Below, one piece after another: positions 1 through 64,000 of a DNA stretch of 64,000 nucleotides. The notes below the pieces were generated by a model, which searched no databases, was not told the origin of the DNA, and saw nothing but the letters and a program-made list of their open reading frames with translations. The DNA is taken from contig OZ374560.1 in the NCBI GenBank assembly GCA_977862235.1, forward strand, positions 1 through 64,000, in the 5' to 3' direction. The position numbers were made by a program, and so were the translations under genes. How positions within the stretch are numbered: position 1 is the stretch's first letter; the number at the start of each line of letters is the position of its first letter. This DNA comes from Dudresnaya verticillata. Taxonomy: Eukaryota.

Positions 1-1281
1 AAACTACAAGTTATAACTAACCTAACTATACCCTAAACCCTAAACCCCTAAACCCCTAAACCCCTAAACCCCTAAAACCACTTAACTCACCTAAACCCTA
101 AACCCCTAAACCCCTAAAACCCCTAAACCCCTAAACCCCTAAACCCCCTACCCCCTAAACCCCAAAACCCCTAAAACCCCTAAACCCCTAAACCCCTAAA
201 CCCCTAAACCCCTAAACCCCTAAACCCCTAAACCCCTAAACCCCTAAACCCCTAAACCCCTAAACCCCTAAACCCCTAAACCCCTAAACCCCTAAACCCC
301 TAAACCCCTAAACCCCTAAACCCCTAAACCCCTAAACCCCTAAACCCCTAAACCCCTAAACCCCTAAACCCCTAAACCCCTAAACCCCTAAACCCCTAAA
401 CCCCTAAACCCCTAAACCCCTAAACCCCTAAACCCCTAAACCCCTAAACCCCTAAACCCCTAAACCCCTAAACCCCTAAACCCCTAAACCCCTAAACCCC
501 TAAACCCCTAAACCCCTAAACCCCTAAACCCCTAAACCCCTAAACCCCTAAACCCCTAAAACCCCTAAACCCCTAAACCCCTAAACCCCTAAACCCCTAA
601 ACCCCTAAACCCCTAAACCCCTAAACCCCTAAACCCCTAAACCCCTAAACCCCTAAACCCCTAAAACCCCTAAACCCCTAAACCCCTAAAACCCCTAAAC
701 CCCTAAACCCCTAAAACCCCTAAACCCCTAAAGCCCTAAACCCCTAAAACCCCTAAAACCCCTAAACCCCTAAAACCCCTAAACCCCTAAACCCCTAAAC
801 CCCTAAAACCCCTAAACCCCTAAACCCCTAAACCCCTAAACCCCTAAACCCCTAAAACCCCTAAACCCCTAAAACCCCTAAAACCCCTAAACCCCTAAAA
901 CCCCTAAACCCCTAAAAACCCCTAAACCCCTAAACCCCTAAACCCCTAAACCCCTAAACCCCTAAACCCCTAAACCCCTAAACCCCTAAACCCTAAACCC
1001 CTAAATAACCCCTAAACCCCTAAAACCCCTAAAAACCCCTAAACCCCTAAACCCCTAAACCCCTAAACCCCTAAACCCCTAAACCCCTAAACCCCTAAAC
1101 CCCTAAACCCCTAAACCCCTAAACCCCTAAACCCTAAAACCCCTAAACCCCTAAAACCCTAAACCCCTAAACCCCTAAACCCCTAAACCCCTAAACCCCT
1201 AAACCCCTAAACCCCTAAACCCCTAAACCCCTAAACCCCTAAAACCCCTAAACCCCTAAAACCCCTAAACCCCTAAAGCCC
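1..1281. repeat. Telomeric array (CCCCTAAA)n, i.e. TTTAGGGG on the G strand
   Basis: Tandem 8-mer from the window start. The first ~100 bp are noisy. Variants CCCCTAAAA, CCCTAAA and GCCCTAAA increase proximally. C-rich strand at the 5' end, as expected for a left chromosome end. Confidence 0.97.
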
Positions 1282-1547
1282 TAAGCAACCTTAGCCCAAT
1301 CCTTTACGGTTTTCCCCGCGCCGAGCCCGTTGCGGTCTACCACCACCACCGTTACAGAGTCCGTCCCGGCACTTGTACCACCCCCTTGTCTGTTGCTTCC
1401 CAATATCCGTTGCGGTTAGCCGCTAGCTGTTCTCCCGTTACGGTTCGAACTGCTCTACCACCCCGTGGAGGTAGTGTTGCTCTCGTCCGTTAAGGAAAGT
1501 CAGGCCAGCTGTCCGTCTCGGAGTTCGTGGGTTTTCACTACACCACA
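1282..1547 (+). repeat. E1 5' LTR remnant (last 266 bp of the LTR)
   Basis: Matches 12353-12618 with 5 substitutions by manual alignment; ends ...CACTACACCACA. Confidence 0.95.
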
Positions 1548-1552
1548 TCTTT

Positions 1553-1570
1553 TGGTCTCCCGACCTAGAA
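1553..1570 (+). promoter_or_regulatory. E1 primer-binding site, probably tRNA-Tyr
   Basis: TGGTCTCCCGACCTAGAA just after the LTR, complementary to a tRNA 3' end ...UUCUAGGUCGGGAGACCA (C1-G72 and A73 are typical of eukaryotic tRNA-Tyr). The same PBS occurs in E2. Confidence 0.75.
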
Positions 1571-1695
1571 CACCGTCACGGTTGGAAGAAACAGCCGTCG
1601 AAATCCGCTACGGTAGGAATTCGGCTGTACCGACAACCCGATACGGAATATTGGATAGACAAGCAAGAACAACCGTTGTGTTCCGTTAAGGTATC

Positions 1696-4176
1696 ATGCA
1701 GAACGAAGAACACGCAGACCCTCCCGTTACGGAATCTAAAGCGGGTGACACTACCCCCGCTGCGCGCAGTCTGCGCAGTGAAGGAGGTGAAATCCGTTCC
1801 GGAGTGGAGAACCCAGAAGACATCCTAAAGGGTGCTGCTGGTAAAGCTCCCCGTTCCCGTGTCGGATCAGACGCCTCTAAGAAGGCTGCTCCGCAACCCA
1901 AGCCGGAATCCCATCGGGTCCACTGGGTCCTGTCGGAGGTCCTTCCTAAGGTGTTAGAGCATCTCCGATTGGAAGTACAACCTGGAATGGTGAAAGAGAT
2001 GGAGATATCCCTCTCGGAAACTGTTCCGTCTTTGGTTAATTCCTATCTGGAGCAGCACCTTCCTCGGATAGTGCAAGCTTTGATCCTACAGGAAAAGGTG
2101 GCCGCCGAGCTCGAGAGCCAGATTGCTCCCGGAATGGCAAGGCCTCCCGCTACGGAAGCTTTTACTAAGCAACCACCGTTACGGAATGAATTCCCGGTCG
2201 AGGGAAGAACGCAGCAGCCGCAACAACCCCCCGTTATGGGATTGCCGCCGGGTACAGTACCCTCTGGGCCACTGCCACCGGCTCCCGTAACGGATTCTCA
2301 ACGTCAACAAGCCCCTACGGGACCAACACACACTCAGCCACCGTTACGGTATTCTCCTAGACACGTAGATGTGCCTACGCCAGGGCGCTATCAGCAAGAG
2401 CGCTATACCGTTCCGGTTAGAACAGGTGGAGGCAGCGACCATCTCAGCGATGCGTCCAGCTCACACCATCCGAGTCGGAGGACCGGTCGAGGTCGGCATA
2501 AACGAGATGCCCGACACTCCCGCTCTGACCCTCCCCGTCAGTCGCACATGGGCGACCACACCCAGCGACGACGCCACCAATCCGGTACGGAATCCAATGA
2601 GAGCAGCTTAGAGGATAGCCAACACCGCCGCCGCAAGAGGGGAAACAGAAGATCGCGGAAACGCGAAAAAGGGCATAACTCCTCTACCTCTACGGATTCA
2701 GACTCAGAGAGTTCTTCCGTAACGGATAGAGAGAACAGGCACCGGGCCAGAAAACACGGTGCCAAATCCGGAAAGGTGAAGGTAATCCGGCCGCTACATG
2801 ACAAGTTTGTCAAGGCGCTGGACTACCGCACCTACCGATTGGATAAGAGGAGTAAGACATACGGCTCTAAGTTCTCACAGAACATGAGCCGTATACGGAA
2901 GAAACTCGACGTCCAGATGTCGTCCCATACATTCGATGGGACGGACCCTATTACCGTCTTGGGATTTATCGCCAAGTTCCGTGACGGTTGTAACATCAAC
3001 GGCATCGCCGAAGGGGTTGCCGTCTGGTGCTTCCAGTTTTTCCTTAAAGGACAGGCCGAAGCCCTTCTACAGGCTAGGCTTGCTGGAGGTACCATGGCGG
3101 TTGACGTGGAGCAGGCCGAGATGCTCCGCACATATTCCGAGGTGGTGAACGTTTTATTGAGAACCTACGCTACGGATGAAGTGATTGCTGAAGCCTATAC
3201 GGATGTCAGCAACTTCAGGCAAACATCCGCCATGACGGAAGAGCAGATCTCGAACCAGCTCTGAGCCAAGGCTCTCCGTTGCGGTACAGTATTTTCCGAT
3301 CGGGCATTGAAGTCACTGTTCGTTGAAGGACTCCTACCGGGTACTCGTCAACAGATGAGAAATTATCTAGCGACGCATTCCCAGTTGGATTACCAGGCCA
3401 TCACTCGCTATGCGACTGGCCTGGGTCAGTCCCATCGGGCAGCGCGACGCCAAACCGTTCCGGCTCACGTCTTTGAAGGGCGCACTAAAGCACGCCCGTC
3501 TAAGGTGTTGTCGCTGGATTCCGTATCGGATGTACACTATGAGTCGCAAGGGAATCTTTCCGCTACGGATAATCAAGTGCTAGCCGTCGAGGGAGGCCAC
3601 GGTGCCGCTACGGGTACGAGCACGGGGGTTACCTTTTCTACCCCGTACTCCTCGCCCCCGCAAAGCGTCCACCCTACTCCGCCCAGGATGCCACGCGCGC
3701 AAGGTCCCCCCTATGGTGGATCTCGCCCGGCTCCTGGCCCCCAACAGCAGCCGAGTCACCGTTACGGAAATAATGCCCACGATGGGCGAGGACAACAGCA
3801 ACCAGCACCTCCGCTACGGGATGAGTCGGATCCTCGGGTCCGACGCCTTTACGGAAGTGGTAACTGTCGCATCTGCCTTTCGCCAGAGCACGTTGTTTGC
3901 CCATGGATACATGACTCCGATCGGGTTAGGCTTATGGAAGAGCGCGAGCGCAACTTCCAGAAGCACTACCCTGTAGGCCGCAGGTTCGTAGTAGGAACCA
4001 GTTCGAATCCGCAAGGGAATCGGGGCAGGCCGCAAACGCCCCCTCCGCAACGGAATGCCCCGATACTATCGGTGGAGGACCATGAAGGAGTGGAACTCGC
4101 AGAATTGCGCGAGCCCATGGAGGCGGATCCGACTGGTGCAACCTTGAATTCGGAAAACTCAAGGGGGGATGCGTAA
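1696..4176 (+). pseudogene. gag: E1 gag, one in-frame TGA at 3262-3264
   Basis: ORFs 1696-3264 and 3307-4176 are in the same frame. Retrotransposon gag core (FDGTDPITVLGF...LRTYAT...LFVEGL) and a C-x2-C-x4-H-x2-C knuckle-like motif (CRICLSPEHVVC). Confidence 0.88.
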
Positions 4177-4191
4177 GGGCGCCGCCATCCC
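4152..4191 (+). promoter_or_regulatory. Putative -1 ribosomal frameshift signal (gag/pol)
   Basis: G-GAA-AAC heptamer followed ~6 nt later by a GGGGATG...CATCCCC stem. The pol frame is -1 to gag and open from here. The E3 gag also ends TCG-GAA-AAC. Confidence 0.6.
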
Positions 4192-7100
4192 CGCCTCACG
4201 GCGTTCCACCTCTCGCGAGTGTGGAACCGCCAGGGGAGCGGCGAGATACCGTTACGGAACTCCCATTGGCTTATCAGACCAATGATACTATCTTCTTTAT
4301 GCAACATCAAAATTACAAGATGCAAATTACCGTGGGACGGACAGATAGCGTGATGCTTCCTTTAATATCCGTCTTGGACTCTGGCGCTGGGCCCAATCTC
4401 ATTAGTGCCAGGCGCCTTCCGCACCAATGGCTCCCACTCATACGCCCAGCAGCCAGTCCTCCATTACGGGATGCGTCTAATCGCGCTATACGCCCTCTTG
4501 GTCAGATCCAACTTTTCGTCCGTATCGGAGAGCTCCGTGCTCGCGTCCAGTTTCTAGTGGTCGCGAACTTGGCGGCTCCCTGTATTTTGGGAACTACCTT
4601 CATCGACCGCTACGTGAAGGCAATACTCCCTCCGTTACGGAAAGTTGTTTTTCATCATTACCCACCGGTATCCCTTGTTGGTCAAGCCAAAATTCCGAAG
4701 ACGGGAACCACTGCAACCCTACAGCCCTCACCTCTCTCTACCGCTACGGTTTCTCAGAAAATTCGTCTAGCAAAATCTACCCTTATTCCCCCTATGACTC
4801 AAACCACCGTAACGGTTAATACCCCCACGGGTGGGTTATGCTTTCTACAAAATCATCCTAAGCCGGCTTTTAAGCACCTTACGTTAATGGCTAATGGTAT
4901 TATGGATGTTGTACCTAACAAAACGTTTCGGATCTGGGTCTCTAATTTTTCTAACAAGCCGGTACGGTTGCCCAAATCTACTGTCGTGGGCCTCGCTACT
5001 GCTGCCCCTTCTGCTATTTTTACCGTTGACGGAATAATTCCATTTAAGGAGGGGGGAGGAATTATTCAATCATTTAATTCTAACCCTACCTCCGAAAAGG
5101 CCAGCAGCAGCTCCCCTCACGACAAGAAACTAAGCAAACCCGTAACGGAAAATACAAATACTACCGACTGGAAGGATCAAGTCCAGATCGGCACAGAAGA
5201 AGCATCGCTCCGCAAACGGATTTTAACCCTACTCGAGGAATATAAGTCGATGTGGAGTGGCGATCTTGGCAACATTACAGCTGCCAAGCACCGCATCGAG
5301 TTAACTCCCGGAGCTAAGCCAGCATACCAAGCCCCATACCGTGCCGGACATAAGCAGCGAGATCTCGAAAAGACAGAGATCGATCGCATGCTTTCCGCTA
5401 AGGTAATTGAACCAGCCTCATCGGAGTGGGCCAGCCCCGTGGTTTTCGTTCCAAAAAAGGACGGCACCATGCGGTTCTGTGTTGACTATAGAAGGCTCAA
5501 TTCCGTCACGGTTAGGGACTCATATCCCTTGCCCAGGATGGATGAATGCATAGGTTCCCTTGGGGAAGCTACTGTATTTACCACCCTGGATTGCAATAGC
5601 AGATATTGGCAAGTCGAGATTCCGGAAGAGGAAAGGGACAAAACTACCTTCACTAGCCATTTTGGCTTATACCGTTTTCGGAGAATGCCATTCGGATTGA
5701 AAAATGCACCGGCAACCTTCCAACGGGCAGTGGATATAATCCTTTCTACGGTTAAATGGCAATTTGCCCTCGTCTACCTAGACGATGTAATTGTCTACTC
5801 AAAAACAGTTACGGAACATTGCCACCACCTGAAGGAGGTCCTTATGCTGTTACAATCCGCTGGGGTAACGCTGAAGTTGTGAAAGTGTGACTTCTTCAAC
5901 GCGTCTGTACAATACCTGGGGCATGTTATCCGTCCCGGAAAATTAGAAGTGGATAATCGGAATATCCAATCCGTTAAGGTCGCGAAGCCGCCGACAAACC
6001 AAACGGAATTGCGATCCTTCTTGGGAATGTGCAACGTGTATCCTCGCTTTGTACCCAACTTCGCTCGGATTTCAGCGCCGCTAAATAAGAAAACCGGCAA
6101 GGGCTCACCCTTTGAGTTTGGAATATTATCCGATACGGAATATGAAGCCTTCGAGGAACTGAAGAGACGCCTTATCTCTCCACCTATATTGGCTCTACCC
6201 CGTCACGGATATAAATATACGTTGGACACTGACGCATGTGACCACCAAGTCGGCTGTGTCCTTCTGCAGGAACAACCGAATGGCGATCACCTCCCTATTG
6301 GATACTGGAGCCGAAGCCTCACCGATGCGGAGAAAAATTATACGACAACCGAAAAGGAATGCTTAGCCGTGGTCTGGAGCATGTTAACACTCCGACCCTA
6401 CCTTTACGACGACAAGTTTATTCTCCGAACGGATCACGATGCTCTGCGGTGGATCCTGAACCTTGCAGACTCATCTGGCCGCCTTGCCAGGTGGAGGCTC
6501 CGCCTATCGGAATTTGAATTTGAGGTGCAATACCGTCCTGGAATTAAGCATCAACTCGCCGATGGGATGTCGCGACTCCGAACGGATGGCGGTGACGATA
6601 GACCTTTGGATGAAGAGATACCCTGCTTTATCGCCGAAAATGCCGTCGACGGATTATATGAGCATGGAGCCTATTTAACCGATTGGGCCACATCGCGAGA
6701 AACCGCTACGGAAAATAACGTAATATGCGCCGTGGAGCCCGCCAGTGGGAGCGCATCCGCCTCCCCTGACAAGCCCGACACAATACCGTCACGGTTTACT
6801 GTAATCCAAGAATCCGACGCTAAGGATGGGACAATTACCAGGGAGGAGTTCCTCGAAGCGCAAGCCAGAGACCCTTTCTGTCGTCTCAAAGCCGATACGG
6901 TAGGCTCCACTGGATCACAGTTTGACTATGACCGTAACGGATTCTTGGTACGCAAGTCCCAATTGGATGGCGCTCTACAGAAGGTGGTGCCAAGCGAACT
7001 CCGTGGACGGGTATTGTATTTATCCCACTATACCCTGATGTCGGGTCACCCAGGTGGAATTAAGATGTATTACACACTCCGTCAGGATTATTATTGGCCT

Positions 7101-10100
7101 CATATGGCCAACGATGTATTTGAATACGTTCGGACATGTCGCTCCTGCGTGAAGAAAAAGGGAACCCGCTTTCGGAATCAAAGGTTTATGAAACTTTTCC
7201 CCGCTAGCGGACCTTTGGAGTTTGTCGCTATCGACATTCTCGGGCCACTCCCGAAGACAAAACGGGGTTATGTCTACGTCTTGGTAATAACCGATCGGTT
7301 CTCTAAGCTGACGCACTGTATTCCGTTACGGACAACAACAGCCGTTGTGGTGGCTAACGCCTTTCTGGACTTTTGGGTGTACGCCTACGGCGCACCCCAA
7401 TTTGTCCTAACCGATAACGGACTGCAGTTTACTGCTAAATTCTTCGACGCGGTGTGTTCCTTACTCGGAGTCAGGCACCTGCTCACCGCTGCCTACCATC
7501 CGCAGACAAATGGGCAAGCGGAGCGGTTTAATAAGACAATCGCCCAACGTTTGCGCCATTACGTTGAGGATCATCACTCCGATTGGGATTTGTACCTGCA
7601 ACCGTTGACGTATGCGTACAACATGCAGGTACACCGTATTACGGAAACAACGCCATTTGATTTGGTGCTGACACGCCACCCATGGGACATTGTTGTACGA
7701 GGGGCTCCTGTCGAGCATCAAGAAACCGTTACGGAAGGGCGTATGACCCCGGTGCTACAGAAGCGGAGCACCATGCGCCGTTTACGGTATGCGCTCCAGA
7801 CAGCGCGCACGAAGCAGACAGTGGCTCAGCAAAAAGCCAAGGCACTGTTTGACCGTAAGGTGCGCTTTAGGCCCATAATCCGTAGCGGAGATCAAGTCTA
7901 TGTCGACCGGCCGCCCCATAACTTGCGGCCGGCCGAACGCCGTGAGCGGGACCGATTGGAAGGAAAACCGGATGATGTGGGCGAGGTGGCTCAAGAAATG
8001 AAGAAACTCCTTCCGAGAGCCACGGGGCCTTATGAAGTGGAATCCGCAACGGAACATGTCGTTACAATCCGCAAGGAAGGGGTATTGATCCCAGTAAGTA
8101 TCGATCGCATCACGAAGGTTCCGATCGGAGTTGCGGTTCAGCCGGCACCCTTGATAGTGCCGCCTGTCACGCCATCAACCGTCTACGGAGAAGTAGTGCC
8201 AAATCCAGAAGGTACTACAGTAGTCCCTCAATCAGAAGGTACTACTCCCTCCGCGACGGAACCACTGCAAGCCGATACGGAATATGTGATCGACAAGATT
8301 GAAAAACGCGCACTTGTGCATCGCAACAAACGGCGATGCAAGTTGCGTTTGACAGAAGCTCTCCTGTCCTCCGACCCTACTGATGGTCCCAAAATGGTTA
8401 AGGCCGTGCTCCGAAACGCATCAGGCCCACTTGGTTCTCGGAGAGACCAACCAATTGGGAAGTTGGACCTGGCCAACTTTACAAAACACCTCGCGACAGG
8501 GGCTGGAAAAGGACATATTCCGCCCATTGTGCCCTTCGAAACTTCCCGAAACTTCGAATCTCACGTTTTCCGTGCTATAGTCAAGGCCAAACCGAAGAAG
8601 GCCACAGGCACGGATGAAGTCTTCAGCGAAGCATTCAAGGTCGCCCCAAAGTCCTTTGCGCATGTCTTGGGACTCTTTTGGGTGAAATGCAGTCAGCTCG
8701 GGTACCTATTGCAAGATTGGCAAACATCCCTGCTGGTGCCAATTTACAAACGGGGTCCCAAATCGGACCCAACCAGCTATCGACCGATTGCGCTAGTGTC
8801 GCACGGACGACAAATGCTTTCAAAGGCAATCGCGTCTATGATTCGTAAGGAGTACCAGTTTCATCCGACTCAGTTGGGGTTCCGTGAGAAAACTGGTACC
8901 GAAACCGCCATCTTAAGGCATGCAGCCAGCACAAAAGCTGGATTCCGGTACACGGCCGTGCTCGACTTGAAGTCGGCATACGATACAGTACCCCGCGAGC
9001 GGTTGATGTCGAAAGTGAATCAGAAGATGTCACCTACCACGGCGGCAATGGTCGCTCTGGAGTTACAACCAGCAACAGTAGTTACCAAGGGCGATATCAC
9101 CGGCACCACTGCAATTGTGTCGCGGGGTGTGCCTCAAGGCGTGTCTTCGAGTCCGACTTTGTACAATGTCAACATGGACTCGTATCCTGAGTTCATGGAT
9201 TTGTCAATGTCGGCCTCCGAAAGTGCTGAAGAAATCGACATTACGATCTTTGCTGACGACGTCAAGCTCCGATCCAAGACTAGTACCGGCCTCCAAACGG
9301 CCTTAGATGCGTCCACGAAATGGGCTGATCTTGAAGGTATGCAGTGGGGAACTTCAAAATGCCATGTTTTGGAGCCCGAAAACTGCACCAAACGAGCAAT
9401 GTACTACCTGAATGGTCAGAAAATTGACGTGGTAGACACTGCAAAGTACCTGGGAGTGACTCTGAAAGGTACCAAACTGGCACCTGACAAGAATTTGGAA
9501 CGAGTTAAGGCGGCTCATCAACGCCTAAACTTACTCAAGGCGGTCGGCGTACACCGCAAATATGTGCCTAGCGCACGACTTGTGGACATCTGCCGCACGT
9601 ATATCTACCCAGTTGCGGACTTTAGCACCCATTTGATGCCGATCGACACGGCAGGCAAGTGCGATTTGAGTCATCAACTCGAGTTGCTGGACTACAAAGT
9701 GGCAGAATTTGCACTTGGGTGCATTGCCAAAGAGCCTATGTGGCCTCGCAGTGGCCGCATCCGCGGGCGCCTACCACGTCATTTGAAGATGGCCAAGCTG
9801 CCGGACTGGTTGCAGCGTATCCGTCTGCGCCTTCGCAGTCTGGGTAAACGCCTCACAAAACGAGCTCACCGCAACCGTGGCGACGTGCTCGCCATGACAG
9901 ATATGTTAGAATTCCGAAGTTTCCGGGCGCAGAATAAGAGTCCTCTGGACATGAGGAACCAGGATCTCCGTGATTCGTGGGAGGGCCTGTGTCGCCAACG
10001 TCGGCGGCGCATTCCAGTTCCCGACTCTGGATTCGTTCCGATTCTACATATTAGGGATCGTAAGCTGCGAGATGCCGGGATTCGATGGTATTGTGGGTCA

Positions 10101-10676
10101 TTTCCCGGAAAACCGGATGTCCTCAAGACTCGACTTGGTCCCGAGGTCTACAGGTTGCACAAAGCCCGAATTGAGTCTGGATTGAGTGTGAAGCGTTGGA
10201 ATGCGGGCGTGCAAGCCCGACTCCTAGATAGTCTGAAGGCATTTCTGGATGTCTTAGATGACCAAAACTGTGTTGGTCAGAAGCGCAAACGCGAGGATTT
10301 GAGTCCCGTGCACAGAACGACCAAGAAGCGCAAACCAAGTTAGCAAATCATCGCATTGGAAGCATGTAGTACCGAATATGTTTTAGAGTTTGCATGAAGG
10401 TTGAAGACGTACTCCCTTGCCACATAGTGTAGCGTAGCTACAACTTAGGACACTGAGGCGTCTCTAAATAAATCACACATTTCGATTGTCGGTCACCGTG
10501 ACGAACCGATTGGGATGACGTACAAAGTCCGCTGGTACGGCTACCCTCCGGATCAGGACACCTACGAACCCGCCGAGGAATTGCCGCAGAACTTTATCTA
10601 CCGCTATTGGAAACAAAAACGAAAGAGCTCCGCTAAGGGAAAACCTCTGCGACGCGCAGGCAAGGCGCGCCGCTAA
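4158..10676 (+). pseudogene. pol: E1 pol (PR, RT, RNase H, integrase, chromodomain), with a TGA at 5880-5882 and a LINE insertion at 8302-10483
   Basis: LDSGA protease, YLDD RT, TDAC/EKECLAV RNase H, HHCC plus DILGP/TDNG/QAER integrase, GPY module. The chromodomain EYVIDK|IVGHRDEPIGMTYKVRWYGY...YEPAEEL resumes at ~10485. Confidence 0.92.
8302..10483 (+). mobile_element. 5'-truncated non-LTR retrotransposon (LINE RT), in frame with the E1 integrase
   Basis: LINE RT motifs KATGTD, YRPIAL, QLGFR, DLKSAYD, GVPQG, FADD, YLG. Stop at 10343, 3' UTR with AATAAA. Flanked by a GATTG duplication (8297-8301 / 10484-10488). Confidence 0.93.
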
Positions 10677-11948
10677 CCGTAACGGAAGACAAGCCACTGT
10701 AGCTTGGGGCAATCGCAACTCTCCGCGTTTTGGAGACACAGTTACGGGAACTGACTCTTGTCGACGTCTGCTACCGCTACGGGATGTTGTTGTCGCTCAT
10801 ACTGGGGGAAACCGCTCCGTCACGGCTTTTGTCAGCGTGAGTCGCGTATCCTACCGGAACGCGACCCATTTCCCGAAACGGCACTCTCGCATTGCCGCAG
10901 TATCGCAGTCGGCATAATCCGCCGAGGTTTCACCGGTTCCGCGGCACTCTTCCGTCACGGAATGCGCTCTAGACACCTCGGCAGAGCCGCTACGGTGTTC
11001 GTCGTGGACCATTCTGGGAGGGGCACGCCTTTTTCTTGCGATGGGCGGCCGCCCCAGCACATTTGGGCCAAGAACGGCCCCTTCCGCGACGGTACAGGAA
11101 AATTCCTCGGTCTCATTATTCTTCTCAGAGTCCCGGGGTATATATTAATATTGATGTTAATATTAATATTTTCAATATATTATATTGAAAATAATATATT
11201 AACACCGTCGCGGGTTGGGTTCATCTCAAGAGGAAGAGGTTCGTGGTGTGTCTCATAAGGGTAGGAGTGAAGGTATTCGCCTGTAACCGCTACGGATTCC
11301 TGAAACACGCCGCCTGCGACGGTTTGTGGCGTATCTAGCCCCCCAACTTCTCGCCACCCAAGTCGGAACAACTTCCGTCAGGAGGTAGCGGGTGTGAAGT
11401 ACCATCATCCGATCGGAGCACGAATTGTCCGTTGTGGATATGGGAGCGTAATCGACGGCGCGTTCGGGCAGACCGTTGGGGAAACTTATTCCGCTACGGT
11501 GAGAGCAACACTCTCCAAGAGTGTTTGTTCCTTCATGTGTGGTAGGACCCCCATGTCGGATTTTTGCAAATGCGGCTGTCTGTGAGGTGTCTGGATTGCA
11601 CTCCCGTTACGGTGAAAGAGGGGTAAGATCTGGCGTCTGCTCCGCTGACACACTGGAGGAACCCGTTGCGGATGCTTTATGAGGCAGAAGACTGGCGACC
11701 AGCCTGGGCAAGAAATCCTCGCGGATGGCACGCTACACTCTCGTCAAGCGCGTTTTGGTTATTCTCCGTGACGGAAAGGACGTCCTGGTATTGGAGGTGC
11801 GTGGGGCATCCCAGCGCATCTAAGCAAACCGTGACGGCAGTAGGGAAGTTGATGAGAGATCTGGAAAAGCTTTTCGAATCCGTTGACGGTGCGTCGGACC
11901 CAGATCGCAACTTCTTGAAGGTGGGCGCACGAGGACGTGGCGCCATTT

Positions 11949-11959
11949 AAGGAGGGGGG
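11949..11959 (+). promoter_or_regulatory. E1 polypurine tract
   Basis: AAGGAGGGGGG two bases before the LTR start TGTGGTG. Confidence 0.85.
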
Positions 11960-11961
11960 TC

Positions 11962-12618
11962 TGTGGTGAAGTGAGATTCGGCATCCGAAACGGTGGAAAT
12001 GCATATAGTGTGGCCTGAACCGTTGTGGGATGTGTGCATGTGTAACCGTGTCGGATGTTGTGCGCATTGCTGTACGCTGGTACGCATTGCTGTACAGCAG
12101 TGAAGCGCACCAACCATACCGGAGTATTTGTAGTGTTTATTCTTTATTTTTAGTGAGTATCTGTACAGTATGTAGAGTAGTGCGCCAGCCAATGAGAATG
12201 CTGCGCATGTCCGTGTCGGAGATTGGGACCAGCAGGGCCGATTCCACCATGGGTCCAGACCACTAGGGTCTGGCCCCCACGGACCGGACCGCTCGGTGCC
12301 ACCCTGACTTGTATATCAGGGCGGCACCGCAGCGGCTCCTAAGGCAAACGGGTAAGCAACCTTAGCCCAATCCTTTACGGTTTTCCCCGCGCCGAGCCCG
12401 TTGCGGTCTACCACCACCACCGTTACAGAGTCCGTCCCGGCAGTTGTACCACCCCCTTGTCTGTTGCTTCCCAATATCCGTCTCGGTTAGCCGCTAGCTG
12501 TTCTCCCGTTACGGTGCGAACTGCTCTACCACCCCGTGGAGGTAGTGCTGCTCTCGTCCGTTAAGGAAAGTCAGGCCAGCTGTCCGTCTCGGAGTTCGTG
12601 GGTTTTCACTACACCACA
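11962..12618 (+). repeat. E1 3' LTR (657 bp)
   Basis: TGTGGTGAAGTGA...TCACTACACCACA inverted termini; follows the PPT; matches the 5' remnant. Confidence 0.92.
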
Positions 12619-12900
12619 GATGAATCATTCAGTGATAATGATAGTGACTCCAGCAACGATCTAGAGGGTATGGCCGACTTCCCAGACCCTAATGATCCCA
12701 CTTGCGCTAGTGTCGTTATGGACGACATCCGCATTTACTGCAGTACCGGAATACTCTGCCAGTATCGTGTCCCCGGAGATCTCCAAAAGGAAAAGTATCT
12801 CAGAGATATTTGCAATGTTTGCAAGCTCGGAGTGCATAACTTCTGCCAAATGCAGAACAGCGGTGCGCCTCCCAAGGGACAGGTCTGCAAACTGTGCTAG
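12619..12900 (+). pseudogene. 3' fragment of a PHD-finger-like ORF interrupted by E1 (possibly a DNA-transposase C-terminus)
   Basis: Acidic stretch then C...C...CNVC...HNFC...CKLC* (C4HC3-like) starting right at the LTR boundary. Confidence 0.45.
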
Positions 12901-13680
12901 CTTAAATTCGACCTCAAGGCGTTCCACCTTCTTCCAGGCCTTAAAGGTTTGGCGCCAGACGAAATGCCCAGGTCTGATTAGATTGGTATTGGATTCGCCC
13001 GCACGCATTGCAGTTGAGACCGTGCCAGACAGGACGGGTTGGTGAGAGACCGAAAAGTGGTCTCTAGTTGTTTTGAATGAGAATTCGCCCGCACGCTGTG
13101 CATTGAAGCAAAGTTTGCCTGCCATTCACCACTTCAGCAAAAGGAGGCATACGAGATGCAGCCTCGTAGTAGACCGATGGATGAGGAATCATAGTGAAAG
13201 CCACGTAGTAGAGCAAGCGTAACACCGTTCGACAGCTAATAAAAAGTCAGCACTCTTGAGTGCCAAGGCATCTTGCCACGAAAGAGACCAGAGCATGACC
13301 AAAACCGAGAGCAGCCAGACCGGCTGCATCGAACGCGATAGAATACGGTACGGTGCATGCGGCGCAGACCACGTGGGCGTGCAGTGCGATGAAGTGATTC
13401 GGACAAGTGTACGAATAGTATCTGTAATTGTGGCAGGCTTTGGACGCCTGCAATGCAGCAGTACCAGCAGTAGCCCATCGGATACGCCACTGCCGGTGGC
13501 CCGACGGGTATCCCCGTCTGGCGCACAGCGCAACTCTGTCCAGCCGCCCACAGCCATCCCTTCCCGGACGGCCCGGACCGCCTGGAACCGGACCGCCTGG
13601 GACCCAGAAGGAGATGGACCGCAGTAAGACACTGTAATGTAATGAAGCATGGCAAAGGCGTACGCCCTACAACACGCGGG

Positions 13681-13744
13681 CTCGCGCCCACACGCGCCCG
13701 CACGCGCCCACACGCGCCCGCACGCGCCCGCACGCGCCCGCACG
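13681..13744. repeat. GC-rich 10-bp tandem repeat (CACGCGCCCR)x6
   Basis: Directly visible in the sequence. Confidence 0.9.
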
Positions 13745-13829
13745 GTGCACAGAGCCGATCGGCGCGTCCAAGTCCTTCGCTAAAAATCCAAGTTCCTCAT
13801 ACATCGGCTTTCTACTTATACGTTTCTTA

Positions 13830-14392
13830 GTACAGCCAAAGTTGTCGAGCGAGTCGCCCAAAGTCGTGTACGTCTTCATACGCAGCCTCCGTAAGCAGCT
13901 CTGTACCGCTACTGGGGAAATAGGCATCGCGTAATTTCAATAGAAAACAAGTCACCTCTCGTCACCTTCGTGCCGTCCAAGGTCACAAACTTGCCCTACT
14001 TGGATTTCGCTTCCTGGGTAGACCACAATGGGTTTTAGCTTCATACCGTCGGCATTAATATCGCTCATAGGGTTGTGTTCAGCAATGTGGGAGCATATCC
14101 TTGCCACCCGGCTCAATGACTTCCTCTCGCACAGCCGTACCACCGTTCTCGGCAATGTCTCGTCCTCTTTCCGAAAGAGCGCGAGTTTATTGTTACGGGA
14201 TGCTATTTCGCGCCAGTCGTTCCCGCCAAATGCTATCAAAAATTACCGGAAATCATGACGCATGTTTTATTTGCTGCGCCACTTTTTGTGCCCAACGTTT
14301 ATGGTACCTCCTCTCTGCAGCACAGCAGTGCCTGGAAATGCCTCTCTATCTTATTGGATGTCTGCAGGGTACCCTGTCTGGGTACAGGACTG
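13830..14392 (-). mobile_element. Degenerate pogo/Tc5-like DNA transposon relic
   Basis: INADGMKLKPIVVYPG resembles the DDE_1 motif. CAGTCC terminus beside TA at 14393-14394. Frameshifted. Confidence 0.35.
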
Positions 14393-15750
14393 TATTGTAC
14401 ACTACGACGCTCCGTCCGTCGTCGCCGGCGGACGCGAAGGTGGCAGTTCGCGACTAGCTGCGCCAGCTTGCGGAGGCTGCGATCGTGCAGTCCACTAAAT
14501 AGCGTGGGTCGGACGACCTGAGCAGCACAGCTCACACTCTGGTTTTTACCTAATAAAGGCAGCCCGCGGGCGTCAACACAGACGAGAAAACCTCCCAACA
14601 ACCCGGGGTGACCTAGCCTCCAACCTCGCCTTCCCGCTTTTCCTTTTCTCTCTCCTTTACCCACCACCGCGTACGCGAGTGGCTCTCTTTATCCGCACTG
14701 CGTTACACGGCTGAAGGCTGGGGGGAGAAGCTTTACAGCAGTGCAAGAGAGAGATAGAAAGAAAGAAAGGTCCAATTGATGGTGGCTTCCTCCTCCGCAG
14801 ATCCCAAACTTGGTAATGGGTACGATTTTTGAACCTCGCAGTAGTCGGAGTAGTCGGAATACTCCCTTCTCGCATATCTTGGTGGCGTCATGGCAACAGC
14901 AGCATTCAGCTTTTCCCGCAGCCGCCATGTACTACACAGAAGAACGGGCGAAACCGAGTTCGGTGGCAAGCCCAATGACAATACGACAGAAAAGCTGCTC
15001 TGCAAGTTGTATGGTTCTGACTCCAGCATCACCCTGCGAAGATCAGGTTCGTCAGCAATGGGCAGGAGGGGGGAACCTTCTCTGATTAACCTGCATAGGG
15101 CTTAGCGCGAGGCTCCCGTGAGTAACGTGAAGAATGTCTCAAAGAACGCAACAAAGCAGGCCGGAAAATATGTCAAAACCGGCAATATTCTATCGAGGGA
15201 ACAAGTTAATGAAGTAGTTCACGAGTCGCCCACTCGTGCCTAACCGGAAGCACAATAAGTGTCAACACTTAGAGGGGCTTCCCAATAATCTCAAGCAGGC
15301 GGCGGGGCAAGATGCCAGCCGTATGTTGTTGCGTTTCACTCGCAGCTTGAGAGCTCGTCACGGCAAGCACCGGAACCGAATTTGTATAGCGAAGGGATTT
15401 ATTTAAGGGCCAGTCTTGGCCACGAAATGCGAGAACGGCGACCCCGAGCAACGAGAGCAGCCGCATTGGCTGGGCATCGCATCCTCCACCCACCGAGGCG
15501 CAAGAATAGTCATATGGCCTACCCTGACAAAGGAAGTAGACTCGTAATGAAGAACGTTGTGTGATGGCTCATCGGCTTCTGCAGCCGAAGGCTTCGGACC
15601 GAAGCCGACGCACTCTAAGTTTAATTTGTGCTGATAAACTTTACCGGGCAGGGCTTAGCTCTGAATACTGCCCGGTAAAGTTTATCATCACATATTTTCC
15701 AGCTCATACACCACTCTCTTCTTCTTGCCCGGACTTTTTGCCGCATAAAA

Positions 15751-17631
15751 ATGCACGTGAAGCCCGCACATGAAGCGGACAGATTCGCCGGCATCAACTT
15801 CTCGGACTTTCAGCAACTGGAGAACAAGCGCATGGACAAAGCAAAAGAAACCCCACCACCGAAGCACTACCGAGCAACCACAATGCTCTATCAGCAGGAT
15901 ATTCTCCCACAGCCCTACATACCAAATCCGCCCAGCGAAGATGAAACTCTTTCCTCTACCACGTCCATTTGCTCCTCCGTTTTGCAGCTGCCCACCCCAC
16001 CGCCGTCATATCTGCTGCGGAACGGAAGTGAACCCACTGTCCGGCTCTGTCATAGTACATCTGTTCCCAACCCCAGTCAGGAGCTCCACGCATATCCCTT
16101 TCACAGGAGGAACAGTGAACTCGGAGATCGAGGCAGGAGACCTCCTGTTCAGGCCATGGGCATGGGGGCACAGCCAGAATGTCGGAAAAATCTAGTGTGG
16201 CCAGTTGACCCGAGCAGCGATACCGGCAGCCATGCTAGCTTGGAAATAACCAGGAATCCTTCTCCGCCAACAGCGTCACAATGTAATGACATTCTGGCTG
16301 TCATTGATGAGGACCGTACCAGTCGCCCCACAATTCCATTTAGTCTGGACAAGATTAGGACACCTTGGAGAATTGAAAAAGATGAACGGGACCTGCTAAC
16401 CTCACAACCTCAAGCAAGACGCAAGTATAGTCTTGACCTACGGAAACCACCATCGCCTGGTTCTGTGTCGGACAGTTTGTGCCAGACACAAGTCGTTCCC
16501 AACGGAAAGAAGCGGTTTGCTCGATGTTCAAGAAGGTATAGCCCTCAAACCGGCTGCAAGGTTCTTGAAGACGCCAATGCTCCACTCCACTGCGAACAAG
16601 GAACAGCTCTAACAGCTGCGACGGTTGAACTTATACAGCCAGTGGAACCCTGCTTTATGTCGCGGAACAACCGGTTTCATTCTGCCAATCATGCTTCAGG
16701 TAGCACTGGTCCGCATCACAGCCATTGGCAATCAACCGTTGAAGATAGAACACAAATTACTCTCAATGGTATCAATCTTCCCCCTGCAGGCCATAGTTCC
16801 ATTCTCTCTGGGGGCAAAAAATTCCCAGACAATGCTTCTTCTTCTAGCAACGTACCCCGCTTCAAATTTACTCCCTCCAACTCTCGTCAACCTCCTGACA
16901 AAAGAAGAGAAATATCGGAGAGAACTCCAACTGCTCTACCACTAAGACAAAATATCTCCCGTCGCCTTCCTCGATCGGAAGTATTTATTCGATCTAGCTC
17001 AGGGACTGCCCCTGTGACCAAACGCAACGTTTTAAAGGCTTTGGAATCAGGACATGAAGATGGAAAAGCTTGCCGCCTTCCAGGGAGGAATACGAGTCTT
17101 GAGAGCCCAATTTCGGAGACTGACGAGCTGGACATAATGAACTGTGTTACAGAAATTGATGACTCGAAGATCTTCAGCCTAGAAGGTTACACTTGGATTT
17201 CGGATGGAAAGGAAGAAGCAGGATCGTTCGAAGAGGAAAAGCATAAAGGAGCAGAGGATATATCTTCAGCCACTGTCCATATGATTCCTGAAGGAGATCG
17301 AGGCAGTCGCAGCTCCGACAGTTTTTCGAGCGAGGCACAAATAGAAAATAGGCCTACACATGTGTATCAACGACGTTTTAGCCGACATGATAACGCACCA
17401 TGTGGGACTACACCATGGGACTCAATGAATATCAAAAAGCACCTACACGATTCTGCATATCAGGCATCTCTTTCACGAGATTCTGAAGAGCTCCCATTGA
17501 ACGGATCAAATGGTCCAACAGCTGGCAATGGTCAGAGGGAAGTTGAGAGTCAAAGAAAGAAAAGAAGTCTCGGTTCAAGGATTAGTAGCCTATTCAACCT
17601 AAAAGGAAGGACAGAGCCCTCCGCTGAGTGA
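15751..17631 (+). CDS. Hypothetical Ser/Pro-rich, largely disordered protein (626 aa, intronless)
   Basis: Long ATG-initiated ORF in non-repetitive DNA; no domain recognised. Confidence 0.7.
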   Translation: MHVKPAHEADRFAGINFSDFQQLENKRMDKAKETPPPKHYRATTMLYQQDILPQPYIPNPPSEDETLSSTTSICSSVLQLPTPPPSYLLRNGSEPTVRLCHSTSVPNPSQELHAYPFHRRNSELGDRGRRPPVQAMGMGAQPECRKNLVWPVDPSSDTGSHASLEITRNPSPPTASQCNDILAVIDEDRTSRPTIPFSLDKIRTPWRIEKDERDLLTSQPQARRKYSLDLRKPPSPGSVSDSLCQTQVVPNGKKRFARCSRRYSPQTGCKVLEDANAPLHCEQGTALTAATVELIQPVEPCFMSRNNRFHSANHASGSTGPHHSHWQSTVEDRTQITLNGINLPPAGHSSILSGGKKFPDNASSSSNVPRFKFTPSNSRQPPDKRREISERTPTALPLRQNISRRLPRSEVFIRSSSGTAPVTKRNVLKALESGHEDGKACRLPGRNTSLESPISETDELDIMNCVTEIDDSKIFSLEGYTWISDGKEEAGSFEEEKHKGAEDISSATVHMIPEGDRGSRSSDSFSSEAQIENRPTHVYQRRFSRHDNAPCGTTPWDSMNIKKHLHDSAYQASLSRDSEELPLNGSNGPTAGNGQREVESQRKKRSLGSRISSLFNLKGRTEPSAE

Positions 17632-19289
17632 TTCCTGTGAATACTTTTGCGTTAATCCCTGCAATTCATTGGCTTCAAATTTGCTATTACGGTAACGCAG
17701 CACTCTCATATTGCTCTAACGAAGCTCTTCAAGAACAGAGCAATCAGTTAAAAAAGATATGCTCTTAACTAACCCCCAAGAGACTGCATGGTGTTGTCGG
17801 ATTTAGCATCCGTCCTCTCGAAATGAATTAGGACGTACGGATGTTCAGTCTTTCGCGTATCTTGTTTTTGTACTCTACGGTTCACGGATAGTACCGCTAA
17901 CTAGAAAAACAGCCCTCTTTCTTCCCCAAGCTTTTGCCCATGGCTCTGAGCCGTCCTAGATCCACCTGACCTATTGCATGAACGGTGCAATTCCCGAATG
18001 GATTCTCAGCATTCTCAACGTAGAACCTCGTTTTGTGGCATGCTTCCTACTGACCAGTAACCACAGTTTTATTATCCTGTCTGCATTTCTGAAAGCGAGC
18101 TCGGAACTCAGAAACACAAGAAGTGGAAGCGCCACTCTAAGGCACTAAATGTAAGGGAGGGATAAAGAAAAGTAGATTATGTGCTAAATGACTTCATTGT
18201 ACCCCTTGCATATGTCTTAAAACGCTCAATAGCAAGAATAACACTGAGCCACTTACACTGGGTGGCATCCGTTGACAGTATAGAGAAGTAGCACAGGATG
18301 TATATCTTGAGAAAAACTTGTTCAGACTTCCATTTACTTCAGTAGTTGTGCACAGTCAATCCCAGAAAATTCTAGGGACTAGTAGGTATTAATGCGCATT
18401 GTGCGGTTTCCATTGGACTTCTCACAAGGGCCTGCGTCTCTTTCGAAATTAGCCACCGAGATCCGGTACAGTGGGCAACATTCACACAAATAATAAGCGT
18501 CAACTCTACAACAGCGCGACGATGAAAAGGGAGACAATTAGCATTCTGGAATACTGGCCAGAAATACCTAAACAGAAATGGAACTAATGCGAGTAACAAG
18601 AAGCAGAAAGATGTTGAAGTCTATCGTAAATTTGTAGGTGCTGTACTAAGTTGAGCTATCTAGGCATTTTGGTAAACGGAATATGCCAGCTCTTGAACGC
18701 AAGTGCTTACATTCCTTAGAATCTAGCAATCCACAAAACACCATCCACTCCTAATAATTTATTCTTTTCTGGAGATAAACAAAACTCGTACAGTAGAGCA
18801 CGTTAAAGAGGGAAAGGCTAACAGTAAATCCGCAGGAAACCCTTGCAATATGTATAAGCTACACCATTCCTTTCCTTACAAATGACTTTAAAAGGACTCA
18901 ACTATGCATAATTGCCTCGGAAATAATGAAGGAATCAAATGGGAAGAGTACGAAGAGTTGTTCAAGAGTATCCCTAGCTTACTAAAACCCCTAAACTGCC
19001 CGCAAGTGACAGCAGCAAATTGAAGAACCAAAGACGCCGTTTTGCTCAAAATGCCCGACTCTACAAAAGAGAGCTCTTCTGATGCCGCGGGAGCTCATTT
19101 CCTAGGACCATTGAAACTAGCAATGTGATGGTAAACTTTTACTGGTTGTGTTAGCAATGCGCTGTACTCTCAATTCATCAAAGCCAACAAATTGCCCCCG
19201 TTCTAGAGAAATGTGGCGGGCTTCCCAGTCCATCCGACTGACCTCTATTCTGTCCTACGCAAAACAGTAACGCACAGCAGTTCGTCGTC

Positions 19290-20675
19290 TGGCCCGCTTT
19301 CCCGCCGCACCTCACTGCGATGATAACCTCGACTCTTGGATCTCTCTATGTACGGACCGTGGGCGATGCGACGCCTTGCAGCGCAGAAGTCAGAAGAGGG
19401 GTCGTGCAGGGATCTCCACTGAGCCCAGTTTTGTTCAATTCGTTCATCGACCCTCTAGCGTACGCGTTATGTGAGCGGCTGAACCGACTGCACTCGAACC
19501 TTCCAGGTCGCCTATTTGCTGATGATTGCCTCCTCCATGGACCATCTCCGGCATTTATTCGCACGGCACTTCAGGTCTGCGAAGAGTGGTCCCGAGAAAC
19601 AGGCATGTGTAGGTCCGTTAAGAAATGCGCTATCGTCATGCCAGCCCGGCACCGCACACGCCCGAACAAATGCGCCTTTACCCTTAACAACGAGAGAATA
19701 GCGCATCAACAAAGTGTCCGGTACCTGGGAATCGACATCTCATCCTCAGGAATCGGGACCGCAACAAAATACAGCGCACGAGGAAGGCCCAAGTGCTATG
19801 GGCGAACTTGTGAGAATGGGTCACCTAAGCTCAGCAATGCCTGCCCCGACTGCCCGATATGTCTACTCGGTCTCCTTTCGTCTGATAATTGAATACGGAC
19901 TAGCACTCGTCCCACTCACACGAGACCTAACGCAAGCTTTTGACAGGGTCGATGCACAACTCTTCCGACTGCGCATCTTCCAAGCGTCACCAGTCGTTAG
20001 TGCACCTCGCTTACTCAAACTACGAGCCCTATACAGACTAGAGTCCCCAAAATTGCTGCAAAGATCCCTACAACACAAACTCGTTCACAGCCTGCGCCGC
20101 TTGACCCAGCGGCAGAACGCTCAAGCCTCATGGCAGGCAAGTCGGATACTCACGGCGCTATCAATCTTCCAACATCCAGGCATCCAAGATAGTCTGCGCC
20201 AAGGTACGTCTCCCAGAACCCTCGCTATAAGAGAATGGAGAATGGCTTTATCAGGAAGAAGGATGGCACCGGTCTACAGCCATCACCGTCTACCGTTGGC
20301 TCCGGAACTCCCGGACCATCAAGACAGGGAGCTAGCCACACGCTGGCATCTGGGGACTTTCCCAAACCCACCCAGCTGTCCAACCGCCCGCCTCGCGCTG
20401 CGACCGAGCGCACAGACGCTGTCACTTCTGTCACTCCAAGACCCCGACTCATCCGCCGCCGCCCGCGTCTGCGACGCCCTGCGAGCCATCCGTCGTATAT
20501 GCCTCGAAGAATACCCCTCACCGCATGCCACCCAGTAGACAGCCCCACCCACTACCACATCTCCACTCGGCAGTGTATCACTCCCCGCCCATCAATCGAC
20601 CGTGTGCCAGCAAATGGGCCAAAGTCGCCTACCCAGGACCACGTTAAACAACAAATAAAAAAATACTACAACACT
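19290..20675 (+). mobile_element. 5'-truncated, frameshifted LINE (RT C-terminal half and 3' tail)
   Basis: GVVQGSPLSPVLFN, LFADD, KKC, VRYLG. A frameshift near 19770 joins ORF 19714-20538. A-rich tail ~20650-20675. The 5' boundary is approximate. Confidence 0.85.
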
Positions 20676-22426
20676 AGGCAGCACAAAAGTGCCAATCAAA
20701 CGTGCAGATGTTGGGACGAGTCAAGGCGTTGGATGGACTACGCAAGGAAGGTTAAAGGCTATTAAGGCGTGTATGATTCACACCAGTTGGGGCAAACAGG
20801 GATAGCAACTAAAATCAAAAGACCGATTGCATTGTCTTTGTCGAAAGATGTAGGGAAACCTCATAGGCCCCATCATGCGTAAATCTGGCCGCGACCGGGA
20901 CAATTCGGCGCCAGCAGTCGAAAAACAAAATGTCACCAAATAGAGGAGCTACAAATAGAGAAGCAATGCAGATAGAGCGGTAGCGTACGAGGGTCTCGAT
21001 AGAATGGAGCAGAGAGAACACACAGTGGACCATGCAAAGTGAGAAACAAAGAGCCATGCCTTTTGGGCATACGACATGTCACGAGGTGCTGTTGCTATGT
21101 CGAAGCTACTGTCGCCTTTCCCGTTACAGATGTCCACACTGTGGACCCATGTTGTCATAATTGCGAGTCCATGCAAGTCCACACAGTGGACATGCACACC
21201 CACCACGCCGCGGTTACTCAGGCTGCCGCATGGCGCTGCACGAAACATCTGAGCGACCCTCGCATAGTGATTGAGACCCGCAGTACTATCGTCATGGCCG
21301 CTTCCGGTACCGGACTCCTCGGCACGGTCACTGCAAACATTCCATGTACTAATGTACATTCTCGACGATGGATTCACTGGGAATCCTAGGGTTTCGGAGG
21401 GGGAGGGCTCGCTTCTACCCTTGACTACGTCAGCGGGCCAACGGCGCAGGAAAGTGCGGCGAACCGCTCACACCTCCCATTCCGGGGCGCCCTCGCCCGC
21501 TTCGAAAGCCTACGGTAGCTATCCGACTCACGCGTAGTCCTGTTTATGCTTTGTCGCGGAATTCTGAGGAAACTGCAGTTGCCGCGCAGCTCCAACACGT
21601 AAGAAAGTCAGGCATTGCGCTTGGTTGCCGTTCGTGGTACAATAGCAGTCGCCGAATTACAAGGTATGAAGCCTGCCACTAGCGATTCTATCTTTGAGTT
21701 TACTTGTGGTCAACTCAAATTCTTTATCTGTACTATTGGCCATCACCAACATGGCAGTAGAGTCCAGAACTTTGTGCAGAGAGAAGCCGTTTATCACAAG
21801 GCGACAAACTGTGCTCGAAGAGAAGCGGGAGAAACTTGTATGGTTTATCGAGATCCAACAAAAGGAGTGGTTGTGAATGTAGGTTGGGTGAGTTATGCTG
21901 GGGTGTTATATTAGACTACCAGCATCCTGCAATTTTCGGTTTTTGGAAGCTAGCAACGCCGAGAAAACGTGATCGGTTCTGTATTCATGATATGATATTA
22001 TGTCTCTCCGCTCTCTCCCAGGAGGCCGGAACAGTGCACAAATGCACTAAAGTGTTTAAACAGAACCCATCATAAGCGAAGGTTTGGCAAGTAGCCAGCC
22101 GCGTTCAGAGGATGGGATGGTCCGCATATGACATGGAGATGCACACGCACAACCACGGCTCCTTTTGAGCCGATTCCCAACCCAACTGCGCCAAAGGCAG
22201 TGTTCTGCAGGAAAATGTTCTCAACAACCATGCCAGACTCGGGAGATTGACGTGCGTTCTCCAACTTGCGCGATTGCCATCAAACCATTTCGATGATTGC
22301 AATCCATTTCTTAATATTGATGATAATAACGCACAGACATCTTCATGCCTTCGCAAAAATACGGCAGCAGTGTACTATGGAAGCGAATGCTCGTAGCGGG
22401 TGGCATCTGTACATTACCATGTTTCA

Positions 22427-22645
22427 GTTATCTCCGGGACTAGTGTCCTTTCTCACCGTTGCACAGTGGCACGCGGACGCAGACCGAGGACTGCGATTTC
22501 TCAGTCATTAGCTGTACTGAATTGTTACAGGATAGTATCCCTTCTCGCCGCTGCACAGTGGCACGCGGACGCAGCTGGAGGACTGCGATTCCTCAGTAAT
22601 TATTCCTACTGAGTTGTTCCAGGAGTAATATCCTTCGCTGCTGAC
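22427..22645. repeat. ~92-bp tandem repeat, ~2.3 copies
   Basis: TGCACAGTGGCACGCGGACGCAG...GAGGACTGCGATT..TCAGT is repeated at ~22460 and ~22552. Confidence 0.8.
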
Positions 22646-25211
22646 TTGATCGATGGATTCTCGAGAGTTCCTACAGTAAAGAACACACCGTAGTATATAC
22701 GGTATTGGATGAAACGGCGGGCAAGAAATTTCTGTTCGAGATGCTTTCCCCAGCCCTACGGCAAAGCCCCCAGGTGTACTCGTGTTGCTCCCTGAGACTC
22801 ACTTGTTCAGCAGCTTAGGGGCTTTCCGGCTTGGCAGGCATTGAAGTTCATCCCATCCTGCATCGCATAACATGTAATTCTGTGATACGTAAATACATCA
22901 AGCTATGCGTAGTCCATGCTACTTAGAGATGCATGGTCACCAGTAGAAATCCTTGCAACCAAAATCCACTTGGGCAAAAGGTCACGCTCAGGGAAACGGT
23001 TTGCCTGCCGTCATCGTTACGTGGAAAACTTGGAGCTGGACGATGCCCAGGTTCGCATTGCCAGTGAAATCTGTGAAGTAGAGTGGGTGTTAATGCAATG
23101 AAAAGCGGCATGGTCTGCGGAATACCAAAAACGAAGTCGCGCTGCAGCCGTCTCTTCTACTATCTGTAGATCCCTTTCCACAGATTCTGCTCCACCCGCA
23201 TTGCCATAGAAAACGACAGTGCGAATAGCGCTTCCACGAACAGCACGGTCGCCAGCGCCAGATTCTCCATTGAAAGTTCATACACCCTCGTCGACATTGC
23301 AAATTGGGGCGTTGTGTTTGCCCCTCGAGGTGTTTCGGGTTTCTAGCGTATGTTACTCGCTTTGTCATCGAGGCCTTCGCGTTCGAGAATCTCTGTACGG
23401 CGCCAGGGCCTCGAATATCTCCCAATCATGCGGAAACCTTGATATTGTGCCGCTTCACGGAGCCTTCTGAGAAGAGCTCGATCAATTTGAACCCGTCCAT
23501 GCTCGCACGTGCTGCCATCGTTAGTATTAGGCCATTGGCAGTCCCCCTTCTTTGGAGAGCTCCTGTGGATGGGCAGCCAGATGAAAGGTTTGTTGCATTC
23601 GCAAGTCGTACGAGATTGTGTGGACGGCGTCTTCATAAGTCCGTTCTTCGGTAGCGCGCCGACCAGCAATGGCGGAGGGGGTGTTCTAACGGTCGTCCGA
23701 AGGCGAAGAAAGACTCTTCTCGTGTGCTTCAAAAGGCAGGGATGTCTTGCTTCAAACAAAGATGTTCAGAGCATCCTGCTGCTGTCCGAAATGGGAACTA
23801 GCTCCAAGCAAACAAGAGCTTCTCGGCAGAATGGGTCCTGCAAACCGTGATGTGTATTGCAAATGACGGGGGGAATCGACGCGGCGGCCGAGGGAGATGG
23901 GTACAAAGCCATGCACAGCGGAGAGGTCCGGAGCGATCTTGATGCGGACCAAAACGGTAAACAAAAACGCTGAGAAGCGTAGCGACGGGTACTGGGATCC
24001 ATGCGTTTCTTCGGAAGGCGTTCTGGGAACGGAAGCTTCTGTTTTCGAAGTTGAGGAATTTGTGCTCGTCACATGATTGTCGACAAGCTCGACTGTACCG
24101 CACAAAGGCGGGAGTATGTAAACGAGGGCATTCTGGTGTTGAAGGTTTCGCCCCAACAAAGCGGACCAGATGCTTTCACTAGGGCTGGATGCTGAGCTGT
24201 TTCCCGACGAGAATTTGGACGCCAGAAAAACCGTCTTTCAGGACCAGGGGTCCAATCCACGTTGCACCTTCTCGAATCGCTCGAAAATAGAACCTCTTCT
24301 GCGCGCCTGCAAATGCAATTCTGGTTTCGTTGCTTTCAAAGGACCTTCTTACCCTACAGACACACCCGTCACTATCTCACAACTCGCACAAACAGTCAAA
24401 TTGCAATCCCACCGGTACTCGAACCCTCCCATTGCACCCGTGTTCGCAGAACCTGCGCAGTTGCAGATGTGGATAGGCCCATCTCTGCTTGCAATTTTTG
24501 CCTTTATGTCCGTGCTGGAGCTGGAGTTCACATTCCCTGGCTGAACGTCGTATGCTATCCGATGGCACCACTCCCTCCAACAAATTCTTCTGCCGTTTTG
24601 TTGTTCGCGCTACTCTTCTACGTGCACTACCCTCTCTCTTCTCAGCAGCCCCCCTCCCATTGCATATGCACTCCGGCTCATCGCTCATCCACTTGTTGCA
24701 GCACACTGCTACTATTATTCACTGTGATTGTTCCGTGGTTCTGTGGACAGGTATACAATACCGTCCTTTCCCTACGAGCCCAACAGACATCTAGATTTCA
24801 ATTGCTTCTCGGCACTTGCGGCGGATTCGAGTACGCTTTGACTCTACCGTCTAAAGGGCGAAATCCTCCGAGTATTTCCTTTCAAGAAAATCCGCATGGT
24901 TCAGTAACAGCCGGAGGCTGCGACGTCATGAACCACCTAACAGGCTGTCAAGTTCTTGAATCCTCGATGCTGTTCCGACACAAAATCAGACAAAAGTCCG
25001 ACAAGCAAGGGACATTTAAGTCTTGCCGAAACCTCGGCTCGCTGTTTTATGTTCCGTTCCATTCAAGATCAAGCAGTGGGGTCACCAAGGGGACAAGGAA
25101 GTGTGAAAGCAATTTGGGTGTAATGCCTTGCTTCTTGAACACGAAACTGTACCTGTTCCAGATACACACAAACGGGGAGGGCATTTCTTAAAGACGCTAT
25201 CGCCACATGAC

Positions 25212-25925
25212 CTACTGAGTCTTACAGAACACGTCTTTCCATGAACGAGAGACATACTTACCTTCAATTTCCTCGTCCTCGTCACTCTCCTCGTCTTCTG
25301 AATCTTCACCACCCTGCCAGGCAACCATGTTCCGCCGAATTCTGCGCAAAAGTTCATGGAAAACCTTCTCACAGTTCTCACCTGTTAATGCAGACGTCTC
25401 CAAATATTCCATGCCCTCTTCCGCCGCAAATGCCGAGGCTTCCCTGACTGGAACCTTTCGATTCTTGTACTTGTCACTGTGTGTGCCCACCAAGATACGA
25501 GGGATGTCAGGTAAAGTCACCTGAGTTGCTCGGCTCGTCACGCCGTAAGTCTTCAGAAGCTTGTTGTTAATATGTTTGACGAACTGAAACGAGCTCCTGC
25601 TGCATATCGAAAAAGCCAACACATGCCCTTCAACGGCAGTCGAAAGATGGATGTCCATATGAAATTTGATATTCACGCCATCCGAATCCTGCGCTGTCAC
25701 GAAGTATCGTATCCCATCAACTTCGCATTCCCAGCATTGCGAGTCCTGGATACTGGGCCAATAGTGCTTGTCGAACTTTCTCTGCGCACATCGAGAGATC
25801 AATGCCGTCTTTCCAACCCTCGCATCACCAAGAACTGCCAAGTGTTGATAGCGCTGTCGTGCAGGTGAGTCTGGAAGTACAGCAAGGGCAACCGCTGTAC
25901 GTTCAACCTCGCGAGCGGCAGCCAT
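25212..25925 (-). CDS. Divergent Ras-family (Ras/Rheb-like) small GTPase, 237 aa
   Basis: G1 GDARVGKT, effector YWPSIQD, G3 DSDG, G4 THSD, G5 ETSAL, acidic hypervariable region, CaaX-like CKTQ*. First ATG at 25925. Confidence 0.88.
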   Translation of the reverse strand: MAAAREVERTAVALAVLPDSPARQRYQHLAVLGDARVGKTALISRCAQRKFDKHYWPSIQDSQCWECEVDGIRYFVTAQDSDGVNIKFHMDIHLSTAVEGHVLAFSICSRSSFQFVKHINNKLLKTYGVTSRATQVTLPDIPRILVGTHSDKYKNRKVPVREASAFAAEEGMEYLETSALTGENCEKVFHELLRRIRRNMVAWQGGEDSEDEESDEDEEIEGKYVSRSWKDVFCKTQ

Positions 25926-27346
25926 GGAAAACCCAAAACGCAAGACACGAGATGCAAACGAAAAATAAACTACAGGCAGCTGTTACCACTCAGCGAAGAA
26001 GAGTAGAGGTTGTTGCAGCGGGTTCAATGCGCAGTGGAGATGTTGCACCCTCTCCCTAGCTCTAGAAGTTTGAAAATGAACAAAAGGCTAGTCTTTCGTA
26101 GGGAAGGAAGCATACCATATGAGCTGATAGTGCTTTTGAAATTAAAGTGTGCGGGGTAAGGGTAGAGAAAGGATTCTTCAATGGCTCATCAAAGCACAAG
26201 TGTACCAACCCTGTGTCTTCTCGTTACAACAATAACGAGCTTGAGCATTTGTATTCCATCTCACGCAAGGACGCAGCTTGACTGATGATCTAACCGCAAG
26301 AGCCGACACTGATAGTGTGGATCAAGGAAGCACACGCGCGACCGGCAACGGCAGGCTATTGATGACGAGATTGTAGAAAAGTCGCAAGTCTGGCCTTGAA
26401 TAGAGAGGCAGACAGCAGCCCCGGAATTCGAAACGGTACCGAGATAGCGTCAGATGTCGAGGCCTGCATTTGTGTTAGTTGTTGAATTATGATTGAAACT
26501 GGTTTCATGCCTGCGACAAAACAACCGAACAGCAACGGCTACCATAGGTGGTTTATGCCCACGACTATCATCCTTTTCGAGGAAAAGAAGTACATTTCTT
26601 AGATATTTTGATGTCTGTTACCATCAGCATTGCCGTATCAATGTGGAGGCACGAGTCGAACATCACTGTTTCCATTCACTGTGATCCCTGTACTTCCTAG
26701 TGACATTGACTGTGCACAACTGGCGCCTGATGAAAGAAAAGAAGATCATGGCCTAGGGAGCGTGTTGCGCCCCGCCAGAGAAAGATGAAAAAAGCACACG
26801 TAGAGACTCCCAGAATAGCAGACGTGCTTGTCGCCGAAATGCGGTTCCTGGAGAGAACCGCACTGTAAACCAATGAGGAGAGAAGCATCACGTTACTTTT
26901 TGAGAAGCAACTGCATTTCTCCACAACAAGCTAGAAAAGCGCCGTGAAAGCAATTGAGACCGCCTTACGGAAAAGTTTGAGCATCAGTAGAATCGTTTTC
27001 ATAAGCCGCCAAGATGCTTCAGACTATCCTTCAATTACTTTTGCGTTTAGCTTCGGGCTTCATCGCATATGTTTGAAGTTGCCAGGGAATCTCCAGATTA
27101 GAGATACGATGAACTCCAGACCTGTTTGTAACCTATTGAGAAATGGAAGGTATTAGGCTAGCCGAGCAACACAGAACCTAGCCGCGGAAAAGATTCGGAA
27201 GTGTCACAAAGTGGGCTATGGCTCCATCGGCAGTGATGATGCAGATATTTTCTCCAGCGACAGAAAGGAAATGGGTACCCGACAGGTATAAGAAGAGTTT
27301 AGGACGTGACTGCGGTCGCCAGTCGTAGTACAGTGGTTTGCCTCAG

Positions 27347-27418
27347 GCGTCTATGGTCTAGAGGTAAGATACTTGCTTAGGGTGCAAGGGGTCCCGGGTT
27401 CAAATCCCGGTAGACGCC
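27347..27418 (+). tRNA. tRNA-Pro(AGG)
   Basis: Cloverleaf: acceptor GCGTCTA/TAGACGC, anticodon stem CTTGC/GCAAG with loop TTAGGGT, T arm CCGGG-TTCAAAT-CCCGG, discriminator C. Confidence 0.93.
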
Positions 27419-27898
27419 ACACGTGTGAAGCGTGTACGGTATTGGCTGGGCAATAATTTTGGCCCTCCATCCAATCTATTTTTGTGCACTAACTGTTCAC
27501 AACCGCAAATGCTGGTGAGTAAATGTTTCTACACCACCCCAGGGCGTGAACCAGGACTTCAACCAGGACTTGATCGTTTCCCGTCTATCTTGAAGGGAAT
27601 ACGTACTTGGCAACGACTTCGGTCAGCCCCTGTTGCTATCTCCTTAATTCAGATCCATTGGTTTTACTTGAGTACGAATTCGTACACGAATGGCCTCGAC
27701 GCTGGCGGGTGCGCTGTTTTCTACTTCGCTGAACATACCATTAAGCTTTTGCCGCATTTTCAATGTTGTACACTTTCCCTTTCCCTTGGCAGTCCCGGGA
27801 CATGAACACCCACTGCTTCTAACAGTGCCCGGAGCTCCTTGCCGACGACGGTTTCAATTGGACACAACGGACCTTGCTTGCGATCTCGCATCCAGAAG

Positions 27899-29941
27899 TC
27901 AAATAGAAAATACTGAGCCAGCTCCGCGACACAATGCCGTACTCAACAACGCGTCTCCGCCGACTCCCTCCCACAGCTTCAGGGTCAGCAATCTGTTCTC
28001 CACAAAAGCATGTTTCTTGCGTCCATTCAACAATCGTGCAGCATCAGAATAGTACATTACGGCGTCTTGTGTATGATGCTGTATGACAGCGATGTCTCCA
28101 AGACACACCTGGATGTTGGCGAGTCTTGCTTCCAACGATTTCTCGGGAGCCATCGGATCAAACAAAGCCCAGAACGATGCAAAAGCAGTCGAGAGAAAAT
28201 AGGACGCATGCCTCAGTGTGTCTAGCACCGGAGCAGTAATCCCATTACCCGCCTCTTCTATGTTAAGCTTAGCAGTCCAGAACAGCACCTTGCCGTACGC
28301 GAGGAGCACTTCAGCATATCCGGCAGTCCATCTCGCGTGTCTGGGAAGCTCAAGGAGAATTCTGGAAAACAGCTTCCGTACGCGCCGTAGGCGGGCCATA
28401 TCCGCAGAGCGACACGAGAAAGGTAGCGACTGGAAAAATTCTTCAACTCCATGCTGAAAAAAGGTTCCGAGAGCTTCGCCGATGTCTTGAACATTTCCTA
28501 CTGTTCTCCGAACCTCTTCTATAAGTTCGAAAACGAGCTCAGGGTTAAAGTTGTCTTGAGAAAACAGTTTGGAAGCTTCTCGTGAGAGAGGCAGTTGGAT
28601 CGCATGTTCAACCACATGCGAAATTATGTCAACTATAGAAACCGAATGCAGTTTCTCCAACTTGCAGGGCTCGTCTCTCCAAAATAGCGTAGAGCGTTTT
28701 CTCGGACTCGCGTGATTGACCGAGTTACTAAACTCGGAGCTGTGGTTTCCTTCAGCGAAATTAGATGCCGGTATAGCATGAGACGACTCTGGAGACTTCC
28801 ATATTTGCCCACTCCTATACCTGGCTTCGGAGAGATTTTGGGGTATCGAGGTAGATTGCACCGGCTTTTCCGATGGGGCTTCGATGTCGCAAAAGGCAGG
28901 GACCTGATGGTTGGAAGCAATGCAGCCCATGTTGGAGGCAGGGCGTAGTATCTGTTCCGAATCAGAGGGGAGTACAGCGCGAGATACCTGAGAACAATCT
29001 GTTCCCCTCGACCCAAGACCATGAGGAAGCTCCTCTTCTATTAGATTAGGGCTGCTCTGCTTTTCTTTGACTCGATTGTCACCAGTTAAATTCTTCTCTG
29101 GGAACCGCTCAACGGGGGCTGATGTGTGAAGGGAATACACATGGCTTTCACACATATTAACGGATTCTCGAGAATGAGATGCGCGAATTGTATCAGCTCC
29201 CATCCGTTCCTCTTCAACGGCTTCGATAGACTTCCCGGTATGCGTTTCACTCAGCGTTCCGTTCTCCTGAAAGCCCACGCCTTCGAAATGGACAAGTGCC
29301 GTTTTGTTCAATTCTGGAGAGCTCGTCTTCCGGTCGGTATTTTCAGGCTGTTTGATCTTTGACAATGATTTCGTAAGGGAAGGACTGTATACTGATGGAA
29401 TAACAGTGTAGTCTGGCTCTTCGTCCATAGCATTTGATGGGGTATTCGTTTGACGCTGTCCATACTTTTTCTTAGCAGCATATAAGGTAGCTGCAGTCAC
29501 GAGAGATTTAGAAGGAATCTTCCTCGGGAACAGATCCGCAGTTGAAGGCATCCGAGAAGCGCTTCTACAGTCTCTCCCTATTTCTCCTTCCTTGACTTGT
29601 TGTTTCTCAGACTTTATGATATTTGGACTCCTCCTGGATGGTCCGTGGACAGCAGTTAGCCCTTTCTTTGCGTTGAAGCCTAGTGAAGAAGATGATGAGA
29701 GCGATACGGGGAGACGTGCAGTCTTGCCGCGCAATTCAGGGCACTCCTTGTACGATGACTGATCTCGCTCCATAGGGTGAGGTGAACTGCCCTTAGGACG
29801 CCTCAAATCTGGACAAGACTTCCTCACTTGGACGGGATCACGACTCGGCGAATCGCTATCGCCATCTAGATCACCAGCTCCAGAAAGACGCTTGTATGAA
29901 CCCTTGCGAAGGAATCCTCGTAGTGATCTGGAAACACCCAT
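27899..29941 (-). CDS. Hypothetical protein (680 aa): disordered N-terminus, alpha-helical/TPR-like C-terminal domain
   Basis: Long ATG ORF; C-terminal helices such as LLAYGKVLF and CLGDIAVIQHHTQDAVMYYSDA look TPR-like. Confidence 0.75.
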   Translation of the reverse strand: MGVSRSLRGFLRKGSYKRLSGAGDLDGDSDSPSRDPVQVRKSCPDLRRPKGSSPHPMERDQSSYKECPELRGKTARLPVSLSSSSSLGFNAKKGLTAVHGPSRRSPNIIKSEKQQVKEGEIGRDCRSASRMPSTADLFPRKIPSKSLVTAATLYAAKKKYGQRQTNTPSNAMDEEPDYTVIPSVYSPSLTKSLSKIKQPENTDRKTSSPELNKTALVHFEGVGFQENGTLSETHTGKSIEAVEEERMGADTIRASHSRESVNMCESHVYSLHTSAPVERFPEKNLTGDNRVKEKQSSPNLIEEELPHGLGSRGTDCSQVSRAVLPSDSEQILRPASNMGCIASNHQVPAFCDIEAPSEKPVQSTSIPQNLSEARYRSGQIWKSPESSHAIPASNFAEGNHSSEFSNSVNHASPRKRSTLFWRDEPCKLEKLHSVSIVDIISHVVEHAIQLPLSREASKLFSQDNFNPELVFELIEEVRRTVGNVQDIGEALGTFFQHGVEEFFQSLPFSCRSADMARLRRVRKLFSRILLELPRHARWTAGYAEVLLAYGKVLFWTAKLNIEEAGNGITAPVLDTLRHASYFLSTAFASFWALFDPMAPEKSLEARLANIQVCLGDIAVIQHHTQDAVMYYSDAARLLNGRKKHAFVENRLLTLKLWEGVGGDALLSTALCRGAGSVFSI

Positions 29942-30684
29942 AACTTGAAACTCTGTTCTTGGAAGTGCTACAGCTCTCCACCGAAGGTTCGGTGGACCGC
30001 CCCCGCGACTATACTTCCAGGCACAAATATCAAAGCCGTCGGAAGTTCTCGGTGCTGCTAGCGCTGGTTGACGAGTGTGTTAATAAAATGACAAAGACTG
30101 GCAGAGCGTCTAGCAAGAAGACGCTTCGACTCCAGACGGGCTCTGTTGCTTCAGGCGTCGGAGCAGTCGTCGGAGCTGGGAACATCTGGCCAAGGCAGGC
30201 TCTCGACCACTTCAGGCCTCGCAATCTGGGCGGGCTGTTTTCGAAAGAATTTCAAAGAATATTCCCAGTTGCCACCTGCATCGCATCATCGTCACCACAA
30301 CCGCAGCTAGTGAATTGTAACCTTACCGCCACCGGGTCCAGGCCAACCGAAGCCCCAGCCCGCGAAACAAACATTCAGAGAACCTGTCCAAAATTCAAAA
30401 CATGCTTCTCGCCCGGATCATCGGGCCTACCAACGGTCAACAGTACCACCCAACCGGATAGCACCAAGTGCACAAATCAGGGCCCGAGACAGTGCCCAAG
30501 CCTTACAAGCACACCGAAACAGTAAGAAAAAGGGTAGTCTACAGTACAGCTTACAGTCGACAACGTACACGGTTTACAGTTGACAACCGTTGCCCTCCGT
30601 GGGCTCTTACCCCGAATGTACGCTCTTCTATTCTATTTCATGCCCTGTGGGCTACATGCTATTGTGGTGCGAGTAAGACCGACA

Positions 30685-30866
30685 AAATGTGACCATCCAT
30701 AACAAAGGCCTATAATTTGACATAATTTAGGACATGGAAAGACAAACCCATACGCCAGCTACGAGCGAGCATAAAAGTCCTTTCCACTCCCCGCTCTTGC
30801 TGGTGTTCGTCATACTGCAGAAATGTCACCATCCATAACAAAGGCCTATAATTTGAAATCATTTAG
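30685..30866. repeat. Direct repeat pair with 136-bp period
   Basis: ACCATCCATAACAAAGGCCTATAATTTGA at 30692 and 30828. Confidence 0.8.
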
Positions 30867-31413
30867 CAAACTTGGAGAACAATGTAGACACGAGCTGTTA
30901 ACGTTATTCATTTCATCAAACAATACCGGTACCCGGACACAATTAATGAATTAATGCATGCTGAAAACCGACATCTTGACCTCATTTCCATACAAAATTC
31001 ATTGACTACATACAATTACAGAAATGAATAAACCTTATCCGCCATTATAAATAAGTATACTTTTACGTTATTTACAATACCTGTAAACTGTTCTTCATGC
31101 GGTTTCCGAAGCCTGCCGCATTCTTTCCCTATTTCGGAACCAAATTATGTGAACCATCATCACCTAGACCTTATTGTTGACGGCCAAGAGCAAAACTGGT
31201 CGTAGTGGGCCTCATGTGAGACCCACACCCATTCCTATCACACGCCATTTGGAGCCAAATCTGCCCGCACCTTGTACTATATTTAATACCTAGCCCACGG
31301 TGATGCATAGTATCCCCTAGCTGAAAGGGTGCGGTATAGACGCTGTGCGCAAAACCACTCCGTGGTCTACGTGAACATAGTCTAGAGACACGCATTTCGA
31401 AGTGACTCTTTAA

Positions 31414-31758
31414 CCCCGTGCCTGTTGCGTGAGGAAAAGTCCTCACGCATGACATGAGGTGAAAAATGGGTGATATTTGTGAATCGGCTCCGGTTGGTGA
31501 GACTCACCTGCCAAATCACCAAGCTCAGGTCGGCGACCCCCGGCCTCACCTCTCCTCACCCCAACCCCTCACCCCAACCCCTCACCTCACGCAGCTGAGT
31601 TTAACCCCCTCACCCTCACCCCTCACCCTCACCCCCTCCACTGCCACCACGCGACGCCGCCCCGCTCGGGCTGCTACCAAACCGAGCGCTCTCACGCCCG
31701 AGGTCGCAGGCTGCGGCCTGCCACGAACGGACGCCGCCCTGCCCGGCCTGCCGCGAAA
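31414..31758 (+). repeat. piggyBac left TIR (345 bp)
   Basis: Near-identical reverse complement of 46833-47177. Confidence 0.95.
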
Positions 31759-31893
31759 CCAACCCGCCATTCCACCCCCCCGAGGGCACAGCGTGCTACC
31801 AAGCCCAGACAACCCACGGGCACCCACGACGCGCAGCTTCGGCTGGGGCGCGCCCAAACCGCCATCCAACTACAACAAACTGCCCCGCGAGGC

Positions 31894-32880
31894 GTGCCCT
31901 GGCTGTCAAGAAGCCAAGCCGCCTCGCCCGGCGTTCCAATATCCCACGTAGACCCGTTCGGATTGCTGGCTAGCTATGCCGCCCCGCCTGGCCTGCCGAT
32001 GAAGTTCGCCGCCCCGACTTGCCACCCAAAAGTATCAAACATCATAGACGGGTCTGTGAAGGCGCCCTCGGTGCCAGTCTGGACCGAGGAGCAGCGCCGC
32101 ACCGTGCTTGCCTTATTGAGTGCAGCTGGAGTCGCTACTAGCGGTTTGAGTGGTTCGCCCACTGAGTGGGTGAACCAGTCTCTGGCGGCTGCGTCGCGTT
32201 CCCAAAGTGCGTCGGTGCCGGTGCCGATGGTTGGCGTAGGTTCTGCGTCGAAAGACGGTGCCGACGGAAAGTCGTCATCGCCTAAGGCGACTGGTTCAGC
32301 GTCCAAAGACGTAATTGATACTGTACCACCAGCGGCGAGCGAGGCAGATGTCGCTACAACGTCTCCGACGGTTGAAGAGGGCCCAGTGGCTCCTGCGTTG
32401 ATGACGGATATAGATCCAATGACGCCAAAGGCGGGTGAGGGGTCTACGTCGGTTCAGACGGTTGCGACAGTTGCGCCGAAGGCGGTATGTTCTGCGGCGC
32501 CGAAGACGAGCGATGAGTTGAACTCTACGCCAAAGGCGGTTGCGGTTGCTTCGCCGTCTAAGGGGACAGTCCCTGCAACTACGCCGAAGGCGGATGTTAT
32601 CGGGGCAGCGCCGGAGGCGAATGGACCACTTGGTTCTGCGCCGTCGGCGGTTGGGAAGGCCAAAGAGGCTTCGCCGCCTAAGGCGGGTGGCGAGTCGAAC
32701 CCTTCGCCAGGGGCGCATATTACTCCTTCAGCTGTGGCGGTGGCGGTGCCTTTGCGGTCCGTCCCTGTTGCCGCTGTGGGTGTGCCGTCAGTGACGGAAG
32801 ACGACCTCTATGAAGAGGCGTTGAGGGAGTCCGCCGATGGCGATGGTGCGGCGGACTCGGCCAAACCGTCTGCTACGTGA
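31894..32880 (+). CDS. E2 antisense accessory ORF, C-terminal part (Ala/Pro/Ser-rich)
   Basis: 328 open codons antisense to pol; shares the W....S.GV....VDPF motif with the E3 antisense ORF. Confidence 0.55.
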   Translation: MPWLSRSQAASPGVPISHVDPFGLLASYAAPPGLPMKFAAPTCHPKVSNIIDGSVKAPSVPVWTEEQRRTVLALLSAAGVATSGLSGSPTEWVNQSLAAASRSQSASVPVPMVGVGSASKDGADGKSSSPKATGSASKDVIDTVPPAASEADVATTSPTVEEGPVAPALMTDIDPMTPKAGEGSTSVQTVATVAPKAVCSAAPKTSDELNSTPKAVAVASPSKGTVPATTPKADVIGAAPEANGPLGSAPSAVGKAKEASPPKAGGESNPSPGAHITPSAVAVAVPLRSVPVAAVGVPSVTEDDLYEEALRESADGDGAADSAKPSAT

Positions 32881-34229
32881 CATAGTTAGCGTCGTTTAGG
32901 GCGGAAGGCCTTCGCGGGGGTGCGTATCGTGTACCTTGTCGGCTCCTTTGCGGAGTCGGGGCAAGGCGTCGTACGTCGTTGACGAATGTGTTAAATGTTC
33001 TGCGGCGTTTAGCCGCCGTGGCTTGTAGCTTGGGCGCGGGGCTTCCCCGTTGCTTAGCCCGAATGAATTGTATCGTTGGTAACGTAGTTTGGTTTCGTCT
33101 CGCTGCGACCGTCGTGTTGCAGCCGTCACGTCTTAGTGTTTTGCCACCGCGTTTCTTGTCTTCGTCGTGACGACGTTAGCATATTAATCGTCGAGAGACG
33201 TTACTTGGGCGTTGTACCTCCCTTCTTGTTCGCACATTAGCGTTGTGTAGCGCCCGGAGCGTATAGGGGTTTAGCGACGTTGTCGGTGCCGAGCCTCTTG
33301 GTTATCTCGCTTAGCGAAGCGTTTCTTTGCGTTGCATTTCATCCTGCCACGCCCGACGTAGTCGTCTTAGGGGACTCGCTCAGCGCGTTGTTGGGCCATT
33401 TGCAACGCCTGGGGCGTATTCTCTTCTCGTTTGGTGCGCTGTAGCTTAGTTGTGCGCATCGTCGTTGACGGAGGTCGGCGTGTGGTAGGTGAGGTCAGAG
33501 CCTTGTTCCTCGTCTCCGACGTTCGCCTTCGAGGGTGGGGAATGGTCGCCGCGCGACTGTGGCGGGCATTCCCAGCGGCGGAGCCGTTGCGCGATTTGGT
33601 TAGCGATTCGGTTGTGCGTCGTGCACGGAACCGTGATAAACGCGTCCTCGACGACTCAATCCCCCCCTTTGTCGGCGGGTTCGGCGGCGTGGTGCGTGTG
33701 TTCGTGCCCGGCCGAGCCGTTCGCTGGCTGGGGAAGTGAAGGCTGCAGCGACTTGGCCGTGGTGCGCAAGCGTGCGGCAACGTCGGGGACGGTCTTTGCG
33801 CGTTACGAAGTGCGTCTCTGCATGGCGACGTGCGCGCCGGTAGCACCAGTGCTGCCACTTGGCATACCTTGTGTGGCGTAATGGTTGATTGTCGGGTAGT
33901 GCGCCTCCCCTTTGTTTGTGCATTAAATTTTCCAGCTCGCGTCTGCGTCTGCAATGGGATTGGTGAGGCGCGTACCTCGGTGAGTGATCGGGAGCCACTG
34001 TCAGCCACCCGCGCATCCGGGGCGTTGTATGAGGGCCTTGTGGTGTGGTTGTCTTCGACGCCAGAATTGCATCCGGCTCCGTCTGTGACGTGTGTGCTTG
34101 ATTGTCGCCGCGGCGGGTGTGTCCGCGTCCACGTACGTGAGAGGGGGATTCCACGCCGTTGGCGACATCCGCCCGCGCAGTCTCTGAACGTCATTGTATT
34201 CGCTACTAGCGTTGTTTTCCCGATTAGGG

Positions 34230-37200
34230 TTATCCGCGCTGGGCGTCCTCAATATTTGGAGGCAGGCGCGTGTGCTTCCGACGGTGGTACCGCACGGCGT
34301 GTGATCGCGGCAAACTGGACACGGGCTCCCAGGTGTTCGCTGAAGCGGGGTATCCAAACCACTTGACGCGGTAGAGGATCTCACCGTCATCCGCGTAGGC
34401 GTGCGACTCGATGCGTTCGATAACGTATTCTTTCCCGCTCACAGCGTTCGGCTTGGACCGGTGTCCTTCCAGCGCCTTTGGCGGTTCGTCTCGTTGCGTT
34501 ATGGGCGTCTGTTCCGGTTCGGCGAAGCGTACTCGACGAGTTGATCGCCGAAGGCGTTGGCCTTGGGCCTCGGACGCTCGATCAGCGGTCAGTGGGTTGT
34601 TGCGTCTTGAGACGACTTCATCGCTTGCAGCGCTTTGCTTCGTACTTGCACGGTTAACGTCTTCGTTATCGGACGCGCTTTCAGCGGATTCATTGTTCTC
34701 ATTCGGCGGTGCCGTAGCGACGTGTTCCAAACGGGTGCGAACCCCTGGGGTATTGTCGTCGTTGGAGACGGATTGCGAAGCGCGGTCGTCGGGATCGGCA
34801 GCGAAGGGCGAAAGCTCTGCCAACCCACGACTGTGTGACGCTGTGGTCGTACGCTCTTGCGGATCTCTCGCAGTATTCGAAGTCTCCGCGTCCCCCTCCG
34901 GGTCCGCTGGTGGCGTGCTTGGGGTAGTCGTCCCTTCGTCTTGTGACGTGGGGGCGACTGCGTCCTGCTCCTCAGGTGGACCTGGTGGTACGACGATTGG
35001 AGGAGCCGCCTGGCCCGGTGGGGTCGGCGCCCAGACCACGCGGTCTCGGGACAAACGTTCCCGCTCATCACGTCCCTTGTCGACGGTTTCTCCCTTCGTC
35101 TGTAGACGCGAAAGGGCATCTGCCTGAGTATTCGGGTACCCCTTTTTGTACTTCACGACAAAGTCGAACTCGGAAAGGCGAAGGCGCCACCGCATTAACC
35201 GTCCAGAGGGGTCGCTGATTTCCATCAGCCACCTCAATGACGAATGGTCCGTATGGACTGTGAACGACTCCATCTGGAGGTAAGGTCGCAGCGTCATGAC
35301 GGACCATACTACTGCGAGGCACTCCTTTTCGGAGACCGAGTAGTTACGCTCTGGAGCGGTGAGTGAGCGGGACCAGAAGCCGAGTGGCTTACGTTCCCCG
35401 TCCGGCTGCATTTGAAAGAGAGCGCAGCCAACCTGATACTCGCTTGCGTCACAGTCGACGGAGTAGGGGAGATCCTGTTGTGGTAGCGCCAGTATAGGCG
35501 GATGAGTCACGGCCTCGACGAGCGTATTGAACGCTTTGGCTTGTGTCTCATCAAACGGTGGTAACCGGAAGTCCTGTTCCTTCCTCAGCAACTTGTCGAG
35601 GGGGGCAGCGACATGCGCGTATCGCGAGACGAACCGTCGGTAGACGTTACAAAGACCTAGGAAACTCCGTAGCTCCTTCTGATCCCGTGGATGCTTGGCT
35701 TCGCGTAGCGCGGCAGTGACAGTTCGGTCGACTTCTAACCGTCCTGGACGTATGACGTGTCCTAAGTAGTTGACGGTCGGGGTGAAGAAGTCACACTTGG
35801 TCAACTTCAGAGTCACCCCGGCGCGGTGCAATGTGGAAAGGATCTCGTCAACATGACGGAGGTGACTGTCGATGTCGCTGGAGAAGATTATTACGTCATC
35901 GAGGTAGACGAGGCACGAACGCCACTTGTAACCAGCGAGCAGTATGTCCAACGTTCGTTTAAACGTAGCGGGTGCGTTCGTGAGACCGAATGGCATACGC
36001 TTATAGCGGAACAGTCCAGCGTGGCACGTGAACGCAGTCTTATCGCGGTCTCGCGGATTGATCGGCACTTACCAGTACCCACTGTTACATTCTAGGGTGG
36101 TGAAGACGTTTGCTTCCCCTAGACTGTCGATGCATTCGTCGATACGCGGCAGCGGGTACGTGTCCCGTATGGTTACTGCGTTTAAACGACGGTAGTCCAC
36201 GCAAAAGCGGAGGGTCCCGTCCTTCTTGGGGGCGAAGACCACTGGTGACGCCCACGGCGATTGTGCGGGTTCGATAACCCCTTGACGCAGCATGCGGTCC
36301 ACTTCCGCTTGAGCGAGTTGCCTTTGCTTCGGCCCCGCTCGATAGGGCGGGGACGATATCGGCCTAGAGCCGGGAAGCAAGTCGATGTAGTGCTCTGTGG
36401 TTGAGATTTCTCCCAACGAACCGTCCCACATAGACGAATACTTGCGCAAAATCTCCTTAAGCCGGCCTTGATGCTCGGCGGGGAGATGGCTCAGGTCCAA
36501 ATCGTCTACCGACGGAGGTTTGGCAGTGGTTGCCTCGATAGACTTCGTGAAAGTATCCGGCTGTGCCGTACTGTTATCGTTCGTTTGAAAACGGAAATCT
36601 TGGTTTGCCTTCTACTCCTCGGCCTGTTCCTCTGTGAGGCCCAAAACATCGGCAAGACTTACGTGACTGGGGAACACTGCTGTCGGATGTGGTAACGCCG
36701 TCGCGGCGACTTGGCCTTTGGCCAGCGCCTGCGGGCGGGGAGAGAAGTTGGCAACCAGAATGCGAAACGCTTTTAGCGACTCCACTTGAGCAATCCCGTT
36801 CGTAACGGCCAACCCTTGTTTGTCGTACAGCGTTCCGAACGGTTGAATTGTGATGATACCGGCGCGCTCGGTGGTCACCAATACCCATTGCTGCGCCTTA
36901 GGCGGGATGATCGCGCGCTCGGCGACTCGGATCTTGGGCGACGTCCTCCCTTCGGCCTTGCCGTATTCCTGTTCCGTTGGTAACGGAGGATACGACGGGG
37001 GTCGGCGCAGCGGGCGGCGCGTTATAGGGACACGAGTCCCGTCATCCAATTCAACCTCGCGACTTCGCGGATATATTGCTTCGAAGAACCGGTCGCAAAA
37101 GTCGCAGCCGAGTATCACCGGCGCAGCGAGTCGTTCGCAAACGATCAGTTCCAACTTGACGACTCTCCGTCCTAGACGAACGATCAAGTCGATGGTGCCT

Positions 37201-37421
37201 CTTGTCTGGATCGCCTTATTGTTGGCTTCGGCTATGACGGGGAGGCTCTTTGTCACGATGCGCGATCGCGCTTCCAGCGGAATGTCGTCAATGCGAATGA
37301 AATTCGGACCAGCCCCCGTGTCGAGGACAGTGAGTTTACGTGCCAAGGTACTAACGGTTGCGCCCAAATCGGCGTACACCTTATAATTCCTCTTGGCCAT
37401 CACGAACAACTGCCCTTGCAC
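34230..37421 (-). pseudogene. pol: E2 pol: PR, RT, RNase H, chromodomain; in-frame stops at 36612 and 36069; no integrase
   Basis: LDTGA, YLDD, DASEY/EKECLAV, ADALSRL joined directly to ...RLSRDRV, then EYVIERI...YRVKWFGY...TWEP. Confidence 0.9.
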
Positions 37422-37590
37422 CCGGGGGGGCTGGTACCTTCGCCATGGGCGTTTTAATGACGTCTGTGACGACTCTATCCGCCCGTTGGCGTCATCTGAA
37501 ACTAACTTCGGGCCCCCCTCCGTGTCAGCACCCGAGGCCTAGGCCTTTCTTCGCGGTGCGACACCCCAGTGTCAGGAGTTGGTGCCCGAG

Positions 37591-40155
37591 TTAGTTTTTG
37601 GCCTGCGGCGGTGGTTGTGGCGCTTCATAGCGATTGACCATCGTCGGATGACGTTCTGCCGCGTGCGGCATGGGTCCGCCTCGTGGCGATTGTGGTCGTG
37701 CAGCACGGCGAGCGGCATCGCGGGTCGCGCGTTCCTTGCAACGTACATACGCATCAGCGGGGACACCAGCCTTCTCGGATTCGGTTAGTCCTTCATAGTT
37801 GGTAATAACCTTCATGAAGTCGCTCATGCGAAGGAAGCAGTCCGGCGTGATGTGTCCGCGGGCGTAGCATTGGTGGCATACCAGTTGCCGACGCGCGTCT
37901 TGACGGGGCGGGCCTCTGTCCTGCCACCCGGGCCTTGCTCGGTGGACGTGAGGGGCATACTCGGAATAGGGGACGCGTGGCGCTGGTATGACCGAGCGCC
38001 CAAAGGCGAGAACAGGGTCCATATCCCTTTCGTCCTCGTCATCGACGTAGCTGTCCGTCGGTAGAGCCGAGGTTGGCACCGACGCTTGCTCGTCTGCCAA
38101 GTACAAATCGCCTTCGGCGTGTGTTTCCATGTCACCGACAGGTCGACTAATGTCTCGGAACTCGACGGAGGACTCCGCTATCATAGCGCGCGCTCCAGGC
38201 TTGGCGCCTCTCGTCTGTGGACGCAGTACCCCTCGGGCATCGCCGATGGCGGATCGCGGTGTGCGTACGGCTTGAGCCGGTGTCAGTAGGTCACGTCGCG
38301 CTGACGCGGAACCGGCTCTGCCGTGTCGTGCGCGGTTGGCATCCCCTTCGTCCTGTTCGAAGTGGACCAGCCGCTCAAATGACAACTCCGCCCTTGGCGT
38401 TTCTTCTCGGAAGCGAGCGACCAGAGACCTGATCGACGGGTCTAACCCGTCGATGTACAGCGTCATCTTTTCCCAATCGGGATATACGTTACCGCAACGA
38501 ATACACGCACCGGCTAGCCGCATCCCATAGGTCGTCTCGTCTTCGCCTTGCTTTTGGGCAGTCGACCGTAGGGCGAGGACAGCGTCCCTGATCGCCGCTG
38601 GCGTAGCATACGTACGGAGGAGGTACTGTACCGCCTCCGGATACGAAGACACCCCGCCGCGATGGCGAGAAGACGTCGACTTGACGGAGCGGAATTGCGT
38701 GGCTGCCGTACATCGCAAGAAGTACGGCAGCGCGACGAACGCTTGGGCTTCGCTCATCTCCAGCGTATCGGCTTCATCCGCGTAACGCGTCAGGAACTCG
38801 AGGACCATGACGGGGTCGCTGCCGTTGAAGGCGGCGTCCTTCATGGTCAGCTCCAGTCGCTTAATGTGGTCCTTGACCTTGCCCGTATCGCGCCCTGAGC
38901 GTTTTTGTCCTACGTCTTTGAGACGGTAAGTCCGGTACGATAATAGCTGATCGAAAAGGGGGTTGGAGGGGCGTAGCTCCTTCAACCCCTTGAACCGCTT
39001 TCCGCGAGGTCTTGCCGCACTGCCGAGAGTTGGGAAGTCGTCGTCTTCAGACGAAGAGTCCGATGACTCTCCGTCACTTGACGAGTACGAAGACGATGAG
39101 GATGGGTCCCCTCGTCGATGACGATTCTTCTTCCGTCTCTGACGTAGCTTCCGACGGCGTTTCTTCCGGTCCTTACGTCTTTGACGATCTTCGCCTGAGC
39201 TCTCGTCACCTGACGGCGGACCATTGCGCCACTTGGCGGTTTCGAGACGCTCTAAGCGAGTCGCAAGTCGCTGAAAGCGTTCGCGTGAGCTAAGCTCAGA
39301 ATGCGAATGAACCGTTACTGCCGGCGGTGGCTGGGTACCCTCGCCTTGGGCGTTTTGGTTCGTCAATAGACGGTCGAGGTCGGATCGAAGTCCTTGTAGG
39401 GCGCCGTTCCGATCTTCTTCCAGCGTCTGTAGACGACTCGCGATTCCTCCGACACTGTCGTCCAGCAACCCGGCGAATCGAGCGAGCATCGCATCGTCCT
39501 CTAAGACGCACACCTCTCGGATCCGTTCGCGTGGTATCGTTAAGTTACTCACGCGGACGGCCGAGGGTGACGCCGTTGGCGGTTGGCTTTCGCGGTTGGA
39601 CCGGTCGGGCGTCCCTTGCGCCCTTTGACTTGGCGAATTCGGCTTAGCCGGTGAACAACCGGCACTGCCGTGGGGAGTGGGGCAACATGCCCCGTGTGTC
39701 AATGGTTCGTCCCCGACGTTGCGCTCCGCGGCGCGCCCCTGTTCGTCGTTGACGTGGATGGTTAGTTGATCCGGAAGTTCCGGTTGTCCCTCGACGATGT
39801 CGGCTTGTGTTCCGTCTACGACGTCCTGTTGCTCGGCTTGTACTGTATCAGCCGAGTCAACATAGGAGCGGTAGGTGCGGAGGGCCGATCCCTCGGGGAC
39901 GGAGGTGCGGACAACGACGGGGTTGTGGCGCGTCGGCGGGGGAGGTAACTCTCCTCCGTTGAGCGACGCGTGGGAGCCTGCGTGGCCGTGGCCCGGGGGT
40001 AGCGTCGGGAACGCCGACGCGATCTCGGGGCTCACGAGGCGCCCAGACCTCGTTGTCATCCGCTGTAGCGACCGTTCAGACACGGGTACACTCCCAGGCG
40101 TCGAAGACGGTCTTCTTGAACTTGGGCCTCGCGACGGCGGCGGTCGTGAGGCCAT
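37591..40155 (-). CDS. gag: E2 gag (854 aa, open)
   Basis: FNGSDPVMVLEF...LLRTYAT...YIDGL core and a CHQCYARGHITPDC CCHC knuckle; homologous to the E1 gag. Confidence 0.88.
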   Translation of the reverse strand: MASRPPPSRGPSSRRPSSTPGSVPVSERSLQRMTTRSGRLVSPEIASAFPTLPPGHGHAGSHASLNGGELPPPPTRHNPVVVRTSVPEGSALRTYRSYVDSADTVQAEQQDVVDGTQADIVEGQPELPDQLTIHVNDEQGRAAERNVGDEPLTHGACCPTPHGSAGCSPAKPNSPSQRAQGTPDRSNRESQPPTASPSAVRVSNLTIPRERIREVCVLEDDAMLARFAGLLDDSVGGIASRLQTLEEDRNGALQGLRSDLDRLLTNQNAQGEGTQPPPAVTVHSHSELSSRERFQRLATRLERLETAKWRNGPPSGDESSGEDRQRRKDRKKRRRKLRQRRKKNRHRRGDPSSSSSYSSSDGESSDSSSEDDDFPTLGSAARPRGKRFKGLKELRPSNPLFDQLLSYRTYRLKDVGQKRSGRDTGKVKDHIKRLELTMKDAAFNGSDPVMVLEFLTRYADEADTLEMSEAQAFVALPYFLRCTAATQFRSVKSTSSRHRGGVSSYPEAVQYLLRTYATPAAIRDAVLALRSTAQKQGEDETTYGMRLAGACIRCGNVYPDWEKMTLYIDGLDPSIRSLVARFREETPRAELSFERLVHFEQDEGDANRARHGRAGSASARRDLLTPAQAVRTPRSAIGDARGVLRPQTRGAKPGARAMIAESSVEFRDISRPVGDMETHAEGDLYLADEQASVPTSALPTDSYVDDEDERDMDPVLAFGRSVIPAPRVPYSEYAPHVHRARPGWQDRGPPRQDARRQLVCHQCYARGHITPDCFLRMSDFMKVITNYEGLTESEKAGVPADAYVRCKERATRDAARRAARPQSPRGGPMPHAAERHPTMVNRYEAPQPPPQAKN

Positions 40156-40260
40156 GATACAATCGTAGAGTTGCTTGAACGTCGTGGACGATTAGCGACA
40201 AACGTCAGAGACGGGGAGTCGGACGTCGCGCGACGGAGAAACTCGTTGAAACGTAGCACA

Positions 40261-40279
40261 ATTCTAGGTCGGGAGACCA
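40261..40279 (-). promoter_or_regulatory. E2 primer-binding site (same tRNA as E1, probably Tyr)
   Basis: TGGTCTCCCGACCTAGAAT on the minus strand, 2 nt after the LTR. Confidence 0.8.
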
Positions 40280-40281
40280 GA

Positions 40282-41130
40282 TGTGGTGCAAACGTCTGTC
40301 GACGATGGACCGCCGAGCAGTTCGGGGCTCGGTGGGTAGCTGCGCCCTTGGCGAGAGGTGGTCCCGCCGTGGGCGACTTGGTGGTAGAGCAAAGGAACAC
40401 GCCTTGGGCGGACTGTAGACGCCGAGGCGGAAGGTGTGAAGGAAGGAAAAAGGGAACAGAAAAGGGAAGCACGTCAAGGACGGGTAGAGACGTGGAAGCA
40501 CGGGAGGTAGACGCTTAGCCGTAGGCAGCGGTAGGGTACGCGCGTGCGGAACGGGGAAGTCTGGACCAAGGCCGGCTTGTCCAGGGTTTACTCAGCATCG
40601 CAGACGGATTACCTAATATACAGTACTACGTGAGCGACGGCGGTAGGCGCGGTGAGCGGGAACTCAGGACGCGTGTCACGTCGTCGAGCGTCTGACACGT
40701 CGTCGTCGCCATGCAGCCGCGCGCGCGAGAGCTCAGGAGTAGCTTACAGGCGCATGCGTGTAGCGTTGCGGGCGATCCGGATTCGGATCCAGATCCCGGC
40801 CAGCATTGCTGGCGCGCGGCCATTACAGGCGCGCTCCTTACATCGCTGTGGATCCGGATGCCGGATCCCGGAGTCCCATCCGGATCCGATCCGGATCCGG
40901 GCCAAGCTTACAGGCGGGCGCCCTGCGCCCGGCCGATCGGGATCGTGCATCCGGATCTGGCCGTACAGTGGGCGCGTGCGCCGCGCCGCGCGGGGTAACG
41001 GCGGCCGTATGCCCGTGGGCCAATCGTCGATGACGTGTTCGCGCGCCAACGGCGGTGGACGTTCCGTCGGTGGACGTTGGCATATAATACGCTCAGAGCG
41101 AAAAAGGGGCAGCCCTCCCCTTGCACCACA
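40282..41130 (-). repeat. E2 5' LTR (849 bp)
   Basis: Perfect TGTGGTGCAA...TTGCACCACA termini; GGATCC-rich U3; homologous to the solo LTR at 47682-50251. Confidence 0.9.
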
Positions 41131-41863
41131 AAAAGGCCACCCTACAAAGGTGCTAAGAATCGAGATGACCCAACCTCGATGTCACGAGTTGCAGCCGCCT
41201 CGTCCGTCCTTCTGCTACACCGAGCCGCGGCGGAAGCTCGGGCAGGATTCGTTATGCCTGGGCTGATACTAAATTGAGCCCTCCGCCCCGAGGTCGCAAG
41301 CTGGCCTCCGCCGTGGCCGCGACCTTCCAAGAAACCACGCTGCCCTGCTCAGACTTCTACGACGCGCACCACTCCGACTGGTCTGGCACGACGCCACGCC
41401 GCGCCCTGCCGACTATATATAAGTGTACGTACCAGGTTGCCACTCCGCCCTGCCTGCCACCACAACCCGCGTTGGGCCGCGAAGCGCGCTTGCCGAAAGG
41501 GTCCGGCCTGCGACAATACTCATCACGCCTGCCCGCCTGTTTGCCGTGCATCGCGACGCCATGGCGTCGCCCTGTCCGGCCTGCCTGGCCTGGCACCATA
41601 CCACGCTCCCGAGACTGGCCTGCTACCATATCAACACACTCCCCAATCCTGCCGTGGTAGCGTCGACGCCACTGTGCCACGCCGCGTGTGTGCAGCGCGC
41701 GCGACCTACCACCATATGTATTACCATGTGTATACACACCATGATGACATTGTTAGGTGCATTAAACTTGGATCACTCGCTACGATTCGTATAGAACGTG
41801 CGCACGTGCGCGGAAGAATTATCAGCGTGGTACGAAGAGTGTTCACCACCCGCCCGCGGAGGC

Positions 41864-42150
41864 GGACGGGTGGTGTAGTGGTTCACCGCTGCGCCGTTGA
41901 TTCCTGGAAACCGAGTTCGACTCCCGCCAGGTCCCATGGTTCTACATTGTCCTCAAGGATTTTTCCCCACCGGGGTTGTTTGCCCATTCTTCTCATGGAG
42001 CCGGCTGGACTGCCTCCAGATTACGGGTGTAAGCCCGTCTAGTGTACCATACAGTAGATATCTGGTTGGTAGGGCGTGTGCCTGCAAATGGGCCCTAGTC
42101 GCCCGCGCAACCGCGCACGTTAAAGATTCAATAAAGTACAACACCACAAC
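41864..42150 (+). mobile_element. tRNA-derived SINE candidate
   Basis: A box TGGTGTAGTGG (41871), B box GAGTTCGACTC (41913); 3' tail homologous to the LINE 3' end at 20601-20675. Confidence 0.7.
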
Positions 42151-42344
42151 TGGCTACCTTTGAATGTAAATGCAGTTACAGTCCAGCGCATGTACTAGTG
42201 ATATTGTTGCTGCATGGGAAGGGGCTGGTATGGAATCGTACAAACGTTTTTCAACGTGCCCTAGTGTGCACACTCCTAGGTGTAGAAGGATAGTGCTTCA
42301 TGAAGCACTGCAACTAGCGGAGCAGGTGCTCTGGTACTTTATCT

Positions 42345-45300
42345 CTACACATTATTGGACTGCTGACTGCGTCTACGGCTACTTCGCGAACGTTCGAATC
42401 TCGGTGGCGGTACAGCAATCATTTCTTCATCGTCCTCATCCGACTCGGGGCACATCTTGCGCTGGACTTTGGCCTCGAAGTGAGCCCGCTGTGGTGTAGA
42501 TATTGTGGCTCTGACTAGTACCTTCTCTGTGTGCCACTGTTCCCAGCAGGCATTACAGATTGGTTGTCTGCAAACAAAACACCACTGTCTCATTCTAGCA
42601 CCGCCTTTCTTCCTGAAAGACTTTCCTTGTAGCTTGAGCGTAAAACTATAACAACATAGGGAGCAATATGCGTCATTGCCTCGAACTCTATGATGAGTGC
42701 TTGCTCTGCCTAATCTGCGGTCAGCGTCTGCCATGCGGTTGTACTTCCCTACAGCATACTTAGTGTAGCGCCGAGTAGAAATGACCTGCTTGTGCGTTTC
42801 CGGTGCAGCACCACCGGGCGGCTTTTGCTCAACGAAATCCTTCGCAAGCATGCGTGCGAACCCCGAAACTGTGCAGCGCTTCGAGACATCATGACGCATA
42901 GATGTGTATCCCTTTCTTCCAAGACGTGCATAGTTTTCGATTTCTAGCAGGAGCCCTTTTGACTTCGCTACCACAAGTCGATATACGATAGCGGCGTTGC
43001 TAACTTGTGCGCATAAAAGCCTTCCCAGGACGCTTACGATGGGGCTCTCGGAAGAGTTGTACTGAGAAAGGCTCTTGAGAGTGCGACTGAATTCGTCTAC
43101 GCCTCCTTTAACGTGATTCCAGTAGACCAAACTTGAAGGCCTTATCATTCGGGCCGGAGGGAGTGGACCGTGCCGCTTCACAAGCTGCTTGTATGCTTGG
43201 CTCAAGTTGTAGAAAGACAGACCCAAAAGAGTAAAGGTCTGTGGCATGCGTGTTAATCAGTATTTCGTCGAAAGTGCTCGGAATCAGTCTTGCATTACCG
43301 CCAATCCATTGGAAGCAAGATACACGAATTGAGGACATCACGTACTTGTACATGGCAAGGATGGTTTCACTGAACTCCAAAATTGCACATTACAGAATAG
43401 TGCCGATGCCAGTGTTGCTCCCCTTGGCGACGACAAATACAACTCGGGGCTTCCCTAGTACGGCTGCGTGATAGAGAAATTGCAAGCGATAGGCTGTGCT
43501 GGGCACCAGTTCATGGAAGACGTTAGTTGTTTCTTGGCAGGTTCCCACCTGTACACGCACAATACGTCCGTAACGTGATCTAACTTTCTCCGCCTTCAGA
43601 ATTGTGGAAAGTGAAGTCATTGTCTTGATTTCGATAGAACAAACGAAGATATCGTCATACTCAGTAGCTAGTGCAAGGATACCGTCCGGGCTCCCGGCTA
43701 GCATCTCTGAATAATTAGACCCGATGAGGCCCACAGTGCAAATTTACTTAACCATATAGACTGCAGTGGCACGGTTGCTGTCGAGCCCAGCTTCCGCGGT
43801 ACTTCTCGCCAGTATAACCCGGTGTTCTGAGAAGAACGACGGCATGCGCTTGAGAACCTCGGCTTCATTTCCCGATCCTTCTTTCATACCCGGCGTGCTA
43901 ACCAGGGGCCTCATGAACCATGCACTCAAGGAAGCAGAGTACATAACGCCTCTCATTTTGTCAGCATGCTCCTTCAATCTCTCATCTTCCGAAATGTCTT
44001 CATTATCCCGGGTGCTGATTTCCACATCACCACTTAGGTAACTCTTTTTAAGGTTCAACAGCTTTTCGAAGAGCTGTGCTTTCCTTGTTGATGCTGTTTG
44101 CCGACAACCAAGAGATGAAAGCAATGCAGACAATACTCGGACTGTCATGCCTCTCTCACTTAGTGTCTCAGCAGTACAACTTCGTAGTGTATCCACTGCT
44201 TCTGTCGTGGCACCTGATTGCGGTGCTTCTCTCTTCTGCATATTCAGAACACATAAGATAGGGTCCCAGTTGCCGGCCAAAACTATTCCCGTGCTGTGTG
44301 CATCCGATGGCAGTATCGCAGCTCCGGTAGTAATACGTTTTCCCTTCAACAGCTCTGACATTCCATCCAAATGTTTAACGAAGTCGCTAGAGAATGCTGA
44401 AACGAATCCATGCGTCGTTCTTGATGTGAAGAGAAAGGCTCTTGCCAAAAACCAGCCTGGATCCTCCGACTGTAACACTGTGTAATGTCTAATGCTGGAT
44501 ATTGCGAGAGAGACTCTCAATCGAGGAATATAAGTTGTATCGTTCTCGTATTGCCTGCTTCGAGATGAACGCTGATTCAAGGTGCCCCTTGTGGCGTTGC
44601 AGCCGCTGTATATCTCCTAGAAGAGATCACCAGATGTACACGAGGGATTCCGGTACCGGTATCCGCTCTTTGGTATTAGTGTGAAAGAGTTGGCCCCAAC
44701 CAGCTCTGTGTTATTGTGATACATAGCAGCTATTCGTCCAGTTACTGCCTCTCGATAGACCAGCGCTTGAACTTTCTTCCCTGTTGCACCTGTTCTCTTC
44801 ATTGTCGCGCTATATACAGCACGGCTCCCTTGCTCACTGACCTTCATGCCTTTGTGTCGCTTAGAAATTGGTCCCTCCCCAAACACGAACTGAAAGTCCA
44901 AACTGCGCTTGTGTGTCCCGAGTCCAGTCGCTCCAAGTGTGTCGTTGATGAACGCTATCACCTCCTTCGAATTGTAACTCCTATCCGCAGCAAAAACTGC
45001 GTCGGTCATCGGTACGATTGCTCCTGGGGTTGCGCTTCGTTGAATTAGCGGCACAAGTCACTGCAACACATCCAGGATCTTTTCCCTTGGACGTGAGTAG
45101 TGGCTTGCTATGAAGGCAGATGTTAACGCAGAACATACGGCGTTATTTACGGGCCGAGGGCTTTCTGGGGGTTGTTAATGTGGGACAAGTTTGTGAGTTG
45201 GGTTACCGCACGTGACCGCAACCTTTGGTGGTCATCGTCCAGGATGAATATAGTCTTGCCTGGGACGTAAACAACCGCACGATTGATGGCAGCAAGTTCG

Positions 45301-46649
45301 TTTTCCAGTTCTGTGATAAGCTGGTTCCCCTCTATGGGTCTGTTAGACCACCCAGTGCCTAGATCCTGTACTCTCTGTCGTCTGTCCTTCGTGCCACTCA
45401 GAGCTGACCACACGTTCAAGCACCTCCTTCCGGACAGTCCAGTCTGGAAGAAGAAGTACTTATTACCGGGTTCAGCCATGGTAGTAACAGAGCATTGATA
45501 TGAGGCAGCGAAGACATGCGTCACAATAACAAACTTGACCTCATGGCATGTGGTTAAAGGCTTTGATTTGGCCTTCAGCACTCTGTTAATGTGGGCTTTA
45601 AGCTTTGATAGCAACGAAACCGGCAAAAAGACATCGAATAGTGCGAGGGGGGGTACTGAGGTTTCCGTTACGAGCACAGACTCTCCAGTATTGACTTGTA
45701 CCTCGTACAATGCGTTGCTCAGTATCTTGTTCGCCTCCCACAAAAACCTCTTGCCCAGACTCTCATCTACGTCATCGAGCCGCATCTCCACATCATCGAG
45801 AGCAGGAGCGTAATCCCAGTCGGGCAGTCCTCCAACTTGATGGGCAGCACTTCTTTCGGATGCGCTGGCAGTGTTAGTAATCTGCTGCAGCAAATGAGTC
45901 TCTTCCTCTGCCATAATTTCCGCGTTTTCCCATAGCAGGTCTGTTGGGTCGTGAAACAAAGAGGACCAATAGTCATCAGTTGCCACCTTGCGTGCTTCGT
46001 TTGTGCTTCTCGTTACATCGATATCAGCAAAAGGGGTAGAGACGCGTCTTGCGGGAACCAATTCATGGTAAAGGGCTTCAACTTCCGCGTCTGAGACAAC
46101 CATGTCACTTGGGGGTATCGAATTTTCAGAGTCTGTTTCACCAGCAGCAGCGCTGCTCGAATCGTTTTGTTGTTCCCCACGGAAATCGGTATTTGCAGCT
46201 ACTCCTGCCTCTGGAAAGTAAAGCCCGTCTTGCTCAGAGCCAGACGATCCTACTGTATCTTTCAGAACATTTTCGTGTGCATGCGGCAACGTCCTGCGTC
46301 GTGCACCGTCATTACCCGGACCATCATTACATGGCCCCGGAGTGTCAGCGGAACCGAAACGCAACTGGCGGCAAACTGCGTTCGGACTGGTAGCTTCATG
46401 GTCTCGGTCGAAACCTCGAGCTTGATGTTCACCCGCGTTTGCCAGCCGCAATGCATATCCTCCATTCACTTCGTCAGGTGATGCAGAAATACCCCGGGGT
46501 ATCGACCGATGGGTCGGCGTCAGCGCGAACAAATCATCGCAATGCTCTCGTGCAGGCCCCTCTGTCGGGGCTGCACCACTATTTAGATGCGGGTCTATCT
46601 TTTCGGGAGAGGGCTCGAAAATGCAAACTCCTCGATCGGAGCTTTCCAT
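42345..46649 (-). pseudogene. piggyBac-like transposase (~1430 codons) with inserted SAP-like and YqaJ/lambda-exonuclease-like domains; several stops and frameshifts
   Basis: D1 ILDDDH, D2 AADRSYNS...GT, SAP-like MTVRVLSALLSSLG...KAQLFEKL, GSPDG...EIKT...Q..YH nuclease, D3 WNHVKGGVD, Cys-rich CSLC...CFVC..PICNAC...WH. Confidence 0.82.
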
Positions 46650-46832
46650 GTCTTATGATAGCCTGCTTTCGCCTGGCCAGTTCGAACTAGTGACTAGTCA
46701 ACAGGTTCGTAACAATTATACACAATCACGAACTTTCTAAACAACAAGTCCTCACTTCCTGAACACTTGTCCAGCACAAAGACTAGCCTCTGTAAGGTGG
46801 CTGCGATAAAAACAGTGCGCAGGCTTGGAAGC

Positions 46833-47177
46833 TTTCGCGGCAGGCCGGGCAGGGCGGCGTCGGTTCGTGGCAGGCCGCAGCCTGCGACCTCGGGCGTGAG
46901 GGCGCTCGGTTTGGTAGCAGCCCGAGCGGGGCGGCGTCGCGTGGTGGCAGTGGAGGGGGTGAGGGTGAGGGGTGAGGGTGAGGGGGTTAAACTCAGCTGC
47001 GTGAGGTGAGGGGTTGGGGTGAGGGGTTGGGGTGAGGAGAGGTGAGGCCGGGGGTCGCCGACCTGAGCTTGGTGATTTGGCAGGTGAGTCTCACCAACCG
47101 GAGCCGATTCACAAATTTCACCCCTTTTTCACTTCATGTCATGCGTGAGGACTTTTCCTCACGCAACAGGCACGGGG
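46833..47177 (-). repeat. piggyBac right TIR (345 bp)
   Basis: Reverse complement of 31414-31758. Confidence 0.95.
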
Positions 47178-48251
47178 TTAAATGCGCACGCCACGATGGC
47201 AAACGTATGACAATACGCATACTCTGCGCGCGCCACGATGGAATTCGCATTACAGCACGCACGCGATACGAAATCGCTGACACCCCGGATGAATTCAGAG
47301 CTGACTTGTTGATCACGCGCGCTACGAATTACAGTGCACAGCCGATACGAAATCGCTGACATGTTCGTGATCTTCCCATTGTTTCCCACGCGTGACGGCA
47401 CCGAGGCCCACGACGCGAGTGCACCTCCGTATGCATCGCTGGCGAACTTCGTAACCGCCACCATACGTGAGACCCCCGTTCCTTGGCACCGAGGCCGTTA
47501 CGAATCATTCGAGTACGAACCGTCTCCGGCGTTGACGTGTATTCATGCTCATGTATTATTACTTAGCCAGTCGTCTGGCACAACCTCCGAGGGTTTCCGG
47601 CAAGCGACTAGCGCCCGGACCTCGGAGTCTTCGGTAAACGCCTGTTTTTTCGAGTTGGGTGTCTTCCTCTTCGTGCCTGCGTGTGGTGCAAGGGGGGGTG
47701 AGCCCCTTTTTCGCTGAAAGCGAAGCAACAAATACGTCGACCGACGGAGAAACCGCTACCGGCGCTCAACACCGCCGTTGGCGCACGAACACGTCATCGA
47801 CGGCTCACTGGGGTGCGCGCGCACGTTGCGCGCCGCGCGCCATGCGGGCACTGTACGGTGATGGGCCGATATGGCGCCCCGGGGCACTGTAACACGGATC
47901 TAGATGGGATCCGGATCGGGTATCCAGATTGGCTATCTGGATCGTCTGCGCTGTAAGGTACGCGCCTGTAAGGCTGCGAGTGTTCGCATTGCTGGCCCGG
48001 ATCCGGATGGGGATCGGGATCAGAAAAGTATCGGATTAGATCAAGGGCGCACGCTCTACAGTACACGCGCGCGCACAGCTGTAAGGCGCACGCGTCCACG
48101 TGTGTGTAAGCGCCCACGCAGGGGGTTGCGCGGCAACCTGTCAGGCGCGCGGCTGCATACGATGGGTGATCTGTCAGACGCGCCTCGGGACGACACGTGT
48201 CCCGAGTTCCCGCGCTACGCACACGCACCGCCGCCGCCGCACCGCCGTGCT

Positions 48252-49916
48252 AAAAGCAATAAAGAGGTAATAAATAAAACATTGTCTATGTCTATTCCCG
48301 CAACCTGAAACGATGATTATTTTACGTGCGGACGGTGCGCGGGCCACCTCTAGATAAGCTAGAGTGCCCTGTCGGTGCACAAAGTTGACAACTAAACAAC
48401 AATTATGCAAAAAGAAGAATGCAGACGGCTAGACGCACCGGCGGGAATCGAACTGATGGCACAGCTTGGGCGGGGGAAGACACCCCAACTCCCCCCGCGC
48501 CTTCGACCCCTCCGCCCGAAAGAAATTCATATATATACGCGCAATTCTATATGATACAAGCTGTTTGCAATCACATTCTGGCGCGAAAAGCGGAACACTG
48601 CAACCGGCAGCTAGCCTTAAAGGGAGCGAGGACCCTCCTTGGACACTGTACCCCACCCTCACCCCACCACATCAGTTCAAAATGCCTCGCGGCCGCCTTC
48701 TCTCTGCCGAAGAGAAGGGGCAGATAACTGCCTACTCCAAGTCGCTGTTAAGCGTCCGAAAAATCGCACAACTCATCAGACGCTCTCCCGGGGCCGTCCA
48801 GAACTTTCTTAAGCACCCTAAAGTGGTGAACGGATTCAAATCGGCCGGAAATGCCCGGAAACTCAAGCTGCGTCAGACCCGCCTTCTACTCCGCGAAGCC
48901 GCAAAAGGAGAAATGTCGTATAGGGAACTACAAGTATCCCTCGAACTCCCCGTTGGAGTCCGGCGCGTGCAACAGCTCTTAAAGGCCACCCCTCATCTCA
49001 AGTACAAGAAGATGCTGAAGCGCCCGCAAATGCTTAAACGTCACAAAGATGCTCGCTTGAACTGGGCAAAGAAGATGCTGGAGAATGGACCGGAGTTCTG
49101 GCGCAGCGTGGTATTCTCCGACGAAAAGAAGTTTAAGTTGAACGGTCCTGACGGTAATGCCTCATACTAGCACGATCTACGAAAGGAAGAAAAGGTCTTT
49201 TCAACAAGGCATTCGGGTGGTGGTTCTTTGATGCTGTGGGGGGCCATTTCGTGCAGTGGGGTTTCGATGCCTGTGTCCATTGAAGGTACTCTTGACTCCT
49301 CACAGTACTACCAGATACTAGAGGAGGAGTTATTGTCCTTTGCGAGCAAGAAGATTGGGTCGGAATGGGTTTTCCAACAAGATAATGCGTCTTGTCATCG
49401 GTCCAACTATACCAAGATGTGGTTCTATAGTAAGGATGTCGACGTTCTAGAGTGGCCGGCAAAGTCCCCGGACCTGAAAGTCATCGAGAATGCCTGGGGG
49501 TTGATGGCGAGCCGTGTTTATGAGTGTGGTAAGCAGTTTGAACTGTTGAGGACTTGACTGAAAACGTTTTAGATGTTTGGGACGGCTTGTCCTTAGACTA
49601 TCTTCAAACTCTTTACGACTCGATCCCTCGTCGCCTTGTAGAGGTCGTCGAGCGAAAGAGTAATGCCACCAAGTACTAAGAAGCCCAAAATAAAATTTTC
49701 TTTGTTGTGTATCATATAGAATTGCGTGTATTTATTCTATTTTCGGTAATGTTTTATTTTTTACCTCTTTACTGCCTGCCGCGTTTTAATATCTGATTAC
49801 AGATTTGGATTCTCCTGCCAATAATGTATTTGGACGAGCTCTGTCTCGTTCCAAAGCAAAGGGCAACCCCCTTTCTGTAAAGTCTCTGGGGTGTTTTATG
49901 CGATTTTCGCACACTG
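48252..49916 (+). mobile_element. Tc1/Tc3-like DNA transposon, outer left end deleted
   Basis: Right end ...CACACTG|TA. Inverted sub-repeats 48256-48283/49748-49775 and ~48533-48559/49705-49731. Confidence 0.85.
48682..49679 (+). pseudogene. Tc3-like DD34E transposase (TAG at 49168, frameshift ~49545)
   Basis: MPRGRLLS HTH start, FSDEKKF, FQQDNA-x34-E (WPAKSPDLKVIE). Confidence 0.9.
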
Positions 49917-50596
49917 TACTTAGGTAAGCCGTCCCAGACGTAGCAGTAAACGCCCGGGCAAGCCGGCCTTGGTCCAGACGTCCCCGTTCCGCACGCGCGT
50001 ACCCTCCATTACCGCTGCCTACGGCCTAAGCGTCTACCTCCCTTGCTTCCACGATCAACCATCGTCGTTGACGTGTTTTCTTTTTTCTCTTTTGTCCTTC
50101 CTTTCCGCCTCGGGTGATTACAGTCCGCCCAAGGCATGTCAACCGCTCTACCATAAGCTGCCCTAGGCGAGGCTACTCACCGCCACGGGCGTCGCTACCC
50201 ACCGAGCCCCGAACTGCTCGGCGGTGTTCCATCAAGGACGTTTGCACCACACTGCGGATACGGTCGAGCCTCGCCTTCGATGGCCCCACGAACCCGGAGT
50301 CTTCCCCGGTGGGCGATCGCTCGAGTTCTACCTTCCGCACACGAATACGTTGACACCGTGGTCCTTCGTGTTGGTCGCTCCGCTCTACCACGCTATCACC
50401 CCTTTTCCTTTCTCCGTTAGGCTATGAGGCCACACTTTAGGCTCCGAGGCCATTCCTTACAGTGCGAGACTTCCCCGCGTCACCGTAGTCTTCGTTATAC
50501 CACAAAGGAAAACACTATCACACGGATTAATTTGAACACGGCGGTAGCCTGATAGTGCTGGGCAACCGAGGCCAAGGACCACGGTGTCAACTTGTT

Positions 50597-51433
50597 TGTG
50601 GCATAGCTGTAAGACCAGCTGTGCCACGCACGCGCAGCTGTAAGACCAGCTGCGCCACGTGTGCACCGCTGTGCGCACGCTTTCAGCCGGTGGCGCCGAA
50701 GCCCCGCTGAACTGTAAGAAAGTGCGCAGTGGCGCCCGCGCGTGCACGTGTACGCGTGTGACACTGAAACTCCCATGTAATTTCTACGTTTATTGTTGTG
50801 TAGTGTACAGCACCGTCTAGTGTAAGCGGCGGTCGAACGCCCTGCCGTCCTGCGCGCCGTGCGCACGCACTCCGGCGCAGAGCCGTTGTGTGCGTGACAC
50901 GCGCGCGCGCACTCCGGCGTCGAGCTGTTGAGTACGTGTGGACCGTTTCGCCCACGCGCGCCCCCGGGTTACCGTTACCCGCACGCGTCGACGCTTGTTG
51001 GGGCGCGCCGGCGCACCTCCCGGGTTGGTGCCGCCACAGGCCCTGTAGTATATTTAGTAGTCGCCCCTCTGGGCTTGAGTAAACCAGGCAAGCCAGCCTA
51101 CGCCAGGCTTGCTCTTTTCTGCTTTGGGTTTCTTTCCCAGTCCTTCGCCCTACCGCTTCCCTCTTTCCCTAGCCTTCTAGGCTTTCCTTTTCCTTTCCCT
51201 ACCGTCGGCTTCGTGCCGCCCCACGACGGGGACGCAGGGATCCGGCCGCTGCCGCCCGCGTACGGTACGCCCCGTGCGCGCTCAGGCTTCGACGCCGTTG
51301 ATCCACGACCGTCGACGGCACGCGTGGCCGACACCACCGCTCTACCACCACCGCTACCACCCTTCGACGGGTCTGGGTGCGACTACGAGACCAGCCGCGC
51401 TAGACGTGAGTTCGACCTGACGTCTATGCCACA
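50597..51433 (+). repeat. LTR (837 bp) of another family (E4), no matching TSD
   Basis: Perfect TGTGGCATAG...CTATGCCACA termini; TATA-like and pyrimidine-rich layout like the E2 LTR; GCTGTAAGACCAGCTG duplicated. Confidence 0.7.
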
Positions 51434-51750
51434 GTAATACACATAATCGAGTTCACGCAGAGTTCGACAATCTCCGTGCTGGCAAGGTCCGCAGGATCGA
51501 AGACCCACTCAAAAGCCTCCGGGATCTCGTCTCGGGAGTCAGCAAGCATTTCCTCGTGCTCGACCGCAGCGCAACCGCCCCCGTGGGCAAGGCGACTCAC
51601 TCGCTTCCCGTTCGCAGCTCGCACGCGTTTTCGGAGTACCAGTTAAACGCTATTCGTGACATCGTGTCCGCCGCGTTACGAAAAGACTAGAAGTCGCAAA
51701 GATCGTCCCGATGTCCGTCCTGACCCCGCAATTCGCCGCAAGTTCAACCC

Positions 51751-53541
51751 ATGCAGGGCCTGGGTACCCAATCTAGGTTACCGAAAAATACGTACCGGAA
51801 TCCGTTTCCTCGTCCTACAATTTCGCATCCGGCAACCGATGCCTTCGGCAACCCCCGTATCAACCCCGCAGTCTTTCCAGATTCGTTTCAACTACCGATG
51901 TCCCCGGGAGGACCCGTAACCGAAAGTCCGTTATCGCTCGCGGGACCCGTGTCATCCTTCTGGCACTGGGGACCGCTTGAGCCGGGCGTCGAGCCGATTC
52001 CGACGCTCATTCCCGAATTCGGGCGGGCCGTGAGTTATCGATGGTATCGACTTATGAATTCGTCACCTCGAGATAACCAACACGAAGTATTCCGGGGTAA
52101 CCCATCGAAGGCCGGTTCACTTATGCGTTCGATGATGCCAAGACTGGAGAAATTCAGGGGACGCGATCCGATTAAGGTTCTCGCATTTCTTCGTGATACC
52201 CGTCAAGCGCTGAACGGATTCGGTCTCATCGAAGGAGCAGCAGTGCGTACGATTTCGTGGTTCCTCGATGAGACCGCACTAAAGATGTATCTACACTATG
52301 CCTTCGGAGGTGTTCGTACTGGCAACCTGGTCTGCTGGTCCGCGATCGTGAACGTATTGCTGCAACGATTTCTCACAGAAGATTTAATCTCTGACACACA
52401 CGACCGCGTAATAACCGTGAAGCAGAAACCCGATGAAACCGAGATGGAATTCGCGACTCGTTTACAAGGCTACGCAGATGTCTGCTCTGGTGTCTACGAT
52501 GACTCCTCGTTAACGCAGCAGTTTATTCGTGGGTTGGTACCAACTACGTATTCCGTAGTTGCCGACCAGGTACGCCGATTACCGCTGTCCGAGCAGAAGA
52601 ACTTTATGAGCTTGCAACGAATCACGCAAGCCGAAGGCACGACATTCTGAGCTCGTGAGCAACGTGACGCCGCGGCCCAACAATCGGGTGATTCGAAGAA
52701 CCGAGTATCTGCTACGTACCCGAAGAGTCTCCAAGCGTCCGGACGTACTATGCTCATCGAAGCTTACGATACTCCCGGGAGTTAATTCGAGTTCTCGATG
52801 AACGAAGACCCGCAAATTGCCGTGATGATGATTCGTTCAGGACCCGGTTCCACGTCCGCTACATCGACTACTTCGACAACGGTATCCGTAGACGATACGT
52901 TGGATCTCACGAGTCGCATCGAGCGCTTCATATCCGCGCGTGTCTCACCGATGACCACGTAGCAAATCGAGATGGCGCGTTCGATGATCCCGAAGAATCA
53001 GGATGCGTGGCCGTGTTGGTTCTGCCGCAAAATCTGTCATCTGATTTATTCGTGTCTGTATCTCACGAAGGAGCAACAACCCTACTGCGCGTACCAGAAA
53101 TATCTCTATCAACTCGAGACGAGACCGTATAGGCAGAATGACTTCGTGAATCGCGGTGTCGCAAGAGGGAATTCATCCTCGTCCATTGACAATCGAGATC
53201 ACCGTGGACAGGACTTCCGTGGATCGCGTGAAAATGGCCTAACGCGAGATCTTCTTCAAGGCGACACGCGCTACCCGAAGGACTTAGCCCTGCGTCAAGT
53301 CAGCTTCGCTCGTCGAGGACCGCGGACCATCCTCCGCAACTCGAGACACGCGCAGGCCCCGGGCCGCCACCAGGTTCTCATAGTCCGTGAAAACGTTAAC
53401 GAGATTGAGCTGAGTCACCCAAATCTTCTCTCAGAGGCCTACGAAGAATCTGTGAATAACGGAAGAGGTGGCGGATCGACCACACCCTTGGACGCGGATC
53501 CCCGTACCATGGATTCTGGCTCGAGTTCGGAAAACGAGTAA
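51751..53541 (+). pseudogene. gag: E3 gag (multiple stops)
   Basis: FRGRDPIKVLAF...FIRGL core and CWFCRKICHLIYSC knuckle. Confidence 0.8.
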
Positions 53542-53759
53542 AGACGAAGACGCCCGTTGTGTCCCATACTTAGTGTAATTCCGTTCCCCGAGACACTCCG
53601 CGTATTCCGATTCCGAAAGCCGCTGCGATGCGAAGGAAGCGCGCTACGCGAAGAGGAGACCGAAAGGGACGTCCAGTCCTCGCGAAAGCCTCTTCGTCCG
53701 AAAACAGTTCGAAGAAGAGACCGATTCCGAATATCGAACCCGCAGTTACCACCGAGGGA

Positions 53760-56700
53760 TACGTTTTTTTGATGACATCAGAGATCTTCCTTGTGACTGG
53801 ATCTGTAGGCCTAGATGCTTCCGTAATGACGCCGAATACGATGGCAGTCGATACGTGTTCCGGTTACATCGCATAGCCCGGGCTGTGTTACCCATCGGCT
53901 GAGAATCGAACGCGTCCACGAGGGAATCAGCTCCGAGGCTCGCATCCGCTGATCGCACCTGGATTAGACTCTATGGTATCGTTTAACTGACAGTCGGCCT
54001 CGGAAGCTTTCGTTATCGCGTACCAGTCGTGGTTGCGGAAAAACGCTTAGTCGATGTTCTCCTTGGAACTTCTTGGATGGATGCGCATTTACGAAGCATC
54101 AAGTTCAGTCCACGGAGGCTCGTCATGAATCGTGGAAGCACGATTCCGATTATTAATCGCATTTCTGGATCGGTTCCGCCCGCTATGAATTCGAAAAATC
54201 CGAAACCGAAATTCGGGAAAACGCTATCGAAGCGAGACCAACGCGAGCTGCACGATTGGGACCGAGACACTCGCACCATTCTTTTGATCCGCCGAGCACT
54301 ATCCCGAGTTATTCGCAGAATCTAGTCACCGTGATCTCGGAAGTACTCGGGCTAATACACTTCGAAATTGAACCTTCGTTACAACTTCAACACGTAGTAC
54401 GGTGAACGAACGGGATACACGAGGTCAGCTCGAATCGCGAGTTTTTTACGGCAAACTTCACGGATAAGCTTCGAGCGCTACCGATTGGAACCGTCATCGG
54501 ATACGCAGCTCGAAACCTGCTCGCGATTTTGATGCCCGATCGCGAAGTCGCGGATTCGTCTGCCAAGGTGCTCAACATCTCCACGCTACGCGAACAGGAC
54601 GACTCGAGGTCACCAGAAGAATCCATATCCAAGAAGGAAAAACGGCTCAAGAAAGGCGCCGCGACTGCGGCTGCCGAAGCCAATTCGAGTTCCCGCGATT
54701 GGGAAGAACGCGTAGACCGTTCAAATACACCCGACGAAACTACGCGAAACGAGGTCCTCGAGATGTTCCGAAAGCGCGAATCTATGTGGAACAGAGACCT
54801 CGGAACAATCGCAGCCACGGAGCATCGTATCGATCTGAAACCCGGAACTCGACCTATTCGTTCGATTCCCTACCGTCAAGGGCCCGCAATACGATAAATC
54901 GCCCGTAACGAAATCGACAGTATGCTCAAAGCCGGATTAATCGAACCAGCCACCTCGAAGTGGGCGTCTCCCGTATTACTCGCTCCGAAGAAAGACGGAA
55001 CACTTCGTTTTTGCGTGGATTGCCGAAGACTCAATACGAAGACACCATTGGAGGCGTACACGTTTCCCCGGATGGAAGATTGTATCGATTCCCTCGGAGA
55101 CGCTTCGATTTTCTCGACACTCGATTGCAACAGCGGGTATTGGCAGATTCCGGTCGCCACGAAGACCACGATAAGACTGCGTTTACTTCGTTTCTCGGAA
55201 TTTATCGTTATCTACGTATGTCCTTCGGTTTGAAAAACGGGCCCGCTAGGTTTCAACGCGCACTCGATATCATTTTATCCGGAGTGCGTTGGCAATGTTG
55301 CCTCGTCTACCTCGATGGCTTAATATTTTCTCCACAACTATTCGTGAACACATCGCGCATCTCGATCAAATCCTCACGCTGCTTCGTAACTACGGGGTTT
55401 TGCTCAAGGTGAAGAAGTGCTTCCTCTTCAAGAAACGAGTCGATTATTTCGGACACGTAGTTTCCCCCGGGAAGCTGCGTATGGCCGAGAAGAGCTCCGA
55501 AGCATTCCGATACGCGAAGTTCCCGAAGATACTCCACCACGTCTGCTCATTCCTAGGTTCGTGTAACTTATATCGACGATTCGTGAGAGACTTCGCGATA
55601 ATCGTGGGACCTTTGACGAACATGAGACGAAGGGACGCGGATCCTGATTAAGAGAATCCCACGGAGGAACACGTTACCGCATTCGAAACGCCCAAACGGA
55701 AGCTCGTGTCGCCGCCAATTCTCCGGCTACCAAAACTCGGGAAACTTTACATCATCGATACCGACGCATATTCGTATCAACCCGGATGCGCGTTGCTATA
55801 GGAGCAAGAGAACGAAGGATTCCAACCTGTGGGATACTGGTCTTATTCGTTAAACGATGCCGAAAAGAACTACTCCGCAACCCAGCGCGGATGCTACGCA
55901 GTAGTATGGGCGGTTACTTAGTTCCGTCCGTATATCGAAGGGCCCCAGTTCACCGTACGTATGGACCAAGATGCGTTCCGATGGCTTCTTTCTCCTGCCG
56001 ATTCGTCCGGGCGACTCAAGCGATGGAGGGGGCGATTACCCGAATTCGACTTCGAAATCGGATATCGCCCCGGACGCATACATCAGATACCCGATGCCCT
56101 CTCGATGTTGCTGCTACCGCATCGAGAATCACCCGACATCGACGACGAAGTTCCTACGTTTGACTCCGATCAAATCGCAGCATAGAAAGAAGAACGCTTC
56201 GGAAACGACATCACGAAGACAGTCGAAAACGAAATAGACCCGGTTCCAATTACTAAGAGATCTCGCAAGCGTCAATCGAAGGTCACCGCGATTCGCCACG
56301 ACTCCACGCGGACGACTACGCCCGCAAGACGGGCAATTCGAGCAGGCACTACGCAAAGACCCACGGAGTTCCCGAAAGGTTACGAAGCTGGCAATCATAA
56401 GTACCACGAAGGCTGCGCACACGCACACGACGAAACATTACACGATACGTGATAAATACGAAGGCCAAACCGATGTCTACAATGATGGCGATTTATGGGG
56501 CGATATCGATGACGATGACCCGTTTGACCTTTATCGAATCGATCCCAACGACAAACCGAGTGACCTAACCGACTTCAAACCTGTAGACGTACCCGCACAG
56601 ATTACCGTACCCAAAATCCTCGAAGACAACTTATTGATTCGTTCTGCCAAACGGCGCAAACACAACAATCGAAAACGAAGGATAATCTCTTTGACGAAGA

Positions 56701-58050
56701 TGGAGAAGGTCTCCTGCGACGAAAGCATCCGACAATTCCGAAGTTAGCGCAAAACGTATTGCCCGAAACGCTCCGACCCCGGTTACTTCCACTGGCGCAT
56801 CATTCGTTACTCGCGGGACACCCGGGGCAGAATCAAATGTTCTACTCACTTCGTGTACCGTATTACTGGCCTTACCTGGCTTCCGATATTGCACCCACGG
56901 CTAGAAATTGTAAGCACTGCGCAATAAATTGAATTCGTTTACGAAGGAACCTTCGTCGATTGAAGCTCCTCCCCGCTACCCATCCCCTCTAATCCGTCGC
57001 GATTGACACCTTAGGCCCGTTTCCACCAACAAAATCCGGATGCAAATTCTTACTCGTGATTATGGATCGATTTACGAAGTTGACTCAGGCGGCCACACTA
57101 CGAGCCATAACCGCGTATCACGTCGCAATCACGTTTTGCGAGTTTTGGATCCTCACGTACAGACCGTCAGACTCGGTGCTCTCGGCTAACGGAAAACAGA
57201 CTACTTCAAAATTCTTTTAGGGCATCTGCAGACTACTCGGGTTATCGAACGTGTTCACTTCCGCGTATCATCCGCAAACGAATGGACAAACCGAACGATA
57301 TAACCGGACTATCTTCGCGATGCTTCGTAACTACGTGAACGAACATAAAAACAATTGGTACAGACCGATATGGCTTCGCGTTAACGTACTCGCACAATTG
57401 CCACTTTCATTAGTCTACGAAGATAACTCCGTTCAATCTCATTTTATCGCGACCACCACCCGAATTCACCGTCAAGCATCGCTCCCGTAAGCACCGACCG
57501 AAACCCACAGAGGACATTCGTGACGAGTTCATTAAGCGACTCGATGTCGCGATCGACTCCGCATGCACTTCGTTACAACGCGTTCAAAATTGTTACAAAA
57601 CAGGACTTCGATGAGCGCATCCGCCGCACAAAGAGCCGCATGAAACCCGGAGATTACGTGTTCCTCGATATCCACGATGGGAAAATGAAACTTTCGAAGT
57701 TTAAATCCCGCGGAGAAGCCGTAAATAGTGCTCTTCAACAATACGCGCAATCGCGTGATCGATCGCGAGGGTGTCGTCGAACGCGGTTCCGCGGACCGCT
57801 GCATATACGCACCACCGCCTACGAATTTACGATCGTCGATTACGAGACTCGAAGACATTGCGGAAAAGGTCACCGAAGGCCCGAGTACGTTTTCGACCGC
57901 ATTATTGCTCACTCGGCCGCCGAAGACGGGAAATTCGTATTCGTATCAAGTGGGACGGCTACGCGATGCCTTCGTGGGAGCGTCGCACGCACGTGCCCGA
58001 ATAATGCGTTTACGGATACTTTCAAAAGCTCTGACGCAAAGCGGACCCGC
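53760..58050 (+). pseudogene. pol: E3 pol, heavily disrupted
   Basis: VDTCSG protease, LDCNSGYWQI / YLD RT, RNase H, AYHPQTNGQTER integrase, EYVFDRI...IKWDGY..SWE chromodomain. Confidence 0.85.
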
Positions 58051-59747
58051 GTGATCCCGTGCTACTCTCTGACGAACGGCTCTCCGATTGGGACCCCGAG
58101 TGGTTCCGTGGCCCCGACTTCGTCATCCGCAACCCGCAGTACGAATAGCCCCTACACCCACTCGAGTTGGGCGCCGCACCGTAGCTCAACACACGAAAGG
58201 TCCCGGCGCCCACTGCGTTCTCGCAGCACTTGCCCGCTGCTAAGGTGCTCATTACGATTGCCCCGGGGTATTCGGTCTCACAGTACCGCTACGAGCTCTT
58301 CGTGCACCCCTTCGTGGTAACCGTCACCGTATTTCGCAACGCGCCTTTTCATGTACGACAACTGCCCCGACGCACAGTTGTCTCGGATCAGAGACGGTCG
58401 TCACCGAGCTACCCCGCGTCTCACGCTGCGCAATTATAAACCGCGCAATTCCAGACCACAACGCGTCGTCATATCCACGCGACGCACGAAAAGGAAACCC
58501 TCGGAGGCAGCACAAAGCCCTCTAGGCATCACCGACTTCGCACGCGACGATGCCACCACGAAGTTGCACATCGCGACGTCGTGCGGCATCGACCACCACA
58601 CCGCAATCTTAGTCACATCCGCCGCTGGCTCATTCGCGCACACGGTTGCACCAAGTCAATCGCATTACAGGAGCTGACACCGAGGCTCCCGGACGGTGCA
58701 CACTACGTAACTTGTCATACCCGATTGACATCATTCTTCGAGGCCGATCCCACTCGCACAACGCAACTCGCACGCTCACCCCGCGCATCAAACCCTCATC
58801 GCTCGAACGATTGCCTCGGAGCAAAACAGGAGTCGAGTGATCCCCGCGCTTGAGCCACGGAGTGGACCCCTTTTTACGACGCACGACGCGCCTTCGAAAA
58901 GCCCACGTAGTTCTCGCTTGTTCGACGCGCGCAATCCCCTCGCATGGCCTCGGCGCCTCGGTACGCATACGTTCCGCACCAGCAGAAATTCGCCAACGCC
59001 AGCCTCGGAGCTCACGAGACTTGCTCGACGCAGTCCTCGAGACACCTATGCAGCTCTCCGAGTAGCTCTCCGGCACGTGTCACACCTCTTATAGTCTGCG
59101 CGGACGCCTTCGTCTTGAGGAGGGGGTATGTACGTAAAATCCCGAATTCTCGATGACGCAACCTTCGAAGATACTGCGCGTAATATTATTCATAAGTAGC
59201 GCCACACGAATCAGGAAAAACGAAGTCGTTCTAAAAACAAGTCTCAATTCGCACGCTTGAGCACGAAGCTCGTTTATGAGAAGCTACGATGCTAAAACTA
59301 CGATGCAAACAACTACCTGACTACTGCTAAGAGGCAAAAGGCAAAAGAAAAGTCGAGAAAGAGAAAACGTTTTACTCGAAACGATACCACGAGACCGAGA
59401 CCCCGCCACTATGAGCTCCAAGAACAAGAGCTCGATATCGAAAACGAGAAACTAAGCAGCTATGAAGCTAAAAAGAAGCCGGGTACTAAACTACGTAATA
59501 ATACCGGCGAGCATACGGATTTGTGGAGTCGTAAGTCAGGTTATCACCAGGATCGTTTCCGTTTTCGTTACGAGTCGCTCGACGAAAGTTCGGCGCATAC
59601 GGATCCGATCTCTGCGATTGTCCACGGTGACCATCGTATCCGTAGCCACCGCTGGGTCCGAATCCCGAAGGGCCCCGAGGCAGACCGGTAAGGCGAGGAA
59701 TCGTAACTCGGGTAACCATAATCTTCGCGCCGACGCTTACCGCCAAA

Positions 59748-61800
59748 CTAGAGGTAACTAATACGATCACTAAGCCTCGCTATCTCCACATCCCGATCGA
59801 GGCGAAGGAGATTCACCTCTGCGACCGCGCGAAGGAAACTTCCGCAGAGATCGTTACGCTTGCCGCCAAACTCGAGGTGCCGAATACGATCACTAAGCCT
59901 CGCTATCTCCACATCCCTATCCCCAAGCTGCCTACGAAAGAGACTCACCTCTGTGACCGCGCGAAGGAAACTTCCGTCGAGACCGTCCAGTAGCTGCTGA
60001 AGATTCCCATCGGGGGAGATGCCCACTTCACGACATGCATCGCTCACGGACTCCAGAGTACGAATATTCGTGGGACAGAGCATCTCGAAACTCGCAAACG
60101 AAGAAACCGAAGCGCTCGGCACCAAAGAAACGGCCCCACTTCCAGGCGTTGACCCCGGAGTCAGCGGCGGCGAAGACACCGAAACTACGGAGTGAGTAAC
60201 ACCCGGCAACGGACCAGCTTCGCCTCCGATGGCACGAAACGCGCCACTCGGATGTGAAAACGGATCGACTCGTGGAACTCGCACCCCTCGGGACGACCGC
60301 TTGTGACGCCACTCGAACCAGGACCCGGAGCCCACTTCGTGTCCGACGACCTTTAAACACTGCCCAGTCGGGAAATCGCGTCGGGTAGCTTGAAGGTCCC
60401 TCCGATCCGCACCCTCCATGTCAATCGCAAGGATCTTCGTAAACGACGTCGTACGATCTGAGCCTCGAAGCAAAAGATCTGGATACTCGCCATACTTGGA
60501 GAACGGTTTTGACCAGCGATCGCGAACGAAGTTGAGCAACGAAGTATCGAGTACCCATACATATTGACGCTGAGTTACATCCGAGATCAACACACGGCCA
60601 TGCTCGAAGCGATACTGGGAATCTCGAAAGCACACGAAGCACTTCTTCACACACTCCAGATACGTGTCGACCACGAGACCGAAGTAACGAGTCACCCTCG
60701 GAATTGGCACGACTAAGCCGGCGGGGGCCCGAAAACAATTTTATTGAGCCAATATGAACTCGGAAACATGCTTACAGGCACACGATCATCGAGACGCGAA
60801 TTCGTATCCACTCGGTCTGGCATCGTGCCCGCTCCAAGGAATAGCGCCCAATCTCCGGCACCGATATGCACTCCGAGCATGCGAGAAATCGAGCCCACGT
60901 GACGCCATACGTTTCCCGCATCGGACTCGAACTCGGGGTAAACGCGAAAGCGAGCTACCGCAACCACCGACGAATACACGGAGATGCCCGGACGCAGTGC
61001 CAGGAGCACTCTTCAACACCCATCTACGTAACGAATATCGTCAATCGAGGCCACGAATCACACGGAAGACCAAGCAGAGTCGGATACGCCGGGCCAACGG
61101 GCCAGAATACGAGAAAGATACCAGCACCTCCGTCGTCGCGCCCCGCGCAGAGTGCTCGGAAGCGAGCCAAATCCGGACAAATACGGCCATTGTAGGCAGC
61201 GACCTCTTCGTGAGTAGCCCCGGAGACTGCGAACGCATACCAGGGGAAGTACAATTGCGAAGACGGAAGCCTCGGAGAACTTTCATCCTTCGTTCCGAAA
61301 TTCTGGGGACCCAACGAGGCGCTCGGTTGCCGACCACGATTCACAAATTGCGGACTCGACCCGCCCGATCTCACGGATGGGCCACCGAGGTCCACCGTAC
61401 CCGAAGGCTTCGAAGCCCCGATGTCCACGACCTCCGTAATCGCCAGAGTCCGTAGCACATATTCACCGGCGTCACCCGAAGGACCAGCGACATTCCATGA
61501 AGGCCCTGAAGCCTTCGGAGGCACCGCAACATCCTGCGTAGGCTTAGAAGCCACGTGTTACGCGGCAGCAGCGCGGTCACCCTCGAGGCGACGACGAGTA
61601 GTCTCGAAGAGCTCTTCGTAATACTCGGTTACCTTCGTGTGACCCTTGTCCGCCATCGAAGAACCCGTGACCCGAAGTCAATCCCGACGCAACCCACGGA
61701 GAACCAGCAGCACTTGCCCCAACACTGAAACCCGAGACCCACAACCGACCACCGCAAACAACCAAGGCCAACGGAGCAACAACACGAACACCACGGAGCG
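59748..61800 (-). pseudogene. Antisense accessory ORF associated with E3 (~650-700 codons, disrupted)
   Basis: Consecutive minus-strand ORFs 61024-61554, 60713-61009 and 59748-60710; globular middle; C-terminal coiled coil with a 123-bp duplication (59761/59884). Confidence 0.55.
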
Positions 61801-61904
61801 GAGCGAACTATTCGAAGAAAGAAACGCGCGAACTGGTTCTTCCGTTCATTGATTTAGAAGCATTTGTGTCCCAGAAAACAGTTTCAGATAGCTCCGAAAT
61901 AGGT

Positions 61905-62625
61905 ATTTTGTGGTATAAAGAATAGTCCACGGTGGCGCAGAGAAGTCTCGCACTGTAATCGATGGCCACGGAGCCGAACGGGTGACCTCGGAGCCAAAGG
62001 TAAAACGAAGAAAATGAAAAGGGGTTAGAGTGGTAGAGCGGGGCTACCGACGCCGAGGACCACAATCCCAACGAATACGTGTGCGGAAGGGATAATTGCG
62101 AGCAAACGATCAACAGGGATGATTGGAGGCGCCCGGGATATTGAAGGCGATACTCGACCGTATACGCAAACATGGACTCGAAGACACCGAACACGAAGAA
62201 AAGGGTGTTTAGAGTAGACTCCGAGGTGCGGGCCCTAGTCGCTTACTGGGACATCTTGGAGGTCGTGCCAGACGACTGTCTAAGTACTACTACGCAAGCA
62301 GGAATACGCGTCAAACCGGGAGACGGTTCGCACTCGGCTAATTCGTAACGGCCTCGGAGCCCGCGAACGGCAGTCTCTCGTATGGTGGCGGTTACGAGAT
62401 ACGCCAGCAATGCATACGGAGGCGCACGTGTATTGTGGGCCTCGGAGCCATTCGCGTAAACATCCACGGGAAAACAAAGAGCTGTCAGAGATTTCGTATA
62501 CAGTAGCGTACAGTAATGTGAATGCCATTGTGGCGCGCGTAATCACAGAGTCACTTCGAAATTCGTATTTCGAGATTATTTTCACGTAGACAACGGAGTC
62601 AATTTGCGAACAGCGGTTATACCAC
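61905..62625 (-). repeat. Second, uninterrupted copy of the E5 repeat
   Basis: Reverse-complement homology to 31329-31413, 47182-47681 and 50252-50505. Confidence 0.75.
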
Positions 62626-63382
62626 ATATTTGACAAAATGCGTGAATGAACGACTGCCTGTATGCAGCCTGATTGTTGCTGAGCCACTGCACGAAAGATG
62701 CCCACCTTCTCCCCATTCCATATATGACACTGAGTGCTTCGTTAGCAGCTTCGGTGCTAGACACATTGCGAGGCCCAACTGCCCAACTGCATACATCTGG
62801 TTATTGTCCAAAAGTCACATTTTTCCATGAACATACTCTTCGCATGTACATCACACCCATAACAAACTGAATCCAGGTAGGTAATAGGCATTCCTGATGA
62901 AAAGTTTTGGTTAGAGTACTGTGTAGCGCAAAACCATGCGTCCATGGTGAACTTTTTGCTCCTAGATCGTCGATCCAGAGGGTCTTATAGTCCCATTCCC
63001 TTCATTCTTGAGACAAGTTCACCGAAAAGAAACTTTCTTGCTGCCAATGTCTTCCTGCGAGCGATTTGCCTCATCACTTCGAACACTTTCCCTGTTTCCG
63101 GGTCGCTCGCTACTGAGCTCGAAGTTGAAGTCATCTTCGTAGCTGCTTACGGTTCCGAATGTACCATCATAACCAAGCATCGGTTTCTTGACAACTCTTT
63201 GTAGAAGCTCGGTATTGCAGAGGATAATTGAATAAGATTTGATCACGAGTCCTTCTCGCCACATCTTGTTGTCTTTCTTCAATGATTGAGATGATGTACT
63301 TATTCTCATCATTATTGAAATTGAGCTTAAAATAAGCAATCAATGCCTGCATTGATCGACCAAACAGGTACAGCTCCAATAC

Positions 63383-64000
63383 TATGGCACAGCCGGATAC
63401 TTTCACGAAGTCTATCCCACTGCCAAGCCTCCGTCAGTGGACGATTTGGACCTGGGACATCTCCCCGCCGAGCATCAAGGTCGGCGTAAGGAGATGTTAC
63501 GAAAGTATTCGTCTATGTGGGACGGTTCGTTGGGAGAAATCTCAACCACGGAGCACTACATCGACTTGCTTCCCGGCTCTAGACCGATATCGTCCCCGCC
63601 TTACCGAGCGGGGCCGAAGCAAAGACAACTCGCTCAAATGGAAGTGGACCGCATGCTGCGTCAAGGGGTTATCGAACCCACACAATCGCCGTGGGCGTCA
63701 CCAGTGGTATTCGCCCCCAAGAAGGACGGGACCCTCCGATTTTGAGTAGACTACCGCCATTTAAACGCAGTAACCGTAGGGGATACGTACCCGCTGCCGC
63801 GTATCGACGAATTCATTGACAATATCGGGGAAGAAAATGTCTTCACCACCCTATATTTCAAGAGTGGGTACTGGTAGGTGCCGATCAATCCGCGAGATCG
63901 CGATAAGACCGCGTTCACGTGCCACGCCGGACTGTTCCGCTATAAGCGTATGCGTTTCGGTCTCACGAACGCACCCGCTACGTTTCAACGAACGCTTGAC
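63383..64000 (+). pseudogene. pol: Fragment of an E2-family pol (RT N-terminus), runs off the window
   Basis: Near-identical to the reverse complement of ~35946-36570; stops at 63743 and 63875. Confidence 0.9.

Follow-up and report, generated by a model that had tools for sequence, protein, structure and literature searches.

E1 and its place in the window

The 64,000-nucleotide stretch of DNA analysed here (the window) begins with a telomeric array and, directly beside it, a chromodomain Ty3/Gypsy retrotransposon at the chromosome tip. This element, E1, is the outermost element of the chromosome arm, and the Gypsy elements E2 and E3 lie farther along the window (Table 1). The host is probably a red alga. 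E1 has the RT-RNase H-integrase order and the C-terminal chromodomain that characterize its class, together with TG...CA LTRs, a primer-binding site and polypurine tracts, the 5' LTR being truncated by the telomere. Its 5' and 3' LTRs show 5 differences. The only near-intact genes are gag and pol, and the latter encodes a protease-like motif (recognized from the sequence, without a Pfam match), RT, RNase H and integrase. The RT of a nested LINE fragment is in frame with pol, and the insertion splits the E1 chromodomain. No close copy of E1 was found: the best RT relatives reach 74%, and no fetched locus exceeds 65% across the whole query. An Rfam scan of E1 gave no match, and there is no Gypsy-like cluster among the matches listed for the E1 core motif in three contaminated bins.

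Table 1. Positions of the E1 features and of other elements in the window ("sites" are copies of CCG-N3-CGG unless another motif is given)
Feature	Position	Strand	Remarks
Telomeric array, (CCCCTAAA)n	1..1281	.	abuts E1
5' LTR, final 266 bp only	1282..1547	+	truncated by telomere; 5 sites, 18.8/kb
Motif array	1327..12592	.	74 CCG-N3-CGG and 14 N4 variants
5' leader of E1	1548-1695		3 sites, 20/kb
Primer-binding site	1553..1570	+	begins TGG; common to E1 and E2
gag	1696..4176	+	single in-frame stop 3262-3264; 20 sites
pol, -1 frame	4086..8301	+	single in-frame stop 5880-5882; 23 sites
Central polypurine tract copy	5046..5056	+	identical to 3' polypurine tract
Nested LINE fragment	8302..10483	+	5-bp target duplication; 0 sites
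Remainder of integrase chromodomain (PF00385)	10485..10676	+	
pol-to-3' LTR region	10677..11961	-	14 sites, 10.9/kb; no intact ORF
3' polypurine tract	11949..11959	+	
3' LTR, 657 bp	11962..12618	+	TGTGGTG...CACCACA; 9 sites, 13.7/kb
Gypsy E2	31760..41131	-	CGYC-N3-GRCG, 51 sites, 5.4/kb
Gypsy E3, decayed	51000..61900	+	non-palindromic CTTCGT, 50 vs 9

Abundance of the palindrome and its effect on proteins

A sequence-only reading of this DNA had counted by eye about 74 copies of the spaced palindrome CCG-N3-CGG. The interval 1282-12618 contains exactly 74, all 23 of its 23 example coordinates were confirmed, and 69 sites in E1 are non-redundant (7.8 per kb). Its estimate of about 10 variants with a 4-bp spacer (N4) was too low, as we counted 15 in the interval, or 14 without the LINE and the repeated LTR. 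It gave a chance expectation of about 3 sites; a mononucleotide-preserving null yields 3.4, and nulls of higher order yield 4.3 (di-), 5.9 (tri-), 6.9 (tetra-) and 10.8 (pentanucleotide-preserving); the maximum was 19 sites in 300 shuffles for each null. The enrichment claimed within genes also persists when synonymous codons are shuffled: in 2000 such shuffles each, gag (20 sites observed) had 3.1 expected and a maximum of 9, and pol (23 sites) had 2.6 expected and a maximum of 9.

The full motif is a dyad-symmetric profile of ~14.5 bits, WWCCGT-N-ACGGWW. The core proposed earlier, CCGT-N-ACGG, is part of this profile and is perfect in only 25 of the 69 non-redundant sites. The absence of sites from the nested LINE was correctly reported; it is unremarkable against that fragment's own null (0.5-0.7) and matters only by comparison with the density of E1. 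Sites are likewise few elsewhere, with 12 in the other 51 kb of the window, fewer than the null of 17-20.

Coding DNA holds 43 of the 69 sites, in all three reading frames. Together with the synonymous shuffles, this distribution agrees with the earlier statement that the motif is not driven by amino acids. Influence in the reverse direction was found: judged from the sequence, the motif has biased the amino acids of E1. Peptides of the type that the motif encodes occur 19 times in Pol (3.5 expected) and 13 times in Gag (3.6 expected), figures whose z-scores are inflated because the peptide patterns were taken from E1's own motif. Site density is highest in the 5' LTR and leader (19-20/kb) and is 8-11/kb in variable regions. 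Within pol it is 2.5-5.4/kb in the conserved domains (RT/RH/IN) and 6-9/kb in linkers; within gag it is 10.3/kb in the N-terminal part, 2.9/kb in the core and 9.5/kb in the C-terminal part.

Evidence for a dimer site on double-stranded DNA

The sites lie on average 130 bp apart, and they appear to exclude each other at short range. Only one of the 68 gaps is below 28 bp, compared with ~10 expected (0 of 4000 simulations in each of three nulls); this smallest gap is 21 bp, and the next is 28 bp. The N4 variants sit in gaps between N3 sites: none of the 14 comes closer than 46 bp to an N3 site, and the lack of any within 27 bp has P 0.006. The inner T and A of the core compensate for each other, since both are present in 25 sites, one in 41 and neither in 3 (Fisher P 0.014). 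No nucleosome-scale or helical-scale periodicity of the sites was detected. The motif likely behaves as a double-stranded DNA site to which a dimeric protein binds. On this sequence evidence, the sites have very probably been kept by selection for dimer binding, with a footprint of ~28-45 bp in which a second site adds nothing, and would have originated as point changes at positions where the encoded protein can accept them, rather than through tandem duplication.

A different explanation is that the palindrome forms a hairpin in RNA or single-strand DNA, such as a packaging signal, or is a mutational product of template switching, a CpG-linked process or tandem duplication. The sequence-only reading had mentioned both packaging and a CpG-linked process. 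The centre base is indeed strand-biased (T 35, A 14, n=69), and each E1 site contains two CpGs, as these explanations might predict. A hairpin is opposed by the anticorrelated inner positions, by flanks without covariation (25 vs 24.5 expected; with wobble, 29 vs 27.6) and by a stem that is predicted to be paired at only 8 of 69 sites and is not extended. A CpG-linked process finds no support in the CpG observed/expected ratio, 0.83-1.25 per kb across E1, in near-miss sites, which have no CpG-transition skew, or in relatives with a CpG-free palindrome (below). A mutational origin also fails to account for the spacing exclusion, which is not an expected product, and for the difference between the E1 and E2 motifs within one genome; none of the other palindromes tested in E1 is enriched, and no tandem repeat containing the motif was found. 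We regard these explanations as largely refuted and very improbable.

The palindrome is family-specific and differs between families in one genome. E1 and E2 are separated by 20 kb in the same window, and E1 carries 69 sites of its own motif, compared with 6 in E2. The E2 motif has 2 sites in E1 (0.23/kb); the E2 sites are not under-dispersed. The window carries three different family motifs, and further ones occur in relatives. In the related loci L082 and L083 the palindrome is CTC-N6-GAG, without CpG. Although these two have 39% identity at four-fold sites, 7 sites are common to both, of 12 and 15. Where conserved Leu-Glu pairs fall at the motif spacing, they are encoded by CTC/GAG in 7 and 6 of 9 cases, compared with 0 of 15 at other spacings. 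Candidate motifs of L058 and L037 were rejected as local repeats. The proposal that the palindrome is an element-wide, family-specific barcode and is recognized by a dimeric DNA-binding protein is sustained by the profile, the spacing and the contrast between E1 and E2, as far as sequence comparison can tell.

The binder could be a domain of Gag or Pol, in which case the sites would act not on chromatin but on new double-stranded cDNA, in coating, nuclear entry or the choice of the element's own DNA for integration. Selection in cis at every transposition fits coverage of the whole length, the sites are densest at the LTR and leader, and E1 has no other near-intact genes. A scan of pol alone found palindromes exceeding the shuffled maximum in 4 of 98 elements (E1, E2, L082 and L083), so that 94 relatives with the same set of Pol domains lack one. 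No sequence-specific DNA-binding domain was seen in gag, which has no Pfam match, or in pol, and integrases are not known to read sequences other than LTR ends. We consider a Gag or Pol binder quite unlikely.

ORF3 and the possible role of the motif

Relatives of E1 carry between pol and the 3' LTR an antisense ORF for an accessory protein, ORF3, which we consider the best candidate binder of the family palindrome. Of 147 loci, 30 match its profile, mostly downstream of pol and in antisense orientation, and 166 homologues were collected. A structural model has a pLDDT of 85 (32 for an earlier model from 5 sequences), and in L082, L083 and L086 a coiled-coil-like stretch and a basic tail follow. 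The core has no PDB sequence match, and no fold match was obtained with Foldseek against PDB, with VIA (best Z 2.7 among 48,161 chains) or in a search of viral structures, an absence that does not amount to a new fold. No DNA-binding fold was recognized. Pfam identified neither the DUF1985 domain of VANC nor the Plant Mobile Domain (PMD) in the E1 ORFs or in 61 ORF3 sequences; ORF3 matched no Pfam domain, TRP28 (PF04195) included. The matches listed in the fold searches include no VANC or PMD fold, and the chains compared may lack VANC21.

E1 itself has no intact ORF3, as judged by coding signal and profile match, and the best open stretch in its 3' region has no homologue. A decayed antisense remnant is possible (best block 11274-11360), with a weak signal: P is 0.01-0.02 in one frameshift-aware test, another gives nothing, and in a chain test the strand control failed, the wrong strand scoring as high (55.0 vs 54.1). 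E3 has a probable antisense remnant near 60678-60731, and E2, truncated in its 3' part, has no ORF3 match. A scan of 29 loci with ORF3 found a palindrome at log10 P < -6.5 in 10 of them, and 2 of these palindromes are effects of CCC/GGG runs. For ORF3 of the L040 type the predicted target is GGC-N4-GCC. The ORF3-bearing clade L014/L017/L020/L024/L033/L044 has no palindrome, and an imprint of the E1 peptides was found in 0 of 48 ORF3 homologues (best z 2.5). L150 is a further ORF3 fragment, too short to reveal a motif. In L088 the palindrome is weak, and an antisense ORF of 150 aa is absent. From these sequence data, we give even odds that ORF3 binds the E1 sites.

Instead of ORF3, a dimeric transcription or chromatin factor of the host might act on WWCCGTNACGGWW, having been co-opted separately by each Gypsy family. 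The evidence for a dimer suits a host protein equally, there is no intact ORF3 in E1, and in most of the relatives that carry ORF3 no palindrome stands out clearly. Zn2Cys6 factors typically recognize everted CCG/CGG repeats. A separate factor would be required for each family, and coverage of coding DNA is unusual for promoter sites. The other 51 kb of the window contains no perfect core, although host genes make up only a small part of that DNA. With complete sites masked, a MYB-type half-site is not enriched (CCGTTA, 6 vs 3.7), nor is the single CNGTTR/AACGG half-site without a partner enriched in E1. A host factor seems unlikely to us.

Our preferred reading, to which we assign a probability of about 0.45, is that the palindrome of E1 is, from LTR to LTR, the selected site of a dimeric protein, probably the family's ORF3 supplied by other copies, with a likely anti-silencing role. 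Such a protein would coat E1 about every 130 bp and likely shield it from host silencing. Because ORF3 would act in trans, a copy may drop the gene and yet keep the sites. The silencing opposed would probably be Polycomb H3K27me3 and not DNA methylation; H3K27me3 is reported to silence TEs in a red alga.

The closest parallel is the VANC proteins and motifs of Arabidopsis VANDAL Mutator-like transposons (PMC5735166, accessible text), and a VANC-like self-recognition system is our best reading by analogy. The analogy drawn earlier stands in the sense that E1 may work like these elements, not as membership, E1 being a Gypsy LTR retrotransposon and VANDAL a DNA transposon. In that text, as in E1 and its lineage, a short dense motif is private to one TE family and replaced by another in sister families, and an accessory gene lies next to the core genes. 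The VANDAL motifs described there are 8-9-mers in the same orientation, in tandem repeats and mainly in non-coding DNA, whereas those of E1 are palindromic, dispersed, apparently point-made, mutually exclusive and mostly coding. VANC has a DUF1985/PMD fold; ORF3 has no Pfam match, and its binding to the motif is a prediction.

Antisense extra ORFs between pol and the 3' LTR are also reported for Grande, RIRE2, Retand and Boty (PMC7264820, PMC11963269). They resemble ORF3 in position, orientation and coiled-coil-like and basic parts, and DNA binding has been proposed for them. In the accessible portions of these papers, they are tied to tandem arrays in the 3' region only, with no element-wide motif, and Retand-type ORFs carry TRP28, unlike ORF3. 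In the MAIL1/MAIN/MAIL2 modules of the Plant Mobile Domain, a protein and a motif (one palindromic) oppose Polycomb silencing, and PMD-A is encoded by a retrotransposon (bioRxiv 2024.09.27.615353, as far as accessible); the modules are host genes acting at promoters. Accessory genes of red-algal Plavaka TEs are proposed to bind repeats of their own element (bioRxiv 2025.02.11.637652, in part). These are DNA transposons with ParB/oxygenase/SET domains and local inverted repeats, and there too binding is only proposed. Our literature search, mostly of sources other than subscription journals and of main texts, found no LTR retrotransposon for which family-specific palindromes spanning the whole element had been reported.

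More broadly, and tentatively, at somewhat less than even odds, this red-algal Gypsy lineage may run a private code. Each family would encode an antisense protein of undescribed fold and write its palindrome along its full length, overriding codon and amino-acid choice, with protein and barcode co-diverging. Cheater copies, E1 among them, would retain the barcode after losing the gene, and the same design, built on different proteins, may have arisen in fungal Gypsy elements. If so, retrotransposons would have their first self-targeting anti-silencing system, and the antisense proteins would form a reprogrammable DNA-binding family whose targets can be read from sequence. The shaping of a whole element, enzymes included, by family-specific protein sites would extend a VANC-like strategy to retroelements; even with a host binder, selection on DNA sites strong enough to alter Pol residues would be unusual. 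The role of antisense extra ORFs becomes directly testable in L082 and L083, which combine an intact gene with the predicted target CTC-N6-GAG.

Enrichment of a spaced palindrome in E1

The chromodomain element next to the telomere array (E1) contains exactly 74 occurrences of CCG-N3-CGG, with none in the LINE nested within it and 12 in the remaining 51 kb of the window. The sequence-only reading had counted about 74 by eye, with none in the LINE and few elsewhere, and all 23 of the 23 positions that it listed carry the motif. Shuffles preserving mono- to pentanucleotide counts give an expectation of 3.4 to 10.8 and a maximum of 19. In synonymous-codon shuffles, 3.1 sites are expected in gag and 2.6 in pol; the observed numbers are 20 and 23, and these fall in all three reading frames, in agreement with the spread over frames described earlier. 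Loss of the enrichment under a codon- and dinucleotide-preserving null had been named as grounds for abandoning the claim; the enrichment survives, because the sites stay far above both oligonucleotide and synonymous-codon shuffles. The site array is a real, strong and surprising feature.

Site density is lower where protein constraint is greater. The 5' LTR and leader carry 19-20 sites per kb, the 3' region, the linkers and the variable parts of gag 8-11 per kb, and the RT, RNase H and integrase domains, like the core of gag, 2.5-5.4 per kb. Peptides spelled by the motif number 19 versus 3.5 in E1 Pol and 13 versus 3.6 in E1 Gag, with a z-score for E1 that is inflated because the patterns were taken from its own motif. 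Among 90 related Pol proteins, only three (P0004, P0008 and P0013; 53-60% identity) exceed a z of 3. In the ten relatives nearest to E1, the residues encoded at its sites are for the most part different ones, so the sites turn over.

The RT, RNase H, integrase and chromodomain of E1 assign it to Ty3/Gypsy, and it carries a PBS, a PPT and a central PPT copy. The element is young but dead, since its LTR pair shows only five differences, gag and pol each contain one in-frame stop, and the LINE splits the chromodomain. The host is probably a red alga: the best full-length protein match with an organism name is from Agarophyton chilense (65%); closer matches, up to 74%, are metagenome proteins. The telomere/LTR junction looks as it would after telomere healing of a break. 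In the available part of bioRxiv 2025.02.11.637652, a telomere unit resembling that of the window is reported for Bostrychia.

Features located in the window
Feature	Position	Strand	Remarks
Telomere repeats fused directly into E1 5' LTR	1270-1300		at a common TAA
E1	1282-12618		3' LTR 657 bp; 266 bp of 5' LTR remain, cut by telomere array
Central polypurine tract	5046-5056		same sequence as 3' PPT; between protease and RT
Single open frame	5883-10343		LINE RT shares frame with E1 pol
Nested LINE	8302-10483
AT-only island, E1 3' region	11142-11200		60 bp, partly self-complementary
tRNA-Pro(AGG) gene	27346-27420
Inverted repeats enclosing E2	31409-31758 and 46833-47182		350 bp, 99% identity, TTAA at outer ends; presumably piggyBac-like
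Low-complexity frame antisense to E2	31501-32880	+
E2, Gypsy element	31760-41131	-
Inverted repeats flanking E3	47397-47682 with 62164-62449; 50403-50491 with 61924-62012
Solo LTR of E2-related family	47683-50251		73% identity, 5-bp target duplication
Insert splitting the solo LTR	about 48340-49910		Tc1/mariner-like by sequence motifs, we assume
E3, decayed Gypsy element	51000-61900		CpG o/e 1.5

Properties of the individual sites

The profile built from 69 nonredundant sites reads WWCCGT-N-ACGGWW and holds about 14.5 bits. Its inner T and A compensate for one another (both present in 25 sites, one in 41, neither in 3; P = 0.014), which is how a site made of two halves would behave under an energy threshold. 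Only one of 68 gaps between sites is shorter than 28 bp, where about 10 are expected (0 of 4,000 simulations, with uniform and density-matched nulls). Likewise, the 14 variants with a 4-bp spacer (N4) all sit more than 27 bp from any N3 site (P = 0.006), the closest approach being 46 bp; because they keep apart in this way, they act as equivalents of N3 sites. A search for periodicity among E1 sites found none. With full sites masked, half-sites are mildly enriched at most in E1, and a MYB word is not enriched.

That the motif is a hairpin or a product of mutation is very improbable. Local folding predicts the stem at 8 of the 69 sites, flank pairing is at chance level, and no tandem repeat bears the motif. 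The CpG-linked process entertained by the sequence-only reading did not hold up: CpG is undepleted in E1, and near-miss sites lack a CpG-transition skew. Given no hairpin and no tandem-repeat or CpG signature, together with half-site compensation and mutual avoidance, the motif is very probably a site for a dimeric protein on double-stranded DNA.

Motifs of other Gypsy families

The palindrome of E2 is a different one, CGYC-N3-GRCG, with a density of 5.4 per kb there and 0.23 per kb in E1. This motif occurs in the E2 LTR, gag, pol and 3' region and exceeds synonymous nulls in the genes; the E1 motif occurs six times in E2. The solo LTR of the E2-related family also carries CGYC-N3-GRCG, with four of five sites aligned with E2 LTR sites. 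E2 and E1 share the same PBS, and no integrase match was found between the RNase H and chromodomain of E2. E3 is enriched for a nonpalindromic word, CTTCGT (50 versus 9 on both strands).

Among 147 fetched loci, L082 and L083 bear CTC-N6-GAG throughout gag, pol and an antisense gene, and have kept it despite near-saturated synonymous divergence. When the test is confined to pol, in the 98 elements where it spans 2.5 kb or more, 4 lie above the largest of 294 shuffles; element-wide palindromes are not a universal trait of these relatives. A scan of whole elements without shuffle control yielded weaker clade-specific palindromes (GGC-N4-GCC, GCC-N4-GGC) and some clades without any, on a clade tree that omits most loci above L100. 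Loci L081-L090 and L100 are eukaryotic Gypsy contigs in bacterial genome bins, probably algal contamination.

An antisense gene as candidate binder

A long antisense ORF behind pol (ORF3) is common among relatives. Two groups of it are distantly homologous, and their joint profile matches 166 proteins and 30 of the 147 loci. Sequence comparison of ORF3 with Pfam and PDB gave no match, and fold searches with a confident model of the L082 core (pLDDT 85, pTM 0.88) returned nothing similar. In L082, L083 and L086, the core is followed by a coiled-coil-like stretch and then a basic tail, an arrangement that one would expect in a nuclear oligomer; for VANC21, dimerization through a coiled coil is predicted (PMC13547354, available part).

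Our leading reading, with a probability of roughly 45%, is that ORF3 dimers produced by intact family members would coat barcode-bearing copies and hold silencing off. With a trans-acting protein and cis-acting sites, E1 could have lost the gene and retained its sites. The mark opposed would more likely be H3K27me3 than DNA methylation; H3K27me3 silences transposable elements in Cyanidioschyzon (bioRxiv 2025.02.11.637652, available part).

Several results count against ORF3 as the binder. The E1 3' region contains no intact ORF and gave no match in ORF3 profile and homologue searches. A strong palindrome is present in 10 of 29 scanned ORF3-bearing loci, two of them doubtful, in a scan without shuffle control, and the E1 peptide imprint occurs in none of 48 ORF3 homologues. 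The antisense strand of the E1 3' region does hold four weak ORF3-like blocks in the correct order, with P of 0.01-0.02 in one frameshift-aware test, no signal in another, and a failed strand control in the chain test. The same tests give more support in E3, where an ORF3 remnant is probable. Two other binders come into question: a separate host dimeric factor for each family's sites, which we consider unlikely, and a Gag or Pol domain binding the sites on cDNA, which seems slightly less likely again.

Judged by the available part of PMC5735166, the E1 array would work like VANC/VANDAL without being a member. Unlike that system, E1 is a retrotransposon, and its sites are palindromic, largely coding and dispersed; no VANC domain was found. 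PMD-motif modules and Plavaka accessory genes (bioRxiv 2025.02.11.637652) are further analogues, as far as the available text of these sources describes them. The listings returned by literature searches, and the available part of PMC12859917, give no description of element-wide family palindromes for LTR elements. If the binder is element-encoded, the E1 array would represent a new variant of transposable-element self-recognition. The ORF3 of relatives occupies the position of the unexplained antisense ORFs of Retand and Grande, as portrayed in the available portions of those accounts. A second antisense ORF family, apparently unrelated to ORF3, is found in another Gypsy clade (L001, at 8710-9990, L060 and L022).

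Follow-up and report, generated by a model that had tools for sequence, protein, structure and literature searches.

At integron attC sites and at the promoters of the phage N4 virion RNA polymerase, what is recognised in extruded or single-stranded DNA is its symmetry and not the full sequence. Among transposons, the VANC motifs of VANDAL are, in the sections of the source consulted, fixed, non-palindromic 8–9-mers that lie mostly in non-coding DNA of a DNA transposon and have been amplified in tandem (PMC5735166). TnpA/Spm and transposase-based cognate activation are likewise element-encoded and sequence-specific, according to the accessible part of a preprint (bioRxiv 10.64898/2026.08.24.746577). 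Gypsy elements of the Retand (Tat) type carry antisense TRP28 ORFs, whose function the available sections of one report give as unknown and for which DNA binding has been proposed there (PMC11963269). Here we describe a Gypsy element, E2, with many dispersed sites whose arms vary in sequence and remain exact complements of each other.

The window, that is, the whole 64-kb stretch of DNA that was analysed, begins with a telomeric 8-mer array and contains three Gypsy elements (E1, E2 and E3). E2 is a decayed, chromodomain-bearing Ty3/Gypsy LTR retrotransposon on the minus strand, laid out as LTR, primer-binding site (PBS), gag, protease, RT, RNase H and chromodomain. The features referred to below are:

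40282..41130, minus strand: E2 5′ LTR with TG...CA ends; 14 sites in LTR plus leader
40263..40279, minus strand: E2 PBS; the same PBS lies in E1 at 1553
37591..40152, minus strand: E2 gag, open, with a CCHC knuckle in its translation; 42 sites within the frame
34230..37538, minus strand: E2 pol remnant (protease, RT, RNase H, chromodomain), broken up by in-frame stops
31999..32880, plus strand: E2 antisense ORF, 293 aa, low complexity, 16 sites
32133..41100, no strand assigned: dispersed E2 sites CG-XY-N3/4-Y′X′-CG, 128 in all (90 with a 3-nt and 38 with a 4-nt spacer)
47682..50251, plus strand: E2-type solo LTR with a 5-bp target duplication, interrupted by a Tc1-like insert
63383..64000, plus strand: E2-like RT fragment, 92% identical to E2; 7 sites
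1282..12618, plus strand: E1, a Gypsy element used for comparison, with the fixed motif CCG-N3-CGG at 74 sites
about 8300–10480, strand not given: LINE nested in E1; 0 E1 sites
51300..61900, plus strand: E3, a decayed Gypsy element used for comparison, with the non-palindromic motif ACGAAG/CTTCGT on both strands
59748..60740, minus strand: ORF on the strand opposite to E3, weakly similar to the antisense-protein family

E2 is a defective copy: its pol holds stops, an integrase domain was not detected, and beyond the antisense ORF no 3′ LTR could be located. The named sequences closest to its RT-RNase H come from Agarophyton chilense and Chondrus crispus, which suggests a red-algal host; a viral sequence collection yielded no relative, and Rfam gave 0 matches in 31000–42500. 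As the original prediction had held, E1 and E2 share a PBS and their gag genes are homologous (27% identity, E 1e-20).

That prediction gave E2 a ‘barcode’ palindrome, CGTC-N3/4-GACG. In E2 (31890–41130) the N3 form occurs 23 times, at all 22 coordinates previously listed and once more at 37168, and the N4 form, previously put at about 17, is present in exactly 18 copies. The motif also recurs in the solo LTR (47792, 49930, 50063) and the E2-like fragment (63432) and is absent from E1 (0 N3 and 0 N4 sites), just as reported. Across Markov orders 0–5, 0.2–2.3 sites are expected; a chance expectation well under 1, as first assumed, is right at order 0 (0.24) and too low at 1.5 given half-site counts and at 1.6–2.3 for orders 3–5. 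Since the maxima reached in simulation (150 runs per Markov order) were 7 for N3 and 9 for N4, against 23 and 18 observed, low-order composition (orders 0–5), the possible refutation named with the prediction, does not explain the sites.

The palindrome is therefore real, but it is under-described. An unbiased dyad scan of E2 is topped by CGCC-N3-GGCG (27 versus 1.1 expected), which outranks CGTC-N3-GACG, and yields CGCT-N3-AGCG and CGGC-N3-GCCG as further arms. CGTC-N3/4-GACG is a subset of one covarying class, CG-XY-N3/4-Y′X′-CG, in which XY is free and the two arms are exact complements. Perfect sites number 128 against 16.3 under an order-4 model, while all 12 one-mismatch classes, G-T included, stay near background (the largest 16 versus 9.0). 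Among CG-N7-CG sequences the inner pairs are exactly complementary in 90 of 204 (permuted mean 19, maximum 37 in 20,000), and among those with pyrimidine/purine arms in 65 of 76 (permuted 23.6, maximum 39). Mixed arms are practically missing: CGCC is never paired with GACG, and CGTC is paired with GGCG once. A single homodimer reading degenerate CGYC half-sites independently fails on this point, because mixed sites would then be common. At least seven arm types are enriched, all with one geometry, the commonest being CGTC (41), CGCC (32) and CGCT (13). The 90 sites with 3-nt spacers have 43 different loops, and no shared loop motif was found among them.

Site density is 9–18 per kb in every part of E2, coding and non-coding. 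All six E2 reading frames have sites far above the mean of synonymous-codon shuffles; the 3-nt form tops the maximum of 300 shuffles in five of the six and ties with it in the short 5′ RT piece, and in gag the wider CG-arm class counts 28 against a null mean of 5.9 and a maximum of 12 in 300. Codon or amino-acid bias is thereby ruled out as the source. In the antisense ORF, eight of the 16 sites encode S/T/A/P-P-K/E/G-A. Host-wide or locus-wide mutation is also ruled out, as the nested LINE and the Tc1-like insert are without the sites (for the insert, one E2-type site versus 9 in 918 bp of the solo LTR).

The sites follow strict rules of geometry. The fifth pair, just outside the arms, is complementary in only 11 of 128 E2 sites versus 32 by permutation, so the stem stays at four pairs. 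Centre-to-centre lags of 12–18 bp are depleted (2 versus a null of 12.4) and those of 19–23 bp enriched (27 versus 8.8), both to a degree reached by none of 5000 jitters. Neighbouring sites use the same arm at chance level (6 versus 5.0 expected). Tandem duplication of close neighbours was rejected, their identity being 0.29 versus 0.27, and long-range 10.5-bp phasing is weak (cos-power 2.2–2.4; lags 31–32 empty). Flank preferences are mirrored out to position 3 and most exactly at position 2 (enrichment at −2/+2: A 1.62 and T 1.58, T 1.67 and A 1.62, C 0.56 and G 0.62), whereas the bases at the loop edges are mirrored less well (first A 1.65, last T 0.95). Arm counts are independent of folding energy: CGGG, at −4.7 kcal, is used 0 times and CGTT, at −0.7, seven times. 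These features suggest that each site spans about 17 bp with twofold symmetry and lies under a footprint of some 20 bp, which is likely that of a protein. In E1 the arms do not covary and sites are almost never less than 28 bp apart, the exclusion reaching about 27 bp (1 versus 9.9 expected).

Family specificity was tested inside the window and on relatives’ loci from two scans (159 loci; 8 loci under 2 kb were skipped). The close relative loci are probably of red-algal origin, judging from their sequences. Defining an excess as at least 1.5-fold for perfect 4-bp arms with 3–5-nt spacers, we found it in 45 of 63 loci of the wider clade, in 0 of 22 in the basal sister group and in 1 of 66 distant Gypsy controls. 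Part of the basal group has weak fixed dyads, with no symmetric excess. The profile of short inverted repeats follows the RT clades in a quick tree of 104 rows, from which L012 was left out, with 10 distant loci as outgroup and with groups labelled after the profiles had been seen. Templates take the form CTnn-N4 in L003 and L006, CGnn-N6/N4 in L001 and nnCC-N4 in L097 and L150; fixed centres occur in L090 (nnCCGA-N-TCGGnn) and L092 (nnGCC-W-GGCnn). Nested elements in some loci (L104/L140, L097) blur such per-locus values. The template is specific to the RT lineage: elements on contigs of the same assemblies differ in it by lineage, and so do the three window elements, with CCG-N3-CGG in E1, symmetric arms in E2 and ACGAAG on both strands in E3. 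Dyad analysis mapped on the RT tree, the check first proposed, thus bears out family-specific codes for the window and its relatives. What marks E2 is, however, not a fixed palindrome but arm symmetry with a fixed outer CG, and CpG-containing arms are no rule across the clade, as CTnn-N4 and nnCC-N4 attest.

Geometry varies within the clade as well. Group A likewise avoids the fifth pair (52 versus 78), whereas the stems of groups B and C are sequence-free and tend to extend past four pairs. Spacing exclusion is significant in L001 and L002 together (10 versus 28.6), not significant in L003 and L006 together and missing from group B; the spacing rule does not extend to the whole clade.

Short stem-loops of this kind could be RNA packaging signals, dispersed along the transcript and read by the family’s Gag, which would give cis-preference among sibling families. 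A minimum spacer of 3 with a peak at 3–4, a preference for a C-G closing pair and a preferred linker length all fit real hairpins, and viral packaging signals depend on spacing and motif alike in the portion of the literature consulted (PMC6281560). Against this, no clear excess of G-U over A-C was seen on the sense strand in any group, even in stems of 5–6 bp; four pairs may, though, be too few for a stem to accept G-U, in RNA as well. GNRA loops are about as frequent as their reverse complements, sense minus antisense folding energy lies within about 0.15 kcal of zero, the flanks are mirrored, and the conserved letters sit in the stem and not in the loop. Fixed-centre codes are also present both ways (ACT 5 and AGT 4 in L090; CAG 4 and CTG 4 in L092). 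With no strand bias and both orientations in use, the sites seem to be read regardless of strand, either on duplex DNA or on both single strands. We consider it probable that they act as DNA rather than RNA, and packaging by Gag is unlikely.

A candidate for the reader comes from the relatives, which have a conserved antisense ORF downstream of pol, in the stretch leading to the 3′ LTR. A core of about 310 aa in its product can be recognised in 30 loci out of 159, spread across the clades, and in 655 protein clusters (50% identity); of 10 clusters examined, two bear names, both multi-copy hypothetical proteins of Pyropia vietnamensis. The predicted model of the core is confident (pLDDT 85, pTM 0.86). 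The core matched no Pfam, NCBIfam or PHROG family, and 53 of 53 family proteins scanned against Pfam at E 0.001 hit 0 families. A PDB sequence search gave a best E of 0.003 over a single short stretch, Foldseek found nothing at E ≤ 0.001 in the PDB (both models) or in viral structures (first model), and VIA (first model only) reached a best Z of 3.5, with none at 5 or more. Top matches in the Atlas were unnamed clusters at 0.90, with low recognition. These missing family and fold matches do not prove a new fold. The core is not basic overall (pI 5.4–9.5); SIM-like motifs, present in only 6 of 266 antisense proteins and so not general, were dropped. The core has no detectable match in E2’s antisense ORF or in E1, the ORF antisense to E3 resembles the family weakly (six-frame scan, E 0.12; phmmer, E 0.007; a separate comparison, 10 bits), and seven loci of the basal group, where symmetric excess is absent (0 of 22), have the core nonetheless (L081, L082, L087, L102, L107, L134 and L143). 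We tentatively propose the antisense protein as the reader of the sites.

Any dimeric reader fits all of the DNA-level evidence, and the sites might be bound by integrase or Gag on cDNA, by a host factor, or by a series of homodimeric paralogues each with one fixed palindrome. The undetectable core in E2 and E1 and the dominance of a few arms speak for another reader of this sort. Against it stand at least seven enriched arm types sharing one geometry and neighbours that match in arm only by chance, and a host factor would not yield a separate template for each lineage. We regard these readers, taken together, as improbable.

Selection for hairpins could also act with no element-encoded reader, if both single strands (plus RNA and minus cDNA) were to fold and so shield the element from a host nuclease, deaminase or small-RNA pathway. 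Two-strand folding would give Watson–Crick-only, strand-symmetric stems, and the extending, sequence-free stems of groups B and C suit it, but in E2 a fifth pair is avoided, the outer CG is fixed, counts bear no relation to stability and neighbouring sites respect a minimum of 19 bp. The fixed motifs of E1 and E3 and the lineage differences within single assemblies are further obstacles, and shielding appears quite unlikely.

Between close copies of three rich clades, stems differ less than background (0.062/0.103, 0.087/0.139 and 0.148/0.203), the pairs being non-independent and hence given with no P value, and loop divergence tracks the background. The stem value is slightly lower in groups A and D (0.280/0.297 and 0.222/0.236); in one flat clade the two are equal (0.113/0.113) and in a second the stem is slightly lower (0.107/0.123). 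Between the solo LTR and E2 (68–82% identical), several arms are unchanged while their spacers differ, and other arms have been lost. A neutral mutational signature of the lineage’s RT, with fold-back or template switching perfecting quasi-palindromes, would also be lineage-specific, Watson–Crick-only and present in coding and non-coding DNA, but is very unlikely, as loop inversions are nearly absent between close copies (0/632, 0/171 and 1/202), changes fall evenly on the 5′ and 3′ arms (3262/3259), double changes within one arm are not enriched over a flat clade (ratio 0.67 versus 0.70), and neither fifth-pair avoidance nor spacing is predicted. Slower arm divergence, the scarcity of loop inversions and the lack of arm preference together favour selection over template switching, and the sites are very probably under selection.

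Our main reading, to which we give a probability of about 45%, is that the E2 sites are selected DNA sites at which a lineage-specific protein recognises the outer CG and the flanks from their sequence and the inner pairs from their symmetry, probably through a mini-hairpin that it stabilises. The 128 twofold-symmetric sites would be kept by selection as a family tag for E2 and read on DNA in either orientation by a putative protein with a footprint of about 20 bp. This protein would read the letters of the outer CG and of the A/T-rich flanks, and would test the inner two pairs for self-complementarity; stabilising a 4-bp mini-hairpin or cruciform would be the simplest way. Arms of 4 bp are not known to be extruded from duplex DNA unaided, and we know of no protein that reads symmetry in such a way. 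The likeliest reader would be the clade’s antisense-ORF protein, presumably supplied in trans for the E2 copy, and the likeliest purpose would be to mark the family’s own copies, in the manner of VANC, so as to oppose silencing or license expression. DNA methylation, transposon small RNAs and H3K27me3 on repeats are described for red algae in the consulted part of a review (PMC8566409); as red-algal repeats carry silencing marks, silencing exists for an element to oppose. Anti-silencing as the purpose is nevertheless somewhat doubtful. Also doubtful, in its full form, is a self-recognition code written in symmetry, in which the antisense protein, with a fold not yet described, would coat own-family DNA at intervals of about 21 bp, extruding 4-bp mini-hairpins and gauging their size, and lineages would remain distinct through shifts in stem length, spacer and anchor bases.

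These sites touch two open questions, namely the means by which a retrotransposon recognises its own copies among hundreds of sibling families and the role of Gypsy antisense ORFs, and they offer a candidate cis code and a candidate reader within one clade, in many natural versions. A code of arm complementarity can spread through coding DNA at little protein cost. Fixed-motif finders mostly miss such a code, which may explain why a full-text literature search, with most subscription papers, among them the original genome publications on red algae with their supplements, outside its scope, returned no prior description of the pattern. If a reader is confirmed, it would recognise DNA in a new way and do so with a fold that has no match.

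Compared with integron attC sites and N4 promoters, which are one or few longer prokaryotic sites, E2 has more than 100 four-pair sites across the whole element. MS2-type packaging signals resemble it in having many sequence-variable short stem-loops along the genome and in the importance of spacing, but in the sections consulted (PMC6281560) their motif is carried by a loop or bulge on a single RNA strand, whereas in E2 the loop is free and the strands are alike. In TnpA/Spm and cognate activation, as far as the accessible preprint text describes them, the readers are transposase-derived and belong to DNA transposons, whereas the antisense core matches no family or fold. Retand elements share with the relatives of E2 a conserved antisense ORF in the region from pol to the 3′ end (the ORF of E2 itself being without the core); in the available sections they are non-chromoviruses of flowering plants with tandem arrays, unlike the E2 clade, which has a chromodomain and no TRP28 domain. 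VANC/VANDAL of Arabidopsis is similar in its many short family-specific motifs, its extra encoded protein and the difference in motif between close families, again on the part of the source consulted. The antisense core, the candidate counterpart of VANC, has no Pfam, PDB-sequence or fold match. In contrast to the VANC motifs as described there, the E2 sites are symmetric, variable in their letters, spread through coding DNA, not products of duplication and carried by an LTR retrotransposon; the pattern is richer than first described and would represent a new form of transposon self-recognition.

The protein encoded by the antisense ORF of the Gypsy element E2 (31999-32880) bears the imprint of the DNA sites, its recurrent S/T/A-P-K-A words being CGCC-N3-GGCG in translation. 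The place of the absent 3′ LTR of E2 is occupied by a 350-bp sequence containing CCCTCA-like repeats, which is present twice (31409-31758 and 46833-47182) as inverted copies of 99% identity.

Other features of the window lie beside, within or between the Gypsy elements:

1-1281, telomeric array with the 8-base unit CCCCTAAA, adjoining E1
8300-10480, LINE-type RT insert within pol of E1
25212-25982, host Ras-family GTPase ORF, between Gypsy elements
27346-27420, tRNA-Pro gene, between Gypsy elements

The 5′ LTR of E1 is truncated by the telomeric array, with its final 266 bp remaining, and the chromosome end looks as if it had been healed within the element. The nested LINE-type insert contains no E1 sites (CCG-N3-CGG); pol and the insert's RT share one open frame, an ORF of 1486 aa (5883-10343). 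Three-level nesting is observed at 47200-50600, where a Tc1-like transposon lies in an E2-type solo LTR and this in turn in an outer repeat. The solo LTR at 61909-62626 is a relative of that outer repeat, and a 5-bp duplication, TATTT, was noted for this nest. E3 (51300-61900) is CpG-rich (CpG o/e 1.5) and has ACGAAG on both strands. Past its PPT-like tract at 59117 extends a long stretch that contains a coiled-coil-like repeat as well as a weak antisense-family member.

The contigs of L001-L012, Gypsy elements close to E2, carry bacterial MAG labels and are probably host contamination of those assemblies. A distant set of Gypsy loci, L073-L079, has a recurrent pattern, GAC-N11-GTC / CGAC-N2-GTCG, that may be a tandem repeat. 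In L082, L087, L106, L111, L118 and L134, mostly of the basal group, the fixed dyads TCC-N4-GGW and CTC-N3-GAG were found in weak form, which suggests letter-based codes resembling that of E1 in places that show no symmetric arm excess.

What the first reader, a model, noticed from the sequence alone, without database searches (positions are those of the whole stretch)
42345..46649. piggyBac-type transposase with SAP-like and YqaJ/lambda-exonuclease domains inserted inside the catalytic core
Seen: the fragments join through single stops or frameshifts into ~1430 codons, more than twice a canonical ~600-aa piggyBac transposase. Order: D1 (ILDDDH), D2 (ADRSYNS..GT), SAP-like helix pair (~44060-44160), PD-(D/E)XK motif LAGSPDG...EIKT...Q.LYH (~43470-43700), D3 (WNHVKGGVD), Cys-rich domain. 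The element has TTAA TSDs and CCCC ends. Established: YqaJ-like exonucleases accompany ISL2EU and some other DNA transposons, usually as separate proteins; canonical piggyBac transposases lack them. Inference: an undescribed piggyBac lineage with a second nuclease in the insertion domain.
Basis: partly seen in the sequence, partly recalled or inferred. Interest (0 to 1): 0.8.

Follow-up and report, generated by a model that had tools for sequence, protein, structure and literature searches.

The report
PiggyBac transposase with built-in exonuclease
This is a broken copy of a jumping gene whose piggyBac-type cut-and-paste enzyme carries a whole second, phage-lambda-like DNA-end-chewing domain inside its catalytic core, a design kept by many distant relatives and likely used to process the DNA ends that jumping leaves behind.

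Summary
Confirmed and extended. The gene (46649-42345, minus strand, 1434 codons, four stops, two frameshifts) lies in a 15.8-kb element (31410-47181) with 345-bp inverted repeats, TTAA at both ends and an empty-site paralogue. Open-frame homologues (Gracilaria changii, Chondrus crispus, Plasmodiophora brassicae, unnamed contigs) share the layout; a profile search finds 2175 cluster representatives. In 40 aligned relatives, most about 20% identical, both the DDD triad and the exonuclease active site are (nearly) invariant. A homologue's AlphaFold model (pLDDT 92) matches piggyBac transposase (Z 25.1) on both sides and the whole lambda exonuclease (Z 14.2) in between; the SAP motif sits inside the exonuclease. 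It is therefore not a separate insertion. The exonuclease's job is untested; my lead guess (about 40%) is resection of the donor break, favouring copy-restoring repair. Lambda-like nucleases are known in ISL2EU and KolobokE, but not inside a catalytic core in the papers I could search. The lineage may already be Repbase/Dfam 'PiggyBac-X' (untestable here). This scan noted the same architecture before in other genomes.

The parts
31410..31413 (.). TTAA target-site duplication, left
   Evidence: flanks joined over one TTAA align without gaps to a paralogous repeat at 62626-62523 (84/104)
31414..31758 (+). Left terminal inverted repeat, 345 bp, starts CCCCGTG; ten CCTCAC motifs and an inner TTAACCCC at 31601
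31501..32880 (+). 459-codon Ala/Pro/Ser-rich open frame starting inside the left repeat; function unknown, may not be a gene
   Evidence: no Pfam hit
34230..40623 (-). Cargo or nested insertion: defective Ty3/gypsy-like retroelement (gag-like frame, protease, RT, RNase H, chromodomain; no integrase hit; one LTR-like end at 40281-40623, no second LTR found)
40634..41137 (.). Dispersed repeat of about 500 bp; a second, inverted copy lies outside the element at 47675-48237
   Evidence: E 3.8e-34
41250..41362 (+). Degenerate internal copy of the inner part of the terminal repeat; possibly the remnant of an older left end
   Evidence: E 1.8e-5
42345..46649 (-). Decayed transposase gene, 1434 codons, 4 stops and 2 frameshifts (near 45150 and 43216)
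45834..46649 (-). Acidic, poorly conserved N-terminal region
   Evidence: mean identity 0.16 among 10 full-length homologues
45240..45833 (-). N-terminal part of the dimerisation and DNA-binding domain
   Evidence: profile match to 6x67 and 9c0f; fold match
44497..45239 (-). RNase H core with D1 (45239) and D2 (44985), then the beta-rich native piggyBac insertion region and a variable linker
43200..44496 (-). Lambda-exonuclease/YqaJ domain (W 44454, R 44442, E 43866, S-P-D 43692-43684, E-x-K 43632-43624, Q 43482); lower end approximate
   Evidence: VIA-align Z 14.2, rmsd 3.4 over 210 of 226 residues of 3slp; conservation; mapping
44029..44178 (-). SAP/LEM-like helix pair nested inside the exonuclease domain
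   Evidence: Pfam SAP in 14 of 40 homologues; profile hits to Tho1 and Ku70; fold hits Z 4.3-6.2
42672..43140 (-). D3 helix (WN..KGGVD, D at 43097) and C-terminal part of the DNA-binding domain
   Evidence: aligns to T. ni residues from P433 on
42525..42671 (-). Cys-rich C-terminal domain, six conserved cysteines
   Evidence: 36/37, 37/37 and four times 36/36 rows with a residue; aligns to the T. ni Cys-rich domain
46833..47177 (-). Right terminal inverted repeat (upstream of the transposase)
47178..47181 (.). TTAA target-site duplication, right

Best explanation
This is a decayed copy of a TTAA-inserted piggyBac-lineage DNA transposon whose single transposase holds a complete lambda-exonuclease domain, itself carrying a SAP motif, between the second and third catalytic aspartates; in intact relatives the DDD core likely cuts and pastes as piggyBac does, and the exonuclease likely chews back the 5' ends of the break left at the donor site so that repair would copy the element back from the sister chromatid. 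Shown by sequence, profile or predicted fold: element ends, empty site, domain nesting, both active sites conserved in relatives, shared history of the two parts (about 0.95). Inferred from piggyBac chemistry: hairpin excision leaving 5'-phosphorylated TTAA overhangs at the donor site. Inferred and untested (about 0.4): the exonuclease acts on those donor ends, turning seamless, copy-neutral excision into copy-gaining gap repair, with SAP holding it on DNA. This copy cannot make the full protein and would depend on an intact helper.
For: Fold: model of homologue P0004 (pLDDT 92.1, pTM 0.85) matches 6x67 at Z 25.1 (rmsd 3.5, 386 of 478 residues, model 29-1007) and 3slp at Z 14.2 (rmsd 3.4, 210 of 226, model 441-870). 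Profile of 40 homologues: T. ni piggyBac E 8.4e-9, piggyBat E 2e-8, with piggyBat 103-374 before and 401-463 after the insert. Conservation: D1 38/39, D2 40/40, D3 39/39; exonuclease W, R, S, D, E, K, Q each 40/40 and motif-I E 39/40. W697 and R701 fall on lambda positions 24 and 28; R28A and K131A abolish lambda exonuclease activity (PMC5758106, passages). Trees of the transposase part and the exonuclease part of 10 full-length homologues share the clades (P0003,P0004), ((P0005,P0010),P0009) and (P0006,P0011); Mantel r 0.87, p 0.0003. Lambda exonuclease digests the 5'-ended strand and leaves long 3' overhangs (PMC3424549, passage). Sister-chromatid gap repair restores excised elements (PMC3878927, passages). 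piggyBac leaves a seamlessly repairable donor site (PMC7351741, passages). Weak, non-specific support: this copy carries foreign DNA and an internal repeat remnant, as abortive gap repair can produce.
Against: No activity was measured and no coordinates were available, so whether the exonuclease can reach donor, flap or target DNA is unknown. Lambda exonuclease works as a toroidal trimer (title of 1avq), whereas piggyBac is a dimer. The position equivalent to T. ni Y283, which contacts the hairpin, is not aromatic in this family, so hairpin chemistry may differ. The 40 rows were chosen by length from the best hits of a profile that contains both domains, which favours proteins that have both; 2025 of the 2175 hits were not listed and not inspected. 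The Mantel test is driven partly by one distant row (P0027), and several tree nodes have low support. The model is of a homologue about 44% identical, not of the window's protein.
Confidence: 0.45

Rival explanations
1. The exonuclease trims the short 5' flaps on the transposon ends or at the strand-transfer junction, so that the element can integrate where flap and target do not pair.
For: The insertion domain lines the channel that holds target DNA (PMC7351741), so a nuclease placed there would be near the junction. Flap-processing relatives (Dna2, MGME1, Exo5) appear lower in the fold lists. An unchecked scan note reports a CTAT duplication in a relative.
Against: This copy has a perfect TTAA duplication, where flap and target pair and need no trimming. 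The best folds are duplex-end exonucleases (Z 14.2, 13.0), not flap nucleases (Z 7.6 or less).
Confidence: 0.25
2. The PD-(D/E)XK domain cuts the non-transferred strand, as TnsA does for Tn7, and replaces hairpin formation.
For: TnsA is a PD-(D/E)XK protein used in transposon excision (PMC3424549). The Y283 position is not aromatic. Both active sites are kept together in 40 rows.
Against: The W/R pair that serves end recognition in lambda exonuclease is invariant, which points to a need for a free end. The equivalents of hairpin-contacting Y439 and N440 are kept as W (39/40) and N (40/40). TnsA itself is not among the 50 listed fold hits, which is inconclusive.
Confidence: 0.18
3. The nuclease does something apart from the cut-and-paste steps, such as destroying stray excised copies, promoting recombination with cargo, or degrading host nucleic acids.
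For: Herpesviral alkaline nucleases and mimivirus R354 share the fold (Z 9.1 and 12.2). The function of ISL2EU's YqaJ frame is stated to be unknown (PMC4482050).
Against: Nesting inside the catalytic core rather than in a separate frame suggests action at the transpososome (inference).
Confidence: 0.1
4. The exonuclease stretch is a separate mobile insertion or a chance fusion that broke an ordinary piggyBac gene in this genome.
For: The window's copy is broken, and three of its four stops (44619, 43746, 43392) lie in or just before the insert.
Against: No inverted repeats around it; open-frame proteins from a Gracilaria transcriptome and the Chondrus genome have the same insert; shared clades in both trees; 39 of 39 measurable relatives have a long D2-D3 spacing.
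Confidence: 0.02

Closest known systems
Trichoplusia ni piggyBac and piggyBat transposases (PDB 6x67/6x68, 9c0f; Pfam PF13843)
   Same: TTAA duplication, CCC ends, DDD triad, same fold on both sides of the insert (Z 25.1 and 20.4), C-terminal Cys-rich domain, D1-D2 spacing 81-87 in well-aligned rows against 78.
   Different: D2-D3 spacing 488-834 aa against 101; about 1430 codons against 594 aa; terminal repeats 345 bp against the usual 12-19 bp (PMC5381638); only 12-14% identity in the structural alignment; Y283 position not aromatic.
Lambda exonuclease / YqaJ family (PF09588; PDB 3slp, 3syy)
   Same: Whole fold, 210 of 226 residues; W24/R28 positions and the D, E-x-K catalytic motif kept; P0002 passes Pfam's cut-off, 25.3 against 22 bits.
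   Different: Nested in a transposase; interrupted by a helical region with a SAP motif; oligomeric state unknown.
KolobokE
   Same: [quoted passage not shown]
   Different: The nuclease lies downstream of the transposase domain; Kolobok ends are 5'-RR; the transposase carries the C/DxxH signature and is not of the piggyBac kind.
ISL2EU (PHIS superfamily)
   Same: DNA transposon that encodes a YqaJ domain (PMC4482050, passages).
   Different: YqaJ is in a second reading frame; AT duplication; GG ends; DDE/HTH/THAP transposase; reported from animals.
RepeatMasker/Dfam class DNA/PiggyBac-X (Repbase piggyBacX)
   Same: The class name is reported for Plasmodiophora brassicae repeats (bioRxiv 10.1101/2025.07.30.667784, one passage), and that organism encodes a member of this family (P0062). 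My recall, from no call, is that the group was defined in Repbase from red alga and oomycete elements.
   Different: Unknown. No sequence or definition of the class was available, so identity with this lineage and any earlier mention of the exonuclease could not be checked.
Tn7 TnsA + TnsB
   Same: A PD-(D/E)XK nuclease paired with a DDE transposase.
   Different: Two separate bacterial proteins; TnsA is an endonuclease, while this domain has the end-recognition residues of lambda exonuclease.

Membership tests
piggyBac superfamily (broad sense) | TTAA target-site duplication | tested here: met
   TTAA at 31410 and 47178; empty-site paralogue aligns across the junction, 84/104
piggyBac superfamily (broad sense) | Terminal inverted repeats beginning C-C/A/T-C/A/T (PMC5381638) | tested here: met
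   both ends begin CCCCGTG
piggyBac superfamily (broad sense) | DDD catalytic triad in a piggyBac-type RNase H fold | tested here: met
   D1 38/39, D2 40/40, D3 39/39; all three present in the window; Z 25.1 to 6x67 against 16.5 to Tn5; profile E 8.4e-9
piggyBac superfamily (broad sense) | C-terminal cysteine-rich domain | tested here: met
   six conserved Cys; aligned to the T. ni domain within the 6x67 hit; the isolated domain 5lme scores only E 8.8
piggyBac superfamily (broad sense) | Hairpin excision with seamless donor repair | not testable with these tools
   W/N at the Y439/N440 positions kept, Y283 position not aromatic
Canonical T. ni-type piggyBac-like elements | About 600-aa transposase with about 100 residues between D2 and D3 | tested here: not met
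   D2-D3 488-834 aa in 39 of 39 measurable rows
Canonical T. ni-type piggyBac-like elements | Terminal repeats of 12-19 bp | tested here: not met
   345 bp
YqaJ / lambda exonuclease | Lambda exonuclease fold | tested here: met
   Z 14.2, rmsd 3.4, 210 of 226 residues; Z 12.5 in an independent model of P0002
YqaJ / lambda exonuclease | Catalytic PD..(D/E)XK residues and the R28/K131 pair | tested here: met
   D952, E969, K971, R701, W697 each 40/40; present in the window; positions mapped
YqaJ / lambda exonuclease | Pfam PF09588 above cut-off | tested here: inconclusive
   P0002 passes; only 1 of 40 members hits at E 0.01, 2 of 26 at E 0.05; the window's pieces do not
YqaJ / lambda exonuclease | Processive 5'-to-3' activity as a toroidal trimer | not testable with these tools
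   no assay; no complex prediction was run
SAP domain | Helix-loop-helix SAP motif | tested here: met
   Pfam SAP in 14 of 40 homologues, best E 2.2e-10; Tho1 E 1.3e-4; no Pfam hit in the window's own copy
ISL2EU | AT duplication, GG ends, YqaJ in a separate frame | tested here: not met
   TTAA, CCCC, single frame
KolobokE | [quoted passage not shown] | tested here: not met
   5'-CC ends; nuclease before D3
PiggyBac-X (Repbase/Dfam) | Sequence similarity to the class's reference elements | not testable with these tools
   no Repbase or Dfam library; only the class name was seen in one preprint

The most novel reading that the evidence does not exclude
A large, ancient eukaryotic transposon lineage (red algae, rhizarians, probably oomycetes and diatoms) runs on a two-nuclease transposase in one chain: a piggyBac DDD core plus a nested lambda exonuclease that processes DNA ends at the transpososome, either steering donor repair towards copy gain or replacing hairpin excision. 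That would be a new transposition chemistry, and the architecture is not described in the papers searched.
Probability: 0.45. Interest if true: 0.8.

Novelty: new variant of a known kind. Interest (0 to 1): 0.6.

Why it matters
piggyBac excises without a trace, which leaves open how natural elements gain copies. A lineage that has kept an end-resecting nuclease inside the transposase over deep divergence makes that question testable with one point mutant. Three unrelated transposon groups (ISL2EU, KolobokE, this one) have recruited the same nuclease, and its role is stated as unknown for ISL2EU. Here it comes in one chain with a well-studied transposase fold, and open-frame versions are on record. 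It also shows that the piggyBac insertion domain tolerates 400-700 extra residues, which is relevant to fusing domains to piggyBac tools.

Tried and rejected
No whole genome is held for the window, so copy number and intact helpers in the host are unknown. Pfam on the window's fragments: no relevant hit. PDB sequence searches with the narrow red-algal profiles A1 and A4 found nothing meaningful; only the wider profile A5 reached piggyBac. No metagenome locus was confirmed (27 pattern matches, none passed tblastn), so ends and target sites of relatives were not seen, and no dN/dS could be computed. No sequencing run was listed; this says nothing about expression. The ESM Atlas gave one cluster (score 0.97, 1206 aa, SAP in 20%, commonest taxon Oomycota with phylum known for 2 members), a lead only; later Atlas requests did not complete. 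Four stops against 1.3-2.5 expected from the repeat divergence (P 0.04-0.25) do not decide whether the gene decayed before or after this insertion. In one search three row labels were misplaced (motif-I E is 892, motif-IV Q is 1020); searches use the right positions. Literature: ten searches found no description of this architecture; 'piggyBacX' gave 0 papers and 'piggybac-x' 1. The Kojima review in Genes Genet Syst and Zhang et al. 2011 are not held; the supplement of PMC5381638, which lists Chondrus elements, could not be read and may bear on prior naming; the supplements of PMC9587614 hold no 'piggyBacX' or 'exonuclease'.
Full report
Observation. On the minus strand an ATG at 46649 opens a frame to 45150; a second frame runs 45150-43216 through four stops; the first frame resumes 43217-42348. 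Together these are 1434 codons. Five of five intact homologues tried align in exactly these three collinear pieces at 33-49% identity. The window's own pieces give no Pfam hit to the expected families, so the domain calls come from relatives.

The element. A self-comparison finds one 350-base inverted pair, 31409-31758 and 46833-47182. It resolves into TTAA plus a 345-bp repeat beginning CCCCGTG at each end, with 5 mismatches. Joining the two flanks over one TTAA gives a sequence that aligns without gaps, 84 of 104 bases, to a paralogous repeat at 62626-62523, and the right flank goes on matching that repeat for about 400 bases. The mobile unit is thus 31410-47181, 15.8 kb. Between the left repeat and the gene lie a 459-codon low-complexity frame, a defective Ty3/gypsy-like element without an integrase hit or a second LTR, a 500-bp dispersed repeat and a degenerate piece of the terminal repeat at 41250-41362. 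Whether these were captured before or inserted after the jump is not resolved. The host is probably a red alga, inferred from the closest named relatives.

Relatives. Word-based searches gave 5, 11 and 26 proteins. They include a complete frame from a Gracilaria changii transcriptome (P0002, 1372 aa, 47% identical), two Chondrus crispus proteins (1315 aa) and Agarophyton chilense fragments. A profile search of 1.84 billion representatives gave 2175 hits at E 0.001 and 334 at 1e-30, of which 150 were listed. One of 10 long hits looked up has an organism name, Plasmodiophora brassicae. I aligned 9 close full-length proteins with 31 of the longer listed hits (A5, 40 rows, the distant ones 18-25% identical to P0002). 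D1 is kept in 38/39, D2 in 40/40, D3 in 39/39; the exonuclease residues W697, R701, S950, D952, E969, K971 and Q1020 each in 40/40 and E892 in 39/40. D2-D3 spacing is 488-834 in the 39 rows where it can be measured, against 101 in T. ni (D346, D447; PMC7351741, passages). The rows were chosen with a profile that has both domains, which biases towards this result.

Domains. The A5 profile hits T. ni piggyBac (E 8.4e-9) and piggyBat (E 2e-8). piggyBat 103-374 aligns before the insert and 401-463 after it, and the T. ni match resumes at P433, the end of its insertion domain. It also hits SAP proteins (Tho1 E 1.3e-4), LHK exonuclease and mimivirus R354 (E 0.012) and, weakly, lambda exonuclease (E 1.8), whose residues 17-49 pair with profile 460-492; this puts W697 and R701 on lambda W24 and R28 if that stretch is ungapped. 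A model of homologue P0004 from 109 sequences has pLDDT 92.1 and pTM 0.85. It matches 6x67 at Z 25.1 (386 of 478 residues, model 29-1007), piggyBat at 20.4, Tn5 at 16.5 and lambda exonuclease at 14.2 (210 of 226 residues, model 441-870), with SAP/LEM-like hits at 535-594 (Foldseek agrees). An independent, weaker model of P0002 gave the same order of hits. The nesting is therefore three levels deep: SAP inside the exonuclease, inside the piggyBac insertion region. Beta strands at model 313-385 suggest that the native insertion domain is kept.

Not a separate insertion. No inverted repeat flanks the exonuclease stretch (8 bp, background mean 8.2). Trees of the two parts from 10 full-length proteins share three clades, and their distances correlate (r 0.87, p 0.0003), although some nodes are weak and one distant row adds to the correlation.

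Mechanism. Established: piggyBac nicks the transferred strand, forms hairpins and leaves complementary TTAA overhangs that close seamlessly (PMC7351741, passages); lambda exonuclease digests the 5'-ended strand of duplex ends (PMC3424549, passage) and needs R28 and K131 (PMC5758106, passages); repair from the sister chromatid restores excised elements (PMC3878927, passages). Inferred: the donor overhangs carry 5' phosphates, the nested exonuclease resects them, and repair shifts from religation to copying, so that each jump adds a copy (about 0.4). Rivals: trimming 5' flaps at junctions (0.25), TnsA-like second-strand cutting (0.18), a role away from the transpososome (0.1). Against the lead reading: no activity data, trimer against dimer, and a non-aromatic residue at the Y283 position, although W and N stand at Y439 and N440.

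Comparison and novelty. It meets the testable features of the piggyBac superfamily but not the size and repeat length of canonical elements (PMC5381638, passages). [quoted passage not shown] Ten literature searches found no account of a nuclease inside a piggyBac core; PMC6431247 and PMC4455052 (passages) add nothing. One preprint names a repeat class DNA/PiggyBac-X in P. brassicae (one passage), where a member of this family occurs. I put about even odds on this lineage being that class; this rests on co-occurrence and recall, and Repbase and Dfam could not be read. Earlier notes of this scan describe the same architecture in other genomes; they are unchecked AI notes and are not counted as support.

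Verdict. A real, conserved and unusual architecture in a dead copy: a new variant of a known kind, possibly already named, with an untested but directly testable mechanism. Interest 0.6.

Noticed in passing
window 1-about 1000: Telomere-like CCCCTAAA repeats open the window, so the locus is subtelomeric.
   Followed up: no
window 5883-10343 (+): A 1486-codon frame starts as Ty3/gypsy RT-RNase H-integrase and continues, by eye, into a second, non-LTR-type reverse transcriptase; possibly a LINE piece inserted in frame near the chromodomain. A direct repeat pair 1282-1547 / 12353-12618 (98%) may be its LTRs.
   Followed up: no
window 31501-32880 (+): 459-codon Ala/Pro/Ser-rich frame that begins inside the left terminal repeat; no Pfam hit; Atlas request not answered.
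   Followed up: partly
window 31601 and 46990: Each terminal repeat holds a second TTAACCCC about 190 bp inside, which could serve as an alternative end.
   Followed up: no
window 41250-41362 (+): Degenerate internal copy of the inner terminal repeat, about 6 kb from the right end; the ancestral element may have been about 6 kb long.
   Followed up: partly
window 48256-49775: Tc1/mariner-like element with inverted ends and a broken transposase (HTH_Tnp_Tc3_2, E 7.1e-5) next to the piggyBac.
   Followed up: partly
window 25212-25982 (-): Frame that looks like a Ras-family small GTPase, by eye.
   Followed up: no
proteins P0020 and P0030: Two database proteins appear to join distant parts of this transposase, consistent with internally deleted copies or gene-model artefacts.
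   Followed up: no
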